Shown in pieces: positions 1-64,000 of a stretch of DNA of 64,000 nt. A program made the position numbers and the translations under genes. The notes beneath the pieces were generated by a model. That model saw only the letters and a list, made by a program, of their open reading frames with translations, was not told the DNA's origin and ran no database searches. Source of the DNA: Ilumatobacteraceae bacterium. Lineage in GTDB: Bacteria; Actinomycetota; Acidimicrobiia; Acidimicrobiales; Ilumatobacteraceae. Location: positions 320 through 64,319 of the forward strand of contig JBIKZO010000001.1 of assembly GCA_044354675.1 (NCBI GenBank). Direction: 5' to 3'. Positions within the stretch are counted from its first letter, which is position 1, and every line of letters begins with the position of its first letter.

Positions 1-397
1 TGCCCAACGACGCAGCGATACCCGATGCGCGTGCCAACAGAAAGTCTCCGGCAACAATTGCTTGTAGGTTGCCCCACTTGGCATTAACGGTGTCAACACC
101 TCTGCGCATTGTCGACTCGTCCATCACATCGTCGTGATACAGCGACCCAAGGTGTACAAGCTCGCACGCAATCGCACCTTGAATTACTTCATCCGACACT
201 TTGGCTGTGCCACCTACCTGCGCCGCCGCCATTGTCATCACCGGTCGCAGCCGTTTTCCGCCAGCAACGATGAGATGTGACGCAAGTTCGGTCAAATATG
301 CATCTCGGGTGCGTACCGCGGCAAGCAAAGCGGCCTCTACGCGTTCGCGATCGCCATCCATGGACTGCAGGGCGAGAAGGGGTGAGGCAAGTGCCAT
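1..397 (-). CDS. polyprenyl diphosphate synthase, N-terminal part (3' end lies beyond window start)
   Basis: Own minus-strand translation from ATG at 397 (alternative ATG at 361): GKRLRPVMTMAAAQ...LVHLGSLYHDDVMDESTMRRGVDTVNAKWGNLQAIVAGDFLLARAS. Contains the first DDxxD motif of trans-isoprenyl diphosphate synthases. Absent from the ORF track because it runs off the edge. Confidence 0.8.
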   Translation of the reverse strand, partial: MALASPLLALQSMDGDRERVEAALLAAVRTRDAYLTELASHLIVAGGKRLRPVMTMAAAQVGGTAKVSDEVIQGAIACELVHLGSLYHDDVMDESTMRRGVDTVNAKWGNLQAIVAGDFLLARASGIAASLG

Positions 398-535
398 TCC
401 ACAAGGCTACGCAGGGTCGCTTGTGAAATGGCGAACGTGGCGCCCACTGTCACAGCATGACTGGAGCACACTTCGCAGATACACTTCACCACAAGTTCAC
501 AAGTTTCATCTAGACGTGAAAAGGCGGTCTATTCA

Positions 536-3066
<2,531 letters not shown>

Positions 3067-3070
<4 letters not shown>

Positions 3071-3879
3071 ACCCTTTGGTGTTTAAAACATCTGCTCGCC
3101 CTAAATTCGTGCGCGCACTTGTTGCTGTTGCAACATGCGTGTTATTGACGAGCTGCCGTGTTGACTCAGTCGTCACACTCGACGTAGAACCAAATGGCAG
3201 CGGCACGCTTGCAATTGTCACCACGGCCGATGCAGAAGTTGTTGCCAAATACCCGAACCTTGCATCTGAGCTGAGCTTTGAAGATGCCAAGGCTGCAGGT
3301 TGGTCGGTCTCTGACGTTGCAACAACACCCGAGGGTGCGATGCAGGTGCGAGTCGCACACAATTTTGCAAATCCAGAAGAAGCCACCGCACTGCTCGCAC
3401 AATTGAGTAGTGAATTTGGGCCATTTAAAGGTCTTGCGCTCACCCGCTCCGGCAAAGACACTGACTCAACGTGGAATCTTGCTGGTCAATTGCAAGTCAA
3501 CGATGGATTAAATGCTTTTGCTGATCCGCAACTGCTCACCACTATTGGTGCAACACCATTTCAGGCGACACTTGCAAACTCTGGCCTCGACATCGGCCAA
3601 GCAGTTGGTGTCACTTTCAATCTGAAGTTGCCGGGCAAAGTTGAAGCAACAACGGGCATCTCGAAGTTTGGAACATTGCAATGGAACGTCGCATTTGACG
3701 GCAGCACGCAAGATCTTGCAACCACCACGCAAAATACAGCCGTCGCCGCCACGATCGCGCGCATCTTCTCGCCTCTCTTGCGCTGGATGCTGATCTTGTG
3801 GATCGGCGGCATGGCATGTTTTTCGGCATTCGTCGCTTTCTGGCGCTACAGGCGACACAGGCGCACACCCACTCTGTAG
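3067..3879 (+). CDS. LppM-like (DUF3153-type) lipoprotein with C-terminal membrane anchor
   Basis: 270 aa. Basic N-region followed by lipobox LLTSC. C-terminal hydrophobic helix (MLILWIGGMACFSAFVAFW) followed by RYRRHRR. Family name is from memory only. Confidence 0.5.
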
Positions 3880-3888
3880 CGTTGGCGC

Positions 3889-5271
3889 ATGGCTCGACTG
3901 CGCACGGTGTACAACTGCGGTGATTGCGGCGCCACTCATTACAAGTGGGCTGGCAAATGCGACTCGTGCGGCGCATGGAACACACTCGTTGAAGATGTCG
4001 AAGACCCAAACTCGCACACCACGCTTGCCGCAGGCATGGCGCTCATCCCGCCAGGCGAAGCACAACCGATCGGCAAGCTCGATGCATCAGTTGGTCAACC
4101 GTTGTCTACTGGCATCTCCGAACTCGATCGCGTACTTGACGGCGGATTAGTACCTGGCTCTGTCACATTGCTTGGTGGCGAACCAGGCATCGGCAAGTCA
4201 ACATTATTGTTACAACTCCTTGCATCGTGGCCCACTCGCTCGCTCTATGTAACGGCTGAAGAAAGTGCGCAACAAGTGCGCCTGCGTGCCGAACGCTTGC
4301 ATGCTGTGCGCGACAATTTATGGCTCGTCTCAGAACCATCACTCACCAACATTGTTGCTGCACTCGACAAAGTAAAACCAGAGTTGCTTGTGATCGACAG
4401 CATCCAGGCCGTTGCCGACCCAGCGCTTGGTTCTGCACCAGGTTCAGTTGTGCAAGTGCGTGGCTGTGCGCACCGCCTTGTGCAAGAAGCAAAACGCCGC
4501 AACATTCCAACAATCTTGGTTGGCCATGTCACCAAAGATGGTGGGCTTGCCGGGCCGCGTGTGCTCGAACATGTTGTCGACACTGTGCTTTCTTTTGAAG
4601 GCGAACGACACCACGCACTGCGCATCTTGCGCGCAGTCAAACATCGTTTTGGTTCTACTAACGAACTCGGACTATTTGAGATGACCGAACTCGGTCTTGT
4701 TGGTGTGCCCGATGCAAGCCAAATGTTTTTAGCCGATCGTCGCCCTGGCACACCGGGCTCGGTTGTTGTGCCAACACTTGAAGGTCAGCGCCCACTGCTT
4801 GTGGAAGTGCAAGCACTGACTAATTCAATGAGCGGCAATGTACCGCCACGGCGCAGCGCGCAGGGCCTCGACCCAGGCCGGCTTGCCATGCTGCTTGCGG
4901 TGCTCGAACGCCGAGCAGGCATCAGTCTTTCGCAACACGAAGTGTTTGCTTCGGTCGTTGGTGGTGTGCGTCTGAGCGAACCTGGCAGTGACTTGGGTCT
5001 GTGCATTGCGCTTGTCTCGGCAGTCACTAATAAGCCTGCGCCAAGTGACTTGGTTGTGTGCGGAGAAATTGGCCTTGGTGGCGAAATCCGCCACGTTGGT
5101 CACATGTCGCGTCGTCTCACCGAGGCGGCGCGTCTTGGTTTTACGAGAGCCATCGTGCCCACTCACAGCCAATCTGGTGCCGCCAACAAGGCTCCTGCTG
5201 GGCTTACTGTGCAAACAGCATCGACGCTGTCCGAAGCACTCGATCTCGCCCAACTCAGTATTAAAAAATAA
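3889..5271 (+). CDS. radA: DNA repair protein RadA
   Basis: 460 aa. N-terminal zinc finger CGDCG..CDSCGAWNT, Walker A GGEPGIGKST, KHRFG motif, and a Lon-like C-terminal domain. Confidence 0.95.
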   Translation: MARLRTVYNCGDCGATHYKWAGKCDSCGAWNTLVEDVEDPNSHTTLAAGMALIPPGEAQPIGKLDASVGQPLSTGISELDRVLDGGLVPGSVTLLGGEPGIGKSTLLLQLLASWPTRSLYVTAEESAQQVRLRAERLHAVRDNLWLVSEPSLTNIVAALDKVKPELLVIDSIQAVADPALGSAPGSVVQVRGCAHRLVQEAKRRNIPTILVGHVTKDGGLAGPRVLEHVVDTVLSFEGERHHALRILRAVKHRFGSTNELGLFEMTELGLVGVPDASQMFLADRRPGTPGSVVVPTLEGQRPLLVEVQALTNSMSGNVPPRRSAQGLDPGRLAMLLAVLERRAGISLSQHEVFASVVGGVRLSEPGSDLGLCIALVSAVTNKPAPSDLVVCGEIGLGGEIRHVGHMSRRLTEAARLGFTRAIVPTHSQSGAANKAPAGLTVQTASTLSEALDLAQLSIKK

Positions 5272-5290
5272 TTGCACTATTGTCAGCACG

Positions 5291-5809
5291 ATGTCAATCG
5301 AGCCTGACAACAAAGACTGGACGTGGGTACTTGATCGTCCGTGCCCAGAATGTGCTTATGACGCTTCACGCGTTGTGCCTCGCGACATTGGCTTGACCAT
5401 TCGCGAGATTGCTTCGCAGTGGGACGCCGTGCTTGTGCATCCGCAGTGCGTAATCCGTCCCCGACCCAACATCTGGTCGGCCCTTGAATACGGCTGCCAT
5501 GTTCGTGACGTATTTCGGCTTTTCGACAAACGCCTCGTGATGATGCTCACTCTCGACACACCCACTTTTGCCAATTGGGATCAAGATAAGACAGCCGTCG
5601 ATGACCGCTATGACTTGCAAGACCCGGTGGTCGTGCGCCGCGAGATTGTGTTTGCTGGCGACCAGCTGGCCGACCGCTTTGATTCGGTTGCAGACGCCGA
5701 ATGGGGCCGTAAAGGCCTACGAAGCGACGGAGCTGCCTTCACCATCGACACCTTTGGCCGATATTTATTGCACGATCCGATACATCATTTATGGGATGTA
5801 GCGCACTAA
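5291..5809 (+). CDS. DinB-family (mycothiol-dependent/maleylpyruvate-isomerase-like) protein
   Basis: ATG at 5291 (MSIEPDNKDWTWVL...) chosen because the longer ORF 4988-5809 overlaps radA. Has a CPEC motif, conserved His residues and a C-terminal HDPIHHLWDV typical of DinB_2-type proteins. Confidence 0.6.
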   Translation: MSIEPDNKDWTWVLDRPCPECAYDASRVVPRDIGLTIREIASQWDAVLVHPQCVIRPRPNIWSALEYGCHVRDVFRLFDKRLVMMLTLDTPTFANWDQDKTAVDDRYDLQDPVVVRREIVFAGDQLADRFDSVADAEWGRKGLRSDGAAFTIDTFGRYLLHDPIHHLWDVAH

Positions 5810-5837
5810 TCGACTACCTCGCGTACACATCGCGGGT

Positions 5838-6467
5838 ATGCCTACACCTACAAAGCAATTCGACAATATGACAACAGTAAAACCTTCCCCCACACTCAAA
5901 GGCGAAGATGGCCTCAAGCGCTGTTTTTGGTGTGCGTCCGATCCGATCTATGTCGACTACCACGACAACGAATGGGGCCGCCCCGTTACTGATGACAACA
6001 AGCTGTATGAAAAGTTGTGCCTCGAGGGTTTCCAGGCTGGCTTGTCGTGGCTCACGATATTGCGTAAGCGCGAGGCATTTCGAGAAGCGTTCAAGCAATT
6101 TGATCCAGTTAAAGTTGCGCGATTCAACGACAGAAACATTGAACGCCTCATGAACAATGAAGGCATCGTGCGCAACCGAGCAAAAATTGAGGCAACGATT
6201 GGCAATGCCAAAGCAACACTTAAAGTGCAACAAGAAGTGGGCTCGCTCTCCAAATTGATTTGGTCGTTCGCTCCCATCAAGCCAGGAAAAGCCCCTAAAA
6301 CATTTGGGGACTTGCCTGCTTCAACACCAGAATCACATGCATTGTCAAAAGAGTTGCTCAAGCGTGGCTTCAAGTTTGTTGGCCCGACGACGATGTACGC
6401 AGCAATGCAGTCGCTTGGCTTGGTTAATGACCACTTAGCAAACTGCCATGCCCGCAACACTGTCTGA
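5838..6467 (+). CDS. tag: DNA-3-methyladenine glycosylase I
   Basis: Motifs CFWCASDPIYVDYHDNEWGRP and LEGFQAGLSWLTILRKR are typical of Tag. The true start may be the internal Met (MTTVKPS). Confidence 0.85.
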   Translation: MPTPTKQFDNMTTVKPSPTLKGEDGLKRCFWCASDPIYVDYHDNEWGRPVTDDNKLYEKLCLEGFQAGLSWLTILRKREAFREAFKQFDPVKVARFNDRNIERLMNNEGIVRNRAKIEATIGNAKATLKVQQEVGSLSKLIWSFAPIKPGKAPKTFGDLPASTPESHALSKELLKRGFKFVGPTTMYAAMQSLGLVNDHLANCHARNTV

Positions 6468-6487
6468 CATACAAAAGTCAGTGAGGG

Positions 6488-6919
6488 TTAAAGAGTAAAG
6501 CGATACACGTTGGTGTCGCGCTGTACAAAACCTAAGCGCTGATACAGACGGTTGGCTGCTTCTCGAGATGGACGAGAAGTTAAGTCAACCGTCGTTGCAC
6601 CACGCTTTCGTGACTCATCAATTGCAAACGTGTTCAATGCTTCGCCAACACCTGCTCCACGAGCAGAACCGTCCACCACTACATCTTCTATCCAGGCGCG
6701 CAATCCAGTCGGAATCTGAAATAGCGCGAGCGTAAGCGAGCCAACTATTCGACCGTCAAGTTTGGCAAGCAGCAAAAAAGTTGAGTCACTGGAGACGATC
6801 TTTTCCAATTGCTCTTGAGTCGGAGGTGGGTTCGAAGACGACAATTGAGGAATGAGCGTGTTAAATGCCTCAACAACTTCGTCATCTACAACTTTGGCTA
6901 TCTCTACCGTCAACGTCAT
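6488..6919 (-). CDS. GNAT family N-acetyltransferase
   Basis: 143 aa. Acetyl-CoA binding motif VVDGSARGAGVGEAL (Q/RxxGxG/A type) and a C-terminal YQRLGF. Confidence 0.75.
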   Translation of the reverse strand: MTLTVEIAKVVDDEVVEAFNTLIPQLSSSNPPPTQEQLEKIVSSDSTFLLLAKLDGRIVGSLTLALFQIPTGLRAWIEDVVVDGSARGAGVGEALNTFAIDESRKRGATTVDLTSRPSREAANRLYQRLGFVQRDTNVYRFTL

Positions 6920-7011
6920 GCCCTCTACCTTGCCATATGGCGTCGCTTTGGCTCGTGTACTGCCCGTAGACCGTTGTCTGCACTAAATCCGCAAAACCGT
7001 AGAATGAACGG

Positions 7012-7809
7012 GTGAGATCTCTCATTGGCGACAGAAACGTTTTTGCCACCAAGCGACGGGTAGCCGGCGTGGTTGGTGAAGTTTTTCGTCTCGTGCCTCA
7101 CCCACAGGCTCACGGACACCGCACATTGATGTACCACTCGGTGGGGCTCGAGGAAAATAGCACCACTGTGGACGGCGACACGCTGAGCATCTACTCGATG
7201 ACTCTCGCTCAGTTCACCGCTCAAACAGATGCCATTCAGGCAGTATGTGCATCAACAGGTATTTCGATGGATGTGTTTGGATCTACAAAGAACGACTCAT
7301 TGTCGATCACCTTTGACGACGGTTACACCGATGCTCTTACGGTGATTGCTCCCCTTTTGTGTGCGCGAAAGATCCCATTTCATGTTTTTGTGTCATCTGC
7401 GCGTATGAATGGAACAGACCGCAAATACCTCTCGCCCTCACAAGTGGTCGAGTTGTCAAACATGCCTGGCGTAACCATTGGTGCACACGGTGCAACGCAT
7501 CGGTCGCTCACTTCGCTTTCTTCTTCCGAATTGGCTGCCGAGTTACAAGCGAGCAAAGTCGACTTAGAGGCAGTATTGCAAAAGCCAGTCACCACAATGT
7601 CGTATCCATACGGTCACGTTGATGAGTCGGTGCGCAAAGCCGCGCACAATGCAGGGTTTATTTTTGCTGCCACGAGCAAGTGGGGTTTCAACGAAGTAGC
7701 AAGTGACCCACTATTGCAGCGACGCATTGATATGTGGTCTGGCGACTCCAAGCGCACAGTAGAAAACAAAATTCTTGGTAACTGGAATTGGTTTGGGCTG
7801 CTTACATGA
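7012..7809 (+). CDS. polysaccharide deacetylase (NodB-type)
   Basis: Motifs LMYHSV, ITFDDGY and GAHGATH typical of carbohydrate esterase 4. ATGA overlap with the next gene. Confidence 0.7.
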   Translation: MRSLIGDRNVFATKRRVAGVVGEVFRLVPHPQAHGHRTLMYHSVGLEENSTTVDGDTLSIYSMTLAQFTAQTDAIQAVCASTGISMDVFGSTKNDSLSITFDDGYTDALTVIAPLLCARKIPFHVFVSSARMNGTDRKYLSPSQVVELSNMPGVTIGAHGATHRSLTSLSSSELAAELQASKVDLEAVLQKPVTTMSYPYGHVDESVRKAAHNAGFIFAATSKWGFNEVASDPLLQRRIDMWSGDSKRTVENKILGNWNWFGLLT

Positions 7810-8603
7810 CAAGTGTTTCGGTCATCATTCCTGCATATAACTCTGCAAGCACAATCATCCGCGCACTACAAAGCGTGGCTGCACAGACTCTTGTGCCACT
7901 GGAAATAATCGTTGTAGATGATGCAAGTTCCGACACGACTCGTGACCTCGTAGGGACCTTCGCGTCATCATCACCAATCCCCGTTCGGGTGCTCACGCAA
8001 ACCACAAACAGTGGTCCAAGCGCTGCTCGCAATGCCGGTTGGGATAAGGCAACTGGCGATTACATCGCATTTTTAGATGCCGATGATCAGTGGCACCCGC
8101 GCAAAATTGAGTTGCAATACCCAGTGATGAACAATCAACCAGAAATCACAATGAGTTGTCACGGTCACCACTTTTCGTCCAGCACAACATGGGCGCAAAT
8201 CACAGCGGCAGATGCGAGTGCAACTCCAATCTCGTTTCACAAATTCCTCATCCGCAACCGCTGTGCAACACCGACTGTGATGCTCAAGCGATCGATCACA
8301 GAACGATTTGATTCTCGAAAGCGTTTTGCCGAGGACTATTTATTATGGATGCAGATCACTGCAGCCCATGGCCCCGCCTTGCGGCTCGAGGCACAACTCG
8401 CGCATTGTTCAAACCCTGGCTACGGAGGGTCTGGGCAGAGCGGACAATTGCTCAAAATGGAGCTCTCGGAAATTAGCGGATTTGTGACTCTGCGAAAGTC
8501 AAAAGCGATCGGCTTCGGAACCCTCGGGTTAGTCGTAATTTGGTCGTGGATCAAGTTTGGAATTCGGCTTTTCGATTCCAAAGTTATGAAGATTCGCAGA
8601 TAG
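7806..8603 (+). CDS. glycosyltransferase family 2
   Basis: ATG at 7806 (MTSVSVIIPAYNS). Motifs VVDDASSD and FLDADD (DxD). Start overlaps the stop of the deacetylase gene (ATGA). Confidence 0.8.
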   Translation: MTSVSVIIPAYNSASTIIRALQSVAAQTLVPLEIIVVDDASSDTTRDLVGTFASSSPIPVRVLTQTTNSGPSAARNAGWDKATGDYIAFLDADDQWHPRKIELQYPVMNNQPEITMSCHGHHFSSSTTWAQITAADASATPISFHKFLIRNRCATPTVMLKRSITERFDSRKRFAEDYLLWMQITAAHGPALRLEAQLAHCSNPGYGGSGQSGQLLKMELSEISGFVTLRKSKAIGFGTLGLVVIWSWIKFGIRLFDSKVMKIRR

Positions 8604-8616
8604 CGTTTCGCTCAAG

Positions 8617-9534
8617 ATGTCGACGATGGATCACGTTCGCTGGTTGTCCAAGCCGTCACTCAAGCGACCCGTCATCGTCACCGCATTCACGGGTTGGAAT
8701 GATGCCGCAGACGCTGCCTCAAACGCAGTGCGCAATCTCATTGAAGGTTGGAAAGCACAACCACTCGCCGAGATTGACCCAGAGGAGTACACAGACTTCG
8801 CAACGATTCGTCCGCATGTGCGCCTCAAAGAAGGTGGCGCTCGCAATATCGTGTGGCCAACTGTCGGCATGTGGCACATGGCCGGCGCGGGTGGTGACGT
8901 GATCTTGGTGTTGGGTCCAGAGCCAAGTATGAAGTGGCGTTCGTTTTCTGAGCAGATTCTTGGTGTGGCTGATCACTTTGGCGCATCAATGATGCTCACG
9001 CTTGGTGCTCTACTTGCTGACGTACCCCACAGTCGCCCAGTGCAGATCATTGGCACTGCCAACGACAACGACCTGATTGAAAGATTTGACTTACAGCGCT
9101 CACGCTATGAAGGACCAACGGGTATCATCGGCGTGCTTCACGACGTGTGCAACACACTTGCGCTTCCGTCGGCAGCATTGTGGGCAGCCGTCCCTGCATA
9201 CGCCTCCCAAGTTCCATCACCAAAAGCTTCGTTGTCGTTAATGCGTCGTTCGTGCGAGATCATCGGCACGCCAGCACCAGTTGCGTCGATCATGAACTTG
9301 ATCGAAAACTATGAAGAGCAGATCAACTCACTTGTGAGTGATGACGAGGACTTGGCTGCGTACGTTGAGCGCCTCGAGACCATGACCGACAATGGCATGA
9401 GCCTTGATGACGAAGTTGACGATGGTCAATTGCAGTTTGATTTTGCGCACGACACCGGTGACGACGCAGCAGATGCTGCAACTCTGATGGATGAAGTTGA
9501 GCAATTCCTTCGCGATCAGGGCGAAGGCAAGTAA
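8617..9534 (+). CDS. PAC2 (proteasome assembly chaperone 2) family protein
   Basis: 305 aa. N-terminal LKRPVIVTAFTGWNDAADAAS and an acidic C-terminal tail, as in actinobacterial PAC2/PafD-like proteins. Assigned from memory. Confidence 0.65.
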   Translation: MSTMDHVRWLSKPSLKRPVIVTAFTGWNDAADAASNAVRNLIEGWKAQPLAEIDPEEYTDFATIRPHVRLKEGGARNIVWPTVGMWHMAGAGGDVILVLGPEPSMKWRSFSEQILGVADHFGASMMLTLGALLADVPHSRPVQIIGTANDNDLIERFDLQRSRYEGPTGIIGVLHDVCNTLALPSAALWAAVPAYASQVPSPKASLSLMRRSCEIIGTPAPVASIMNLIENYEEQINSLVSDDEDLAAYVERLETMTDNGMSLDDEVDDGQLQFDFAHDTGDDAADAATLMDEVEQFLRDQGEGK

Positions 9535-9556
9535 ACCTCTCGCAACCGAAAGCTAA

Positions 9557-10231
9557 CTAGACGAGTTCGACGAGTTCTTCCACTGGCGTAACAATTCCTA
9601 CATAAAACGAACCGAAGTCGGCGTACTTTGCTGATGCTTCATCGAAGCGCATTGTGTACACCACGTCTTTTAAGTCGTCGGCGTGAACGCCAAACAACGT
9701 CACTCCCCACTCGAAATCGTCGAAGCCGGCAGATGCAGTAACGAGCTGCAAGATGCGACCCGCAAATGTGCGGCCACTCTTGCCATGCTCCATCATCAAT
9801 TCACTGCGCTTCTCGAATGGCAAGGTAAACCAGTTGCATTCTGGGTCACGCTTTTTTGACATTGGGTAAAAGCACCATGCGTTCTTACCTGCCGGTGGAA
9901 GCTGCGGGTACAGACGCGCATTGCGCATCTCTTCAGGAACATTGGCTGCGTACTCACTCACTTCAGTGAGTGACACATAACTGTCACCTATGAACACACC
10001 TGCGTGTTGCAGTGCAGTCTGGAAAGAACGAAGCTCACGCATGTCGGACGAAACTGCCATAAATGCCATATCGCTTTTGTGGCCAAGCATTGAGACCGAA
10101 ACGACTTGCACTCCCTGGCTTTGAGCATTCTTCACTGCAGCAATAACCGCTTCGCCGTCAAAGTCTGCTGCTGGGTGGCCAAACAGATGGATAACGGCCA
10201 TACCGACCGATGGGGACATTGGTTCGCTCAT
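9557..10231 (-). CDS. hemQ: chlorite dismutase-family protein, likely coproheme decarboxylase (HemQ/ChdC)
   Basis: Start set at MSEPMS (10231) because the longer ORF overlaps the upstream gene stop at 10242. Motifs WCFYPMSKKR and FGVHADDLKDVVYTMRFDE are typical of the family. Confidence 0.7.
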   Translation of the reverse strand: MSEPMSPSVGMAVIHLFGHPAADFDGEAVIAAVKNAQSQGVQVVSVSMLGHKSDMAFMAVSSDMRELRSFQTALQHAGVFIGDSYVSLTEVSEYAANVPEEMRNARLYPQLPPAGKNAWCFYPMSKKRDPECNWFTLPFEKRSELMMEHGKSGRTFAGRILQLVTASAGFDDFEWGVTLFGVHADDLKDVVYTMRFDEASAKYADFGSFYVGIVTPVEELVELV

Positions 10232-10241
10232 AGAAGCAAGG

Positions 10242-11117
10242 TTACTTGCGCGCCACAGCGGCTGCGTTGGCGAGCACATTTGCCGCGCGCAAAGGAGCGT
10301 CAGTATCGAGATGCAAATAGAGCGAAGGTTCGGTTAATTCGATCTCCATGATTTCTGGCACACCACTGGTGTTCGTGACCATATCGATGCGTGCGTAAAG
10401 CGGCGAATCGGTGAACTTTTGTGAGAGATGTTCCAACACTTGATTGCCCAGCATTAATTCGGCTGGGCTCGCGGTGCGCGCAGATATTTCTTCGTCTATG
10501 AACGCGCCGTTGTGAACTTGCTCGGTACCGCGAAAAATGGGGCCCTTACGAAATGCGTGGCTGAAGCTGCCGCCCAGATACACAAGCGATGTCTCGCCGT
10601 TGACATCGATACTCGGTTGGTATGGCTGCAGCAGCACCGAGGTTCCTGACGCAAGAATCTTTTCAATGTGCTGACGAGCATCAACGGGTTGACTGCGGTG
10701 ACGCGCGGTGTTGTTAGAACCCGCGCTCACCGTTGGCTTAATGATGATGTCGTGTTGTAATTGCGCCTCGTCGATGTCGCTACTCGAGTTGATGAACGTC
10801 GTCGACATCACGGGAATGCCTGCAGCAATAAGTTGAGCCAGGTACTGCTTATCCAAATTCCAATGCACGATCTCGGCAGAGTTGTACAACCGTGTTACTT
10901 GCGCCGTGGTGTCAATCCACCGCGTGAACTCATCAAGTCGCTTGTAGTAATCCCATGTGCTGCGCAGCACCACGATGGAAAACGTCGACCAGTCAACTGA
11001 CGGGTCATCCCAATCAACAATTTGCCACGACTCGTTAATTGCATCGAGTGATGCAGTAAGAATTTCGAGGTCGTGATCAAGCCCGCGCGCCAACTGAGCG
11101 GTGGCGAGCGCAATCAT
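10242..11117 (-). CDS. ATP-grasp domain protein (RimK/glutathione-synthetase-like)
   Basis: Start set at MIALATAQ (11117) to avoid overlap with groEL. Has pre-ATP-grasp and ATP-grasp-like segments (IIIKPTVSAGSNNT, VLLQPY, EIMEIELTEPSL). Substrate unknown. Confidence 0.55.
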   Translation of the reverse strand: MIALATAQLARGLDHDLEILTASLDAINESWQIVDWDDPSVDWSTFSIVVLRSTWDYYKRLDEFTRWIDTTAQVTRLYNSAEIVHWNLDKQYLAQLIAAGIPVMSTTFINSSSDIDEAQLQHDIIIKPTVSAGSNNTARHRSQPVDARQHIEKILASGTSVLLQPYQPSIDVNGETSLVYLGGSFSHAFRKGPIFRGTEQVHNGAFIDEEISARTASPAELMLGNQVLEHLSQKFTDSPLYARIDMVTNTSGVPEIMEIELTEPSLYLHLDTDAPLRAANVLANAAAVARK

Positions 11118-11154
11118 GGACGAATTAATGTGTGCCGAGCTGTTGACGTGGGGA

Positions 11155-12834
<1,680 letters not shown>

Positions 12835-12869
12835 TCAAACGGGGAGGTCGCCCACAGGCAACCCGTGTT

Positions 12870-13310
12870 CTAACGAATCTTGTTGAGCACCACGTCCGTT
12901 CGGGTTTCAGTGGCGCCTTCACGCTGCAACCAGCGCAAGAACGCGTCCAGGCCAGCTGTGCCATCGCAAGCCACCGCCAGGGTCACGTCGGATTCGCCAG
13001 TCACATGAGCAGCCCACAACACGTCATCACGCTTCATCAGGGCGTCGTCGAACCCTTGGGTATGGGCCATTCGGGCATCGATCACGGCTTCAAGGGTGCG
13101 GCCCAGAGCTGCCTGATTGATATCGACCCTAAAACCCTTGATCACACCGGCTTTGGTAAGCCGACGAACCCTTTCGGCCACGGCATTGGGGGAGAGATGC
13201 ACCCTGTCGCCGAGCATCTGCCATGAGATTCTGCCGTCAGTTTGCAGAATACCGAGGATTTCTCTGTCAATCTTATCTATCGCCGTGATTTCCGTTGCCA
13301 TATGCCCCAT
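12870..13310 (-). CDS. Lrp/AsnC family transcriptional regulator
   Basis: 146 aa. N-terminal HTH (DREILGILQTDGRISWQMLGDRVHLSPNAVAERVRRL) plus a C-terminal RAM/AsnC_trans_reg domain. Confidence 0.85.
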   Translation of the reverse strand: MGHMATEITAIDKIDREILGILQTDGRISWQMLGDRVHLSPNAVAERVRRLTKAGVIKGFRVDINQAALGRTLEAVIDARMAHTQGFDDALMKRDDVLWAAHVTGESDVTLAVACDGTAGLDAFLRWLQREGATETRTDVVLNKIR

Positions 13311-13362
13311 TGTGCCACAAGATCAACGGTTTCGGTTGCTTATCACGCGCGATACTGAACCC

Positions 13363-13641
13363 ATGCAAAACGAAGCAACATGGACATGGGTGCTACTCGG
13401 ATTCGAGTTTGTCGGCATCACCGGAATGTGGCTCGTTGGCGCCCGCAAATGGTGGGGCTGGGGCATGGTGCTCACCGGCTCGGCTCCGTGGCTGGCCTAC
13501 GCGATCGTCTTCAACAAACCTGGCTTCATCGTGATGAGCATCTTCTGGATCACAACCCACAGTCGCAACATGGTTGTGTGGCGTAAACATGCATCGGTTT
13601 CAACTATCACCGATCGCACACCCGAACTTATTGCCGCCTAA
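13363..13641 (+). CDS. small Trp-rich three-helix membrane protein, function unknown
   Basis: ATG at 13363, since the longer ORF from 13117 overlaps lrp. 92 aa with three hydrophobic segments. Divergent from lrp. Confidence 0.4.
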   Translation: MQNEATWTWVLLGFEFVGITGMWLVGARKWWGWGMVLTGSAPWLAYAIVFNKPGFIVMSIFWITTHSRNMVVWRKHASVSTITDRTPELIAA

Positions 13642-13672
13642 GCAGCACTGCTGAAAATCTCAGCGAATTAGT

Positions 13673-13948
13673 TCAGCCGCCAGCGACGGCAGGAATAATC
13701 GAGACTGTTGAACCTGCAGGAACTTGTGTGTTCAAGCCGTCCATATAACGAACGTCGTCGTCTGCCACAAACACGTTGACAAACTTGTGCAAGTTGCCGG
13801 TTGCGTCAAACAAACGTTCTGAGAAACCTGGGTGAGCATCGTTCAAACCTTTGAGCACGTCGGCGAGTGTTTCGCCATCTACTTGCACGGTTGACACTCC
13901 GCCAGAAAGCGGACGCAGGGTGGTGGGGATTCGCACGGTAACGGTCAT
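13673..13948 (-). CDS. MoaD/ThiS-family ubiquitin-fold sulfur carrier protein
   Basis: 91 aa ending in AVAGG (C-terminal Gly-Gly). Typical length and beta-grasp pattern. Confidence 0.7.
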   Translation of the reverse strand: MTVTVRIPTTLRPLSGGVSTVQVDGETLADVLKGLNDAHPGFSERLFDATGNLHKFVNVFVADDDVRYMDGLNTQVPAGSTVSIIPAVAGG

Positions 13949-13983
13949 GTCTCAAACGCTATCTGTCACTTACCAGTTTTTGG

Positions 13984-15048
13984 TTAGACCGAGCGCCACG
14001 AAACATAGGAGGCGAGGGCTAACAATTCATTGCGAGCCACATCGGTTATCGGCGCTTGTTGAATAACCGCAATCGCTTCGTCGGTCTTATTCGAAATCTC
14101 GGCCTCAAGCTGATCCAATGCGCCGGTCTCGCGGATCACTCGTTGCACGTCCGTCACTTGAGAATCGGTCAATCGCGCATGACCAACAAGTTGCAGCACC
14201 TGCAGCTGAGAAGCATTGGCGTGTTCAGTAGCAATGGCCATCAGGGGAGTCGGTTTACCTTCGCGTAAATCGTCGCCAACGGGTTTGCCCGTTGTTGCGG
14301 TATCACCAAATGCACCGAGCACATCGTCGCGCATCTGAAATGCGTCGCCGAGGGGGAGACCATACGCCGAAAATGCCGTCATCAGTTCAGTTGCCCGATC
14401 GGGGTTTGCAAGCACTGAACCCAGATGGAGTGGACGCTCAATCGTGTATTTCGCACTCTTGTATCTGCAAACGCGTTCTGCTTTTGCACGGCTTCGTTCG
14501 CTTGTGGCCGACCCAAGCATGTCAAGGTATTGACCAACATTGAGTTCAATGCGCATTTCATTCCACACTTGCCATGCGGCATGCGGTTCGCCTTGCAACA
14601 ACTGGTCGGCATACACATGCACCAAGTCGCCAACCAGAATGGCAACGCCTTCACCGAAGCGTCGCGACTCGCCCGCCCATTCGCTGGCTGCGTGTTGCTG
14701 TGTAAATTTGGTGTGAGTTGTTGGTTCACCCCGACGAGTTGCAGACCCGTCCATTACATCGTCATGAAACAACGCACATGCGTGTAGCAACTCAAGAGCT
14801 GCACCAGCATCAACAACGCGTTGATCCGTTGCATCGCCACCAGCACCTACAAAACCCCATGTGCAAAATGCGGGACGAAGTCGCTTTCCTCCGGTCAGCA
14901 CAAGTCGGCTGATCTCGGCCAGTGGGTGACCAAGGTCTTCATCAATCTCTGTCCAGCGCGCATGCTCAAACTCAAGCAATGTGCGCAGCCTCGCGTCGAC
15001 CCGCGCGGCAATATGCGCAAGTGACTGTGGGGCCTTTGGTGCAATCAT
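13984..15048 (-). CDS. polyprenyl diphosphate synthase (GGPP synthase-like)
   Basis: 354 aa. GKRLRP, first aspartate-rich motif FHDDVMD and second DDVLG/GDD region. Confidence 0.85.
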   Translation of the reverse strand: MIAPKAPQSLAHIAARVDARLRTLLEFEHARWTEIDEDLGHPLAEISRLVLTGGKRLRPAFCTWGFVGAGGDATDQRVVDAGAALELLHACALFHDDVMDGSATRRGEPTTHTKFTQQHAASEWAGESRRFGEGVAILVGDLVHVYADQLLQGEPHAAWQVWNEMRIELNVGQYLDMLGSATSERSRAKAERVCRYKSAKYTIERPLHLGSVLANPDRATELMTAFSAYGLPLGDAFQMRDDVLGAFGDTATTGKPVGDDLREGKPTPLMAIATEHANASQLQVLQLVGHARLTDSQVTDVQRVIRETGALDQLEAEISNKTDEAIAVIQQAPITDVARNELLALASYVSWRSV

Positions 15049-15064
15049 CGCAATAACTCTCTAC

Positions 15065-15313
15065 TTAGTCAGCTTCAAGCTGCGAGACGACTTCTTCTAT
15101 GCGCAGTTTTGCTTTGCCGATTCGTTCACGACACAACTCAATCAATTGCGATGCGCGTTGCACGTGTTCGGCAAGCTCGTCCACGTCTACGTCATCGCTC
15201 TCGAGTTCGGCCAAGATCGATTCGAGTTCTTCAATCGCTTCTGCGTAGCCAGTGTTTGCGTCAAGCGTGCTCGCCTTCGCTGCACTAGACGCTGGCTTTT
15301 TTGTTGATGCCAC
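15065..15313 (-). CDS. xseB: exodeoxyribonuclease VII small subunit
   Basis: 82 aa, acidic and helical. Sits directly downstream of xseA with a 1-nt overlap. Confidence 0.85.
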   Translation of the reverse strand: MASTKKPASSAAKASTLDANTGYAEAIEELESILAELESDDVDVDELAEHVQRASQLIELCRERIGKAKLRIEEVVSQLEAD

Positions 15314-16560
15314 TATTTTCCTTCTTTCTCAATTGATTCGATAGCGCTTGTTGTGGAACCGTCAGCAAGCGATGTCACGAGTTGTTGCCCGACTGACAAC
15401 GATTTAACACTGCGCACCACTTCACCCTTGTCGTTGCGGGTGATAGACCACCCGCGAGCCATGGTATTGACTGGGTCAAGCAGTCGCACTCGGTCGGCAA
15501 TTGCCTTCACCGTCATGGTTGCAATACCGAGCACTTCGCCTGGGCGGCGGCGCACTCGGTCTGCCTTTACATCCAGGTTGCTCAACGAGCGGGTGAGTGC
15601 GGTGGTCACCAGGTTCTTCACACCGATGGCGGTCTCGCTCAGATTGTGTTCTGCTGCTTGCAAGAGTTCGCTTGCATTGCTGGCGATGTCGGCCCAAGCC
15701 TGTTCGGTCGCTTGCACAAACTCTTGGACCACTTGGACAACACCTGCAGCGCAAGCAGTTGGTGTTTTAAATGCCTTATACGCAACTTCGTCCGCGATGC
15801 TGAAGTCGACTTCGTGACCAATTCCCGTAAACACCGGCTTGGCACACTTGCCGATCGCGGTCGAGGTCTCTTCGGAATCGAAGGCCAACAGATCTACTTT
15901 TGATCCACCACCGCGCACCAGCATCACAATGTCAATGTCATCGCGACGGCCCATTCGCGTGATGGCATCCACAATCGTTGGCACCGCAGCATCGCCTTGC
16001 ACGCGCACATCATGCACAAAAATCTCAAATCCAATACCTGAATTTTCGAGTTCATGCAATGTGTCTGCATGTGCTGCGCTGCCAACACTGGTGATGAGTG
16101 CAATGCGCAGTGGCACAACAGGTAATGCAACTCGACGGTTGGCGTCATAGAGGTCATTCTTCTTGAGGCGTTGCACGATCTCGTCGCGCTGGCCAGCCAA
16201 ATCGCCGAGCGTAAAGCGTGGGTCGATATTGGATGCCTTAAAACTAAAGGAGCCTCGCTCGGGGTAGATGTCACCAACACCAAACAAGCGCACCTTGATG
16301 CCATCGGCAAGTGTGAGACGATGCTGATCGAGCAACGGCTTCATTTTCTTTAAACTGAATTCCCATACCGCCACATTGAGCGAAGCCTTCTTATCGCCAC
16401 TGCGCTCGACGATGTTGAAATAGGTGTGCTTGCCACGCCCATTAAAACCTTCAATCTCTCCCTGCACCCACACGCCTGCACCAAATGCGCTCTTCAACAC
16501 TCCATTCACAACGTCAATAAATTGGCTAACGGAAAGGGTTGGGTCTTCTTCAGGCAGCAA
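15313..16560 (-). CDS. xseA: exodeoxyribonuclease VII large subunit
   Basis: 415 aa. N-terminal OB fold (VSQFIDVVNGVLKSAF...VWVQGEIEGF) and a catalytic core (RGGGS). Confidence 0.9.
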   Translation of the reverse strand: MLPEEDPTLSVSQFIDVVNGVLKSAFGAGVWVQGEIEGFNGRGKHTYFNIVERSGDKKASLNVAVWEFSLKKMKPLLDQHRLTLADGIKVRLFGVGDIYPERGSFSFKASNIDPRFTLGDLAGQRDEIVQRLKKNDLYDANRRVALPVVPLRIALITSVGSAAHADTLHELENSGIGFEIFVHDVRVQGDAAVPTIVDAITRMGRRDDIDIVMLVRGGGSKVDLLAFDSEETSTAIGKCAKPVFTGIGHEVDFSIADEVAYKAFKTPTACAAGVVQVVQEFVQATEQAWADIASNASELLQAAEHNLSETAIGVKNLVTTALTRSLSNLDVKADRVRRRPGEVLGIATMTVKAIADRVRLLDPVNTMARGWSITRNDKGEVVRSVKSLSVGQQLVTSLADGSTTSAIESIEKEGK

Positions 16561-18409
16561 AGTTGCCCCCGGCCCTCACCTGCGATGCATAAAACCCATT
16601 AAGCGCCATCAATTCGTCGTGTGTACCTTGCTCGGTTACGCGACCTTGATCCAGCACCACGATGCGATCGGCATCACGAATAGTTGAGAGTCTGTGTGCA
16701 ATCACAATCGATGTGCGGTTATGCATCGCGGCCTCGAGTGCTTGTTGCACCAACAATTCGCTCTCGTTGTCGAGATGGCTCGTTGCTTCGTCAAGGATCA
16801 TTACGGCTGGGTCTTTGAGTAGTAGGCGAGCGATAGCAAGCCGTTGTTTTTCGCCACCCGACAGGCGATAGCCACGCTCACCAACCACGGTGTCGTAAGC
16901 GTCGGGGAGTGACGCAATTACATCATGAATCTGTGCCTGCTTACAAGCGTTGATCATCTCGTCGCTCGTTGCACTTGGCCGCGCATACAGCAAGTTTGAT
17001 TTGATCGTTTCGTGAAACATGTGTGGGTCCTGAGACACAACTCCAATAGCCGCGCGAAGTGAAACACCGGTCAGGTTTCGCACATCGTTGCCATCAAGAC
17101 GCACAACACCACTCGTCACGTCATACATGCGAGCAATCAACATGGCAAGTGTGGTCTTGCCAGCACCACTTGTGCCCACAATGGCCACGGTAGAGCCAGC
17201 ATCAACACGCAATGAAACGTCTACTAAAACGTCTGTATCGGGGTCTGAACCCTGCATCACGCCAGCCAACTCAAGCGAAGCAATCGACACGCTTGCACCC
17301 GGTGGATAACGAAACGCCACGTGATCAAACTCGATGTTGCCAATCGGTTTCACGATGTCGATCGCGCGAGGTCGATCAGTAATCGCAACTGGTGCATCGA
17401 GCACTTCAAATACACGTTCAAAACTCACGAGTGCGGTCATCACTTCGAGTCGAGCATTGGTAAGGCCGGTAAGTGGTTGATATATGCGCTGCACAAATGC
17501 GGCCATAGCAACAAGAGTGCCGATGGTAATGCCGCCGGAGATCACCATAAATGCCCCTACGCCATAAATGGCAACGGCACCCAGAGCACCGACCAAGCCG
17601 AGTGCCACAAAAAATACTCGGCCATACATGGCGCCCGTAACACCGATATCGCGTACGCGCGATGCTCGACCACTAAAGGCATCAACTTCTTCGCGGTGTC
17701 GACCAAATAGCTTGACGAGCATTGCACCGGAAACGTTGAACCGCTCAGTCATCTGCGTGTTCATTGACGCGTTGAGTCCCATTTGTTCGCGCGAGATGTC
17801 TTGCAGTCGCACGCCCACACGACGGGCAGGGATAATGAACACTGGCAACACCACGAGTGACAGCACGGTAAGCCGCCACTCGAGCGCAAGCATCGCACCG
17901 AGTGTTGTTACCAACACGACGACGTTTGATACAACGCTGCCGAGCGTGCCAGTTACTGCAGTTTGTGCTCCAACCACGTCATTGTTCAGTCGGCTGATCA
18001 GTGCGCCCGTTTGTGTACGCGTAAAAAAGGCGATCGGCATGTTTTGTACTTTGTCAAACAACGCAACGCGCAAGTCGTAAATCAAACCTTCACCAATACG
18101 TGATGAGTACCATCGCTGCACAATTGACAAAATTGCATCGCCCATTGCAACGACAACCAAAATAATTGTGAGAACAACAATGCGTCGTTTGTCTCCAGCA
18201 GGAATGGCTGTGTCAACAATGGTGCGAAACAACAGCGGGGGAACGAGTGCAATGGCCGCAGCGACAAGAATTGAAATCAGAAATCCAATGATCGAGCTTG
18301 AATATGGTCGAGCAAATACCACAACTCGGCGCATCGACGAACGGTTCACTTTTGTGCCCGCAATCGCTGATTTATCACCAGGTATGAGGTGGTGTGGGCT
18401 CATTCGCAT
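16550..18409 (-). CDS. ABC transporter, fused permease/ATP-binding protein (exporter type)
   Basis: 619 aa. Six-TM N-terminal domain, Walker A GTSGAGKTT, signature LSGGEKQR and Walker B ILDEATS. Confidence 0.85.
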   Translation of the reverse strand: MRMSPHHLIPGDKSAIAGTKVNRSSMRRVVVFARPYSSSIIGFLISILVAAAIALVPPLLFRTIVDTAIPAGDKRRIVVLTIILVVVAMGDAILSIVQRWYSSRIGEGLIYDLRVALFDKVQNMPIAFFTRTQTGALISRLNNDVVGAQTAVTGTLGSVVSNVVVLVTTLGAMLALEWRLTVLSLVVLPVFIIPARRVGVRLQDISREQMGLNASMNTQMTERFNVSGAMLVKLFGRHREEVDAFSGRASRVRDIGVTGAMYGRVFFVALGLVGALGAVAIYGVGAFMVISGGITIGTLVAMAAFVQRIYQPLTGLTNARLEVMTALVSFERVFEVLDAPVAITDRPRAIDIVKPIGNIEFDHVAFRYPPGASVSIASLELAGVMQGSDPDTDVLVDVSLRVDAGSTVAIVGTSGAGKTTLAMLIARMYDVTSGVVRLDGNDVRNLTGVSLRAAIGVVSQDPHMFHETIKSNLLYARPSATSDEMINACKQAQIHDVIASLPDAYDTVVGERGYRLSGGEKQRLAIARLLLKDPAVMILDEATSHLDNESELLVQQALEAAMHNRTSIVIAHRLSTIRDADRIVVLDQGRVTEQGTHDELMALNGFYASQVRAGGNFAA

Positions 18410-18477
18410 GATGTCAGGCTAAGGCAATGTCGCTGGTTCGCTCGCGCGCGTGACAAGTCTTCTTCTAGGCTGAAACA

Positions 18478-20004
18478 ATGAAATCACACACGCTGGTGTT
18501 GCACAAATTCACTCGCGTTGCAGTTTTAACGGCATTGCTCGTACTTGTCAGTTGCGGCTCAAGTGGCACCCCAAACTCGGCCTCAAATGACTCAGCGACG
18601 TCTACAGACACAGTTTCCTTTGTGCCGGCAAGTTTTGTCTGGAAAGCCTGCGACGATTCCGCATCAACCACTTCGGTGCAGTGCAGCTCGCTCGAAGTTC
18701 CATACGATTATAACAATCCGAGCATTGGCTCATTCACCCTGTATGTCAAGTTGCGCCCAGCCACAAATCCATCACTTCGCATCGGCTCAATGATGGTCAA
18801 CCCGGGCGGTCCTGGTTTCGGCGGTAGTGCGCTCGCGGACGATTCGTCGTATTACTTCAGCACTGATCTCACCGACCATTTCGACATTATTGCTTGGGAC
18901 CCTCGTGGAACTGGCAAGAGCACTCCATCTGTTAATTGTGTCGACGACTACGACCAATATTTCGGCATCGACTCTCCGCCAGATACCCCAGAGGAGAAAC
19001 AGGCACTCATCGATGCTTCACAGGCATTCAATGACGAGTGCATGGCCAACTCTGGTGAGATTCTCCCCTATATATCGACGCAAGCAAGCGCAACCGATAT
19101 GAACAGCATTCGCCAAGCGTTGGGTGAAGACAAGATTTCATTTTTTGGCTTTTCGTACGGCTCAGAACTCGGTGCGACTTGGGCAACTATGTTTCCGCAA
19201 ACTGTGCGCGCAGCGGTGTTGGATGGAGCAGTTGACCCAAATGCAACTTCTGCCGAAGCAGGCATGGCACAAGCCAAGGGCTTTGAAGGCCAACTTGCCA
19301 CGTTTCTCGCTGCGTGCAGCAAAAACAAGGCATGTGAGTTTTATAACGGTGGCAAATCAGAGGCTGCGTTCGACACGCTGCTCCTCGATCTCGATGCCAA
19401 GCCACTGGTCGTGAGCGCCGACCGCACGCCAGTCACACAAGGCGTTGCGTTTACCGCGGTTGCTCAAGCAATGTATTCCGATTATTACTGGCCACAACTT
19501 GAAAAAGCGTTAGCCGATGCACAGCAGAGCAATGGCGCTGGACTACTCAAGTTGTACGACGATTACTATCAGCGCAAAGACGACGGCAGTTACGGCAACG
19601 AGCTTGAAGCATTTCTTGCAATCTCGTGTTTAGATGATCCAGGTGCAACAAGCATTGAAGCAGTCGATGACGCCGTACCAAGTTTTGTTGCAGTTGCTCC
19701 CCGACTTGGCGCAAACTTTGGATACGGGTATTCATGTGCACTCTGGCCAGTAAAACCCGCGCTGAAAGTTGGAGTTACTGGTAAAGGTGCTGGTTCAATA
19801 ATTGTGATTGGTACAACAGGTGATGCAGCAACACCACTGGCATCGACGCGCAAGATGGCTGCAGCACTTGAACAGGGAATCTTGTTGATTGTTGAGGCCA
19901 ATCAACACACCGGATACGGCGCAAATGAATGCATCAACACTGCGGTTGATTCGTACCTCATTAATTTGACTGTCCCCGTCAGTGAAACAACCTGCAAGAG
20001 CTAG
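18478..20004 (+). CDS. secreted alpha/beta hydrolase lipoprotein (tripeptidyl aminopeptidase-like)
   Basis: Lipobox LVSCG. Nucleophile elbow GFSYG (GxSxG). Size and C-terminal domain resemble actinobacterial TAP-like hydrolases. Confidence 0.7.
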   Translation: MKSHTLVLHKFTRVAVLTALLVLVSCGSSGTPNSASNDSATSTDTVSFVPASFVWKACDDSASTTSVQCSSLEVPYDYNNPSIGSFTLYVKLRPATNPSLRIGSMMVNPGGPGFGGSALADDSSYYFSTDLTDHFDIIAWDPRGTGKSTPSVNCVDDYDQYFGIDSPPDTPEEKQALIDASQAFNDECMANSGEILPYISTQASATDMNSIRQALGEDKISFFGFSYGSELGATWATMFPQTVRAAVLDGAVDPNATSAEAGMAQAKGFEGQLATFLAACSKNKACEFYNGGKSEAAFDTLLLDLDAKPLVVSADRTPVTQGVAFTAVAQAMYSDYYWPQLEKALADAQQSNGAGLLKLYDDYYQRKDDGSYGNELEAFLAISCLDDPGATSIEAVDDAVPSFVAVAPRLGANFGYGYSCALWPVKPALKVGVTGKGAGSIIVIGTTGDAATPLASTRKMAAALEQGILLIVEANQHTGYGANECINTAVDSYLINLTVPVSETTCKS

Positions 20005-20016
20005 TTTGCGCTAGGA

Positions 20017-21633
20017 TTAAGCAAGGCTCACCAAGTCGAGCCACTCGTTACTGAAGTAGTCCACTTGGCCGTCGGGCATGAGCAATACTTTTGTTGGAGC
20101 AAGTTGCTCCACAAATTCGGTGTCGTGACTGACCAAAATGATCGCGCCCTTCCAAGCAGACAAGGCATCGGCAACTGCTTGACGACTCGGTGGGTCAAGG
20201 TTGTTTGTTGGCTCATCGAGAAATAGCAAATTGTTGCGTCCCACCATCAACATGGCGAGTGCGAGTTTGGTTTTTTCTCCACCCGATAACGTGGCCGACT
20301 CTTGAAAGACTTTTGTGCCCGACAACCCAAACATGCCGAGCATTCCGCGCAAATCTGTTTCCGTAAGCCCGAGGCGCACGGGCGCATGTCTGCGCATGTG
20401 ATCAATGAGCGATGCTTCTGGGTCAAGGTTGTCATGCTCTTGAGCGAAGTACCCGGTTGTTACTTGATATCCGAACTCAACTTCACCGCCGTCAGACTTG
20501 CTCTCACCCGCAAGCATTCTCAACAATGTAGTTTTGCCCGCACCATTGAGACCAAGTACCAACAATCTCTCGCCCCGACCCAAGTCAAAACTCACATCAT
20601 GGAAAATGTCTGGACCGCCAAATGTTTTGCGCAATCCTGTAGCCGTGATCACTGTCTGTCCGGCAGTTGGTGGTTCAGGAAAACGAACTTTGAGTTTCTT
20701 ATCCTTTGTTGGACCTTCAACTTTGGTGTCTTCAATACGAGCGATGCGCTTTTCGATGCTGTGGGCCATCGCAGCTTTCGAAGCCTTGGCACCGAAGCGA
20801 TCAACTACACCCTGCAACCGTGCCATTTCTTTTTCTTGCATCGATGCTTTCTTGGCACGCCGTGCTTCATCAGCTGCACGAGATGATAAATACTGGGTGT
20901 ACGTGCCACGGTATTCAACAATTGATCCGACAGATTCTTCTTGTGGTCTATCTAAGTGCAAAACGCGCGTGATTGCCTCATCCAACAGCTCAAGGTCGTG
21001 ACTAATTACCAACAACGCTCCGCGGTATTCGCGCAAAAAACCTAAGAGCCACGTTTTCGCATCGATATCCAAGTGGTTGGTTGGCTCGTCCAATAACAAT
21101 GTGTCACTACCAGCAAACAAAATTCGCGCAAGCTCTACTCGGCGACGCTCGCCACCCGACAAGACACCAATAGACGCGTTCAGCCGATCGGGCTTCAACC
21201 CCAAACCAGCAGCTATTGAACGAGCTTCGCTTTCGGCGGCATAGCCACCCTTCGACGAGAATTCATCTTCTGCTTTAGAAAACTTTGCGATGTTCTGTGG
21301 CGTCGGTGACTCTTCCATTGTTAAACGCAATTTTTCGATACGCACCAAGTCTTCGTCAATGTTGCGACCAGACAAAACATGCGAGATAGCAGTGTGTGAC
21401 TCACGTGCGCCAGGAATCTTGGGGTCTTGAGGCAAATACCCAAACCCTCCCTTACGCAATACTTTGCCGGCGTGCGGCTCTACTGCTCCACCGAGCACTT
21501 TGAACAGTGTGGTTTTTCCGGCGCCGTTACGACCAACCAATCCTGCTTTGTCTCGCGGCATCACCGTGAAGGATGCTTCCTCCACAACCATGCGTCCGCC
21601 AATTTCGACGGAGAGACCTTGGACTTGTAGCAC
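20017..21633 (-). CDS. ABC-F family ATPase (two NBDs, no TMD)
   Basis: 538 aa. Two Walker A sites (GRNGAGKTT, GLNGAGKTT) and two LSGGE signatures joined by a charged linker. Confidence 0.9.
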   Translation of the reverse strand: MLQVQGLSVEIGGRMVVEEASFTVMPRDKAGLVGRNGAGKTTLFKVLGGAVEPHAGKVLRKGGFGYLPQDPKIPGARESHTAISHVLSGRNIDEDLVRIEKLRLTMEESPTPQNIAKFSKAEDEFSSKGGYAAESEARSIAAGLGLKPDRLNASIGVLSGGERRRVELARILFAGSDTLLLDEPTNHLDIDAKTWLLGFLREYRGALLVISHDLELLDEAITRVLHLDRPQEESVGSIVEYRGTYTQYLSSRAADEARRAKKASMQEKEMARLQGVVDRFGAKASKAAMAHSIEKRIARIEDTKVEGPTKDKKLKVRFPEPPTAGQTVITATGLRKTFGGPDIFHDVSFDLGRGERLLVLGLNGAGKTTLLRMLAGESKSDGGEVEFGYQVTTGYFAQEHDNLDPEASLIDHMRRHAPVRLGLTETDLRGMLGMFGLSGTKVFQESATLSGGEKTKLALAMLMVGRNNLLFLDEPTNNLDPPSRQAVADALSAWKGAIILVSHDTEFVEQLAPTKVLLMPDGQVDYFSNEWLDLVSLA

Positions 21634-21685
21634 CCACTAAGAGTGTCAGAGGTATGACCCACCAACAACCTGTAACTAAGAAATA

Positions 21686-21775
21686 TGGCGGAAGGGGTGG
21701 GATTTGAACCCACGGTGGGCCTAAACCCACGACGGTGTTCGAGACCGTTCCATTCGTCCGCTCTGGCACCCTTCC
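21686..21775 (-). tRNA. tRNA-Ser (anticodon CGA)
   Basis: Hand-folded. Acceptor GGAAGGG/CCCTTCC, anticodon stem ACGGT/ACCGT with loop CUCGAAC, long variable arm, TPsiC GGTTCAAATCC, encoded CCA. Confidence 0.9.
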
Positions 21776-21795
21776 GTTTTGGAAGGCTATCGGCG

Positions 21796-22257
21796 TTAGT
21801 CGGTGGCGCGCTTTTGAGCGAAAAACTCTTTCAACAACAGTGTTGCCTCGCGCTCACACACCCCATGTTTCACAACTGGATTGTGGTTGAGCCGAGGGTC
21901 GCTGCACACGTTGTACAAACTTGATGTTGCTCCGCCTTTGAGGTCGGCGGTTGCATATACAAGAGTCTCTACTCGTGCATTGATGAGTGCACCGGCACAC
22001 ATAACGCACGGCTCCAATGTCACGACAAGGGTGCAATCGTTCAGTCTCCAGCGACCGAGTGCGGTGGCTGCATCGCGCAATGCAAGAATCTCTGCATGGG
22101 CAGTTGGGTCACCCGCTGCTTCCCGCTCATTGTGTCGAGCTGCAATGATTTGACCGTCATGCACAACGACGGCACCAACTGGCACGTCGCCAGATTCGCT
22201 GGCCAATTGCGCTTGTTGCAGCGCAACCTGCATGGCTTGTTCGTAACTGATACCCAT
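21796..22257 (-). CDS. tadA: tRNA-specific adenosine deaminase TadA
   Basis: Start at MGISYEQ (22257); an alternative internal Met lies 7 codons downstream. Motifs HAEILA and PCVMCAGA. The upstream part of ORF 21796-22338 is translated tRNA. Confidence 0.9.
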   Translation of the reverse strand: MGISYEQAMQVALQQAQLASESGDVPVGAVVVHDGQIIAARHNEREAAGDPTAHAEILALRDAATALGRWRLNDCTLVVTLEPCVMCAGALINARVETLVYATADLKGGATSSLYNVCSDPRLNHNPVVKHGVCEREATLLLKEFFAQKRATD

Positions 22258-22344
22258 GGCGGAGGAGGTGGGATTCGAACCCACGGAGACTTGCGCCTCA
22301 CACGCTTTCCAAGCGTGCCGATTCGGCCGCTCTCGCACCCCTCC
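22257..22344 (-). tRNA. tRNA-Ser (anticodon GGA)
   Basis: Hand-folded. Acceptor GGAGGGG/CCTCCTCC region, anticodon stem CACGC/GCGTG with loop UUGGAAA, long variable arm, encoded CCA whose A is the A of the tadA ATG. Confidence 0.9.
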
Positions 22345-22449
22345 TAAATAACATCACCGCGGTTTAATGCGACGGTTGCAGGCTATCGCCCAGCGATCAA
22401 TGCACGCCGCGGCGGTATCGTAACGGTGTTCGCAATAGTGTGAATCCGT

Positions 22450-22570
22450 CTCCGTCGAGTGAGGTGGCGGTCGGGTCCTGTGCAACGGACGCCCGAGAAT
22501 CAGGTCAGAGTCGGAAGACAGCAGCCTTCATCGGAAACGTCTGAGTGCCGCAGACCACCTGGCCGTCACT
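22450..22570 (+). ncRNA. ffs: signal recognition particle RNA (small bacterial type)
   Basis: Core CAGGTCAGAGTCGGAAGACAGCAGCC matches the conserved domain IV (CAGGUCAGGUCCGGAAGGAAGCAGCC in E. coli 4.5S) with a GGAA tetraloop. Closing helix GAGGTGG (22461) / CCACCT (22555). Ends are approximate. Confidence 0.7.
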
Positions 22571-23327
22571 TCAGTCGGCGGAGACGAAAGTGAATTCCAA
22601 GTAACACTGTGGTCAGCACTTTCCCAATCAGTGCTATCGAGCGGAAATTTCCCGACGACGATGTGCCGTGCAAACGTGGCGCCATTGCAACACCAATTTC
22701 TTCGACGTGATATCCAGCTCGCCCTGCTACGACCACGGTTTCAAAAGTGTCTCCGAGATAATAAGCGGGCAAATTTAATGCGAGTTCGCCAAGCAGGGGT
22801 TGACGAATCAACCTGAACCCTGATGTTGAATCTGTAATTATGTTTTTTGTTGCGCGCTGTGCAACTTTTGAAAGCGTCCACATTGCAAATCGTCTTAGCA
22901 AACTTGGATCGTGCGTGGTGTTCTCCGAACCAAATCGACTACCTATCATCATGTGAGAAGCGGTTTTATTCGTAGAATCAACCAAATCGATCAGATGACT
23001 GGGTAGATGTTGTCCGTCTGCATCGCACTGAATAACTGCAGCAAAACCGTTCTCGACTGCATAGCGAAAACCGCAGCGCAGGGCACCACCCACACCCGAA
23101 TTCAGTGGGAGCGAAACAACATGGGCACCATATTGGTGTGCAACCTCTGCGGTTTGGTCAATACTCCCATCGTCCACCACGAGAGTCTGAAAACCAAACG
23201 TACGAACTTGATCCACGACTTGACCAATGGATTTGGCTTCATTGAAAGCCGGAATGACAACAAGGACATCACTTACTTGCAGCACGGGAATCTTCCGCTG
23301 CTTTTTTCTGTAATGCCAAATCCTCAT
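22566..23327 (-). CDS. glycosyltransferase family 2 (polyprenyl-phosphate sugar synthase / GtrB-like)
   Basis: Motifs VVIPAFNEAKSI, VVDDGSIDQT and QCDADGQH, typical of DPM1/GtrB-type GT2. An alternative GTG start at 23285 reduces the overlap with the upstream gene. Confidence 0.8.
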   Translation of the reverse strand: MRIWHYRKKQRKIPVLQVSDVLVVIPAFNEAKSIGQVVDQVRTFGFQTLVVDDGSIDQTAEVAHQYGAHVVSLPLNSGVGGALRCGFRYAVENGFAAVIQCDADGQHLPSHLIDLVDSTNKTASHMMIGSRFGSENTTHDPSLLRRFAMWTLSKVAQRATKNIITDSTSGFRLIRQPLLGELALNLPAYYLGDTFETVVVAGRAGYHVEEIGVAMAPRLHGTSSSGNFRSIALIGKVLTTVLLGIHFRLRRLK

Positions 23328-23628
23328 TCAGTTGTTGCAACTGTTTTTGCATACCAGAGATACTGATGGAGAGCTGAATACACAAAGCCAACAGAATTAT
23401 TATTGCGCATGCGCCAATGAGTGCGAAAGCATCAAGCTGCAACTTTGTGGCAAGTGGTTTAATCAATGGAATCAAGAGTCCAGTAAACGCACTGACTACA
23501 CAGAGGGTTAGCCAGCCGATTGTGTAACGAAAAGATATTCTTTGGCGCCGAGCAAGATACAAAATTGAAATTGTAAACACCAGTGCTACCACAGCAATTT
23601 CAATGGCTTGGACGACCTGCTGGCTCAT
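23269..23628 (-). CDS. small membrane protein (DUF2304-like) paired with GT2
   Basis: 119 aa with three or four hydrophobic helices and a charged C-terminal helix. The pairing with a GtrB-like GT2 is a recurrent actinobacterial arrangement (from memory). Confidence 0.5.
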   Translation of the reverse strand: MSQQVVQAIEIAVVALVFTISILYLARRQRISFRYTIGWLTLCVVSAFTGLLIPLIKPLATKLQLDAFALIGACAIIILLALCIQLSISISGMQKQLQQLNEDLALQKKAAEDSRAASK

Positions 23629-23637
23629 ATGCCAATA

Positions 23638-24510
23638 CTACTTTTTTAGTCGTGACACTCGTTCAATAAGTTGCGGTGCTCCAAGTTTGTTGGCTATCGA
23701 CTCGAAGCGATCGGTTGGACCCGTCCACAGCCAATCCGCTACATCGCCTACTGGCACATCGGTGATGAGGGTGGCAAGCTGCTTGAACAGAGCGGCATCC
23801 TTGCGGTTTTCGCGCAACGTAGTCGCAAGTTTTTCTGCACTGCGAACCGTAACGCCATCGGCAATCCATTGGTTGTGATCATCGGGGATGTTGTCTATTA
23901 ATTGGTACTTGGCCAGCACGGTTGATGCACTCTTTGCACCCCAGCCTTGCAAGCCTGGAAAGCCATCGGCGGTGTCTCCAACGAGGGCGAGGTAATCAAT
24001 AATTGACGATGGGCCGACACCGAATTTCTCGACAACTGCAGCTTCATCGATCATGATGTTGTTACGACGGTCAAATTGCACAACGCGCTTACCCTGCACG
24101 CACTGACCAAGATCTTTGTCGGGAGTAAGGATGAGCACTTTGTGCACGGTGCGGTCTTCACACGCCACTGCTGCTGCAGATGCAAGCGCGTCATCGGCCT
24201 CATACTTTTCCATTGCCCACACAGTCACACCCATGGCGCGCAGAGCGTCTTCGAGAATGGGGATCTGCTCCAGCAACACTGGTTCCATGCCTTCACTTGT
24301 TTTGTAGCCGTCGTACAAGTCGTTGCGAAAACTTTCAATCACGTGATCAGTGGCCACGCCAATGTGGGTTGCGCCGTCTTGCAGCAACTGAATTGTTGAT
24401 GTGAGAACACCAATGGTGCCGGCAAACGGTGGTGGATCTGAATGGCGCGTGGCTTGACCAAAATGTTGGCGATACAACTCATACGTGCCGTCGACGAGAT
24501 GTACTTGCAT
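23638..24510 (-). CDS. 5'-3' exonuclease (FEN/PIN-like plus H3TH domain)
   Basis: 290 aa. Motifs MQVHLVDGTYELYR, YDGYK, EADD and LVGDTADGFPG typical of Pol I-type 5' nuclease domains. Confidence 0.8.
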   Translation of the reverse strand: MQVHLVDGTYELYRQHFGQATRHSDPPPFAGTIGVLTSTIQLLQDGATHIGVATDHVIESFRNDLYDGYKTSEGMEPVLLEQIPILEDALRAMGVTVWAMEKYEADDALASAAAVACEDRTVHKVLILTPDKDLGQCVQGKRVVQFDRRNNIMIDEAAVVEKFGVGPSSIIDYLALVGDTADGFPGLQGWGAKSASTVLAKYQLIDNIPDDHNQWIADGVTVRSAEKLATTLRENRKDAALFKQLATLITDVPVGDVADWLWTGPTDRFESIANKLGAPQLIERVSRLKK

Positions 24511-24519
24511 GGCAGAAAC

Positions 24520-25173
24520 CTACTGGACAAATACCGCGATAACGGCGCCGATGCAGAGAAACGGGCCGAACGCAATGCGAGTTAACGCGGATGCACGGCG
24601 AGTAACGAGCATGCCCCCTGCTGCAATACCGCCGAGGATGAACCCACCGCCAAGACCTATATATACGTGTGACGCACCGAGCCAACCAAGAAACATTGCA
24701 AGCACAGGTGCCAAACGCACATCACCACCACCAATGCCACCCTTGCTAAAGGCTGCGAGCAATGCAAAGAGTACAAGCGTGACAACGAAACTTGCGAACA
24801 TGACGCTGATGCGGCCGTTGTCGTCATGATTGATCGCCGCCAAAGTGAGCAATGGACCCCCAACAATTGCTGCTCGAAAAGTGACTCCACGAGGCAAACG
24901 ATGTGTCGCATAATCGATGATTGATTGCTCAATGCACATTGCAATCATGAGACCGTAGACAACCATCTCGAGCGAAAAGCCAAACTTGTCAAATGTGATC
25001 GCGCCAAGCAATGCTCCAAGCGCTGCAATTGGGGCTTTGTTCATTGGTTTGCGCAGTGCAAGCGCGTCGAGTTTTGTAATAGTTCGTTGTGCTCGCCTGC
25101 TGCGGCGTATTGCAATTACTGCGCCGACAAGTGCACTCACTATGGTTGCGAGTTCTGAACCCGCCGACGACAC
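24520..25173 (-). CDS. prepilin peptidase (A24 family), peptidase domain only
   Basis: 217 aa polytopic protein. The GGGDVRL motif contains the second catalytic Asp. No N-terminal methyltransferase domain. Confidence 0.65.
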   Translation of the reverse strand: MSSAGSELATIVSALVGAVIAIRRSRRAQRTITKLDALALRKPMNKAPIAALGALLGAITFDKFGFSLEMVVYGLMIAMCIEQSIIDYATHRLPRGVTFRAAIVGGPLLTLAAINHDDNGRISVMFASFVVTLVLFALLAAFSKGGIGGGDVRLAPVLAMFLGWLGASHVYIGLGGGFILGGIAAGGMLVTRRASALTRIAFGPFLCIGAVIAVFVQ

Positions 25174-25175
25174 AA

Positions 25176-25577
25176 CTATTCCTGAACGAGTTCGATCAGT
25201 GTGCCAAAACTTCCCTTTGGGTGAATAAATGCAACGGTGGTGCCGCGGCTGCCTGGGCGAGGTGCTTTATCGAGCGGAGTTGCACCCGCTGCGATCATTT
25301 GCGCTAACGCTTCAGCGCAATTAGCAACGCGATAACCAATGTGGTGCAAGCCTTCGCCACGCTTTTCGAGCGCTTTGGCAACGGGGGAATCTGGCCTTGT
25401 TGGTGTGAGCAACTGAATATAGCTTTCGGCAACTTTCAGCAATGCTTCTTCCACACCGTCGGACTCGACCACCTCGCGGTGATCGACTGTGGCACCAAAA
25501 GCTCGTTGGTAGTAACTGATCGCTGCTTCAAGGTCGTGCACCGCTATGGCAACATGATCGATTTCGGTGAGTATCAC
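25176..25577 (-). CDS. methylmalonyl-CoA / ethylmalonyl-CoA epimerase (VOC family)
   Basis: 133 aa. Motifs IDHVAIAVHDLEAA, GEGLHHIGY and HPKGSFGTLIELV. The GTG start shares one nucleotide with the ccr stop. Confidence 0.8.
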   Translation of the reverse strand: MILTEIDHVAIAVHDLEAAISYYQRAFGATVDHREVVESDGVEEALLKVAESYIQLLTPTRPDSPVAKALEKRGEGLHHIGYRVANCAEALAQMIAAGATPLDKAPRPGSRGTTVAFIHPKGSFGTLIELVQE

Positions 25578-26911
25578 TATTTCCTCCGGAAACGATTGAT
25601 GTTTTCTTCGCCAACTTTTGCACGCAACTTCGGATCATCAATACCCATGCCTTCACGAGGAGCGAGGCACAACACACCAATTTTGCCTTCGTGCATATTG
25701 TTGTGCACTTGGTATGCAGCTTCACCGGTTTGATCAAGCGTGAACACTTGCGACATCACAGGATGAATCATGCCTTTTTGAATGAGGCGGTTTGCTTCCC
25801 ATGCTTCGCGATAGTTGGCAAAGTGGCTACCGATTAGTCGCTTCAGTCGCATCCAAAAATGGCGATTGTCAAATTCCATCATGTAGCCACTGGTGGCCGC
25901 ACATGTAGCAACAATTCCTCCGCGCTTGACCACATACATGGAAGCAGCAAACGTTGAGCGTCCAGGGTGTTCAAACACAATGTCCGGATCTTCGCCAACG
26001 AGTGCACGGATATCGCCACCAAAACGGCGCCACTCTTTTTCGTTGTGCGTGTTGTCGTCATTCCAAAACTTGTAGTTGGCGGCTTTGCGATCAATCACGG
26101 CTTCGCAACCCATCTCGCGCAAAATTTGCGCTTTCTCTGGTGAACTCACAACGCCTACTGGAATACCACCACCGTTGAGCACATATTGCAGCGCATACGC
26201 ACCGATACCACCCGATGCACCCCAGATGAGCACAACATCGCCTTGCTTCATGTTGGCGCCGTTCTTCGACACGAGCATGCGATAGCTCGTCGAGTTGCAC
26301 AACGCATTCACCGCAGCTTCTTCCCACGAAAGATGCGCTGGTTTTGGCATCAACTGGTTTGCTTTCACCACCGACAAGTCGGCAAGGCCACCAAAGTTTG
26401 TTTCGTAACCCCAGATGCGCTGGTTGTTGCCAAGCATCGAGTCATTGTGTGACGTTGGATCTTGATCGTCGACGTGATTGCAATGCACTGTGATCTTGTC
26501 GCCTGGTTTCCAGTTGCGGACTGCCGAACCAACACGCAACACAACGCCTGAAGCATCGCTGCCCATCACGTGGTACGGAAGATCGTGTCGCTTTGCCCAT
26601 TCGCTCTCGCGAGCGAGCCTTGTGAGCGCACTAAACGTAGAGATTGGCTCAAAAATGGAGGACCACACCGTGTTGAAGTTGATGCTGCTTGCCATCACTG
26701 CAATCAGCACTTCGTCAGGGGCGATTTGTGGCACTGGTACTTCTTGAATGTGCACACTTTTGCGCGGGTCTTTCTTGGCAGATTCGACTCCGGCGAACAT
26801 ATCTTCTTCGCTCTTGAGTACGACGGCTGCGCGGTACGTGGTGGGAATTTCTAATGCCGCAAATGTGGCCGAGTCAGCCCCATTTTCGATGGCCTCCAGG
26901 ATATTTTTCAT
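25577..26911 (-). CDS. ccr: crotonyl-CoA carboxylase/reductase
   Basis: Start at MKNILEAIENG (26911), about 444 aa. MDR-family Rossmann motif GASGGIGAY and the N-terminal extension typical of Ccr. The ORF-track extension to 27229 overlaps the thiolase gene and is rejected. Confidence 0.8.
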   Translation of the reverse strand: MKNILEAIENGADSATFAALEIPTTYRAAVVLKSEEDMFAGVESAKKDPRKSVHIQEVPVPQIAPDEVLIAVMASSINFNTVWSSIFEPISTFSALTRLARESEWAKRHDLPYHVMGSDASGVVLRVGSAVRNWKPGDKITVHCNHVDDQDPTSHNDSMLGNNQRIWGYETNFGGLADLSVVKANQLMPKPAHLSWEEAAVNALCNSTSYRMLVSKNGANMKQGDVVLIWGASGGIGAYALQYVLNGGGIPVGVVSSPEKAQILREMGCEAVIDRKAANYKFWNDDNTHNEKEWRRFGGDIRALVGEDPDIVFEHPGRSTFAASMYVVKRGGIVATCAATSGYMMEFDNRHFWMRLKRLIGSHFANYREAWEANRLIQKGMIHPVMSQVFTLDQTGEAAYQVHNNMHEGKIGVLCLAPREGMGIDDPKLRAKVGEENINRFRRK

Positions 26912-26951
26912 GAATTCACAGTACAGACCCGAAACCCCTACGCTGTAACCC

Positions 26952-28133
26952 ATGCCAGGTTCATACATCATCGCCGGAGCCCGTACACCCATCGGAAAGA
27001 TGAGTGGCGCGCTCGCCTCATTTAGTGCCGCAGAACTTGGAGGGTTTGCAATTGCTGCAGCCTTGCAACGTGCGGGGGTACAACCGCACGAAGTCGAGCA
27101 TGTGATCATGGGCCAGGTGCTCATGGCTGGCCAAGGACAGGTGCCGTCGCGCCAGGCCGCGGCCAAAGCCGGCATTCCAATGAGCGTGCCAAGCATCAGC
27201 ATTAACAAGGTGTGTTTGTCGGGCCTCAACTCTATTTATATGGCCGATCAAATGATCGCAAGCGGCGAAGCCGACATCGTGATCGCCGGTGGCATGGAAA
27301 GCATGACCAATGCGCCGTACCTCGCAATGGGTGCGCGTTCAGGTTTCCGTTTTGGTGATGTGTCGCTGCTCGATGCGATTCAAAAAGATGGTTTGTGGTG
27401 CGCATTTGATGCGTGTCTCATGGGCCTCGGCACCGACCGTTACACCGAAGGCAATATCAGTCGCGACGTGCAAGATGATTTGGCAATGAAGAGCAACCAA
27501 CGTGCTGCTGCAGCTATTGCTGCTGGCAAGTTTGTTGATGAAATTGTTCCCGTGTCGATTCCACAACGCAAAGGTGATGCTCTCATTGTCGACACCGACG
27601 AAGGTGTGCGCGCATCTACAACAATGGAGTCTCTTGCATCGCTGAAGCCAGCTTTTGATAAGGCCGGCACGATTACTGCTGGCAACGCAAGCCAGATCAG
27701 CGACGCTGGCTCGGCCATCGTGATGATGTCGAAGCGAGCAGCTGAAAAGCGTGGCATCAAGCCACTCGGTGAGTTTGTTTCTTACGGCATGGTTGCTGGT
27801 CCTGACAATGCATCACTCTTGCACCAACCAAGTCGCAGCATCTTGCGAGCTCTTGAGCGCGCTGGCAAGAAAGTTTCTGATGTTGACTTGTTCGAGATCA
27901 ACGAAGCGTTTGCTGCAGTTGGTATTGCATCAATGCGCGAACTCGGCATCTCTGATGACATTGTCAATGTCAACGGTGGAGCAATCGCTCTCGGACACCC
28001 AATCGGTATGAGTGGCAATCGCTTGGCACTTACTTTGTTGCACGAACTCAAGCGCCGGGGTGGTGGCATGGGTGCAGCGGCATTGTGCGGTGGCGGCGGA
28101 CAAGGTGATGCCCTCGTTGTACGCACCATCTAG
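26952..28133 (+). CDS. acetyl-CoA C-acetyltransferase (thiolase II)
   Basis: 393 aa. Active-site regions INKVCLSGL, NVNGGAIALGHPIG and CGGGGQG. Confidence 0.9.
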   Translation: MPGSYIIAGARTPIGKMSGALASFSAAELGGFAIAAALQRAGVQPHEVEHVIMGQVLMAGQGQVPSRQAAAKAGIPMSVPSISINKVCLSGLNSIYMADQMIASGEADIVIAGGMESMTNAPYLAMGARSGFRFGDVSLLDAIQKDGLWCAFDACLMGLGTDRYTEGNISRDVQDDLAMKSNQRAAAAIAAGKFVDEIVPVSIPQRKGDALIVDTDEGVRASTTMESLASLKPAFDKAGTITAGNASQISDAGSAIVMMSKRAAEKRGIKPLGEFVSYGMVAGPDNASLLHQPSRSILRALERAGKKVSDVDLFEINEAFAAVGIASMRELGISDDIVNVNGGAIALGHPIGMSGNRLALTLLHELKRRGGGMGAAALCGGGGQGDALVVRTI

Positions 28134-28636
28134 TGCAACTTTTCCCATCGCCGAAAGCAAACAACAAAGACGCATTGATTGGCACAGTCGGTGCAGCGCT
28201 TGCCATGGCCGTTACCTGGCTGGTTAGCGAAGCGATGCTTGACAGTGTCGCACCAATACTCGCGTTGTCGATGGGCGCGTCAGCAGTCATTCTGTTTACG
28301 ATGCCAACTGCCCCAGCAGCGCAACCAGCGCCGCTGATTCTCGCCCATTGCGTTGCCGCATTTTTGGGTGTTCTGTCCGCGCAACTCATCGACAACACAG
28401 CACTTGCTGTCGGTATCGCAGTCGGCGTACATGCTGGCTTGATGGTTCGATTTGGTTACATGCACCCACCAAGCGGTGGCACAGCGTTGACAGCAGTGAT
28501 TGGTGGCGAAGCGGTTACCGAACTTGGGTACACATTTATTTGGCGACCGGTGTTGTTGAATGCATTACTGCTGGTGTCGCTCGCAATTGTTATCAACGCG
28601 CCATTTGCGTGGCGTCGTTACCCCGCAAAAAACTGA
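28133..28636 (+). CDS. HPP family membrane protein
   Basis: 167 aa and hydrophobic. Contains the HPPSGGTAL motif. The start is uncertain; internal Mets are possible. Confidence 0.6.
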   Translation: MQLFPSPKANNKDALIGTVGAALAMAVTWLVSEAMLDSVAPILALSMGASAVILFTMPTAPAAQPAPLILAHCVAAFLGVLSAQLIDNTALAVGIAVGVHAGLMVRFGYMHPPSGGTALTAVIGGEAVTELGYTFIWRPVLLNALLLVSLAIVINAPFAWRRYPAKN

Positions 28637-28650
28637 ACAATCGTTGGAAA

Positions 28651-29259
28651 CTAGCCCTCAATAACTCGCCGGCCCTCAAGAGCACGACCCAACGTCAGTT
28701 CGTCCGCATATTCCAGGTCTCCGCCAACCGGTAGTCCGCTAGCAATACGCGTAATCCGCAAGCCGAGTGGCTTGAGCAACCGTGCCAAATACATAGCAGT
28801 CACATCACCCTCAGTGTTTGGGTTTGTGCACAAGATCACTTCTTTCACGCCCTCGGTGTCGAGTCGCGCGAGTAGCTCGCGAATCTTGAGTTGCTCTGGG
28901 CCAATGCCTTCAAGTGGGTTCATTGCACCCAGGAGCACGTGGTAGCGGCCACGAAACTCACCAGTTTTTTCGATGGCGATGACATCGCGTGATTCTTCAA
29001 CAACACAGAGAATCGAACTGTCGCGGCGATCGTCATCGCAGATGCGACAGATCGGTCCGTCTGAAAAATTGAAACATCGATCGCAAAAACGCACCAATGC
29101 TTTTGCTTCAGTGATCGAATGAGCGAGCCGCTCTACATCCACAGAGTCGCTCTTGAGTAAGTGAAAGGCAATACGCTGCGCACCCTTTGGACCAACACCG
29201 GGAAGTCGACCAAGTGCGTCGATCAGTGCTTGCATTGGAGGCGTGTACGCAGAGTTCAT
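28651..29259 (-). CDS. recR: recombination protein RecR
   Basis: 202 aa. HhH motif [18 protein letters not shown]4 zinc finger CDRC..CRIC and a Toprim domain. Confidence 0.95.
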
Positions 29260-29289
29260 AACGCGAGAGAAATCAATCTAGACAACGTT

Positions 29290-30939
29290 CTACTTTTTCT
29301 TTGGCTTGTCAACCAATTTGGATCCAGGAAATGCCTTGGCAAGTTGATCTTCGACCGAAGTAGTTGTTGTTGACTTGGTTGTTGGCGCGCTTGTCAACTG
29401 CGAAGGATCTACGTCTTCAAATACTGCTTCAGCAATCTGTTCGTCGGTTGCAACAGGTGCCTTTGCACGAACAGGTGCAGCCGCACTTGGTCTGGTGGTT
29501 GGCGCACTGAAAGCAATTGTGATCTTGCGTCCTGTAATTAAAGAAAGTTGAGCCTCAACAGCCGCCACATGTTCTTGGGCCTTGCGTTGGTGTGCGTCGT
29601 TTGGCGCACTCACCGTCAGCACACCATCAACACAGCCCACAGCGCTCACTGCGCTAAACACTGCTCTTGCTAATGCTTTGAAACTCGACACCACGTCTGC
29701 CCATTGACTCACGAGTTGTTCGTCGGATAATGGTCCAGCGCTTGGTGCGGCAACCGCAACTGTTGCTTTGCCACCCAGTTGCACCTTGCCTGTTGCTGCA
29801 TTGATTGGTGCAGGTCGCACCATTGGCGCGCTCGCATCTCGAGTGATACCAGCCTCGAGACGCTCGATGCGTGCAATCAAAGACGAGTTGTCGTTGGCGT
29901 TGTTGACACTGGTGAGTTTGACGAGTGCGACTTCAATCAATAGTCGTGCATCAGGAGCGTGGCGCATCTCAATCAAAATTTCTCCGAGTACTTCGATGGC
30001 GCGCACCACAGTGCTCGCACCCATACGACGCGCTTGCTCGGCAACTTGGGTTTTGCGTTGCTCTGGCAACTGCACCAAGTCGGGTGCCATCAACGACAAG
30101 AAGCATTCGCGAAGTTGGCGCACAATTTCTTCGGCCAACATGCGAGGGTCTGCTCCACGTTGGATTGCGGCCGCGGTTGCCCCAAGTGCGCGGCCTGGGT
30201 CTCTATCAATAATTGCTTCAACAAACTCATCTGGCGAAAGTTGTTCGTCGGCTTCGCCGCCACCGGCAGCAACAAGTTCGAGTGCCGACAACGTGTCGCG
30301 CGCCGAGCCACCGCCCTGTGTGAGCACCTGTGCAATTGCTGCTTCGCTCACTTTTAGGTTTGCATCTTGTATTACCCATCGCACGTGCTCATCAAGATCG
30401 TGCATTGGCAACAGATGAAACTGCAAGTGTTGGGTGCGACTGCGAATTGTCTCGCTTACTTTTTGTGGATCAGTAGTGGCCAGCACAAACACCACGTGGG
30501 GTGGTGGTTCTTCAAGTGTCTTCAGCAGAGCAGCTTCAGCTGGCTTTGAGAGCATGTGCACTTCGTCCAAAATAAAAACACGGTGTCGACCAGGATTGCC
30601 GAGTGACGAACGCTCAATGAGATCGCGCATGTTCTCAACGCCGTTGTTGCTTGCGGCGTCAAGTTCAAGAACGTCGTAACTGTTACCGCTATCGATTGCA
30701 CCGCACGAATTGCAGATACCACAAGGCTCTCCCTTTTCGGGTTCTTCGCAGTTGAGTACCTTGGCCAAAATGCGCGCAGTCGAGGTTTTGCCGGTGCCAC
30801 GCGGGCCAGAAAACAAATATGCCTGACCTTCACGATGGTTGATGACGGCATTTTGCAGCGCACGAACCACGTGCTCTTGACCCTTAAGTTCGTCAAAGCG
30901 ACGGGGCCGGTAGCGGCGATATAACGATTGAACAGCCAT
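29290..30939 (-). CDS. dnaX: DNA polymerase III subunits gamma/tau
   Basis: 549 aa. Motifs YRRYRPRRFDEL, Walker A GPRGTGKTS, zinc module CGICNSCGAI and SRTQ. Confidence 0.95.
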   Translation of the reverse strand: MAVQSLYRRYRPRRFDELKGQEHVVRALQNAVINHREGQAYLFSGPRGTGKTSTARILAKVLNCEEPEKGEPCGICNSCGAIDSGNSYDVLELDAASNNGVENMRDLIERSSLGNPGRHRVFILDEVHMLSKPAEAALLKTLEEPPPHVVFVLATTDPQKVSETIRSRTQHLQFHLLPMHDLDEHVRWVIQDANLKVSEAAIAQVLTQGGGSARDTLSALELVAAGGGEADEQLSPDEFVEAIIDRDPGRALGATAAAIQRGADPRMLAEEIVRQLRECFLSLMAPDLVQLPEQRKTQVAEQARRMGASTVVRAIEVLGEILIEMRHAPDARLLIEVALVKLTSVNNANDNSSLIARIERLEAGITRDASAPMVRPAPINAATGKVQLGGKATVAVAAPSAGPLSDEQLVSQWADVVSSFKALARAVFSAVSAVGCVDGVLTVSAPNDAHQRKAQEHVAAVEAQLSLITGRKITIAFSAPTTRPSAAAPVRAKAPVATDEQIAEAVFEDVDPSQLTSAPTTKSTTTTSVEDQLAKAFPGSKLVDKPKKK

Positions 30940-30996
30940 CGCCTGCGAGCCTACCTAGACGGTGCCACACCCCTGAAACCTTTTGGCTACCGTTGT

Positions 30997-32826
30997 ATGG
31001 GAACAATGATGACGACACCGCAACTGCCACGTATTAGAGCCAGACGAATGGCTTCGATTCTTGGGTTCGCTATTGCTTCATTTGTATATATGGGTGGCAC
31101 ATATATAGGTGGTTTTGGCGCACTTGGGGCAATGGCAAGTGGCGCAGCCGGCACAAATGAAGTCACCACATCCAATCCCGTGCGAAATCAAATCGTGCAG
31201 GTGCAACCTCCGCAAATTCAAATGGTGTTTCGAGACGCAATCACCGACATCGGCAAAATGGGTCTGACCGTCGTATGCAATAACGAGTCGGTAGGCATTG
31301 CTCTTCCACAACTAGGCGTCGATAGCAAGACTGTCTCGGTTGCACTCACCACTGCCTTTGCCGCTGGAGAATGTTTGATCGACTGGAAACTTGCTGACGG
31401 CTCGCAAGGCTCGATTCCATTTACTTCACAAATTGTTTCCGAAACAACAATTCCTGCTGCCGAGAACGCCACTACCGACACCACACTGCCGGCTGTTATT
31501 GGTGAAGTCGTAGCGCAGTCTGCAGGTGGTGGGCCACGAGTAGGCGGCTTACTTGGTCTGCTTCGAATCTTCGAATATCTTTTAGTTGCCGCGATCTTTG
31601 GTGGATTACTTACCGTGACGCTCGCATGGCCAGAGGGCATCGACTATGGCGTGTGTTTGCGTTTCTTTCGCATCACGTGGTTGCTTGCCGTAGCCACGAT
31701 GTATCTCATCGTTGCCATCACTTCAATGCGCAACTCCGACAACACGTTCATTGGTTCACTCAATCCGTTTAGTTGGTTTGGTGCACTTAACGATGCGGCC
31801 GGTTTGATATTGCTGTTGCGATTTGCTCTCGTTATCGGTTCGTTCTGGGTCACATTTCAACCAGCACGCGTTTTTGAGCCTGCCACTCAAGTGCCGGCCA
31901 TCACGTTGATCACTGTGATGATGGCAACCTTTGGTCTCACACGAATCGGCCAACATGTTCCGCTCTTCAACTACATCTTTGGCATTGCCCATGCACTCGC
32001 TATCGGCATGTGGCTTGGTGGATTGCTATTGCTTTCGCGCACAGTGCTCAATGCTCCGGGTGAAGCAGATCTGTTGAATGCAGTACGTGGATTTACCCGC
32101 ATCTCGGTCACACTTATTGTCGTCGCGATCGCCACAGGTGTGATGCAGGTATATCTGCTTGACAGTTTCAATATCTTTTCTACTGGTCACGGCCGGCTCA
32201 ACTTGCTCAAACTCATAGTTGTTTCGGGAATGGTATGGATCAGTTTGATGTTCAAGAATTTCGCCGTTACACGACTCTCCAAAGAATCTGAACTCACGAG
32301 CAAGATGGCATGGAGGCTCAGGCGTGCTGTGTCAACCGAACTTCTCGTTGGCATCCTCGTTCTCGGTTTAACTTCGTGGATGGTGCCGATGCATCCGCCG
32401 CAGGCTCGTGCATCAGGTGCTGGACCAACGGTGCCCTACGCGTTTCGTGAAGACCTAAAAAATGATCGCTTTCACGTCATCATCTCGCTCACACCTGGCA
32501 CAACCGGGGTGAACGCAATGCGCATCGAGTTGCTTGAGCCGTCGCGCATCAACAACTTTGTTGTCAAGCTCATTCCATCCGAGATCGGCTATGCGGGTAT
32601 TGCCATCAACGTACCCCTGAAGCGCAGAGGTGCTGCAATCGTGATGGGTGACGGTTCATTCACTTTGCCAGTCGCTGGCGTTTGGTCAATCGAGATAAGT
32701 GGCGCTACTACAACTGGTGAATTGATCCCGCTTGCCACGACAATAAACATCACCGAATCTGCAGTGGTACCAACAACCACGCTTCCAGCAGAAATAGCAC
32801 CTGCAACCACTCTTGCTGGCGGTTGA
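30997..32826 (+). CDS. copper resistance CopC/CopD-type fusion membrane protein
   Basis: Start ATG at 30997 chosen to clear dnaX. The N-terminal segment ends in CLIDWKLADGSQGSIPFTS (CopC-like). It is followed by about 8 TM helices (CopD-like) and a C-terminal beta-rich domain. Confidence 0.55.
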   Translation: MGTMMTTPQLPRIRARRMASILGFAIASFVYMGGTYIGGFGALGAMASGAAGTNEVTTSNPVRNQIVQVQPPQIQMVFRDAITDIGKMGLTVVCNNESVGIALPQLGVDSKTVSVALTTAFAAGECLIDWKLADGSQGSIPFTSQIVSETTIPAAENATTDTTLPAVIGEVVAQSAGGGPRVGGLLGLLRIFEYLLVAAIFGGLLTVTLAWPEGIDYGVCLRFFRITWLLAVATMYLIVAITSMRNSDNTFIGSLNPFSWFGALNDAAGLILLLRFALVIGSFWVTFQPARVFEPATQVPAITLITVMMATFGLTRIGQHVPLFNYIFGIAHALAIGMWLGGLLLLSRTVLNAPGEADLLNAVRGFTRISVTLIVVAIATGVMQVYLLDSFNIFSTGHGRLNLLKLIVVSGMVWISLMFKNFAVTRLSKESELTSKMAWRLRRAVSTELLVGILVLGLTSWMVPMHPPQARASGAGPTVPYAFREDLKNDRFHVIISLTPGTTGVNAMRIELLEPSRINNFVVKLIPSEIGYAGIAINVPLKRRGAAIVMGDGSFTLPVAGVWSIEISGATTTGELIPLATTINITESAVVPTTTLPAEIAPATTLAGG

Positions 32827-32847
32827 TCGGTCGCTAATCTTGTCGAG

Positions 32848-34404
32848 GTGAGTAACAACTCGATGGACGCAAAACTGCAGGACCTGCAGTCTCGTAAAGA
32901 CCAGGCATACAACGCTGGATCACCCCGCTCAGTCGAGCGCCAACACGAAAAAGGCAAGTTGCTCGCTCGCGAACGCTTGGCGATTTTGCTCGACCCAGAC
33001 AGCTTTCACGAACTGGATTTGTTGGCTCGCCACCGTGCGCATTCGGCAGGTCTTGAGGAGCACCCATATACCGACGGCGTGATCACGGGTTGGGGCACGA
33101 TCGACGGCCGCAAAGTATTTGTATTCAGCCAAGACTTCACGGTGTTTGGTGGCGCACTCGGCGAAGTGTTTGCCGAAAAAATTCACAAGTTGATGGACTT
33201 GGCGCTCAAGGTTGGTGCGCCTCTCATTGGTCTCAATGACGGAGCAGGCGCACGAATTCAAGAAGGTGTTGTGTCGCTCGCAAGCTATGGCGGCATCTTT
33301 CATCGCAACGTTCAGGCATCTGGTGTTATTCCACAAATCTCGGTCATTCTCGGTCCATGTGCTGGTGGCGCCGTGTACTCACCTGCCATGACCGACTTTA
33401 TTTTCATGGTGCGCGAGACAAGCCATATGTTTATTACTGGCCCAGATGTTGTCAAGACCGTTACTGGCGAAGACGTGACGCTCGAAGAGTTGGGCGGTGC
33501 AATGAGCCACGCATCAAAGAGTGGCGTAGCCACATTTGTGAGTGCCGACGAGCAGTCGTGCTTGCAAGATGTGCGTTTCTTGCTCAGCTTCTTGCCACAA
33601 AACAACATTACCGAGCCGCCAATTGGCGAGATTACCGACGACCCTGCCCGTTTGTGTGAGTCATTGCGCACCATTCTTCCTCCGTCGGCAAATCAGCCAT
33701 ACGACATGAAGAAGGTCATCACCGAAGTGATGGACGATGGCGAGTTTTTTGAATACTTTCCACATTGGGCAAAGAGCATCGTGTGCGGTTTTTCGCGACT
33801 CAATGGTCAGTCGGTTGGCATCGTTGGCAATCAGCCAATGATCTTGGCTGGTGTGCTCGACATCGAGTCGAGTGAAAAGGCTGCACGCTTCGTGCGCACA
33901 TGTGATGCATTCAATATTCCGATCATCACGTTTGTAGACGTACCTGGTTTCCTTCCCGGTGTCGACCAAGAATACGGCGGCATTATTCGTCACGGCGCAA
34001 AGTTGTTGTATGCATACTGCGAGTCGACAGTCCCACGCATTCAGGTCATCACACGCAAGGCCTATGGCGGTGCATACGTGGTCATGAACTCGAAATCGAT
34101 TGGCGCAGACTTGGCATATGCATGGCCAACTGCAGAGTTGGCAGTGATGGGCCCACAAGGCGCAGTCGAGATCGTGTATCGCCGCGAATTGCAAAATGCT
34201 GCCGACCCAGTGGCACGTCGTGCCGAGTTGGTGAGTGAATACACCGAAAAGTATTCAAACCCCTACGCAGCAGCAGAGCGTGGTTACATCGACGACGTCA
34301 TTGATCCGGCCGAAACCCGTATCAAATTGATCGCTGGTCTGTCAATGTTGCAGTCAAAGCGCGAAGAATTGCCGCGCCGCAAACACGGCAACATGCCGCT
34401 CTAA
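32848..34404 (+). CDS. acyl-CoA (propionyl-CoA) carboxylase beta subunit / carboxyltransferase
   Basis: 518 aa. Motifs GKLLARERL, FSQDFTVFGGALGE, GARIQEG and ITRKAYGGAYVVM typical of PccB/AccD5. Confidence 0.9.
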   Translation: MSNNSMDAKLQDLQSRKDQAYNAGSPRSVERQHEKGKLLARERLAILLDPDSFHELDLLARHRAHSAGLEEHPYTDGVITGWGTIDGRKVFVFSQDFTVFGGALGEVFAEKIHKLMDLALKVGAPLIGLNDGAGARIQEGVVSLASYGGIFHRNVQASGVIPQISVILGPCAGGAVYSPAMTDFIFMVRETSHMFITGPDVVKTVTGEDVTLEELGGAMSHASKSGVATFVSADEQSCLQDVRFLLSFLPQNNITEPPIGEITDDPARLCESLRTILPPSANQPYDMKKVITEVMDDGEFFEYFPHWAKSIVCGFSRLNGQSVGIVGNQPMILAGVLDIESSEKAARFVRTCDAFNIPIITFVDVPGFLPGVDQEYGGIIRHGAKLLYAYCESTVPRIQVITRKAYGGAYVVMNSKSIGADLAYAWPTAELAVMGPQGAVEIVYRRELQNAADPVARRAELVSEYTEKYSNPYAAAERGYIDDVIDPAETRIKLIAGLSMLQSKREELPRRKHGNMPL

Positions 34405-34416
34405 CAAGAAGCTTCT

Positions 34417-34602
34417 ATGCAACACAGCATCTCACCTCAGCCGACCGAACAAGAAGCGATTGCTATTGCGACGGCTTTGGAAGCACTGTGGCCAAAAGTG
34501 CAACCTGCAGCCGAACGTGAAACACCCAATACTTCGTGGCGATTTAGTGGTCGCTGGTGGAGTGACTCAAGTGTGATCCGACGATCGCGCCCTGGGTTTT
34601 AG
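34417..34602 (+). CDS. acyl-CoA carboxylase epsilon subunit (putative)
   Basis: 61 aa ORF directly after the beta subunit. Has PTEQEAIAIATALEAL and a WRFSGRWW-type C-terminus as in actinobacterial AccE proteins (from memory). Confidence 0.5.
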   Translation: MQHSISPQPTEQEAIAIATALEALWPKVQPAAERETPNTSWRFSGRWWSDSSVIRRSRPGF

Positions 34603-34606
34603 TTTT

Positions 34607-35725
34607 TTGAACCCACCACTTTCAGACATTCGAGTGGTCGACATCTCGACAGTGTTGGCTGGCCCAAACTGTGCGCGTTACCTCGCCGACTTTGGTGCAG
34701 ACGTCATCAAGGTCGAGCGACCAGACACCGGTGATTCGTTGCGTGGCATGGCATGGCGCGACCCCCGCGACGGCGAGGGCCTGTGGTGGAAACTCGTCAA
34801 CCGCAACAAGCGCAACATCGCACTCGACCTCAAAGACGAAAGTGACCGAGCGATCTTTTTAGAGCTTGTTGATAAAGCACATGTGCTTGTCGAAAACTTT
34901 CGTCCAGGCACACTTGAGCGACTTAATCTTTCGCCAGACATGTTGCTGGCGCGCAACCCAAAGCTTGTGATCGTTCGAGTCTCCGGCTTTGGTCAAGACG
35001 GTCCTTACGCATCACGCCCAGGTTTTGCATCGATCGCGGAGTCGATGGCTGGCCTTGCAGCAGTGAGTGGTGAGCCCGACGGACCACCGATGTTGCCCGC
35101 TATTGCGCTCACCGACGAAGCAACCGGCATCACGGCTGCTTTTGCAACCATGGTTGCGTTGCACTCAGGTGTTGGCCAAGTAGTTGATGTCAACTTGCTC
35201 ACCACAGTATTTCAGCTGATGGGCCCTGTCATTTCGTTGTACAAACTCAGCGGCGAGTTACAGCCCCGACTTGGGTCGGGTTTGCCGTATTCAGTGCCGC
35301 GCGGCGTCTATCAGTGCAGTGATGCAAAGTGGGTTGGGGTTTCGGCATCAAGTGACTCAGTTGCAGCACGTGTCATGGAAGTTTTGGGTGTTAGTGGCGA
35401 TGCTCGGTTTTCAACATTTGCCGGACGCATGGCCAATCGTGAATTACTCGAACAATTAATGATCGACTGGTGTGCTGCACGAACACGAGATGAAGTTGTG
35501 GCCACACTTGCTGCTGCAGAAGCAGCCGTTGGTCCTGTCTTTGACATGGCCGACATTGCAACCGACGAACATTATGCAGCCAGACAAATGATCCCTGTAG
35601 TTGGGTCAACCCCAATGCAGGGACTCATTGCTCAACTGTCAAAAACCCCTGGTGTACTCGGCTGGGAAGGTCGACCGCTTGACGCAGACCGAGAAGACAT
35701 CCTTAAGCGTGGATGGAAGCAATAG
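34607..35725 (+). CDS. family III CoA-transferase (CaiB/BaiF)
   Basis: 372 aa. Motifs [28 protein letters not shown] and [11 protein letters not shown]. Confidence 0.85.
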
Positions 35726-36245
35726 GGCACGACACACCCGTGCCACCAATGCCGCAATAACCATTTGGATTTTTCTCCAAATACCGTTGGTGATATTCCT
35801 CGGCCATAAAAAATTCGGTTGCCGCAATGACTTCGGTTGTAATTCCCGGATATCCAGCAACACTTAATTGCGCCGCATATACATCTTTGCTTGCAAGTGC
35901 CTCGACGCGTTGAGTCTCGGTCGTGTACATGATCATGCTGCGGTACTGCGATCCAACATCGTTGCCCTGGCGCATGCCTTGGGTTGGGTTGTGCGACTCC
36001 CAAAATGTTTTCAACAACATCTGATACGTGATTTGGGCAGGGTCAAACACCACCCGAACCACTTCGGCATGTCCGGTATCTAGGTAACAAATGTCTTTAT
36101 ATGTGGGATTTGCGGTGTGGCCACCGGCATATCCAACCGCAGTCGACGTCACGCCTCCTAATTGCCACAACAAACGCTCGGCACCCCAAAAGCAGCCCAT
36201 TCCAAAGATCGCTGTTTCAAATCCAGTTGGCATTTGCGTGGTCAT
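35703..36245 (-). CDS. msrA: peptide-methionine (S)-S-oxide reductase
   Basis: 180 aa. Active-site motif GMGCFWG. The 3' end converges on and overlaps the CoA-transferase gene by 23 nt. Confidence 0.95.
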
Positions 36246-36267
36246 ACTGTCAGGCTAGAGCACAATC

Positions 36268-36774
36268 ATGAGCAACTTTCAGCCCACCACGCGAAACATA
36301 GAAATTGCCGATTTGGCCCGGGTACTCGAGATTAATAATGCCAACACGCCTGGCGTGAGCGAACTAACGATGTCCGAACTTGAAACTGACATTAAAAATT
36401 GCTTGCATGCACTAGCGATAGAAAACGAAAAGGATGAAGTCTGTGCCTTCTGTATCACGTTTGCTCCGGATGCTCCAGATGGCGGTGCCAATCATCAATG
36501 GTTCGCTGAACGGTTTGAGAGTTTTGTGTATCTCGACCGCATAGCAATTGATTCCAACCACCAAAACCGTGGTTTCGGTGCACTGCTCTACCAATCAGTT
36601 GAGCAACACATGCTCAATTTGGCGGAGCATTCACTCTTATGTTGTGAAGTAAATCTAGAGCCACCCAACCCAGGGTCGCTGCGCTTCCACAAGCGCATCG
36701 GCTTTTCTGAGGTTGGTCAACACTCACCACAACAGGGATACGTCGTATCGCTACTCCAGAAGTCAATTTTCTAA
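36268..36774 (+). CDS. GNAT family N-acetyltransferase
   Basis: 168 aa. Motifs IAIDSNHQNRGFGALLY (acetyl-CoA site) and RFHKRIGF. Confidence 0.7.
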   Translation: MSNFQPTTRNIEIADLARVLEINNANTPGVSELTMSELETDIKNCLHALAIENEKDEVCAFCITFAPDAPDGGANHQWFAERFESFVYLDRIAIDSNHQNRGFGALLYQSVEQHMLNLAEHSLLCCEVNLEPPNPGSLRFHKRIGFSEVGQHSPQQGYVVSLLQKSIF

Positions 36775-36838
36775 AATTGAGATCGGCGCTGAGGTCGCAT
36801 ACCAAATTGCATCACGTCATTCGCGCTAACCTCATCTG

Positions 36839-38332
36839 GTGAAGAAGCTGTTGGATGTTGAAAAAACTCGGATTGACTACTATGCCGACAATCAACTCAA
36901 CTCGGTACATCGATCTTCATTGTTGGTACCTGTATTACCTAACAGCGAAGTATCTATTAGTTTTTTGAATCACTTTCTGATTAAGCGACAAATCCGGTCT
37001 GTTGGATGCAGAATCACTGCGATTGACGAAGCTGGTGCTCGGTTGGGTTCGCACCTCACAGTTATTGATGAACCTCGTGTGTACACAATGTACTTGCAAC
37101 GTGATTTCAACCAAGATGCTGCAAGTTTTTTGGTTGAGTTCTACTCATCCGTGAATATTTTCATAGCATTTCCGGCCGTTATGGTTAATCACCGAACCCA
37201 AAATGCCATCAGCAGCGTCCACTCATTCAATAGAGTGCTCGCCGATGTGTTTGAGGACGACGATATTAATGGAACACATGTTCAAGAAACTGCAATTGAC
37301 ATGGCCCATGATCCAAATTTGTCTACATTCTTTGTATTGTCTGCTGGACCATACAATCTGCAGTCACCCATCACCCTTCGATTGAGTACGCGTGATTCAG
37401 AATTAAGTCATACGCTAAATGTGAATATCCCGAGATTCACTCAACAAGTTTTCGAATTGAAACACATTGTGCCCACTTGGTCAAACCTTCAGGGAACATT
37501 GTTTATCGATCAACCAGATCAGAAATTGTTTTATGGTCGCCTATTTGTCGGACAGATTGCCAAGGATGGATCCTTTGTCGGGAACCACTCATATTATGAC
37601 TCATCGCACGTTGAAGGTGAATATTGGGACAACAACAACCCCTCCTTCAGAACATACCCAATAATCAATGAGCTTGACACGCTTATTCGGTTCTACCCAA
37701 TTATGTCCCCATCCGAATTGGAAATTACAGTCATTTTTAATGATGCAAGTGGATTGCAATTGGCTAAATCATCTTCAATGAAGCTCACATCTCCAGGCAA
37801 TAACAACTTTGAAATTGATATAAAAAAAACTGCATTTAAGATTGGTGTCGATATACAGTCGCTCAACTCATTTACTGTCCAGGCGTGGCCAGCTAGTGGA
37901 AACACACCGACCCGTGTTAACCATCAAGTGGTTTATGGAAGATCGGCGCTAGAAACTTCAATCAATACTTCGCTGCAGAATTACAGCGTATTTCACTCGA
38001 AATCAAAGCTGCGCACTTCATGGGGGCAACTTGTTAATTCTGAAGAATTTGAGACATGGCTGACCATTACGAATGACGGCAACGCGGCAGAATTTGAATC
38101 TCTAGATATAAATTTCTACGATGAAAGTGGATACCTCGCCACTGAGTCAATAAACGTCTCATTTCAATCTGCGAAAGTAGTAAATGTAAGGGACATGATG
38201 AAGAGACTTAATTTGGTCTCAAAAAGTGAGTTCGTTTGGTATGAATTTGAAGCTACGAACAGCTTTATGACGGCTATGTCTCTTTTTCTTCATATTAAAT
38301 CTGGCAATTGCGCAGGAGAACATAATTTTTAG
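36839..38332 (+). CDS. orphan cytoplasmic protein with internal roughly 110-130 aa periodicity, function unknown
   Basis: 497 aa with GTG start. No signal peptide or TM helix and no catalytic motif I recognise. Recurring beta-strand-rich segments end in N/E-H-x-x-F/Y at His128, His250, His362 and His495. Confidence 0.6.
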   Translation: MKKLLDVEKTRIDYYADNQLNSVHRSSLLVPVLPNSEVSISFLNHFLIKRQIRSVGCRITAIDEAGARLGSHLTVIDEPRVYTMYLQRDFNQDAASFLVEFYSSVNIFIAFPAVMVNHRTQNAISSVHSFNRVLADVFEDDDINGTHVQETAIDMAHDPNLSTFFVLSAGPYNLQSPITLRLSTRDSELSHTLNVNIPRFTQQVFELKHIVPTWSNLQGTLFIDQPDQKLFYGRLFVGQIAKDGSFVGNHSYYDSSHVEGEYWDNNNPSFRTYPIINELDTLIRFYPIMSPSELEITVIFNDASGLQLAKSSSMKLTSPGNNNFEIDIKKTAFKIGVDIQSLNSFTVQAWPASGNTPTRVNHQVVYGRSALETSINTSLQNYSVFHSKSKLRTSWGQLVNSEEFETWLTITNDGNAAEFESLDINFYDESGYLATESINVSFQSAKVVNVRDMMKRLNLVSKSEFVWYEFEATNSFMTAMSLFLHIKSGNCAGEHNF

Positions 38333-38347
38333 GTAACAACGAAGGAT

Positions 38348-39541
38348 TTGGTTGGTTTGAAGAGCAAAATTTTGAGGCTGCGACCATGGATTGAGTATCT
38401 GATGCTCGCGCTCATTTTTGGGTTGGTTTTATCTCTTCGGATTCGAAGTGCACTTTTCCGACTTCCACCCGACCCGGGCTATTACATGTTTGATGATGCG
38501 AGGCATGCAAGTTTTTGGAAAGTGTTTTCATACAATTCTTGGGAAGGATACATTTCAATACTTCCGCGGCTACTAGCGATTTCAACAGCACCGTTTTCAC
38601 TCGCGTATACGGCAATTTTCGCGTCACTCATTACAACTTTGATTTGGGTTCTTACAGGGGTCACTGTGTTTGCTGTACTACGCATTCTCACAAAGAGTTC
38701 GCTACTAGCGCTGCTTGGAAGTGCAATTGTAGTGTTGGTGCCATCTGCAAGCGAAAGCAGTATTGGAAACTTTGGTAATGCTAAGTGGCAACTCTTTATC
38801 CTGACCTCTGTTATTTCGGTCTGTCCAAAGTTTTTTGTGAGATTTAAAAAGGCTTCGATCACAGTCTTTATTGTTTCTGGACTATCTAATCCATTGGCAA
38901 TTGTGGCCATTGTCCCACTTTTAACTGCAATGAAAAATAAGAGCTCTAAAAATTCAAGAGTTTCAGGAATACTTATTTCTTGTATGGCTTTTACTTTTGC
39001 GTTACAAGTTCTGGCGTTTCGAGCATCCGGAGCAAACAGAGTTAGACCCCAGATTGTTCGATGGAAATGGGGTGAATTTTCAACTTTTTGGGATTTTAAT
39101 TTTCTTTTTCCATTGCTGTTGGCAGCTGTCGTAGTTGGCATTTCGTTATTGTCGTACTTTTTGAGTCGAGAAATTTTGTGGACGCCCGTCAATATCGCCA
39201 TAACTTCATTGGCGATTGTTGCAATCAGTTACATTCAGGGAGGACTGGCAGATAGATACTTTGTAGCTCCAACAGTGCTCAGTTGGCTTTCACTTATTTT
39301 GTTGTTTCATGAATCAAGCGGTGTTACTAGAGCAATTACTCGCACTCTACTCTTTGCTACTTCATCCATATTTCTCATCGGTTCCATTACTTGGTTCCAA
39401 GCAAGTAGTTACCTAAATTCGGGACCGACTTGGAGCAGTGAGATAAGCCGAGTTCGAATTGAATGCATGCAGACTGGTGCCGAGTGGATTGATGTGAATT
39501 TGTCGCTGGGTTCGGTCGAGGTTCGTTGTGAAGATGTCTGA
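38348..39541 (+). CDS. polytopic membrane protein, GT-C-like (putative polyprenyl-phosphate-sugar dependent glycosyltransferase)
   Basis: 397 aa with about 9-10 hydrophobic helices. The acidic DD pair (YYMFDDARH) in the first loop after TM1 resembles the GT-C signature. No homology search was possible. Confidence 0.4.
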   Translation: MVGLKSKILRLRPWIEYLMLALIFGLVLSLRIRSALFRLPPDPGYYMFDDARHASFWKVFSYNSWEGYISILPRLLAISTAPFSLAYTAIFASLITTLIWVLTGVTVFAVLRILTKSSLLALLGSAIVVLVPSASESSIGNFGNAKWQLFILTSVISVCPKFFVRFKKASITVFIVSGLSNPLAIVAIVPLLTAMKNKSSKNSRVSGILISCMAFTFALQVLAFRASGANRVRPQIVRWKWGEFSTFWDFNFLFPLLLAAVVVGISLLSYFLSREILWTPVNIAITSLAIVAISYIQGGLADRYFVAPTVLSWLSLILLFHESSGVTRAITRTLLFATSSIFLIGSITWFQASSYLNSGPTWSSEISRVRIECMQTGAEWIDVNLSLGSVEVRCEDV

Positions 39542-39589
39542 TCGATTTTTTCGACCACGCACTGAATCTCTTGTAGTACCATGATTTAA

Positions 39590-41605
39590 TTGGATTCGAT
39601 TAAAATTAGATCAGATATTCAAGGCTTGCGAGGGCTGGCTGTTTTGGCCGTGGTCGCATACCATGCACAACTTCCGCTGCCTGGCGGATTTGTTGGCGTT
39701 GACATGTTTTTTGTCATTTCTGGATGGGTGGTCACAAATACGGTAATTCGGCAGGTGTCGGAAAATAGTTTTTCAATCAACTCTTTTTACAGTAAGCGAA
39801 TTAAGCGCCTAATACCAATGTTGACCGTTGTGAACTTGGCAACCCTATTACTGGTTGTTATTTTTCTCTCGCCATTTGGCGAAATTCAAAAAGCATTATC
39901 TACAGTTCGTTGGTCAACTTTTTTTGGAGCAAATATTGAGTTGCTAAGAACAGACTCATACACCAACTTAATTGGGAATCCATTCCGACATCTTTGGTCT
40001 TTGGCGGTGGAAGAGCAGTTCTATTTATTTTATCCATTGCTTGTTTTTGCAATCAGAGCACTCAATACTCGACTATTTCATCTCCAATTTGAAAAAACTC
40101 TCCGCGTGGTATCGGTCGTAATTCTTTTTGGTTCAGCCGTTTATTGTTTGTCATTGTCTTCCCATGGAATTGGAACTACCCCAATCCGCATGGCGTTTTT
40201 TTCTATGCCTTCGAGAATGTGGGAGTTCGCTTGTGGGGTAATTTTGGCGACTTACGGGGGACGCGTTCATCGAATTAACTCGTTTATTAGCTCAGTTCTT
40301 GGCCTTATCGGAATATTTTTGCTGCTGTGGTCGTTCACAGCATTCAACGCTCTCACCGTTTTCCCTGGGTGGGCAACCATTGCGCCAGTTTTGGGTACGA
40401 CCCTCTTATTGCTCAGTGGTGAAACGAGCACCATCGTTGAGAGAATTCTTTCATTTAAAGCTTTCGTCTACTTTGGCAACCTCTCCTATGGGTGGTATCT
40501 CTGGCACTGGCCCTTAATTGTTGTGACCAAAATTCTTTTTCCAAATAATGATTTTTCACTCATCATTGCGGCGCTTGTTGCGCTTGTTATTGCTCAAATT
40601 TGTTTTGTCATTTTTGAGAATCCAATTAGAAAATCGGTACGAATTGGTCGGGGTAAGTCATTTCTCATGCTGGGAACTTCATGTTTGCTCGTCTTTTGTG
40701 TGACTACCGGGATTCACGTAATCGCTCGAAATGGTTTTGGACTGCAATCAGTAGTTGAAATTGATATGAGTGCACAACGTGACACCGTCTTGCGAAATCG
40801 AAAACAGTGCTCAATAGAAAATGAGCAGGATGCTTCACGTTTTGTTTATTTGAGTGCTTCTGATTTTCTTGAGTCATGTTCAAACGGCGTGGTATTGCAA
40901 GATCAGCAGAGACCAGACGTCCTTTTGGTGGGTGACTCACAGGCGGATTCATACGCAGATGGACTATTTGAGGCTGGAAGTCAGCTAGGTCTGTCAACTT
41001 TTGGGTATTTTGCAGATGGGTGCCCGTTTATCGCTCGAGCACCGCTTCGAACTAGCGAATACTGCAATGACGTCAATCAACATGTGTTGTCGATTATTTC
41101 GGAATTGCAACCTAAAATTCTTGTAATCACCAATAGATACGATTTTCTTGCTACAAACTTAGATGAGATGAATAACCGTGTGCCATTCGCCGATGGATCA
41201 CTTCCCAAAAACTATTCGGAACAACTTAGTTCTATTTCGTTGTCTCTATCAGACATGGTTACCACGATTCATCCCTCAATAAGCAACATCATTATTGTCA
41301 CAGATTTGGCGAATCCTTCACTACCACCAAGAACACTCTTCGAAAGGACTTCGTTCGCAAGGAATGCGGGTAATGACCCATATAGTGAAATTCGTGCAGT
41401 GCGAGACGAGGTCAATGTTCCGATTCAAAACCTTTTAGGTAGTAAACAGAATTTTAGGCTTCTGAATTTCTCTCATGAGCTCTGTGATGCGTCTGATTTC
41501 TGTTCTGGTGTTAGTGCAGGTCTTCCGATTTTTATTGATGAAAACCACTTGAACGCAACGGGCAGTAAAAAGTTAACTCCAGCTTGGATTGAAATCCTTG
41601 ATTAA
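39590..41605 (+). CDS. acyltransferase-3 (OafA/YrhL-type) fused to an SGNH-like C-terminal domain
   Basis: 671 aa with TTG start. Has the N-terminal signature DIQGLRGLAVLAVVAYH and about 10 TM helices. The C-terminal soluble domain carries LLVGDSQADS (GDS) as in O-acetyltransferase SGNH extensions. Confidence 0.8.
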   Translation: MDSIKIRSDIQGLRGLAVLAVVAYHAQLPLPGGFVGVDMFFVISGWVVTNTVIRQVSENSFSINSFYSKRIKRLIPMLTVVNLATLLLVVIFLSPFGEIQKALSTVRWSTFFGANIELLRTDSYTNLIGNPFRHLWSLAVEEQFYLFYPLLVFAIRALNTRLFHLQFEKTLRVVSVVILFGSAVYCLSLSSHGIGTTPIRMAFFSMPSRMWEFACGVILATYGGRVHRINSFISSVLGLIGIFLLLWSFTAFNALTVFPGWATIAPVLGTTLLLLSGETSTIVERILSFKAFVYFGNLSYGWYLWHWPLIVVTKILFPNNDFSLIIAALVALVIAQICFVIFENPIRKSVRIGRGKSFLMLGTSCLLVFCVTTGIHVIARNGFGLQSVVEIDMSAQRDTVLRNRKQCSIENEQDASRFVYLSASDFLESCSNGVVLQDQQRPDVLLVGDSQADSYADGLFEAGSQLGLSTFGYFADGCPFIARAPLRTSEYCNDVNQHVLSIISELQPKILVITNRYDFLATNLDEMNNRVPFADGSLPKNYSEQLSSISLSLSDMVTTIHPSISNIIIVTDLANPSLPPRTLFERTSFARNAGNDPYSEIRAVRDEVNVPIQNLLGSKQNFRLLNFSHELCDASDFCSGVSAGLPIFIDENHLNATGSKKLTPAWIEILD

Positions 41606-41634
41606 GCAAATAAATGATTACAAACTTTGGGGAC

Positions 41635-42777
41635 TCACCCAGCACCAGGTCTGACACGCAACCTTGCGCGAACTCGGCTGAGTGGCTTTTCTACTGCAAA
41701 ATAGACGATTACTGCATACCCAAATATGATCACCAGGGCAAGCAACAACCTGACTTTATTGTTCATAACCAAATTCGCTGGAGAAAGAGCACCAAATACT
41801 AAGACGTGAATCAAATAAACAGAGTATGAAACTAAACCAATAGAACGCAAAATGCGTATCGAGAAGATTTTGTTGGCAAAAGTTCCTGGATAAGAAGCAG
41901 CCATGATGACAAAAGCAGACGCAATTGCTACTGCAGTCAGGCCCCCCTGATAGTTCCAAGAGTCCCCATTGTCAACGGCCCACATGTACCAACTCAAAAA
42001 TATTATTGACGGAGTGAACGTCCAAAAAATTAGTTTTTTGGGTTGTACAATTTTGCTCTTACGATAGACACTTGCTAGTGCTCCCACAAAAAAGGAGTCA
42101 AATCGGAGATCCGTTCTAAAATATAACTGGATCCAGTTTTCCTCAATTCCTCCACTATGAAGAATCGAAATTTTTGCACAGAATGACCAGATAATCAAAG
42201 AACAACTGAGACAAACCAGAAAGCGCTCAATACTGATCTTGGTTGCAAGCCACCTGTGCACTAGCGCTATCACTGCAACTATGAAGTAGAACTGCTCTTC
42301 AACCGACAACGACCAAATAATCCCTAGATGTTGGGATCGTTCTATCTTGGTTATGATCGCCCAATTGATCACAGAAAAAATCGAATAAACAACTGTCGTT
42401 CCAAAAACATACAAGTTGTCACCTGATTTGATCGCCCAAATCAATGCAGTAAGAAGAAAAATAAGAAGTGGTGGCATCAGACGAATTTCACGACGTAAAA
42501 AGAATTTAAAAAAATTTATACTTCCGGTGTCCTGGTGTTCCCTGAGTAGCAGAGCGGTGATCAAAAATCCGCTGAGCACAAAAAACATGTCAACTCCGAT
42601 GAACCCACCCTTGCTGACTGGGTCTATTAATCGTGGCACTGAGGGCCAACTTTCGGCAAGATGAAATCCAAGAACCGCAATGATTGCGATTCCTCGGAAA
42701 CCATCTAGCGAACCCATTCTTTGACTGTCAACTAGCAAGGGTTGAGACTTGTTAAGTGCGTTGTCTCCAAACGGCAT
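41635..42777 (-). CDS. acyltransferase-3 family membrane protein
   Basis: 380 aa. Has LDGFRGIAIIAVLGFH and about 10 TM helices, with no SGNH domain. Convergent with the previous gene across a 29-nt gap. Confidence 0.8.
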   Translation of the reverse strand: MPFGDNALNKSQPLLVDSQRMGSLDGFRGIAIIAVLGFHLAESWPSVPRLIDPVSKGGFIGVDMFFVLSGFLITALLLREHQDTGSINFFKFFLRREIRLMPPLLIFLLTALIWAIKSGDNLYVFGTTVVYSIFSVINWAIITKIERSQHLGIIWSLSVEEQFYFIVAVIALVHRWLATKISIERFLVCLSCSLIIWSFCAKISILHSGGIEENWIQLYFRTDLRFDSFFVGALASVYRKSKIVQPKKLIFWTFTPSIIFLSWYMWAVDNGDSWNYQGGLTAVAIASAFVIMAASYPGTFANKIFSIRILRSIGLVSYSVYLIHVLVFGALSPANLVMNNKVRLLLALVIIFGYAVIVYFAVEKPLSRVRARLRVRPGAG

Positions 42778-42865
42778 TTATACGAATGTAGTCGGATTAC
42801 AAAAACACAATAGCTATACCGAATATCTGAGACTCAATGAATTAATCCCATTTTCTAGTATCGCA

Positions 42866-42941
42866 TGGTGCGCTCGGCCGGAGTCGAACCGACAACCTTC
42901 TGATCCGTAGTCAGATGCTCTATCCATTGAGCTACGAGCGC
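42866..42941 (-). tRNA. tRNA-Arg (anticodon ACG)
   Basis: Hand-folded. GCGCTCGTAGCTCAATGGATAGAGC, anticodon stem TCTGA/TCAGA with loop CUACGGA, TPsiC GGTTCGACTCC, encoded CCA. Confidence 0.9.
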
Positions 42942-42993
42942 TTAACAATGCCTCAGTCTACTTGCCACCGCGATAACGACTACACGAATTTTT

Positions 42994-43548
42994 CTACTTC
43001 CAAGGACCCCAGCCGTTGTTGCGTTGGTACATGCGGTAAGCAGCGGCTGCATTGAGTCGAGGGTCGAGCAATTGATTGGCCGAGATAACGCCGACTTCGG
43101 GAAGCCACAATTTGTGCCAGCGATAGTAAATCTGAAAGAGGCCATAACAACACTTACTCCGGCTGATAGCCCCAGGTTGATATTTGCTTTCTCGGTGTGC
43201 GATGAAGAGTGCGCGCTCCTCAAGGTCATCGGGCCACGCATCTCGAATGATTTGAATAACTTCTGCTTGTGTGTACTTGGGGATGGCAGGTGTGGTTGCA
43301 ACTGGTGTTGACTGACCAGGCACACATACTTCGTCACCAATCAAAATTTTTGTACTTGTTTTTGCACCGTTAAGTTTCAGTAAGCGATTCAGCGTGATCT
43401 CTGATTTTCCGGCAATTGACCACCATGAATCACCGCGTTTAGCAATGTATGTGCTCGGGCAAGATGCAGCATCAACTTGCTGTGGTGACACAACACTGCA
43501 CACGAGTGCAGCGGCGCACAGGAGCATCAACCTGTTACGAACAATCAT
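42994..43548 (-). CDS. secreted LysM-domain lytic transglycosylase (SLT/lysozyme-like)
   Basis: Start at MIVRNRLMLLCAAALVCSVVSPQQVDA (signal peptide). LysM segment YIAKRGDSWWSIAGK...LNG. SLT-like C-terminus with HRESKYQP and YGLFQI. The upstream part of ORF 42994-43575 is translated tRNA. Confidence 0.8.
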   Translation of the reverse strand: MIVRNRLMLLCAAALVCSVVSPQQVDAASCPSTYIAKRGDSWWSIAGKSEITLNRLLKLNGAKTSTKILIGDEVCVPGQSTPVATTPAIPKYTQAEVIQIIRDAWPDDLEERALFIAHRESKYQPGAISRSKCCYGLFQIYYRWHKLWLPEVGVISANQLLDPRLNAAAAYRMYQRNNGWGPWK

Positions 43549-43638
43549 GGCGGAGAGGGTGGGATTTGAACCCACGGTCCGGTTTACCCGGACAACGCCT
43601 TAGCAGGGCGCCCCATTCGGCCTCTCTGGCACCTCTCC
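43548..43638 (-). tRNA. tRNA-Ser (anticodon GCU)
   Basis: Hand-folded. Acceptor GGAGAGG/CCTCTCC, anticodon stem GCGCC/GGCGT with loop CUGCUAA, long variable arm, TPsiC GGTTCAAATCC, encoded CCA. Confidence 0.9.
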
Positions 43639-43704
43639 AATTGATCTAACTTGTGCACAACCCTACAAACGAAAACGAACTAATGCTCCGCCATTTACGC
43701 GCTG

Positions 43705-45156
43705 TTAGCCAAACTCACATTCTGTCTGAGGGAAACTCAACCAAATGCCCTCCTGGCCTGCAGCCGCCCACTTCGGGAAAACAGGCGGCACGGGATGATC
43801 AAGTGCTGCGCGTTTTGAAGCGAATGGAGTCAGATTGAACATGTTGATCAATGACCAATCCACCGCCGAACCCACGACTCCGTATTCGTCATAAGAAATG
43901 ACTTTACTTTGTATGTCAGCAGCGTCGGTTGTTACCAAAGCATTGATGGGCATATCTGGATTCATCTTTTTTACAACACAATTCACTGATTCCCAATCGA
44001 CTGAGTTTGGAACCGCAAAATTATCCCAAGCTCTATAACCTGAATTTACTAGTCCGCTGATCAGCAGAAATGAGAGTAAAGCAACCGGAATAACGTTCCA
44101 TCGTTTTTGACCCAGTTCAAATGAAATAAAAACGCTAAATCCGATACTTGACCACAACATGATTTGAAATGGAAACAACAGTCGATAGCTCGCCCAATTT
44201 TCGGTAGGTATCACCACAGCAGCTGCAATCAAGCATGTTGCTACACAGATCAACGAATTTACAAATAGATTCCGCCGTATCAGAATCGGTGCAATAAGCA
44301 ACAACAACGCAAGCACCAACGAGGACCTGAAGTTGTTCGTAGTAGCAGGCACTCCGAGATTGATGGCTCGCGGAATAAATGTGTCAATAAACCAGCCCAA
44401 ACTATGGCCGAACGGTTGCGAGAAGGATCTTTTTTCTGATCCTGAACCTAAAAATCTAACAAACATAAGATTTGCAAAAAGAGCTAAACCACAGAATGCA
44501 AGCACATAAAAAAACTTTCGTGCTTCGAATGTTTTCTTTGTAGCCCAACTCTGACAGGCGACAAAAATAACCGGGAGTACAGCAAGCATCACACAGTGTT
44601 GATACGTGAATGCAGAAAGCAAGATCAGTATGAAAGCAACTGACATTCTTCTTTTCCAACTTTTGTCATCCAATGACGCAATCAAATAGCCAGCAATTAA
44701 AGCGAGAGGCATAGCTATATGGAGGGTGCTCTGAACGGCCCATGTTGCCGCATTTGGTGATGCAGGAACCACAAAAACAGTAAGCCCGATGAGACAACCT
44801 GCAATCAGGCCATAATTCTTCGAATCCTTGGATATCAACTTGTAGACAATAAGTGCTAGGACGCTTGCTGTGGCTGCAAGTACAACCACGTTTACGATTC
44901 GAAGATACGTCAAGTCGCTGACGGAACGAACAGGCGAAAAAAGCAAATCACCAATCACTGCAGGAATCACGCGACCAGAATTAAAGAAGCTTTCACGAAA
45001 ATGATGGATTTTTGCAACACTTTGTACTACGAGTGTGTAATCGTCAAGACGCCCGTACTCTCCACGCACTGAACGTCCGAATACCAAGAATCCAACAAAC
45101 AGATTAAATACAAAAATCCCTACGTGAACAGGGAAAAGTTTTTTGATCAACTCCAA
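43705..45156 (-). CDS. polytopic membrane protein, GT-C-like, with C-terminal extracytoplasmic domain
   Basis: About 480 aa after removing the tRNA-derived N-terminal extension of ORF 43705-45372. There is no ATG, so candidate TTG starts are at 45156 and 45150. About 12 TM helices, with a DD pair (GRLDDYTLV) in the first loop. Confidence 0.45.
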   Translation of the reverse strand: MELIKKLFPVHVGIFVFNLFVGFLVFGRSVRGEYGRLDDYTLVVQSVAKIHHFRESFFNSGRVIPAVIGDLLFSPVRSVSDLTYLRIVNVVVLAATASVLALIVYKLISKDSKNYGLIAGCLIGLTVFVVPASPNAATWAVQSTLHIAMPLALIAGYLIASLDDKSWKRRMSVAFILILLSAFTYQHCVMLAVLPVIFVACQSWATKKTFEARKFFYVLAFCGLALFANLMFVRFLGSGSEKRSFSQPFGHSLGWFIDTFIPRAINLGVPATTNNFRSSLVLALLLLIAPILIRRNLFVNSLICVATCLIAAAVVIPTENWASYRLLFPFQIMLWSSIGFSVFISFELGQKRWNVIPVALLSFLLISGLVNSGYRAWDNFAVPNSVDWESVNCVVKKMNPDMPINALVTTDAADIQSKVISYDEYGVVGSAVDWSLINMFNLTPFASKRAALDHPVPPVFPKWAAAGQEGIWLSFPQTECEFG

Positions 45157-45158
45157 TA

Positions 45159-45245
45159 TGGCGGAACGGGAGGGATTCGAACCCCCGGGCCTTTTGAGCC
45201 GTCCGCTTTCAAGGCGGATGCGTTTGTCCACTCTGCCACCGTTCC
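45159..45245 (-). tRNA. tRNA-Ser (anticodon UGA)
   Basis: Hand-folded. Acceptor GGAACGG/CCGTTCC, anticodon stem TCCGC/GCGGA with loop CUUGAAA, long variable arm, TPsiC GGTTCGAATCC, encoded CCA. Confidence 0.9.
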
Positions 45246-45256
45246 GTCGATGAACG

Positions 45257-46195
45257 CTAGCGCGCGATCCGTGCTCTGAGTGCTGTAACCCAATCATCTG
45301 CTTCGCGCCACCGAGCATCAGCGTGCTCGCGCGCAGTATGTGCCTGTGCTCCTGCCGCAGGGTACGAACCAAGAAATTTTACAGCCCCTTGTTTGGCGTG
45401 TAGGTCACGTAACACATCTGCCACCAACTCATCAGTGACATGCCCTTCACAATAAATGATAAAGCAATAATCGCCAAGCCCACCACGCTTGGTTGGCCGT
45501 GACAACAACTGCGACAAGTTAATTCGACGTGCTGCAAATTCTTGCAAAATTGAAATCAAACTCCCTGGTTCGTCGGCACGCTGGAACACCACGAGTGCTG
45601 TGCGGTCGTGACCAGTGGCAACCGGAATTGAATCTTTGCCTACCAATACAAACCGGGTTTGGTTACCTTCATGGTCTGCAATGTTGCTTGCAATTACTTC
45701 AAGGTTGTAAATTTTAGCAGCATTGCGAGGTGCAACTGCTGCAAAACCACTCGATGGCTCTCCGCTCACCAATCGCGCAGCTTCGGCTGTCGAATTAGCC
45801 GCATGAAGTTCGGCATGCGAAAGATTGTTGCGGATGTATTCGTGGCACTGCGCTGTTGCAACGGGGATAGACAGCAGCGTCGTTACATCTTTTAGGGAAG
45901 TTCCCTTTTTAGCCAAAATACAGTGTTCAATGTCCAGCACAACTTCACGCTGAATAAGCAATTCGTGATCGAACACAAGAGCGTCTTGGGTGAAATTCAC
46001 CGTTCCCTCGATTGAGTTTTCGATTGGAACAAAGCCAAGCGACACTTCGCCACGATCGACTGCATCGAGCACATCGGGAACAGTCCGGAAAGGAACCAGC
46101 TCGCATCCAGCCAAATCAGGTTGCGTCAGCAATGCTTGCTCGGTAAAAGTTCCAGCTGGTCCAAAGTACCCAATGCGTTGTTTGGCTTTAGTCAC
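45257..46195 (-). CDS. pheA: prephenate dehydratase
   Basis: 312 aa. PDT domain (IGYFGPAGTFTEQA, TRF) plus a C-terminal ACT domain (ESRP-like LLSRPTK). Confidence 0.9.
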   Translation of the reverse strand: MTKAKQRIGYFGPAGTFTEQALLTQPDLAGCELVPFRTVPDVLDAVDRGEVSLGFVPIENSIEGTVNFTQDALVFDHELLIQREVVLDIEHCILAKKGTSLKDVTTLLSIPVATAQCHEYIRNNLSHAELHAANSTAEAARLVSGEPSSGFAAVAPRNAAKIYNLEVIASNIADHEGNQTRFVLVGKDSIPVATGHDRTALVVFQRADEPGSLISILQEFAARRINLSQLLSRPTKRGGLGDYCFIIYCEGHVTDELVADVLRDLHAKQGAVKFLGSYPAAGAQAHTAREHADARWREADDWVTALRARIAR

Positions 46196-46283
46196 AGCGT
46201 CAAGATTAGGCGCATGGAGTCCAGATCCTTGGCTGATATTTGAGCGCTGAAATTTCGATACGACTCGCCACTAGCCTAAACGT

Positions 46284-46637
46284 ATGTACGAATACGTTGC
46301 ATTCAACCCCTATAACTCAAGCCCTGAAGCACTTGCTGTCGAGTTGTCTAAGAAATCGGCAGACGGTTGGGAAGTTGTCAACATTGTTCCAACATTTGAT
46401 GGCAGATACTGCGCATTTTTGCGCCGACCAACGAATTCGGCTGTGCCAAGTTCTGACGGAGCCAGTAACCCATCAACCCCTGTTGCAAGCGCAGCAACTA
46501 CAAGTTCTGCAGCGGCTCCAGCTGCTTGGTATCCAGATCCATCCAAGCGCTTTGAGTTGCGATACTGGGACGGCGCTGAGTGGACAGAACATGTTGCTCG
46601 CGGCGGACAGCAATTTACCGATCAACCAGTGGCCTAA
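46284..46637 (+). CDS. DUF4177-like / DUF2510-like small protein
   Basis: 117 aa. N-terminal MYEY..GWEVVNIV pattern, Ser/Ala/Pro linker, and C-terminal WYPDPS..RYWDGAEWT motif (DUF2510-type). Confidence 0.55.
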   Translation: MYEYVAFNPYNSSPEALAVELSKKSADGWEVVNIVPTFDGRYCAFLRRPTNSAVPSSDGASNPSTPVASAATTSSAAAPAAWYPDPSKRFELRYWDGAEWTEHVARGGQQFTDQPVA

Positions 46638-46643
46638 AACGAC

Positions 46644-48206
46644 ATGAGGGCAACCTCCATTGGTCATGCTGGCATTTTGGTGCAAACGCGCCAAGCCACA
46701 ATTGTTTGCGATCCATGGTTTTTGCCTGCTTTTCTCGGATCGTGGTTTGTCTTTCCACGAAACGATCAGTTGTCTCCAGAGTTGATGGCAACAATCGAAT
46801 CTCCCGATTATCTCTACATCTCGCATCAGCATGCTGACCATCTAGACGAACCATGGCTAACAACCCATTTAAATAAAGCAACAAAGGTATTGCTCCCCGA
46901 CTTTGCAACCCGAGAACTCGAACGACGGCTGAGCAAATTGGGCTTCACTAATTTTGTACGCACAGAGAATGGCAAAGAGATAGGCCTTGGAGATGATTTG
47001 ACTATTGCTATCCACGTTGAGAGTGCAATTGCTGATGGCCCCGGTGGTGACTCAGCAATTGTGATCAGTGATGGCGAGTCGCGTCTCGTTAACCAAAACG
47101 ATTGTCGCACGGGAGATCTTGGCGCTCTCACTATGCACGGACCAGTTGACATGCATTGGTTGCAATACAGCGGAGCCATTTGGTACCCCATGGTCTATGA
47201 CGAACCCCGCGAATCACTGATGCAACAAGCGCGCTCCAAGGTTGAAAGCCAATTTGCGCGCTCAATGAAGTACGTATCGTTGGTGGACGCGCGGGTTGTT
47301 GTGCCATCTGCAGGACCACCATGTTTTTTGGATGAAGACTTATTTTCGTCAAACATGATTACTGGAGATGAACTTTCAATATTTCCCGACCAAACAGAGT
47401 TCATTAAGCGCTTAGAAGCCGTTGGCAACGATCGGGCTGCGCTCAACGTCCCTGGCACGACAATCGAAATTTCGCCATCATCAATTGTCGTCACACACCC
47501 AATGAGTGATGATCTCGTGAATCGTCCATTTATCAACAAGGAAGAATATTTGCGTGAGTATCAAGCCGACTGGTCTGAGTGGCTGCGTGATTACAAAGCA
47601 TCATGGCCGCAGCAGCACACAGACTTGCTGACTCAATTGCAGGATTGGTGGCAGCCATTAATGGCGATGGCTCCAACACTGCGAACCGCAATTGGTGGCG
47701 GGTGTTTACTGAAAACTGATGACACAGAGATCTACATCAACTTTGCGAGCGGGCTTGTGGAGTTATTCGCCGATCAGAAATACCGATACCGGTTTGAAAT
47801 TGAGCGTCCGTTGTTGGAAAAGACGGTTGCTGATAGGGCTGTGGATTGGTCTAATTCGCTATTTCTCTCTTGTCGATTCACGGCGTGGCGCGAAGGCGCA
47901 TACAACGAATTTCTATACAACTTTTTCAAAAGCTTGTCGGTTGAGCGAATGCGTCGTGCAGAACAAGAAGCGGTGCGCCGAACAGCGCCAGAAAGTGCGA
48001 GCACTCAACTCTCTGCCGAAATTGAAATTGATGGCTACGTGATGCAGCGGCTATGCCCGCATCGTCAAGCAGACTTGTCGGAGTTTGGGCGCATAGATAA
48101 CGGTTTTGTTGTGTGCGACCTTCACGGTTGGCGGTTCAGTGTGGAAGATGGGCACTGTTCAAATGCGGATGACCGCAAACTCAACATTCGTAAACGAACT
48201 AGCTAA
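46644..48206 (+). CDS. MBL-fold metallo-hydrolase fused to a C-terminal Rieske [2Fe-2S] domain
   Basis: 520 aa. N-terminal SHQHADHLD metallo-beta-lactamase motif. C-terminal CPHRQADL...CDLHGWRF (CxH...CxxH Rieske ligands). Confidence 0.7.
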   Translation: MRATSIGHAGILVQTRQATIVCDPWFLPAFLGSWFVFPRNDQLSPELMATIESPDYLYISHQHADHLDEPWLTTHLNKATKVLLPDFATRELERRLSKLGFTNFVRTENGKEIGLGDDLTIAIHVESAIADGPGGDSAIVISDGESRLVNQNDCRTGDLGALTMHGPVDMHWLQYSGAIWYPMVYDEPRESLMQQARSKVESQFARSMKYVSLVDARVVVPSAGPPCFLDEDLFSSNMITGDELSIFPDQTEFIKRLEAVGNDRAALNVPGTTIEISPSSIVVTHPMSDDLVNRPFINKEEYLREYQADWSEWLRDYKASWPQQHTDLLTQLQDWWQPLMAMAPTLRTAIGGGCLLKTDDTEIYINFASGLVELFADQKYRYRFEIERPLLEKTVADRAVDWSNSLFLSCRFTAWREGAYNEFLYNFFKSLSVERMRRAEQEAVRRTAPESASTQLSAEIEIDGYVMQRLCPHRQADLSEFGRIDNGFVVCDLHGWRFSVEDGHCSNADDRKLNIRKRTS

Positions 48207-48975
48207 TTTCTCCATAGACAAGCACTTGCGTGCCGCGCGGCAGAATGTCGTTGTCCCAAATGAAATCCATTGCTTTAACAGTCACTCGCACGCAGCCGTG
48301 AGATGCAGGATATGCAGGCACGCTCATTGATCCGTGTATGGCAACTCCACCGATGAAATACTTTGGGCGGTAGATCTGGCCAAGGTCACCAATCCACCAA
48401 CCGTCAGGTCGTTCCCTGTCAATTTTGAATGTTCCAACCGGTGTCACTGCTGTTCCCTTGATCATCACGCCAGGAGTATTGCCGTCAGGTTCTTCGTAGC
48501 TTCGGTCGTCACCAGTCGATGCATTCATTACATATGTCGTGATGCCATCTTCTACGAGAAACAGCAACTGTCGCGACTTGTCTACCTCGGCCAATGTGCC
48601 TTCAGTTGTCATCGCGGTCGCTGGTATCGACATTCGCTCCAAGAGGTATGCAGTTGCAGCATTAATGCTGCCCGTGGGTCGAAGTTGAAAGTACTTCTGA
48701 AACGCCATCACTGCTTGAGTGGTTGTGTCATCAAACTTGCCATTCGGATCCGCCAACCAAAAGCCAAGTTCGAGCAATTTGAGTTGTGAAGCTTGAGCAC
48801 TTGGTCCACTGCGTTGACCAGAGGAACTGATACCGGTTTCAACAATTGTTGTAGTGGTGGACGGCGCAACCGTTGTTGACGGAACGCTCTGCGCGTTAGA
48901 CCAAGTTCCGCAGGCTGTCAATGTGCCAAGAGCACCTAGTAACAACATTGCTCGAAAGATAAAACGCTTGTTCAT
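48199..48975 (-). CDS. L,D-transpeptidase lipoprotein with peptidoglycan-binding domain
   Basis: Lipobox LTACG. PG_binding_1-like segment (DDTTTQAVMAFQKYFQL). YkuD catalytic motif HGSMSVPAYPASHGCVRV. Confidence 0.8.
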   Translation of the reverse strand: MNKRFIFRAMLLLGALGTLTACGTWSNAQSVPSTTVAPSTTTTIVETGISSSGQRSGPSAQASQLKLLELGFWLADPNGKFDDTTTQAVMAFQKYFQLRPTGSINAATAYLLERMSIPATAMTTEGTLAEVDKSRQLLFLVEDGITTYVMNASTGDDRSYEEPDGNTPGVMIKGTAVTPVGTFKIDRERPDGWWIGDLGQIYRPKYFIGGVAIHGSMSVPAYPASHGCVRVTVKAMDFIWDNDILPRGTQVLVYGEIS

Positions 48976-49553
48976 GAAAGAGAAATTGGTAATTCAAACC
49001 AAATTGTCAGGCTGTACTTGATGCCGCTTGTAATTGGTGTACTGCCATGCGGATGTGTCACCAAGCTTGGCCATGCCAAAAGTGAACCAACTGGTAGTAG
49101 TGCATTTGTAAAGTTTTGGCGAGGGAACTCCAGCAACGCTCCGTCATAAGTGTCGTTGAGTTTGACGCTTGCCGATACTTGCGCGACGTCGTGATGTTGC
49201 CGCAATTCTTCCTGCCCACCCTTTTCGTATTTGATGATGAATGCATCATTGATCCCGTGATAGTCGATCAGTGGCCAATGTTGTTGTAGTTGCGGCCAGA
49301 TGCGTAAACCCATGTCATCTTGCACTGCTTCAAACAATCGTGGGCTAATTAACGCAAGAGAGATTTCGTGTCCAGGCACTGGGTCACCGGGTTGCGCAGA
49401 AAAACCCCCAGCGGCTTCAGCTGCTCGAATAAGTGCAGTACAAAATTGGGGTGTCCAACAAGACATCACAAATAATTCATCAGCAACTTTGTTTATTGGT
49501 GCACTTTCATCAACCGCATCGACATACCCAAGAATTCGCTCTAAGTCATCCAC
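48972..49553 (-). CDS. 2-oxoglutarate/Fe(II)-dependent oxygenase (prolyl-4-hydroxylase-like)
   Basis: 193 aa with GTG start. HxD (HHDVAQ) ... H (THPHGSTP) ... basic residue (GIKYSL) facial-triad pattern. ATGA overlap with the downstream L,D-transpeptidase gene. Confidence 0.6.
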   Translation of the reverse strand: MDDLERILGYVDAVDESAPINKVADELFVMSCWTPQFCTALIRAAEAAGGFSAQPGDPVPGHEISLALISPRLFEAVQDDMGLRIWPQLQQHWPLIDYHGINDAFIIKYEKGGQEELRQHHDVAQVSASVKLNDTYDGALLEFPRQNFTNALLPVGSLLAWPSLVTHPHGSTPITSGIKYSLTIWFELPISLS

Positions 49554-49649
49554 TCATCTATCGTGACACGCTCAACCCCACATAATGATGAACCTCTACA
49601 AAACCAAGGCGATACATGCCCAATACATCACTTGGTAGGCTTAAAACTC

Positions 49650-50846
49650 ATGAGCCCATTGACTAGAGAAATCCCTCAAATCGAGCTGAGATCAATCTGG
49701 GAAGTCATTCGACTGCGTTGGTGGATCGTGCCATTGTGCCTCGTCGTAAGTGCCGGACTCATGGTCGCCCAAGAAAGCGACATGCAAACGAGTCCTGTTT
49801 CGATTTTGGTCAGCAAAACATATGGTCCCCGAGACGAACTGGCCAATCTTGCTGCATTTGGCGTTGACCCCAACAGTGTTAAAGAGTTTCCAAACTTCCA
49901 AAACCAACTAGCCATTGTTCGCGAATCTGGGCCAAAGCAAGTTTTAAGCTCTCTAGGAGAGTCGGTTGATGTATCTGTAATGCGCACCGAACCACAGGTT
50001 TCGATGTTGGCGACCTCAGACGGTGACGGAAAGCAACTTTTTACGGTCGCTACCAATGGACAGGCAAATTATGTGATCAATTGCTCCGCTCCCAATGAAT
50101 CGACTTGTGACAGTGCGATAGATGTATTCGTTGGTGAAATTGAGTCGGTAAGGCGTGATGCAATGATTGACGGTCTGCGCCAACTACAAACCAGAATTGA
50201 GAGTGTGCTGGGTTCTCTGTCGTCTGCGCAACCACAACTTGAGCTTCAACGCGCATCTATCAATTCGGCAATTGATTCAATAACTGGAAAACTGCAATTC
50301 GTAGATGGAAAATCGGAGGCATCCGGTGAAACAGTATCTACTGTCAAAATTTCAACTTACATATTTGGCTTAGCAGTCGGTTTAATAATCGCACTGTTAA
50401 TTATCCTGCAGCTCACACTGACCGACGACAGAATTCGTTCTCCTAAAAAATTAAGGAACGTGCTTGAATCATCTCAGTTTCTTATCGATTTAACTGCACA
50501 TTCCGCCGCCACAGACTTGAAGTTTGTGCTTGCCGGAATTTTGCATGGCCTTGCTGAAGCAAATTCGACAGATGTTGTTTTTGTCCCAATAGATAACAAC
50601 GCAGAACTTGACAAGTTATTTGAATTAATGGCAGAAGAATCTATTCAACAAGGTCTGGCCATTCAGAAGTCTTCTGCTCTATCTGCATTATCGACTGCAG
50701 AGTTGCTAAATGTGAGCACTAAAAACATTGTTCTTGTCGTAACTAAGCATGCCTCACGATTGACCAACCTTGAGGAATCGCTTTCAAATCTGAAACAATC
50801 TGGAGCACGCGTACTTGGTCTTCTACTTGTTGATTCCCGTATCTAA
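49650..50846 (+). CDS. Wzz/PCP-like chain-length determinant with degenerate BY-kinase-like C-terminal domain
   Basis: Start ATG at 49650 preferred over GTG at 49563, which would leave only 9 nt to the divergent gene. TM1 (WWIVPLCLVVSAGLMV), a roughly 210-aa external helical region, TM2 (YIFGLAVGLIIALLIIL), then a cytoplasmic domain ending IVLVVTKHASRL...GARVLGLLLV. Confidence 0.5.
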   Translation: MSPLTREIPQIELRSIWEVIRLRWWIVPLCLVVSAGLMVAQESDMQTSPVSILVSKTYGPRDELANLAAFGVDPNSVKEFPNFQNQLAIVRESGPKQVLSSLGESVDVSVMRTEPQVSMLATSDGDGKQLFTVATNGQANYVINCSAPNESTCDSAIDVFVGEIESVRRDAMIDGLRQLQTRIESVLGSLSSAQPQLELQRASINSAIDSITGKLQFVDGKSEASGETVSTVKISTYIFGLAVGLIIALLIILQLTLTDDRIRSPKKLRNVLESSQFLIDLTAHSAATDLKFVLAGILHGLAEANSTDVVFVPIDNNAELDKLFELMAEESIQQGLAIQKSSALSALSTAELLNVSTKNIVLVVTKHASRLTNLEESLSNLKQSGARVLGLLLVDSRI

Positions 50847-50857
50847 CCCAGGAAATA

Positions 50858-52696
50858 ATGCAAAATCGCAACCCAACTCGTGAAAAATGGCTACATCGTA
50901 TTGCGCTCTCTACCTCGTTTTATCGCGTGAGTTCTCTCATCCAGTTTGCAATAGACATCGTGACGCTTGTGGTCACATCAATCATTGTTTCCTATGCACG
51001 ATTTATCTACCAGGGTCATCATGATCCGGTGGGAGCCGCTCAGGAATCGGTGCTCAGAATTATTCCAATTGTTGTATTCATCCAGGCTGTAGTTGGTTTT
51101 ATTGTTGGCCTCTATCGACGTAGATGGCGATATGGCAGTTTTGACGAAGTTGCAGGGCTCATTATCACCTCCGTAATTTCAACTTCTATTTTGATGACTG
51201 TCCGATTTTTTGATGATTCAATAAACCCATTTCCGCGAAGTGTCATCTTGGTGGGTGGTTGTGCTGGGCTCTTTTTGATTGCTGCAAATCGTTATATTTG
51301 GCGTTTAATACGAGAGCAACTCCGCCGTCCAACAGAACGAACAGCGGTCAAGATACTGGTCTACGGTGCGGGTGAAGGTGGAATTCAAATGGTGAACACA
51401 ATGCTGCGCAACCCCTCATCGGTTTATTTGCCCATTGGTTTCATTGATGACAATCCCGAAACCCACCGACTCAGCATCTCGGGCGTGCCTGTTTTGGGTG
51501 GGCGCAAAAACCTTGCTGAGGCTCAAGCCAAAACGGGAGCCAGCACACTGCTCATTGCGATTCCATCTGCCGACTCCGAATTGATCAATGCAATTAGCGC
51601 ACTGGCCCAAACACTCAACATGGATGTAAAGATTGTCCCTCCTGTTCAAAACCTCAATGAGCGACCACTTGATCCGAGCGATATCCGTGACCTCACAGAC
51701 GAGGATCTTCTCGGACGTAGAAAAATCCAGATTGATCTTCAACAAATTTCGGAATATTTAGTTAATCGACGCGTATTGGTGACGGGTGCAGGTGGCAGCA
51801 TCGGTAGCGAACTCTGTCGACAACTTGCCCGATTTAATCCTGCCGAGCTGATCATGCTTGATCGTGATGAAAGCGCATTGCATGAAGTTCAGTTGTCAAT
51901 ACACGGTCGCGCACTACTCGACACACCACAGACTGTTCTTGCAGATTTGCGGGATCAAGCAACTATTAATCACATTTTTGAGACCAGAAAGCCAGAAGTT
52001 GTATTCCACGCTGCCGCGCTGAAACATCTACCCCTGCTTGAGCGCTACCCACACGAGGCTTATCAAACGAACGTGCTTGGCACGGCCACGTTGCTAAAGG
52101 CCGCGCAAAAAACCAACGTTCAGGTTTTTATCAATATCTCGACCGACAAAGCAGCAAATCCAATTAGTGTCCTTGGTTACTCGAAACGAATAGCCGAAAG
52201 AGTTACTTCCTATTTCGGACTTCATTCCGATTCTGGCAAATACATCTCGGTTCGATTTGGAAACGTACTTGGCTCCCGAGGCAGTGTGTTGATGTCATTC
52301 AGAGACCAAATTGAAAAGGGTGGACCAGTGACAGTTACCCATCGTGGTGTAACTCGTTACTTCATGACGATTTCGGAAGCAGTTCAACTGGTTATTCAGG
52401 CAGGTGCCATTGGCAACAATGGTGAGGTACTGGTTTTGGATATGGGAAATCCTGTGAGTATTTATGACGTGGCCGCACAACTGGTGCGAAATTCTCGCAA
52501 GCAAGTTGAAATTGAAATAGTTGGTTTACGGTCTGGCGAAAAAGTACACGAGGAGCTATTCGGGGATGGTGAAGTAGATGCGCGACCAGAGCATCCACTT
52601 ATTTCTCAAGTGCCAGTAAAACCAATTGAGCTTGACCTGCTCGTTGCGTCTCCGACAGATGCAGCAGCTTTTATGATTTCGGCTTCAGACTCTTAA
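50858..52696 (+). CDS. membrane-anchored polysaccharide biosynthesis protein CapD/WbpM/PglF-type (UDP-sugar 4,6-dehydratase)
   Basis: 612 aa. Four N-terminal TM helices, a first Rossmann motif (VYGAGEGG), then an SDR domain with VTGAGGSIGSEL and STDKAANP. Confidence 0.85.
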   Translation: MQNRNPTREKWLHRIALSTSFYRVSSLIQFAIDIVTLVVTSIIVSYARFIYQGHHDPVGAAQESVLRIIPIVVFIQAVVGFIVGLYRRRWRYGSFDEVAGLIITSVISTSILMTVRFFDDSINPFPRSVILVGGCAGLFLIAANRYIWRLIREQLRRPTERTAVKILVYGAGEGGIQMVNTMLRNPSSVYLPIGFIDDNPETHRLSISGVPVLGGRKNLAEAQAKTGASTLLIAIPSADSELINAISALAQTLNMDVKIVPPVQNLNERPLDPSDIRDLTDEDLLGRRKIQIDLQQISEYLVNRRVLVTGAGGSIGSELCRQLARFNPAELIMLDRDESALHEVQLSIHGRALLDTPQTVLADLRDQATINHIFETRKPEVVFHAAALKHLPLLERYPHEAYQTNVLGTATLLKAAQKTNVQVFINISTDKAANPISVLGYSKRIAERVTSYFGLHSDSGKYISVRFGNVLGSRGSVLMSFRDQIEKGGPVTVTHRGVTRYFMTISEAVQLVIQAGAIGNNGEVLVLDMGNPVSIYDVAAQLVRNSRKQVEIEIVGLRSGEKVHEELFGDGEVDARPEHPLISQVPVKPIELDLLVASPTDAAAFMISASDS

Positions 52697-53987
52697 CCGA
52701 AGTCTCTGATTGAGTCTCAGCGGTCTCCGATCGCACCACGCCAGCGATAGCTGCGACAAATAGCGCCCAAAGAAAATGGTTGCCAACGAAAAAACTTTCC
52801 TGAGTTGAAATAGCCATAACAAAAAACATGATTGCTGGAGTCCATTGGCCTGCAGTGGTTTGCACAAGAGTTGTCAGGTGGCGATGTCCGCCATAAACAA
52901 TCGCACCAATGAGCAGCGCGGCACCAACTACACCCCCACCCAGCAAAACATCCATGTACCCGCTGTGTGACCAACCGGTATAAGTAAATGACCACCAGAG
53001 GTCCCGTCTCAAAAAAACTGACGATCTCCACGCTGACATCCAACCCCACCCAATAAATGGTCTTTCAAGAAATCCGGTCCAGCTGTAGTGCCAAATTGCT
53101 GAGCGGCCATTGAAATCAAAAGTCTCATCAAAGATGCCGAGCACAATACTTTGAAGTCGTACTGTTGTCCACGTCAGCACAGTGGCGCTAAAAACAAATG
53201 ACGGGAAAACAAATCGAGAAAGTGCGCGCTCATCAAGTCTCTTTCTCCGAATAAGTGATCGAACAACAGTCCAAAACGCCCACACCGCAGCGAATACGAT
53301 CGCTCCGCCAACAGATGTGTTTGATCGTGAATGAAACAGCATCACCGCACCAAAAAGGATGACATCAACCAATATTGCGATCAATGTAATGGGCCACTTT
53401 TTGCCTCGACGCATAATGACGATCCACAACAACGCGCTTGCCGCCAAACAACTCACCATTGCTACTGGGGCAAGAGAGTTTCGATTGAAGTAAATACCAA
53501 CCCAATTGCCATTTTGGTCAACTGAATTGCTCCAATTATTTGCGATTGCATAACGCGACCACAACAGTCCAGGCTGCATTGCAACAACAACAAGTGCAAG
53601 CTGCTCGAGTAATGAAAAACTTCGAGCGAGATATACACCAGTGAGAAATGTGACGCACAATGTTGTGGATTCAATAATTGTGTGTTGGCCGAAAGTTGCC
53701 CACGTTGTTGACAACCACATCCAGCCACAAAACAAACCAAGCAAACCTACGGGTCCAATCAACGATGAGCGAGGCACACGCCTGTAGCCGAGCAGGATTA
53801 ATGCTGGAATCTGAGCTGCAATGAAGGTAAGAAACTGTGCCGAAGCCACTTCCGGTTGAGCTACCAATGCACTTGCGTACCACAGGCTATAAACGGGGCC
53901 TTGGGTCAGTGTGAAGAGCAGTACAACGACATACGCGTATTCACACCATCGCAACAGCGAACTCATACGGTTGGTCGTGACATGCAT
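52671..53987 (-). CDS. O-antigen ligase/polymerase family (Wzy_C / WaaL-like) membrane protein
   Basis: 438 aa with about 11-12 TM helices and a large late external loop (FDFNGRSAIWHYSWTGFLERPFIGWGW) typical of the Wzy_C domain. The 3' end overlaps the capD-like gene by 26 nt (convergent). Confidence 0.65.
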   Translation of the reverse strand: MHVTTNRMSSLLRWCEYAYVVVLLFTLTQGPVYSLWYASALVAQPEVASAQFLTFIAAQIPALILLGYRRVPRSSLIGPVGLLGLFCGWMWLSTTWATFGQHTIIESTTLCVTFLTGVYLARSFSLLEQLALVVVAMQPGLLWSRYAIANNWSNSVDQNGNWVGIYFNRNSLAPVAMVSCLAASALLWIVIMRRGKKWPITLIAILVDVILFGAVMLFHSRSNTSVGGAIVFAAVWAFWTVVRSLIRRKRLDERALSRFVFPSFVFSATVLTWTTVRLQSIVLGIFDETFDFNGRSAIWHYSWTGFLERPFIGWGWMSAWRSSVFLRRDLWWSFTYTGWSHSGYMDVLLGGGVVGAALLIGAIVYGGHRHLTTLVQTTAGQWTPAIMFFVMAISTQESFFVGNHFLWALFVAAIAGVVRSETAETQSETSVKSLKPKS

Positions 53988-54047
53988 TGACTACAAATCT
54001 ACACAAGCTTCACTTGCTATCGAACGGTTGAAAGTATGCTGTAACTC

Positions 54048-54557
54048 ATGTCGGATGCTGAAATTGATCAAGAACAGCTCATCAAAGAGCTCATTGCGGA
54101 ATCGTTTGCGCTGCGCACAAAGTCGGAGCACTTAAGCCAATATGTAGAGACCAAAATTGCCGACTTGGTCAAGACCCGTAGCGAATTGAGCACAATTAAG
54201 GGCGAAAGCGAACTTGAAATCAGACGATTGAAGAGCGAAAGCGAACTTGAAATCAGACGATTGAAGAGCGAAAGCGAACTTGAAATCAGACGATTGAAGA
54301 GCGAAAGCGAACTTGAAATCAGACGATTGAGAGCCGGTATTGAAACCGCTAACCAACAGCGCAATGAGCTTGAGGCCAAACTTGATTCGCTCATCAGCGA
54401 GCACGAAGCCCTAGGAGAAGCGAACCTACAAATGACGAGCCAGCGTGACAGGCTCCGAAATCGAATGGCTCAGATAGATGCCTCTCCCGAATATCGGCTT
54501 GCCAAACGCTTGCGCCGAATTTTTGGGGTGATTCTTAAGGACGCGCCAACACAGTGA
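54048..54557 (+). CDS. small coiled-coil protein with 11-aa tandem repeats and basic C-terminal tail
   Basis: 169 aa, charged and helical throughout. ESELEIRRLKS repeated four times. Tail SPEYRLAKRLRRIFGVIL. The stop overlaps the start of the next gene (GTGA). Confidence 0.65.
   Translation: MSDAEIDQEQLIKELIAESFALRTKSEHLSQYVETKIADLVKTRSELSTIKGESELEIRRLKSESELEIRRLKSESELEIRRLKSESELEIRRLRAGIETANQQRNELEAKLDSLISEHEALGEANLQMTSQRDRLRNRMAQIDASPEYRLAKRLRRIFGVILKDAPTQ
54204..54335 (+). repeat. in-frame tandem repeat, 33-bp unit, about 4 copies
   Basis: Unit gaaagcgaacttgaaatcagacgattgaagagc is read three times without mismatch (54204-54302). A fourth copy diverges only in its last bases (gagagcc). 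Confidence 0.95.
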
Positions 54558-55276
54558 CTCGTCAATTTCCAGTCATCATCAACGTAAGAGACCGGCTCGA
54601 GCCGCTTCGCGATTTAGTTACATGGCTCGAACAACTGGGTCAAGAAAACATTTGGTTGTGCGATAACGACAGTACATATGCGCCGATGGTCGAATACCTG
54701 CACACCACACAACACCACGTACTTTTTAACGGGCTCAATTTGGGTCATCGAGCACCATGGCTTAGTGGTCTCGTGACCGAGCTTGGACTTGACTCTCACT
54801 TCATAGTCACCGATCCAGACGTTGTGCCTACGCAAGAATGCCCAACAGACGTGCTGGATTTTTTTCATGACACACTCATCCAGTACCCAACTATTGACAA
54901 AGTTGGTTTTAGTCTGCGCTTAGATGACTTACCAGCACATTACGCGCACCGCGACGATGTGATTTTGTGGGAGTCGCAGTTTTGGAAGAATATTCATCCA
55001 TCTGGTTTTTTTGTTGCCGAGATTGATACGACCTTCGCGATGTACAGACCGGGTGAGCATCACCAAAACAATCATGCGCTGCGTTCTAATCCCCCCTACA
55101 CAGCAAGACATATGCCGTGGTATCAAGACTCGAATAATCCAACAGAAGAACAGTCTTACTATGTGGAGCATGCTGACTCACTCATTATCAATTGGGATAA
55201 AAAGGTCTTGTCAGCATCACTTCGAGCACACCTCATGCAATTACGAAATCAACATTCGGCCGCAACTAGTCGATAG
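54554..55276 (+). CDS. GT-A-fold glycosyltransferase-like protein (family uncertain)
   Basis: 240 aa. N-terminal FPVIINVRDR...WLCDNDST and IVTDPDV (DxD-like) resemble nucleotide-diphospho-sugar transferases. No confident family assignment. Confidence 0.4.
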   Translation: MTRQFPVIINVRDRLEPLRDLVTWLEQLGQENIWLCDNDSTYAPMVEYLHTTQHHVLFNGLNLGHRAPWLSGLVTELGLDSHFIVTDPDVVPTQECPTDVLDFFHDTLIQYPTIDKVGFSLRLDDLPAHYAHRDDVILWESQFWKNIHPSGFFVAEIDTTFAMYRPGEHHQNNHALRSNPPYTARHMPWYQDSNNPTEEQSYYVEHADSLIINWDKKVLSASLRAHLMQLRNQHSAATSR

Positions 55277-55295
55277 TGACTAGGCTCAATACACT

Positions 55296-56498
55296 ATGTC
55301 TCAGCAGGCAATCGTCGTTGACTCGGTTTCTAAAAACTTTCGTCTCTACCACGAACGCAATCGCTATATCAAAGCAGCAATCTTGCGTGGACGAAGAGCC
55401 AAGTATGAAGAATTTTGGGCTCTTGATGATGTCTCATTTGAAGTAGACCACGGGTCAACACTCGGAATCATCGGATCCAATGGTTCCGGAAAAAGCACAA
55501 TGCTCAAATGTCTCACTGGTATCTACCGGCCCGACAAAGGCAAGGTTTCCGTTAATGGAAACATCGCGGCATTGCTCGAGCTCGGTGCTGGCTTTCACCC
55601 TGAATTATCGGGTCGAGAAAATGTGTATCTCAACGCGGCGATCTTGGGATTATCTAAAAAAGCTGCTGAGCGACAATTCGAGAGCATCGTCGAATTCGCC
55701 GGAATTGAACGCTTTATTGACACCGCTGTAAAGAACTATTCGTCCGGAATGATGATCCGACTTGGCTTTTCCGTCGCTGCACACGTCGAACCAGAAATTT
55801 TGCTCATTGATGAAGTCCTTACGGTTGGCGATCAATCTTTTCAAAGAAAAAGTAGTGAGAAAATCGAGCAGTTTCGTCGTGAAGGTCGCACGATCGTAGT
55901 AGTCAGTCATGGCCTTGGTTCGGTTCAACAACTCTGCAAAGAGGTCATCTGGCTTGAAAAAGGGTGTCTCAAAATGCGTGGACCAGCTGCAGAAGTAATT
56001 GCTGCCTACACCGGTGAAAGCTACGTTCAGCACACCGCTAAAGACGCTGATCTTCGCGAACGTTGGGGAACAGAAGATGCCCATATCGAAAGTGTCCTAC
56101 TTACTGATATGTCTGGTCAGTCAATAGAGCGAGTCGAAACCAATGCAGCGATGCGCGTGACCACCCACATCACAGCTCGCACACCACTTCGTGCTCCAGT
56201 GATCAAAATTTATATCAGTAAAGTTGATGGCACCGTTGTATGGTCAACAACGTCGAAGCGTGCAAACTCATCACTTGAAAATGTTCCAGATTCGGTAACT
56301 GCAACAATTGATATTCCACACCTTCCACTACTAGAAGGCGCTTATTTCATCTCGGTTGCATGCACCGATGTGACCAGCACGACCGAGTATGACCATTGTC
56401 AAAATTGGGTGAGATTTGATGTCCACCAAAATGACTTGTTCGAAGAAGGTCTTGTCGCTGTTCCTTCAACGTGGAACATCGAGCGTCATGCAAAGTAG
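55296..56498 (+). CDS. wzt: polysaccharide ABC exporter ATP-binding protein (Wzt/TagH-type) with C-terminal extension
   Basis: 400 aa. Walker A GSNGSGKST, signature YSSGM, Walker B LLIDEVL. About 150 aa of beta-rich C-terminal domain beyond the NBD, as in Wzt carbohydrate-binding modules. Confidence 0.8.
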   Translation: MSQQAIVVDSVSKNFRLYHERNRYIKAAILRGRRAKYEEFWALDDVSFEVDHGSTLGIIGSNGSGKSTMLKCLTGIYRPDKGKVSVNGNIAALLELGAGFHPELSGRENVYLNAAILGLSKKAAERQFESIVEFAGIERFIDTAVKNYSSGMMIRLGFSVAAHVEPEILLIDEVLTVGDQSFQRKSSEKIEQFRREGRTIVVVSHGLGSVQQLCKEVIWLEKGCLKMRGPAAEVIAAYTGESYVQHTAKDADLRERWGTEDAHIESVLLTDMSGQSIERVETNAAMRVTTHITARTPLRAPVIKIYISKVDGTVVWSTTSKRANSSLENVPDSVTATIDIPHLPLLEGAYFISVACTDVTSTTEYDHCQNWVRFDVHQNDLFEEGLVAVPSTWNIERHAK

Positions 56499-56502
56499 TT
56501 TT

Positions 56503-57312
56503 CTATACCTCTTCGGCGAGACGTCGTGAGAATTTGACGAAAATCGCCCAACCAACAACAAACGAAATAACAGAGACACATATCAAATAAACAATATGGC
56601 CGGCCTGAGGGGGTCGACCTGAATACAGCAGTTGACGAAAAGACAGAACAAACATGGCCATTGGATTCCAATGAAAAATAAATTCAAGGTATGGATGTAT
56701 TTGCCCCTCTAATTGATCCGGTGGATAAATGATGGGGGTAGCAAAAAACAACACTTGAATGATAATCGTCCAGAGATACCGCAAGTCTCGGAAAAAAACT
56801 GCACCAACGGAAACTGCCAGCGCGAATCCTGAGGAATACACTGCAAGTAACAGCATCAATAAGAATGCAAGAGGGATCCACTGCAAAATTGGACTACCCA
56901 CCAAAATCAGCCCAACGCACAGTAGCGACATCTCGATGCAGAATTGAACAAACGAAAAAATTACCTGGGCAAAGACGAGAGTCTCCCATGCAAAGAATAC
57001 TTTGCGCACCAAACCTGCGTTGCCAATGAGCGAACCAATTCCCAGACTGGTGACTAGCGAGAAAAACCCCCAAGGTAACAGCCCTGTGAGTAAGTACAAC
57101 GCGTAATTGTTGAGTCCTGATGGATCCCCTATTGGCGCTTGAGAACCAAAAACGACACCAAATACAAACCAATAAATGGCCATGCTTGAGAGTGGATTAA
57201 GCATTGACCAAGTCCACCCCAAAAATGATCGACGGTACTTAGCTCGCAATTCACGAAGTGTCAGATTCCAAAGCAAGTTCTTTGAACGATGAAGTTGACT
57301 GATTTGGTTCAC
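56503..57312 (-). CDS. wzm: ABC-2 type polysaccharide exporter permease (Wzm/TagG-type)
   Basis: 269 aa. N-terminal LTLRELRAKYRRSFLGWTWSMLNPL signature and six TM helices. Convergent with wzt across a 4-nt gap. Confidence 0.85.
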   Translation of the reverse strand: MNQISQLHRSKNLLWNLTLRELRAKYRRSFLGWTWSMLNPLSSMAIYWFVFGVVFGSQAPIGDPSGLNNYALYLLTGLLPWGFFSLVTSLGIGSLIGNAGLVRKVFFAWETLVFAQVIFSFVQFCIEMSLLCVGLILVGSPILQWIPLAFLLMLLLAVYSSGFALAVSVGAVFFRDLRYLWTIIIQVLFFATPIIYPPDQLEGQIHPYLEFIFHWNPMAMFVLSFRQLLYSGRPPQAGHIVYLICVSVISFVVGWAIFVKFSRRLAEEV

Positions 57313-57385
57313 GGGAATCCTTGTCTAAGACGAGCAACTATGAAAACAACATTAGTAGGGGTTCCTCAATCGTTTGGTCAACGAG

Positions 57386-57468
57386 TGGGCGAGGGGGGAC
57401 TTGAACCCCCACGTCCTTTCGAACACTGGCACCTGAAGCCAGCGCGTCTGCCATTTCGCCACTCGCCC
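57386..57468 (-). tRNA. tRNA-Leu (anticodon CAG)
   Basis: Hand-folded. Acceptor GGGCGAG/CTCGCCC, anticodon stem CTGGC/GCCAG with loop UUCAGGU, long variable arm, TPsiC GGTTCAAGTCC. CCA is not encoded. Confidence 0.9.
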
Positions 57469-57538
57469 GAGAGACGCTTTGACGATAGCAATGAACCACC
57501 ATTTATACACCGCGACCACGGGAACTTAGTGCTGGACT

Positions 57539-58042
57539 ATGATCGTTGCGATGAGCAGCAGTGTTACTCGAGTGGTAGATCCATTAGATCTGCAAGATGC
57601 GTCTCGCGAGCGACTACTCGCAGAAATCGGTCTACTTCAACACCGATACAGTCTCACAGACCCTGGTCGACTCGAATCTCGTATTCGCGAATTAGAGGCC
57701 CAATTAGGGGCTTCAGAAAATCTTCGAGTTGCTGAACATGACGCACAAGTTACCCGATATGACGCACAAGTTACCCGATATGACGCACAAGTTATTGAAC
57801 TTCAAAACGAAATAGATAATTTGAAAATGAATCTCTTGCATGTACGTGACTATGCACGGGGGTGCGCAGCCGAACTTGGCGAAGCTCGTACGTTTTTTGA
57901 AATTCACATTGCAGATGCAGACCGAAAAGTCCGTCAAGCACGAAGAAAGAATCAACAAATTTACGCAACTCGTACATGGAAAATGGGTCGCTTGGTCATG
58001 CTGCCCATTCGAATAGTTCGTCGCATCATCAAAGTCGGCTGA
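57539..58042 (+). CDS. small coiled-coil protein with 7-aa tandem repeats and basic C-terminal tail (paralogue of 54048-54557)
   Basis: 167 aa (start possibly at MSSSV, 57551). Charged and helical, with DAQVTRY repeats. Tail TRTWKMGRLVMLPIRIVRRII. A GT2 gene follows after 7 nt. Confidence 0.6.
   Translation: MIVAMSSSVTRVVDPLDLQDASRERLLAEIGLLQHRYSLTDPGRLESRIRELEAQLGASENLRVAEHDAQVTRYDAQVTRYDAQVIELQNEIDNLKMNLLHVRDYARGCAAELGEARTFFEIHIADADRKVRQARRKNQQIYATRTWKMGRLVMLPIRIVRRIIKVG
57738..57795 (+). repeat. in-frame tandem repeat, 21-bp unit, about 2.7 copies
   Basis: Unit atgacgcacaagttacccgat is read twice without mismatch, followed by a partial third copy atgacgcacaagtta. Confidence 0.9.
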
Positions 58043-58049
58043 CGCAGTC

Positions 58050-59600
58050 GTGCCATTGTTTAGCGTCATCACACCTGTCTACAATCCGCCAATTGACGCA
58101 TTTGAGGCGTGCATTGAGTCGGTGTTCGCCCAAACCCATACCGATTGGGACTGGTGCTTAGTTGATGATGGTTCAACTAACCCACAGATTCGCAAGATCA
58201 TGGAGCGGATCGCCCGCAAAGACAAACGAGTGCGAATAATGTTCAGACCCAAGAACGGCGGAATCGTCGCGGCATCACAAGATGCGCTCGACATGGCAAC
58301 GGGTGAGTTCATTGCTTTTCTTGACAATGATGACACGCTGCATCCGAATGCGCTAAGTCTTGTGTCCGCAACGCTTGCGAATGACCCTACAGTCGATTAT
58401 GTCTATAGCGACGAAAACAAGATCAATGAAAAAGGCAGGCCGTATGATCTGTTTCGCAAGCCTGCTTTTGACCCAATTCGGTTATTGGGTCAAAACTATT
58501 GCAGTCATTTTTCAGTAATTCGCTCATCGCTGATCGATGAGGTTGGTGGTTTTCGCACTGGATTTGAGGGTTCGCAGGATTACGACTTGATCTTGCGAAT
58601 TACAGAACGTGCACGCACCATCGCACATATTCCAGAAGTGTTGTACCACTGGCGGGCAATACCTGGGTCTGCTGCAATCCAGTCGGATGCCAAGCCCTAC
58701 GCATTGATTTCGGCTGAGCGCGCCGTCAAGGACCACTTAAAGCGCATCAAGATTGATGCGACTGTTTCGGTTTCCGATGATGGGTTTATTCAGGTGCGAC
58801 CAACGTTGAGCAATCCACCACCAAAAGTATCGATCATTATCCCTACTCGTGGCGACGCTCAGCGTGTTTGGGGTTTAGAGACATGTTTGGTTGATAATGC
58901 TGTTACAAGCATTCTCAAAAAATCGACTTATCCGAACTATGAAATCGTTGTTGTTCTGGATGTACAGAATGGAGAACCTAAAAACCCAATTTCGATTCCT
59001 GACGATCCCCGTTTCAACATTGTGCCCTATGACCTACCCTTCAACTTTTCAGACAAGTGCAATGTGGGAGTTCTGCAATCAACTGGTGAAGTCGTTATTT
59101 TGCTCAATGACGACACAGAAGTAATTGATTCTGACTGGATTGAGACATTGGTATCGATGCTGCAATTTCCTGATGTTGCCATGGTCGGTCCAATGTTGCT
59201 TCTTGAAGACTCGCGCATTCAAAGCGCTGGACACACCAATATTCCCTCACCACACAACATTGGAAACGGATTGTCATCTAGGCAAACAGGAAAATTTGGA
59301 ATGTTTGGTGTTACGCGCCGTGTCAGCGGTGTTACTGGAGCATGCGCTGCGATTCATCGCTCAATCTACGAAGAGCTCGGTGGTTTCTCGATCGACTTCC
59401 CCGCCTGTTTTAATGATCTAGATTTCGGCAACAAAATTCTTGAAGCTGGCTACCACATTGTGTGGACACCACTGGCTCGGATGTACCACTTTGAATCGCT
59501 GACTCGAGACCCAACGGTTGCACCACACGAAATGGCGATGCTTGAAAAACGATGGAAGCGCTACTTCGGCAAAGAAGACTATTCTCGACAACCCGCATAG
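58050..59600 (+). CDS. two-domain glycosyltransferase family 2
   Basis: 516 aa. First GT2 module FSVITPVYNPP, LVDDGSTN and FLDNDD. Second module VSIIIPTRGD and LLNDDTEV. Confidence 0.8.
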   Translation: MPLFSVITPVYNPPIDAFEACIESVFAQTHTDWDWCLVDDGSTNPQIRKIMERIARKDKRVRIMFRPKNGGIVAASQDALDMATGEFIAFLDNDDTLHPNALSLVSATLANDPTVDYVYSDENKINEKGRPYDLFRKPAFDPIRLLGQNYCSHFSVIRSSLIDEVGGFRTGFEGSQDYDLILRITERARTIAHIPEVLYHWRAIPGSAAIQSDAKPYALISAERAVKDHLKRIKIDATVSVSDDGFIQVRPTLSNPPPKVSIIIPTRGDAQRVWGLETCLVDNAVTSILKKSTYPNYEIVVVLDVQNGEPKNPISIPDDPRFNIVPYDLPFNFSDKCNVGVLQSTGEVVILLNDDTEVIDSDWIETLVSMLQFPDVAMVGPMLLLEDSRIQSAGHTNIPSPHNIGNGLSSRQTGKFGMFGVTRRVSGVTGACAAIHRSIYEELGGFSIDFPACFNDLDFGNKILEAGYHIVWTPLARMYHFESLTRDPTVAPHEMAMLEKRWKRYFGKEDYSRQPA

Positions 59601-59636
59601 ATCATTTACCTGCCCATACAGGCGTAGAATGGTGGA

Positions 59637-60272
59637 GTGTTAACACGCACGCGACGCACTGGAATACGACCAATTGAAATCGGTCGCCAAATCATCGCTG
59701 CAATGGACAACCAGGCCATTGAGCAGGACGGCCGAGTCGCCCAACGCTACGTAGTTGGACTTCACAAATCTGATCTCGCTGCGCTGAGTGAAGCGTTGAA
59801 ACCGCTCATGAGTGAGTTGCGCCAAGCAATTGCGAATCATGCCAAATTTGAGGGTTACAACATTGCTGGCGAAGCCGATGTGGTGCTTGAAGAAGATGTG
59901 GCGCAACGCATTGGGTCATGTGTGGTCAAAACCGACAAAACGACACCCACACCACGCGAGCCGATGACGCAACCACATCAACACGCAGTAACGCCTGCTG
60001 TTGTGGTGCTTGCCAATGGCTCGCGCCACATGCTCGAGGGTGATCTCGTAACTATTGGGCGCCAGGCCTCATGCACCATTGTAATTGCTGACAACAACAT
60101 CAGCCGCGTGCATGCACGATTTCGCACTGATGACAATGGTTGGACTATTGAAGACCTTGGTAGCACCAACGGCACAAGAGTGAATGGCTTGCTGATCACC
60201 GAACCAACACAGCTGAGTCACGGACAACTCATTGCACTTGGATCGTTGCAGCTGCACTTCGAGCAGGCGTAG
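59637..60272 (+). CDS. FHA-domain protein (FhaA-like, short DUF3662-type N-terminal region)
   Basis: 211 aa with GTG start and an in-frame TAG 12 nt upstream. C-terminal FHA motif (TIGRQASCTIVIADNNISRVHARF...DLGSTNGTRVNG). Confidence 0.8.
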   Translation: MLTRTRRTGIRPIEIGRQIIAAMDNQAIEQDGRVAQRYVVGLHKSDLAALSEALKPLMSELRQAIANHAKFEGYNIAGEADVVLEEDVAQRIGSCVVKTDKTTPTPREPMTQPHQHAVTPAVVVLANGSRHMLEGDLVTIGRQASCTIVIADNNISRVHARFRTDDNGWTIEDLGSTNGTRVNGLLITEPTQLSHGQLIALGSLQLHFEQA

Positions 60273-60287
60273 TTGCCTGTTGGTGTC

Positions 60288-61403
60288 ATGTTGACTCTCG
60301 CTATCGGTGCAGCTACCGATACCGGCAATCTGAGGGGTCAAAACGAAGACGCGCACATCGCAGAACAAGGCCTGTTTGCTGTTGCTGACGGCATGGGTGG
60401 ACATAATGCGGGCGAAGTTGCCAGCGCCATGGCAATCGAACATCTACGAAGCGTTGCGATCAGTGGTGTTTCGTCGGCGGAGGCATTTGCACAAGTGGTT
60501 CGCGACCTCAACGGTGCGATCTACGCATCAGCAACATCAACAACAGATCAGCGTGGAATGGGTACAACTCTCACTGCTGCAGCCCTGCTTGCCCCAACCG
60601 ACAACGTAGATCAACCATCACAACTTGTGATCGCCAATGTTGGTGACTCGCGCACATATCTCCTCCGTTCTGGAGAGTTGCGGCAAATGAGCGTTGATCA
60701 TTCGTATGTGCAGGAACTTGTTACTGAGGGTCTACTGACGATTGACGAGGCGCGCACCCATCCACGTCGCAATATCGTTACACGCGCACTTGGCATAGAC
60801 GAGCAGGTGTCAGTGGATACGTGGACAATACCGATGTTTGACGGTGACCGCTTTATGTTGTGCAGCGATGGGCTCGTAGATGAAGTGCCGCTTGATGAGA
60901 TCACTGAAATGATGCGAGAGCACAGCACACCGCAACACGTTGCTGAGCGATTGGTGACTGCCGCTAAACGGCATGGTGGGCGCGACAACATCACCGTGAT
61001 CGTTGTTGATGTCAACATCAACTCTGTAGCGCCAGAAGTGGTTACTGATATTGCTCCAGTTATTGCTTCCGAAAGCACCACGACAATCAAAAAACGAATT
61101 CTTGCACTGGTTGTTGTAGTGATGCTCTGCAGTGGTGGGTTTGTTGCACTTCGCCACCAACGCAGCGGATATTTTGTGGCGTTCACTAACTCTTCGTCGT
61201 CAGCGACAATTGCAATTTATAAGGGACAGCCTGGCGGGTTGCTGTGGATCAAACCAACTGTTGTTGAAGTTTCGACTACAAAACGAAATGCGATGCAGTC
61301 AGAGTTTCAGCGGGAAATAGACAGAGTGCAGCAATTTGATTCGGTAGACAAAGCCCGCTCGTATCTCAAAATATTTGATGCTGTGTTGAAAGCGCAGGGG
61401 TAA
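60288..61403 (+). CDS. pstP: PP2C-family Ser/Thr phosphatase with C-terminal membrane anchor (PstP-like)
   Basis: ATG at 60288 (MLTLAIGAATDTGNLRGQNEDA) preferred over TTG at 60273. Motifs ADGMGGH, CSDGL and GGRDNITVIVVD, plus a TM helix ALVVVVMLCSGGFVAL. Confidence 0.85.
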   Translation: MLTLAIGAATDTGNLRGQNEDAHIAEQGLFAVADGMGGHNAGEVASAMAIEHLRSVAISGVSSAEAFAQVVRDLNGAIYASATSTTDQRGMGTTLTAAALLAPTDNVDQPSQLVIANVGDSRTYLLRSGELRQMSVDHSYVQELVTEGLLTIDEARTHPRRNIVTRALGIDEQVSVDTWTIPMFDGDRFMLCSDGLVDEVPLDEITEMMREHSTPQHVAERLVTAAKRHGGRDNITVIVVDVNINSVAPEVVTDIAPVIASESTTTIKKRILALVVVVMLCSGGFVALRHQRSGYFVAFTNSSSSATIAIYKGQPGGLLWIKPTVVEVSTTKRNAMQSEFQREIDRVQQFDSVDKARSYLKIFDAVLKAQG

Positions 61404-61408
61404 TCAAC

Positions 61409-63301
61409 ATGGTTAGCAATATGCCTATTGTCAACGATCGTTACCGTGTCGAGCGCAGCGTTGGTCGTGGTGGCATGGCCGAAGTGTTTTTGGCGCATGA
61501 CCTACTGCTTGATCGTCCTGTTGCCCTCAAGGTGTTGTTTCCCGAATATGCCAATGACCCGAACTTTGTCGAGCGTTTTCGCCGCGAGGCTCAGTCTGCT
61601 GCAGGTCTTACTCATCCAAACATTGTTGCTGTGTATGACTGGGGCAAGGTCAACAACACCTACTTCATTGCAATGGAATTTGTGCAAGGACGCACACTTG
61701 CAAGCATCCTGAAAGAAAAATTACGCCTCACCGCCAGACAGGCCTGCGATGTAGCAGTTGATATCGCAAGTGCGTTGGGTTTTGCCCACGACAACGGTGT
61801 GGTGCACCGCGACATTAAGCCAGGAAACATCTTGATTGGCTCTACCGGTCAAGTGAAGGTCGCCGACTTTGGTATTGCTCGTGCACTCGGAGCCGCAGTT
61901 GAAGACGGCCTCACACAAACTGGTTCGGTGATGGGCACAGCGACATACCTCTCTCCCGAACAAGCACAGGGTTCGCAACCAGACCCTCGCAGTGATATTT
62001 ATTCGCTTGGTGTGGTGATGTATGAAATGGTTGCCGGGCGCGCGCCGTTTATTGGTGACAACGCAGTAGGTATTGCATACCAACAGGTGCATGGAGTGCC
62101 TCCCGCGATGAGCGAATTTGCTTCTGATGCGCCAAGAGAGTTTGAAGCGATAGTTGCCAAGTGCATGGCCAAATCGGCAGAACGTCGGTATGGAAATGCA
62201 AATGCTTTGCGCGATGATTTGCGAAGGTTTAGTGCAGGTGAGGAAGTAGTTGCACTTACCGATGTGCAAGGTCGCAAGACACAGTCTCAATCAACAGACA
62301 CCATGGCAATACCTATTATTGCCAGCACAACAGAAACGGCTGATTACGAAGATTTGTATGACGATTTTGCTCCCCGACGAGCAGCGTCCTACATATTTGG
62401 TGCGGTGTTCACCGCCATCATCTTGCTTGCAGCAGGAGTGTTCATCTACCGAACTGTTGATCGTGGCTCTGCCACTTCGCTCACGATTCCAGATGTCACC
62501 AACCGCACCCAAGCCGAAGCGAGTCAAATACTGCTCGATCTCGGACTCACGCCCATACCCAATGCCGTAATTAATGATGCAGTTGGTGATGACATTGTGT
62601 ACGCACAAGACCCACCCGCTACCGCTACTGGACATCAGGGTGATGTAGTAACCATCACCTATAACCCCGCGAAGCAACTGCAAACCGTGCCCCCTATTCA
62701 GGGTCTTTCTGTCGAGAGTGCCACCCAGTTGCTTGCTCCGCTTGGGTTGCAGTTGGTGATCTTTGAGGTTCGCAATGATCCACTTGTGCCGTTAAATCAG
62801 ATCATTACCCAAGATCCATTGGCAAATGAGCAGGTTCGTTCTGGTTCTCCAATTTTGGTTGTTGTGTCTGGCGGTACGGGCGGCAGCAATATTCCAAATA
62901 TTGAAGGCCAAGTTTCTTCAGCAGCCGAACAGTTGCTCAAAAGTTCGCCATACAACTTCGTTGTCACCATCACTGCCGAACCGAGCACAACCGTAGAAAA
63001 AGGTCGAGCGATTCGCACCGACCCAATGATTGGCACACCGCTTCCTGCTGGCTCGCCAATTGCACTGATCGTTTCAAGTGGTTCACCAACCGTTGTCGTG
63101 CCCGACGTTACAGGTAACACCGAAGGCGAAGCACAGACCGCAATCAATGCGGCTGGTTTAATCACTGAAATTAAATATCAAAACGTGCCTGCTGGTGATG
63201 CGAACGATGGTCGGGTTATTTCTCAAAGTCGCGAAGCACAGTCTGCGGTTGCTCCTGGCACCAAAGTCACACTGGTTATCGGAAAATCAACAACGCCATA
63301 A
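61409..63301 (+). CDS. pknB: Ser/Thr protein kinase with extracellular PASTA repeats (PknB-like)
   Basis: 630 aa. Kinase motifs GRGGMAEV, VALK, HRDIKPGN and DFG. One TM helix and four PASTA-like repeats (PDVTN.., PPIQG.., PNIEG.., PDVTG..). Confidence 0.9.
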   Translation: MVSNMPIVNDRYRVERSVGRGGMAEVFLAHDLLLDRPVALKVLFPEYANDPNFVERFRREAQSAAGLTHPNIVAVYDWGKVNNTYFIAMEFVQGRTLASILKEKLRLTARQACDVAVDIASALGFAHDNGVVHRDIKPGNILIGSTGQVKVADFGIARALGAAVEDGLTQTGSVMGTATYLSPEQAQGSQPDPRSDIYSLGVVMYEMVAGRAPFIGDNAVGIAYQQVHGVPPAMSEFASDAPREFEAIVAKCMAKSAERRYGNANALRDDLRRFSAGEEVVALTDVQGRKTQSQSTDTMAIPIIASTTETADYEDLYDDFAPRRAASYIFGAVFTAIILLAAGVFIYRTVDRGSATSLTIPDVTNRTQAEASQILLDLGLTPIPNAVINDAVGDDIVYAQDPPATATGHQGDVVTITYNPAKQLQTVPPIQGLSVESATQLLAPLGLQLVIFEVRNDPLVPLNQIITQDPLANEQVRSGSPILVVVSGGTGGSNIPNIEGQVSSAAEQLLKSSPYNFVVTITAEPSTTVEKGRAIRTDPMIGTPLPAGSPIALIVSSGSPTVVVPDVTGNTEGEAQTAINAAGLITEIKYQNVPAGDANDGRVISQSREAQSAVAPGTKVTLVIGKSTTP

Positions 63302-63318
63302 TTTCAAATCAACTTCGC

Positions 63319-63906
63319 CTAGTTTATTGCGCTTTTTGCTTTCTCAACAAACACTTTGAGCAAGTTGTGTCCAAGTGTTGTCAAAATACTTTCTGGATGA
63401 AACTGCACACCTTCAACATCGAGCGTGCGATGTCGTACGCCCATAATCATTCCGTCCTGAGTTTGCGCAGTGACAACCAATTCGGCTGGCAGTGATTCGC
63501 GCTCAATGATGAGGGAGTGATATCGGGTAGCAGTGATTGGTGATGGCGAACCAACAAAGATTCCTTCACCAGTGTGATGCACTTCTGATGTCTTGCCGTG
63601 CAATAGTTCTGGTGCGCTCAACACTTTTGCGCCATACACATGGCCAATGGCTTGATGCCCTAAACACACGCCGAGCACAGGCACTACTCCAGCAAAAGCC
63701 GTGATCGCATCGCACAACACCCCAGAGTTTTCGGGGCGTCCTGGGCCTGGTGACAACAAAAGAGCATCTGGCTTGAGCGCAAGCAATTCGGCAACGCTCG
63801 ATGCATCATTGCGCACCACGATTGGATCAGCGCCAAGCTCGCCAAGATATTGCACCAGGTTGTAGGTGAAACTGTCGTAGTTATCGAGCACAAGTATGCG
63901 AGCCAC
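63319..63906 (-). CDS. trpG: glutamine amidotransferase, anthranilate/aminodeoxychorismate synthase component II
   Basis: 195 aa. [18 protein letters not shown], the catalytic GVCLGHQ motif and the HPES motif. Position next to pknB matches mycobacterial synteny. Confidence 0.9.
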
Positions 63907-63970
63907 CCCGTAATACTGTCAGCCGATCGGGCGAGGCGAAACCTCATTTACGATCTACACTGGAAAACTC

Positions 63971-64000
63971 ATGGCACCTTCAAAACGACGCACCGGTGGT
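63971..64000 (+). CDS. possible 5' end of cell division protein CrgA (truncated by window end)
   Basis: Only MAPSKRRTGG is visible. A basic N-terminus like MPKSKVRKK and the position beside trpG/pknB fit CrgA. Very little sequence to judge. Confidence 0.3.
   Translation, partial: MAPSKRRTGG

Follow-up and report, generated by a model that had tools for sequence, protein, structure and literature searches.

Introduction

The S-layer glycan locus of Geobacillus stearothermophilus NRS 2004/3a, which is responsible for a methyl-capped polyrhamnan, encodes a Wzm/Wzt transporter whose Wzt bears a carbohydrate-binding module (CBM), together with WsaB, a transferase of the Wzy_C type. Where such systems are known, the C-terminal domain of Wzt recognises a terminal cap, a strategy marked by the presence of a coiled-coil protein (PMC11231755; PMC9445017). 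The terminators characterised so far are all joined covalently to the distal end of the stalk (PMC11231755). The stalk of WbdD is about 20 nm long, and engineered changes in its length alter the length of the chain (PMC5082667). In the Helicobacter pylori α1,3/4-fucosyltransferases FutA and FutB, the number of heptad repeats acts as a glycan ruler by setting the size class of the glycan acted upon (PMC2583950).

Gene content of the locus

We analysed a stretch of 64,000 nucleotides (hereafter the window) from a freshwater bacterium of the Ilumatobacteraceae (Acidimicrobiia). It contains a locus, syntenic across sister species, that an earlier note had described as two small helical proteins, each followed by a glycosyltransferase-type gene, on either side of a Wzt/Wzm exporter. 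The coordinates and sizes of the two ORFs are reproduced: protein A has 169 residues (54048-54557, plus strand) and protein B has 167 residues (57539-58042, plus strand). Likewise as described are the GTGA overlap (54554-54557) between A and the next ORF, X (240 residues; 54554-55276, plus strand), the 7-nt gap between B and its downstream neighbour, and the position of wzt, with its C-terminal domain, and wzm between A and B.

Wzt (55296-56498, plus strand) matches Pfam ABC_tran (E = 1e-21) and Wzt_C (E = 5e-20; 72.3 bits against a cut-off of 30.4), and its top PDB match is the full-length Wzt of Aquifex aeolicus (PDB entries 8dku and 7k2t; residues 8-372, E = 2e-62). The ABC-2 permease Wzm is encoded on the minus strand (56503-57312; Pfam ABC2_membrane, E = 4e-17) and also matches the NCBIfam family galactan_ABC_perm, at an E of 2e-17 that is under the family cut-off; the best PDB matches for the transporter are WzmWzt and TarGH. 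Judged by these domains, the locus encodes an ABC-transporter-dependent pathway whose Wzt carries a CBM. Between wzm and B there is also a gene for tRNA-Leu (57385-57468, minus strand), which the earlier description of the locus lacks.

The gene that starts 7 nt 3′ of B (58050-59600, plus strand) encodes a dual-GT2 glycosyltransferase (GT2x2) with two Pfam Glycos_transf_2 stretches (E = 4e-40). Its top PDB match is K4 chondroitin polymerase (E = 9e-23), and it probably polymerises a repeat unit with two linkages. Directly downstream of B-GT2x2 lies fhaA, the adjacent cluster being FhaA-PstP-PknB-CrgA. On the other side of A, the minus strand encodes a Wzy_C-family membrane protein of the O-antigen ligase, polymerase or O-oligosaccharyltransferase type (52671-53987; Pfam Wzy_C, E = 2e-12). 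This gene occupies the same position in the related loci L001-L007 and L029-L031, and it belongs to the conserved core, which is WzyC-A-X-Wzt-Wzm. Wherever A-like, B-like or X genes were recovered with their surroundings, these were glycan loci, which supports the reading in the earlier note.

Protein A and the adjacent putative enzyme X

The AlphaFold2 model of A (pLDDT 92.6) bears out its description as a helical protein: residues 2-145 form one continuous helix of 144 residues, about 21.6 nm long and comparable in length to the WbdD stalk (PMC5082667), followed by a kink at S146-P147 and a second helix (147-165) in a short basic tail. Fourier analysis gave a peak at a period of 3.6 (p = 0.003), which reflects general helix amphipathicity, and no clean signal at 3.5 or 3.67; the 11-residue repeat unit of A could form a single α-helix rather than a coiled coil. 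We recovered 306 homologues of A. [quoted passage not shown] The tail of A has a net charge of +4 and a hydrophobic moment (muH) of 0.62, within the range of the cationic, apparently amphipathic stalk tails as a whole (net charge +4 to +7, muH 0.40-0.67, shuffle p 0.006-0.21). Neither A nor B has a Pfam or NCBIfam catalytic domain above threshold, and no terminator (methyltransferase, kinase or Kdo transferase) was found on an A or B stalk in the genome of the window.

The similarity between A and B that the earlier note had seen at both ends is not significant (BLASTP E = 0.41; hhalign profile-profile probability 0.7%, E = 0.08), and homology between them is not demonstrable from their sequences. 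What survives is a likeness of the tails: a motif S-R-S/T-Y/W-R/K-I-G is common to B and the more divergent A orthologues (empirical p near 3e-4, with no correction for the scoring of eight A orthologues), but the tail of the window's own A is not significant.

A transferase gene does follow B, with its two GT2 domains; after A, X is of glycosyltransferase type at the fold level only. X has no sequence match in Pfam, NCBIfam or the PDB. Its model (pLDDT 92.4) weakly resembles the GT-A, or nucleotide-diphospho-sugar transferase, fold: it gives Foldseek matches to GT-A transferases with E of 6e-5 to 6e-4 and TM scores of only 0.35-0.48, and CMP-Kdo synthetases score equally with the GT-A enzymes. 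D37-N38 and D87-P88-D89, the latter a conserved DxD, are invariant in X. Its 476 homologues are of about 240 residues, and no fusion of X, to A or otherwise, occurs among the 120 matches listed. X lies directly 5′ of wzt in every locus, L029 and L030 included. X has no accompanying A in L030, and L029 has A-X but no B-GT2; the pairings are therefore not obligatory.

Protein B and its methyltransferase-bearing relatives

Protein B probably starts at M5 (57551), because its orthologues point there. Only about 17 residues precede its stalk, and its conserved motifs are DASRERLLAEIG, RDYAxGxAAELGE and SRTWKxGRxxMLPxR. In every sister genome B is an intact ORF beside GT2x2, and the three motifs are strongly kept across species, at an overall identity of 45-53% for B versus 81-87% for the adjacent GT2x2. 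A profile search of 1.84e9 proteins with B returned only 52 clusters (at 50% identity), nearly all of 83-204 residues and matching through to the C-terminus; against the PDB, the profile gave chance coiled-coil matches only.

Three of these clusters, and one fragment, are fusions in which a Methyltransf_23 head precedes the stalk and tail; the headless form is the majority (roughly 45 of the 52). The stalk carries the methyltransferase head in L012-L024. In 10 of the 12 loci examined (L023, which is cut off, lies outside this set) the fusion is encoded directly 5′ of a GT2x2 orthologue that is 53-56% identical to that of the window; in L022 and L024 the GT2 gene 3′ of the fusion is only 33-37% identical to it. 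Taken together, the GT2x2 orthologues encoded after methyltransferase-stalk genes span 53-58% identity. The contig of the fusion also holds wzt in eight of the 12 loci and wzm in seven, and L013 carries rmlABCD as well. The top PDB match of one fusion (P0388) is the putative methyltransferase 3cc8 (phmmer, E = 4e-23), and the same search gave no match to WbdD at E ≤ 1. Sequence comparison thus shows homology between B and the stalk-and-tail part of these methyltransferase-stalk proteins, which are encoded upstream of GT2x2 orthologues, and B so appears to be a headless terminator stalk. The same homology links the locus to the known coiled-coil-terminator strategy (PMC11231755).

The distribution of the head bears on the role of X. 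X is present and the methyltransferase head absent in the window, L001, L003, L004, L005, L030 and L031, whereas A and X are absent from L012-L024, where the head is present. As the two never occur together, X is a candidate replacement terminator, that is, a putative chain-capping transferase. GT137 of Klebsiella pneumoniae O4, a novel, unclassified terminating glycosyltransferase, offers a precedent (PMC11231755).

Repeat number varies between near-identical strains

Both stalks contain in-frame tandem repeats of the unit sizes given in the earlier note. In A, a 33-bp unit encoding SESELEIRRLK, six of whose 11 residues are charged, is present in 4.2 copies (54198-54334, plus strand; TRF, 98% match). 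In B, a 21-bp unit encoding the heptad (H/Y)DAQVTR is present in 2.7 copies (57738-57794, plus strand; TRF, 100% match).

Homologues of A have lengths of 136, 147, 158 and 169 residues, corresponding to one to four units in a protein that is otherwise 99-100% identical; others with variant units reach 198 residues, which extends the range from one to about 6.6 units. The clearest pair is the window and L009, which are 99.97% identical over 15.2 kb, with three SNPs, and of which L009 has three A units, one fewer. Homologues of B have two to seven heptads (160, 167, 174, 181 and 188 residues), again in sequences that are otherwise 99-100% identical, and P0126 is B minus one heptad and otherwise identical. 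Repeat number is thus truly polymorphic among near-identical strains; the earlier note had set its proposal against the case of invariant repeats, and this variation removes that objection. Perfect arrays can collapse in short-read assemblies, so that some copy numbers may be underestimates, and the contig of L010 ends inside the array.

Repeats have also arisen independently in distant orthologues, at the central spacer in the A of L031 (21 bp, 3.6 copies) and the B of L003 (21 bp, 2.6 copies), the two alignable cases on which a common central site rests. P0377, P0374 and P0397 have in-frame repeats in multiples of seven residues in their stalk regions. All of the expansions found are whole multiples of seven or 11 residues and lie within the variable stalk spacer. 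The A genes of sister species are mostly without repeats.

A possible ruler and its alternatives

By analogy with the rulers already described, we infer that A and B control chain length and probably represent stand-alone forms of the molecular ruler. In its full form, the proposal is that A and B are cytoplasmic, membrane-tethered stalks of an ABC-dependent, termination-coupled glycan assembly line whose chain length is set by repeats; on this we are evenly divided. B would correspond, without a head, to the stalk and the tail nearest the membrane in a methyltransferase-stalk terminator of WbdD-like architecture, with the GT2x2 polymerase encoded 7 nt downstream as its partner. A, whose translation is coupled to that of X, would provide a rod some 21 nm long, and X would be the best candidate to add the chain-end cap read by the carbohydrate-binding domain of Wzt. 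Partners would dock at the conserved stalk ends, with the basic C-terminal tail lying at the membrane and the polymerase and the N-terminus at the far end, and the variable central spacer would fix the distance from polymerisation to capping and so the modal chain length. Each 33-bp unit (11 residues) would correspond to about 1.65 nm of stalk and each 21-bp unit (seven residues) to about 1.05 nm. Changes in the number of units in the spacer repeats would outpace point mutation by far, giving length variants at the level of strains.

These observations might instead be read with A and B as adaptors that recruit soluble transferases to the membrane or help them to oligomerise, and that measure nothing. 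The central spacer would then be unconstrained, so that length variants produced by slippage would be neutral and tolerated. The stalks without an enzyme head, the unpaired X of L030 and A-X of L029, the mostly repeat-free A genes of sister species and the position of the spacers as the least conserved parts, as expected of unconstrained linkers, all agree with this. However, membrane recruitment would not call for a rod as long as about 20 nm whose distal N-terminus is strongly conserved, B derives from the stalk of terminator-type proteins or has a common ancestor with it, the expansions keep to multiples of seven or 11 residues in the variable spacer and, where alignable, to the same central site, and engineered stalk length alters chain length in both WbdD and FutA/FutB (PMC5082667, PMC2583950). 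We consider adaptors without a measuring role possible but somewhat doubtful.

It is unlikely, in our judgement, that B is a functionless or regulatory remnant of head loss, with length set by the polymerase or by the stoichiometry of polymerase and terminator, and with A-X as an unrelated accessory pair such as a side-branch transferase and its own tether. Headless B does look derived relative to the fusions and evolves fast next to GT2x2, but a remnant would hardly be the majority form, with its three motifs kept across species and its ORF intact in every sister genome. The position of B-GT2x2 directly upstream of fhaA raises a further reading, in which A and B are cytoskeletal or cell-division coiled coils (DivIVA/FilP/Scy-like) of the FhaA-PstP-PknB-CrgA cluster rather than glycan genes. 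A has a weak, sub-threshold match to Filament and B to SMC and FcmC (E of 0.002-0.009), but these fall far under the curated cut-offs. Moreover, the methyltransferase fusions of B-like stalks have GT2x2, Wzm, Wzt and rml genes as neighbours, inspection of the flanking ORFs, which covered L013 and L016, showed no adjacent fhaA, and A is translationally coupled to X within the wzt operon. A division role is accordingly very improbable.

Returning to the ruler, we also put forward, tentatively and with more doubt than belief, a further step: that the ruler has been freed from its enzymes as separate stalks which dock them non-covalently (X at the N-terminus of A, the polymerase at the base of B), and that hypermutable tandem repeats, which preserve the register, make stalk length a contingency trait. 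Co-existing freshwater strains would then show different modal glycan lengths, which could serve, for example, in escape from phages or grazers.

Comparison with described systems

The locus shares with that of G. stearothermophilus NRS 2004/3a a Gram-positive ABC-dependent pathway, a CBM-bearing Wzt and a Wzy_C-family transferase, and the likeness extends to the rml genes and methyltransferase terminator of related loci such as L013. Unlike here, the terminator methyltransferase of G. stearothermophilus is part of the multidomain protein WsaE, and we know of no free-standing, repeat-variable stalk proteins in that system.

With the WbdD-WbdA-Wzm-Wzt systems of Escherichia coli O9a and K. pneumoniae O3, the locus has in common an ABC transporter whose Wzt bears a CBM that reads, or here would read, the cap, a multi-transferase polymerase that is a separate polypeptide recruited, here putatively, near the membrane, and a helical stalk about 20 nm long. 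The WbdD stalk ends in an amphipathic region that associates with the membrane, and the tails of the stalks here may do likewise. The related loci with an N-terminal methyltransferase on the stalk, directly 5′ of the polymerase gene, resemble WbdD/WbdA further, although these proteins have no sequence match to WbdD. In contrast to O9a and O3, the stalks of the window are two and have no catalytic head, the polymerase is of GT2 rather than GT4 type, the host is a monoderm actinobacterium and tandem repeats make the length of the stalks vary in nature. In WbbB of K. pneumoniae O12 and Raoultella terrigena and in the K. pneumoniae O4 and O7 systems, terminator, coiled-coil and glycosyltransferase modules are similarly shuffled among one or several polypeptides, and GT2 polymerase modules come after a coiled coil there as they do after a stalk here (PMC11231755). 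There, however, the coiled coil is not a polypeptide of its own as it is here, and X is unlike GT99 or GT137, judged by their descriptions.

FutA and FutB of H. pylori offer the closest parallel for the repeats: 21-bp, in-frame heptad repeats that change in copy number from strain to strain and also within strains, by slippage or recombination, and which adjoin C-terminal amphipathic basic helices, membrane-anchoring in that case. The idea of a slippage-tunable, repeat-encoded glycan ruler, which the earlier note had taken to be undescribed, is therefore not new (PMC2583950). The fucosyltransferase repeats lie inside a GT10 enzyme and govern the chain lengths that it decorates rather than termination or export, with no coupling to a Wzt CBM, whereas A and B each have an ORF and a stop codon to themselves, and one of them uses an 11-residue unit. 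What is new is the free-standing stalk polypeptide, present twice, in a termination-coupled ABC pathway.

Organization of the glycan-export locus

The genes for the predicted stalk protein A (54048–54557, 169 aa), the GT-A-like protein X (54554–55276, 240 aa), Wzt (55296–56498), Wzm (56503–57312, minus strand), the second predicted stalk protein B (57539–58042, 167 aa) and the dual-GT2 glycosyltransferase GT2x2, the probable polymerase (58050–59600, 516 aa), lie where the earlier note had placed them; A and X do overlap by GTGA, and 7 nt do separate B from the gene that follows it. GT2x2 carries two Glycos_transf_2 domains and Wzm an ABC2_membrane domain (Pfam). The carbohydrate-binding domain (CBD) proposed for the C-terminal part of Wzt is borne out: the protein combines ABC_tran and Wzt_C (Pfam; E 5e-20 for Wzt_C), and its residues 8–372 align with full-length Aquifex aeolicus Wzt, CBD included (8dku/7k2t; E 2e-62). 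The scanned 29–48 kb of the window yielded neither a methyltransferase nor a kinase terminator; two ORFs there have no Pfam match.

A scan of one genome per species recovered the locus in seven freshwater Ilumatobacteraceae/Acidimicrobiia MAGs, and the longer contigs are fully syntenic, in the order PCP-like, Polysacc_synt_2 dehydratase, Wzy_C (minus), A, X, Wzt, Wzm (minus), B, GT2x2, FhaA, PstP. The FhaA–PstP–PknB–TrpG–CrgA block 3′ of GT2x2 is the cluster conserved among Actinobacteria. Across sister species, A (59–61% identity) and B (45–53%) diverge far faster than X (87%), Wzt (92%), Wzm (83%) and GT2x2 (81–87%); in the orthologue alignments the N- and C-terminal parts of A and B are conserved, with a conservation of only 0.01–0.2 in the central segment. 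A tRNA-Leu(CAG) gene (57385–57468, minus strand) separates wzm from B. As tRNA-Leu and fhaA are neighbours in other Actinobacteria, the B–GT2x2 pair may be an insertion at this junction. The 148-aa ORF at 57289–57735 (plus strand) is an antisense translation of this tRNA (GGLEPPRPFEHWHLKPARLPFRHSPE), and the database ORFs of two B relatives (P0374 and the long ORF of L004) begin with the same translated tRNA, a gene-calling artefact.

Beside the ABC-transporter pathway, a Wzy_C-family membrane protein is encoded at 52671–53987 (minus strand). In a monoderm host this protein recalls O-oligosaccharyltransferases such as WsaB, the enzyme of Geobacillus S-layer glycosylation, so that the glycan acceptor could, by analogy, be a protein instead of a lipid or the wall. 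In the sister genome L005 its gene is only 36% identical, compared with 72–76% in the other sister genomes, which suggests an allele replacement there. The 427-aa protein (361 aa per JGI) encoded at 49563–50846 (plus strand) has no Pfam match and weakly matches CpsC-type chain-length determinants (TIGR01006, E 0.001); at 45–50% identity between sister species, compared with 80–90% for its neighbours, it is the third fast-evolving gene of the cluster. Immediately beside the glycan cluster (48199–49553, minus strand) are genes for an L,D-transpeptidase (YkuD and PG_binding_1) and a weakly matched 2OG-Fe(II) oxygenase, both annotated through contig L008, which is 100% identical to the window; the two keep this position in sister genomes, possibly a sign of a connection with the cell wall. 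Two AT3-family acyltransferases, one of them fused to an SGNH domain, are encoded about 8 kb upstream of the cluster (39590–41605, plus strand, and 41635–42777, minus strand) and may O-acylate a surface glycan.

Repeat polymorphism in A and B

The in-frame tandem repeats noticed in both genes were recovered by Tandem Repeats Finder: a 33-bp unit in A (54198–54334, 4.2 copies, 98% match) encoding SESELEIRRLK, and a 21-bp unit in B (57738–57794, 2.7 copies, 100% match) encoding (H/Y)DAQVTR. The earlier note had staked its reading on repeat number varying among relatives, and it does vary, from one to seven units on near-identical backgrounds. The first 120 A homologues listed (74–95% identical) fall into two length series, of 136/147/158/169 aa and 154/165/176/187/198 aa; SESELEIRRLK is present in one, two, three or four copies in A proteins that are otherwise 99–100% identical, and the longer arrays are composed of distinguishable unit variants (SESEREIGQLK, SESEREIERLK and others). 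B homologues contain two to seven HDAQV(A/T)x heptads (160/167/174/181/188 aa), and one of them, P0126, is the B of the window minus one heptad and otherwise identical. Contig L009, from another metagenome, differs from the window by three substitutions in 15.2 kb, yet has three A units, not four, so that units are gained or lost faster than point mutations arise.

The A genes of the sister species contain no array. In L031, from a lineage farther away (X 59% identical), the A orthologue contains a 21-bp array of its own, of 3.6 copies, encoding TQELTQR, at the same central site; B of the sister-species contig L003 has an independent 21-bp array of 2.6 copies encoding LERQIVQ, and remote members of the B family contain EEARAQA three times (P0377), VGELQQQ three times (P0374) or a 14-residue duplication (P0397). 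Since the length of each of these recurrent repeats is an exact multiple of 7 or 11 residues, helical phase would be roughly kept. A larger event is seen in P0123 (a B homologue of 226 aa), where about 48 residues spanning the heptads and the RDYARGCAAELGEARTF motif are present twice, through a natural duplication on a larger scale or an assembly error. The 19-kb metagenome contig L010 starts inside the 33-bp array (its position 1 corresponds to about 54235 in the window) and is 100% identical elsewhere, a break consistent with within-sample copy-number heterogeneity or with an unresolvable array.

Models of A and X

The AlphaFold2 model of A (shallow alignment, pLDDT 92.6) is an unbroken helix from residue 2 to 145, followed by a kink at S146–P147 and a short helix (147–165). 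At 1.5 Å per residue the rod measures about 21.6 nm and grows by about 1.65 nm per 11-residue unit; natural alleles would span roughly 17–26 nm. If the model holds, a helix of such length cannot stand alone unless it is a single α-helix stabilised by charge; otherwise it must oligomerise as a coiled coil. The helical character noted for this small, highly charged protein is thus predicted, while the hendecad period noted with it does not come out cleanly: six of the 11 residues of the unit are charged, the hydrophobic L5, I7 and L10 give no textbook a/d or a/d/h seam, and global Fourier analysis, applied to heptad versus hendecad packing, gave a 3.6-residue amphipathic signal only. This leaves a hendecad coiled coil as a plausible arrangement, not an established one. 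A ends in a cationic, amphipathic tail (PEYRLAKRLRRIFGVILKD; µH 0.62, net charge +4).

X had been described as glycosyltransferase-type. It has no Pfam, NCBIfam, PHROG or PDB sequence match, whether searched as a single sequence or as a profile, and a lead came only from fold comparison. A Foldseek search with its model (pLDDT 92.4) gave weak GT-A matches (E 6e-5 to 6e-4, TM 0.35–0.48), namely B4GALNT1, RmlT, heparosan and chondroitin synthases, TarS, GalNAc-T1 and SunS; CMP-Kdo synthetases, of the nucleotide-diphospho-sugar transferase fold, score equally. D37-N38 and D87-P88-D89 are invariant in X, for which the most fitting description is a GT-A-like enzyme, as yet unclassified. Its family is well conserved (476 matches of about 240 aa), and no fusion was found among the 120 homologues listed of these 476.

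X lies immediately 5′ of wzt in all loci seen, including L029, where the B–GT2x2 pair is non-adjacent. L030 has X but no A gene, with a gap of only 137 bp to the Wzy_C gene, which argues against a strict A–X unit. X and the methyltransferase head described below never occur together: X loci have a headless B, and fusion loci have neither A nor X. A Wzt with a carbohydrate-binding module (CBM) implies a chain cap (PMC9445017, PMC11231755). From this implication, the adjacency to wzt and the mutual exclusion with the head, X appears to be the best candidate for the capping enzyme of this lineage. The divergence ratios of the Wzt NBD and CBD, taken as a proxy for a differing cap, overlap between X loci and methyltransferase loci.

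B is related to methyltransferase-bearing stalks

The resemblance between A and B reported in the earlier note is not significant (BLASTP E 0.41, hhalign probability 0.7%), and the B-tail HMM matched only the divergent A orthologues of L007 and L029; we do not retain paralogy as a claim. When 1.84e9 representative proteins were searched exhaustively with the profile of B, only 52 clusters came back, nearly all of 83–204 aa, with matches extending to the C-terminus and three common motifs: DASRERLLAEIG, L-x-x-RD-x-A-x-G-x-AAE-x-GE and SRTWK-x-GR-x-x-x-LP-x-R. Most of the family is headless. In three clusters (P0380, P0388, P0397) and the fragment P0402, a B-like stalk and tail follow a SAM-dependent methyltransferase at the N-terminus (Methyltransf_23, E 1e-13 to 1e-17).

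A metagenome scan for these fusions gave 17 loci, 12 of which were searched with the proteins of the window. The fusion gene is directly followed by an orthologue of GT2x2 (53–56% identity) in ten of the 12; in L022 and L024 the GT2 gene at this position is merely 33–37% identical. A full-length wzt (48–57% identical) is on the same contig in eight and wzm in seven. In L013, for instance, the order is Ugd, Wzm, a 189-aa ORF, Wzt, RmlA/B/D/C, methyltransferase-stalk, GT2x2, GHMP kinase, nucleotidyltransferase and GT2; the 189-aa ORF (2708–3277, minus strand) has no Pfam match and is unrelated to A, B or X. A head, stalk and basic tail beside a multi-GT polymerase and a CBM-Wzt transporter correspond to the arrangement described for WbdD/WbdA of E. 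coli O9a (PMC11231755, PMC5082667), although the methyltransferase-stalk proteins are not WbdD by sequence. Judged by homology and synteny with these fusions, B is a free-standing, headless form of a terminator-type stalk.

Alternative explanations

Short-read assemblers can collapse perfect arrays near the read length, so that some copy numbers may be underestimates, and the repeats might be assembly artefacts. This is insufficient as a full explanation and we reject it as such: arrays of non-identical units cannot collapse in this way, and single alleles recur on 10–18 contigs, which disfavours a purely artefactual origin.

The stalks themselves could be read otherwise. B as a remnant left by loss of the head is a disfavoured reading, since most family members lack a head and still have the three conserved motifs. 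We also rejected A and B as cytoskeletal proteins of the neighbouring division cluster, the matches being sub-threshold and contradicted by synteny and fusions, which favour glycan loci. The alternative that is most difficult to set aside, as L029 and L030 show the pairings to be facultative, is that A and B are mere recruitment or oligomerisation adaptors with neutral spacer polymorphism; we consider it less probable than the ruler.

Proposed mechanism

Starting from the locus composition, the helix model of A, the kinship of B with terminator-type stalks in sequence and gene order, and the repeat polymorphism, a ruler can be proposed for which we infer by analogy the oligomeric state, membrane binding, protein contacts, X activity and effect on glycan length. 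A and B would be anchored to the membrane through their basic tails. B would recruit the dual-GT2 polymerase, as the membrane-proximal region of WbdD recruits WbdA, and A would hold X about 20 nm away, so that only chains long enough to reach X would be capped, then recognised by the CBD of Wzt and exported. Each unit gained or lost would shift the distance by 1.05 or 1.65 nm. Engineered insertions and deletions in the WbdD stalk alter that distance (PMC5082667), and natural variation in heptad number has such an effect in H. pylori FutA/FutB (PMC2583950). The interpretation of the earlier note is thus borne out in part: repeat number varies and B is akin to terminator stalks, while kinship of A with B is not retained and ruler function is argued by analogy.

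Comparison with known rulers

Coiled-coil rulers are the accepted means of fixing glycan chain length in ABC-transporter pathways and, to our knowledge, stalk length in the characterised examples has been varied only by engineering. In every characterised ruler of these pathways the terminating enzyme is fused to the stalk (PMC11231755). New here are stalks as free-standing polypeptides without a catalytic head, two per locus and each coupled to a transferase gene; a natural allelic series of stalk length (one to seven units) within an ABC pathway of the termination-coupled type; a clear evolutionary connection between headed and headless forms, sister loci keeping a methyltransferase head on the same stalk; and an unclassified transferase family tied to wzt (X), probably a new family linked to chain capping. 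Should the stalks indeed be rulers, one could test directly whether a ruler operates non-covalently, how heads are lost and replaced in evolution, and whether glycan length changes fast as an ecological trait among the abundant, uncultured Actinobacteria of fresh water. CBM-Wzt pathways and coiled-coil rulers were already known, as was the tuning of a ruler by repeats in H. pylori FutA/FutB.
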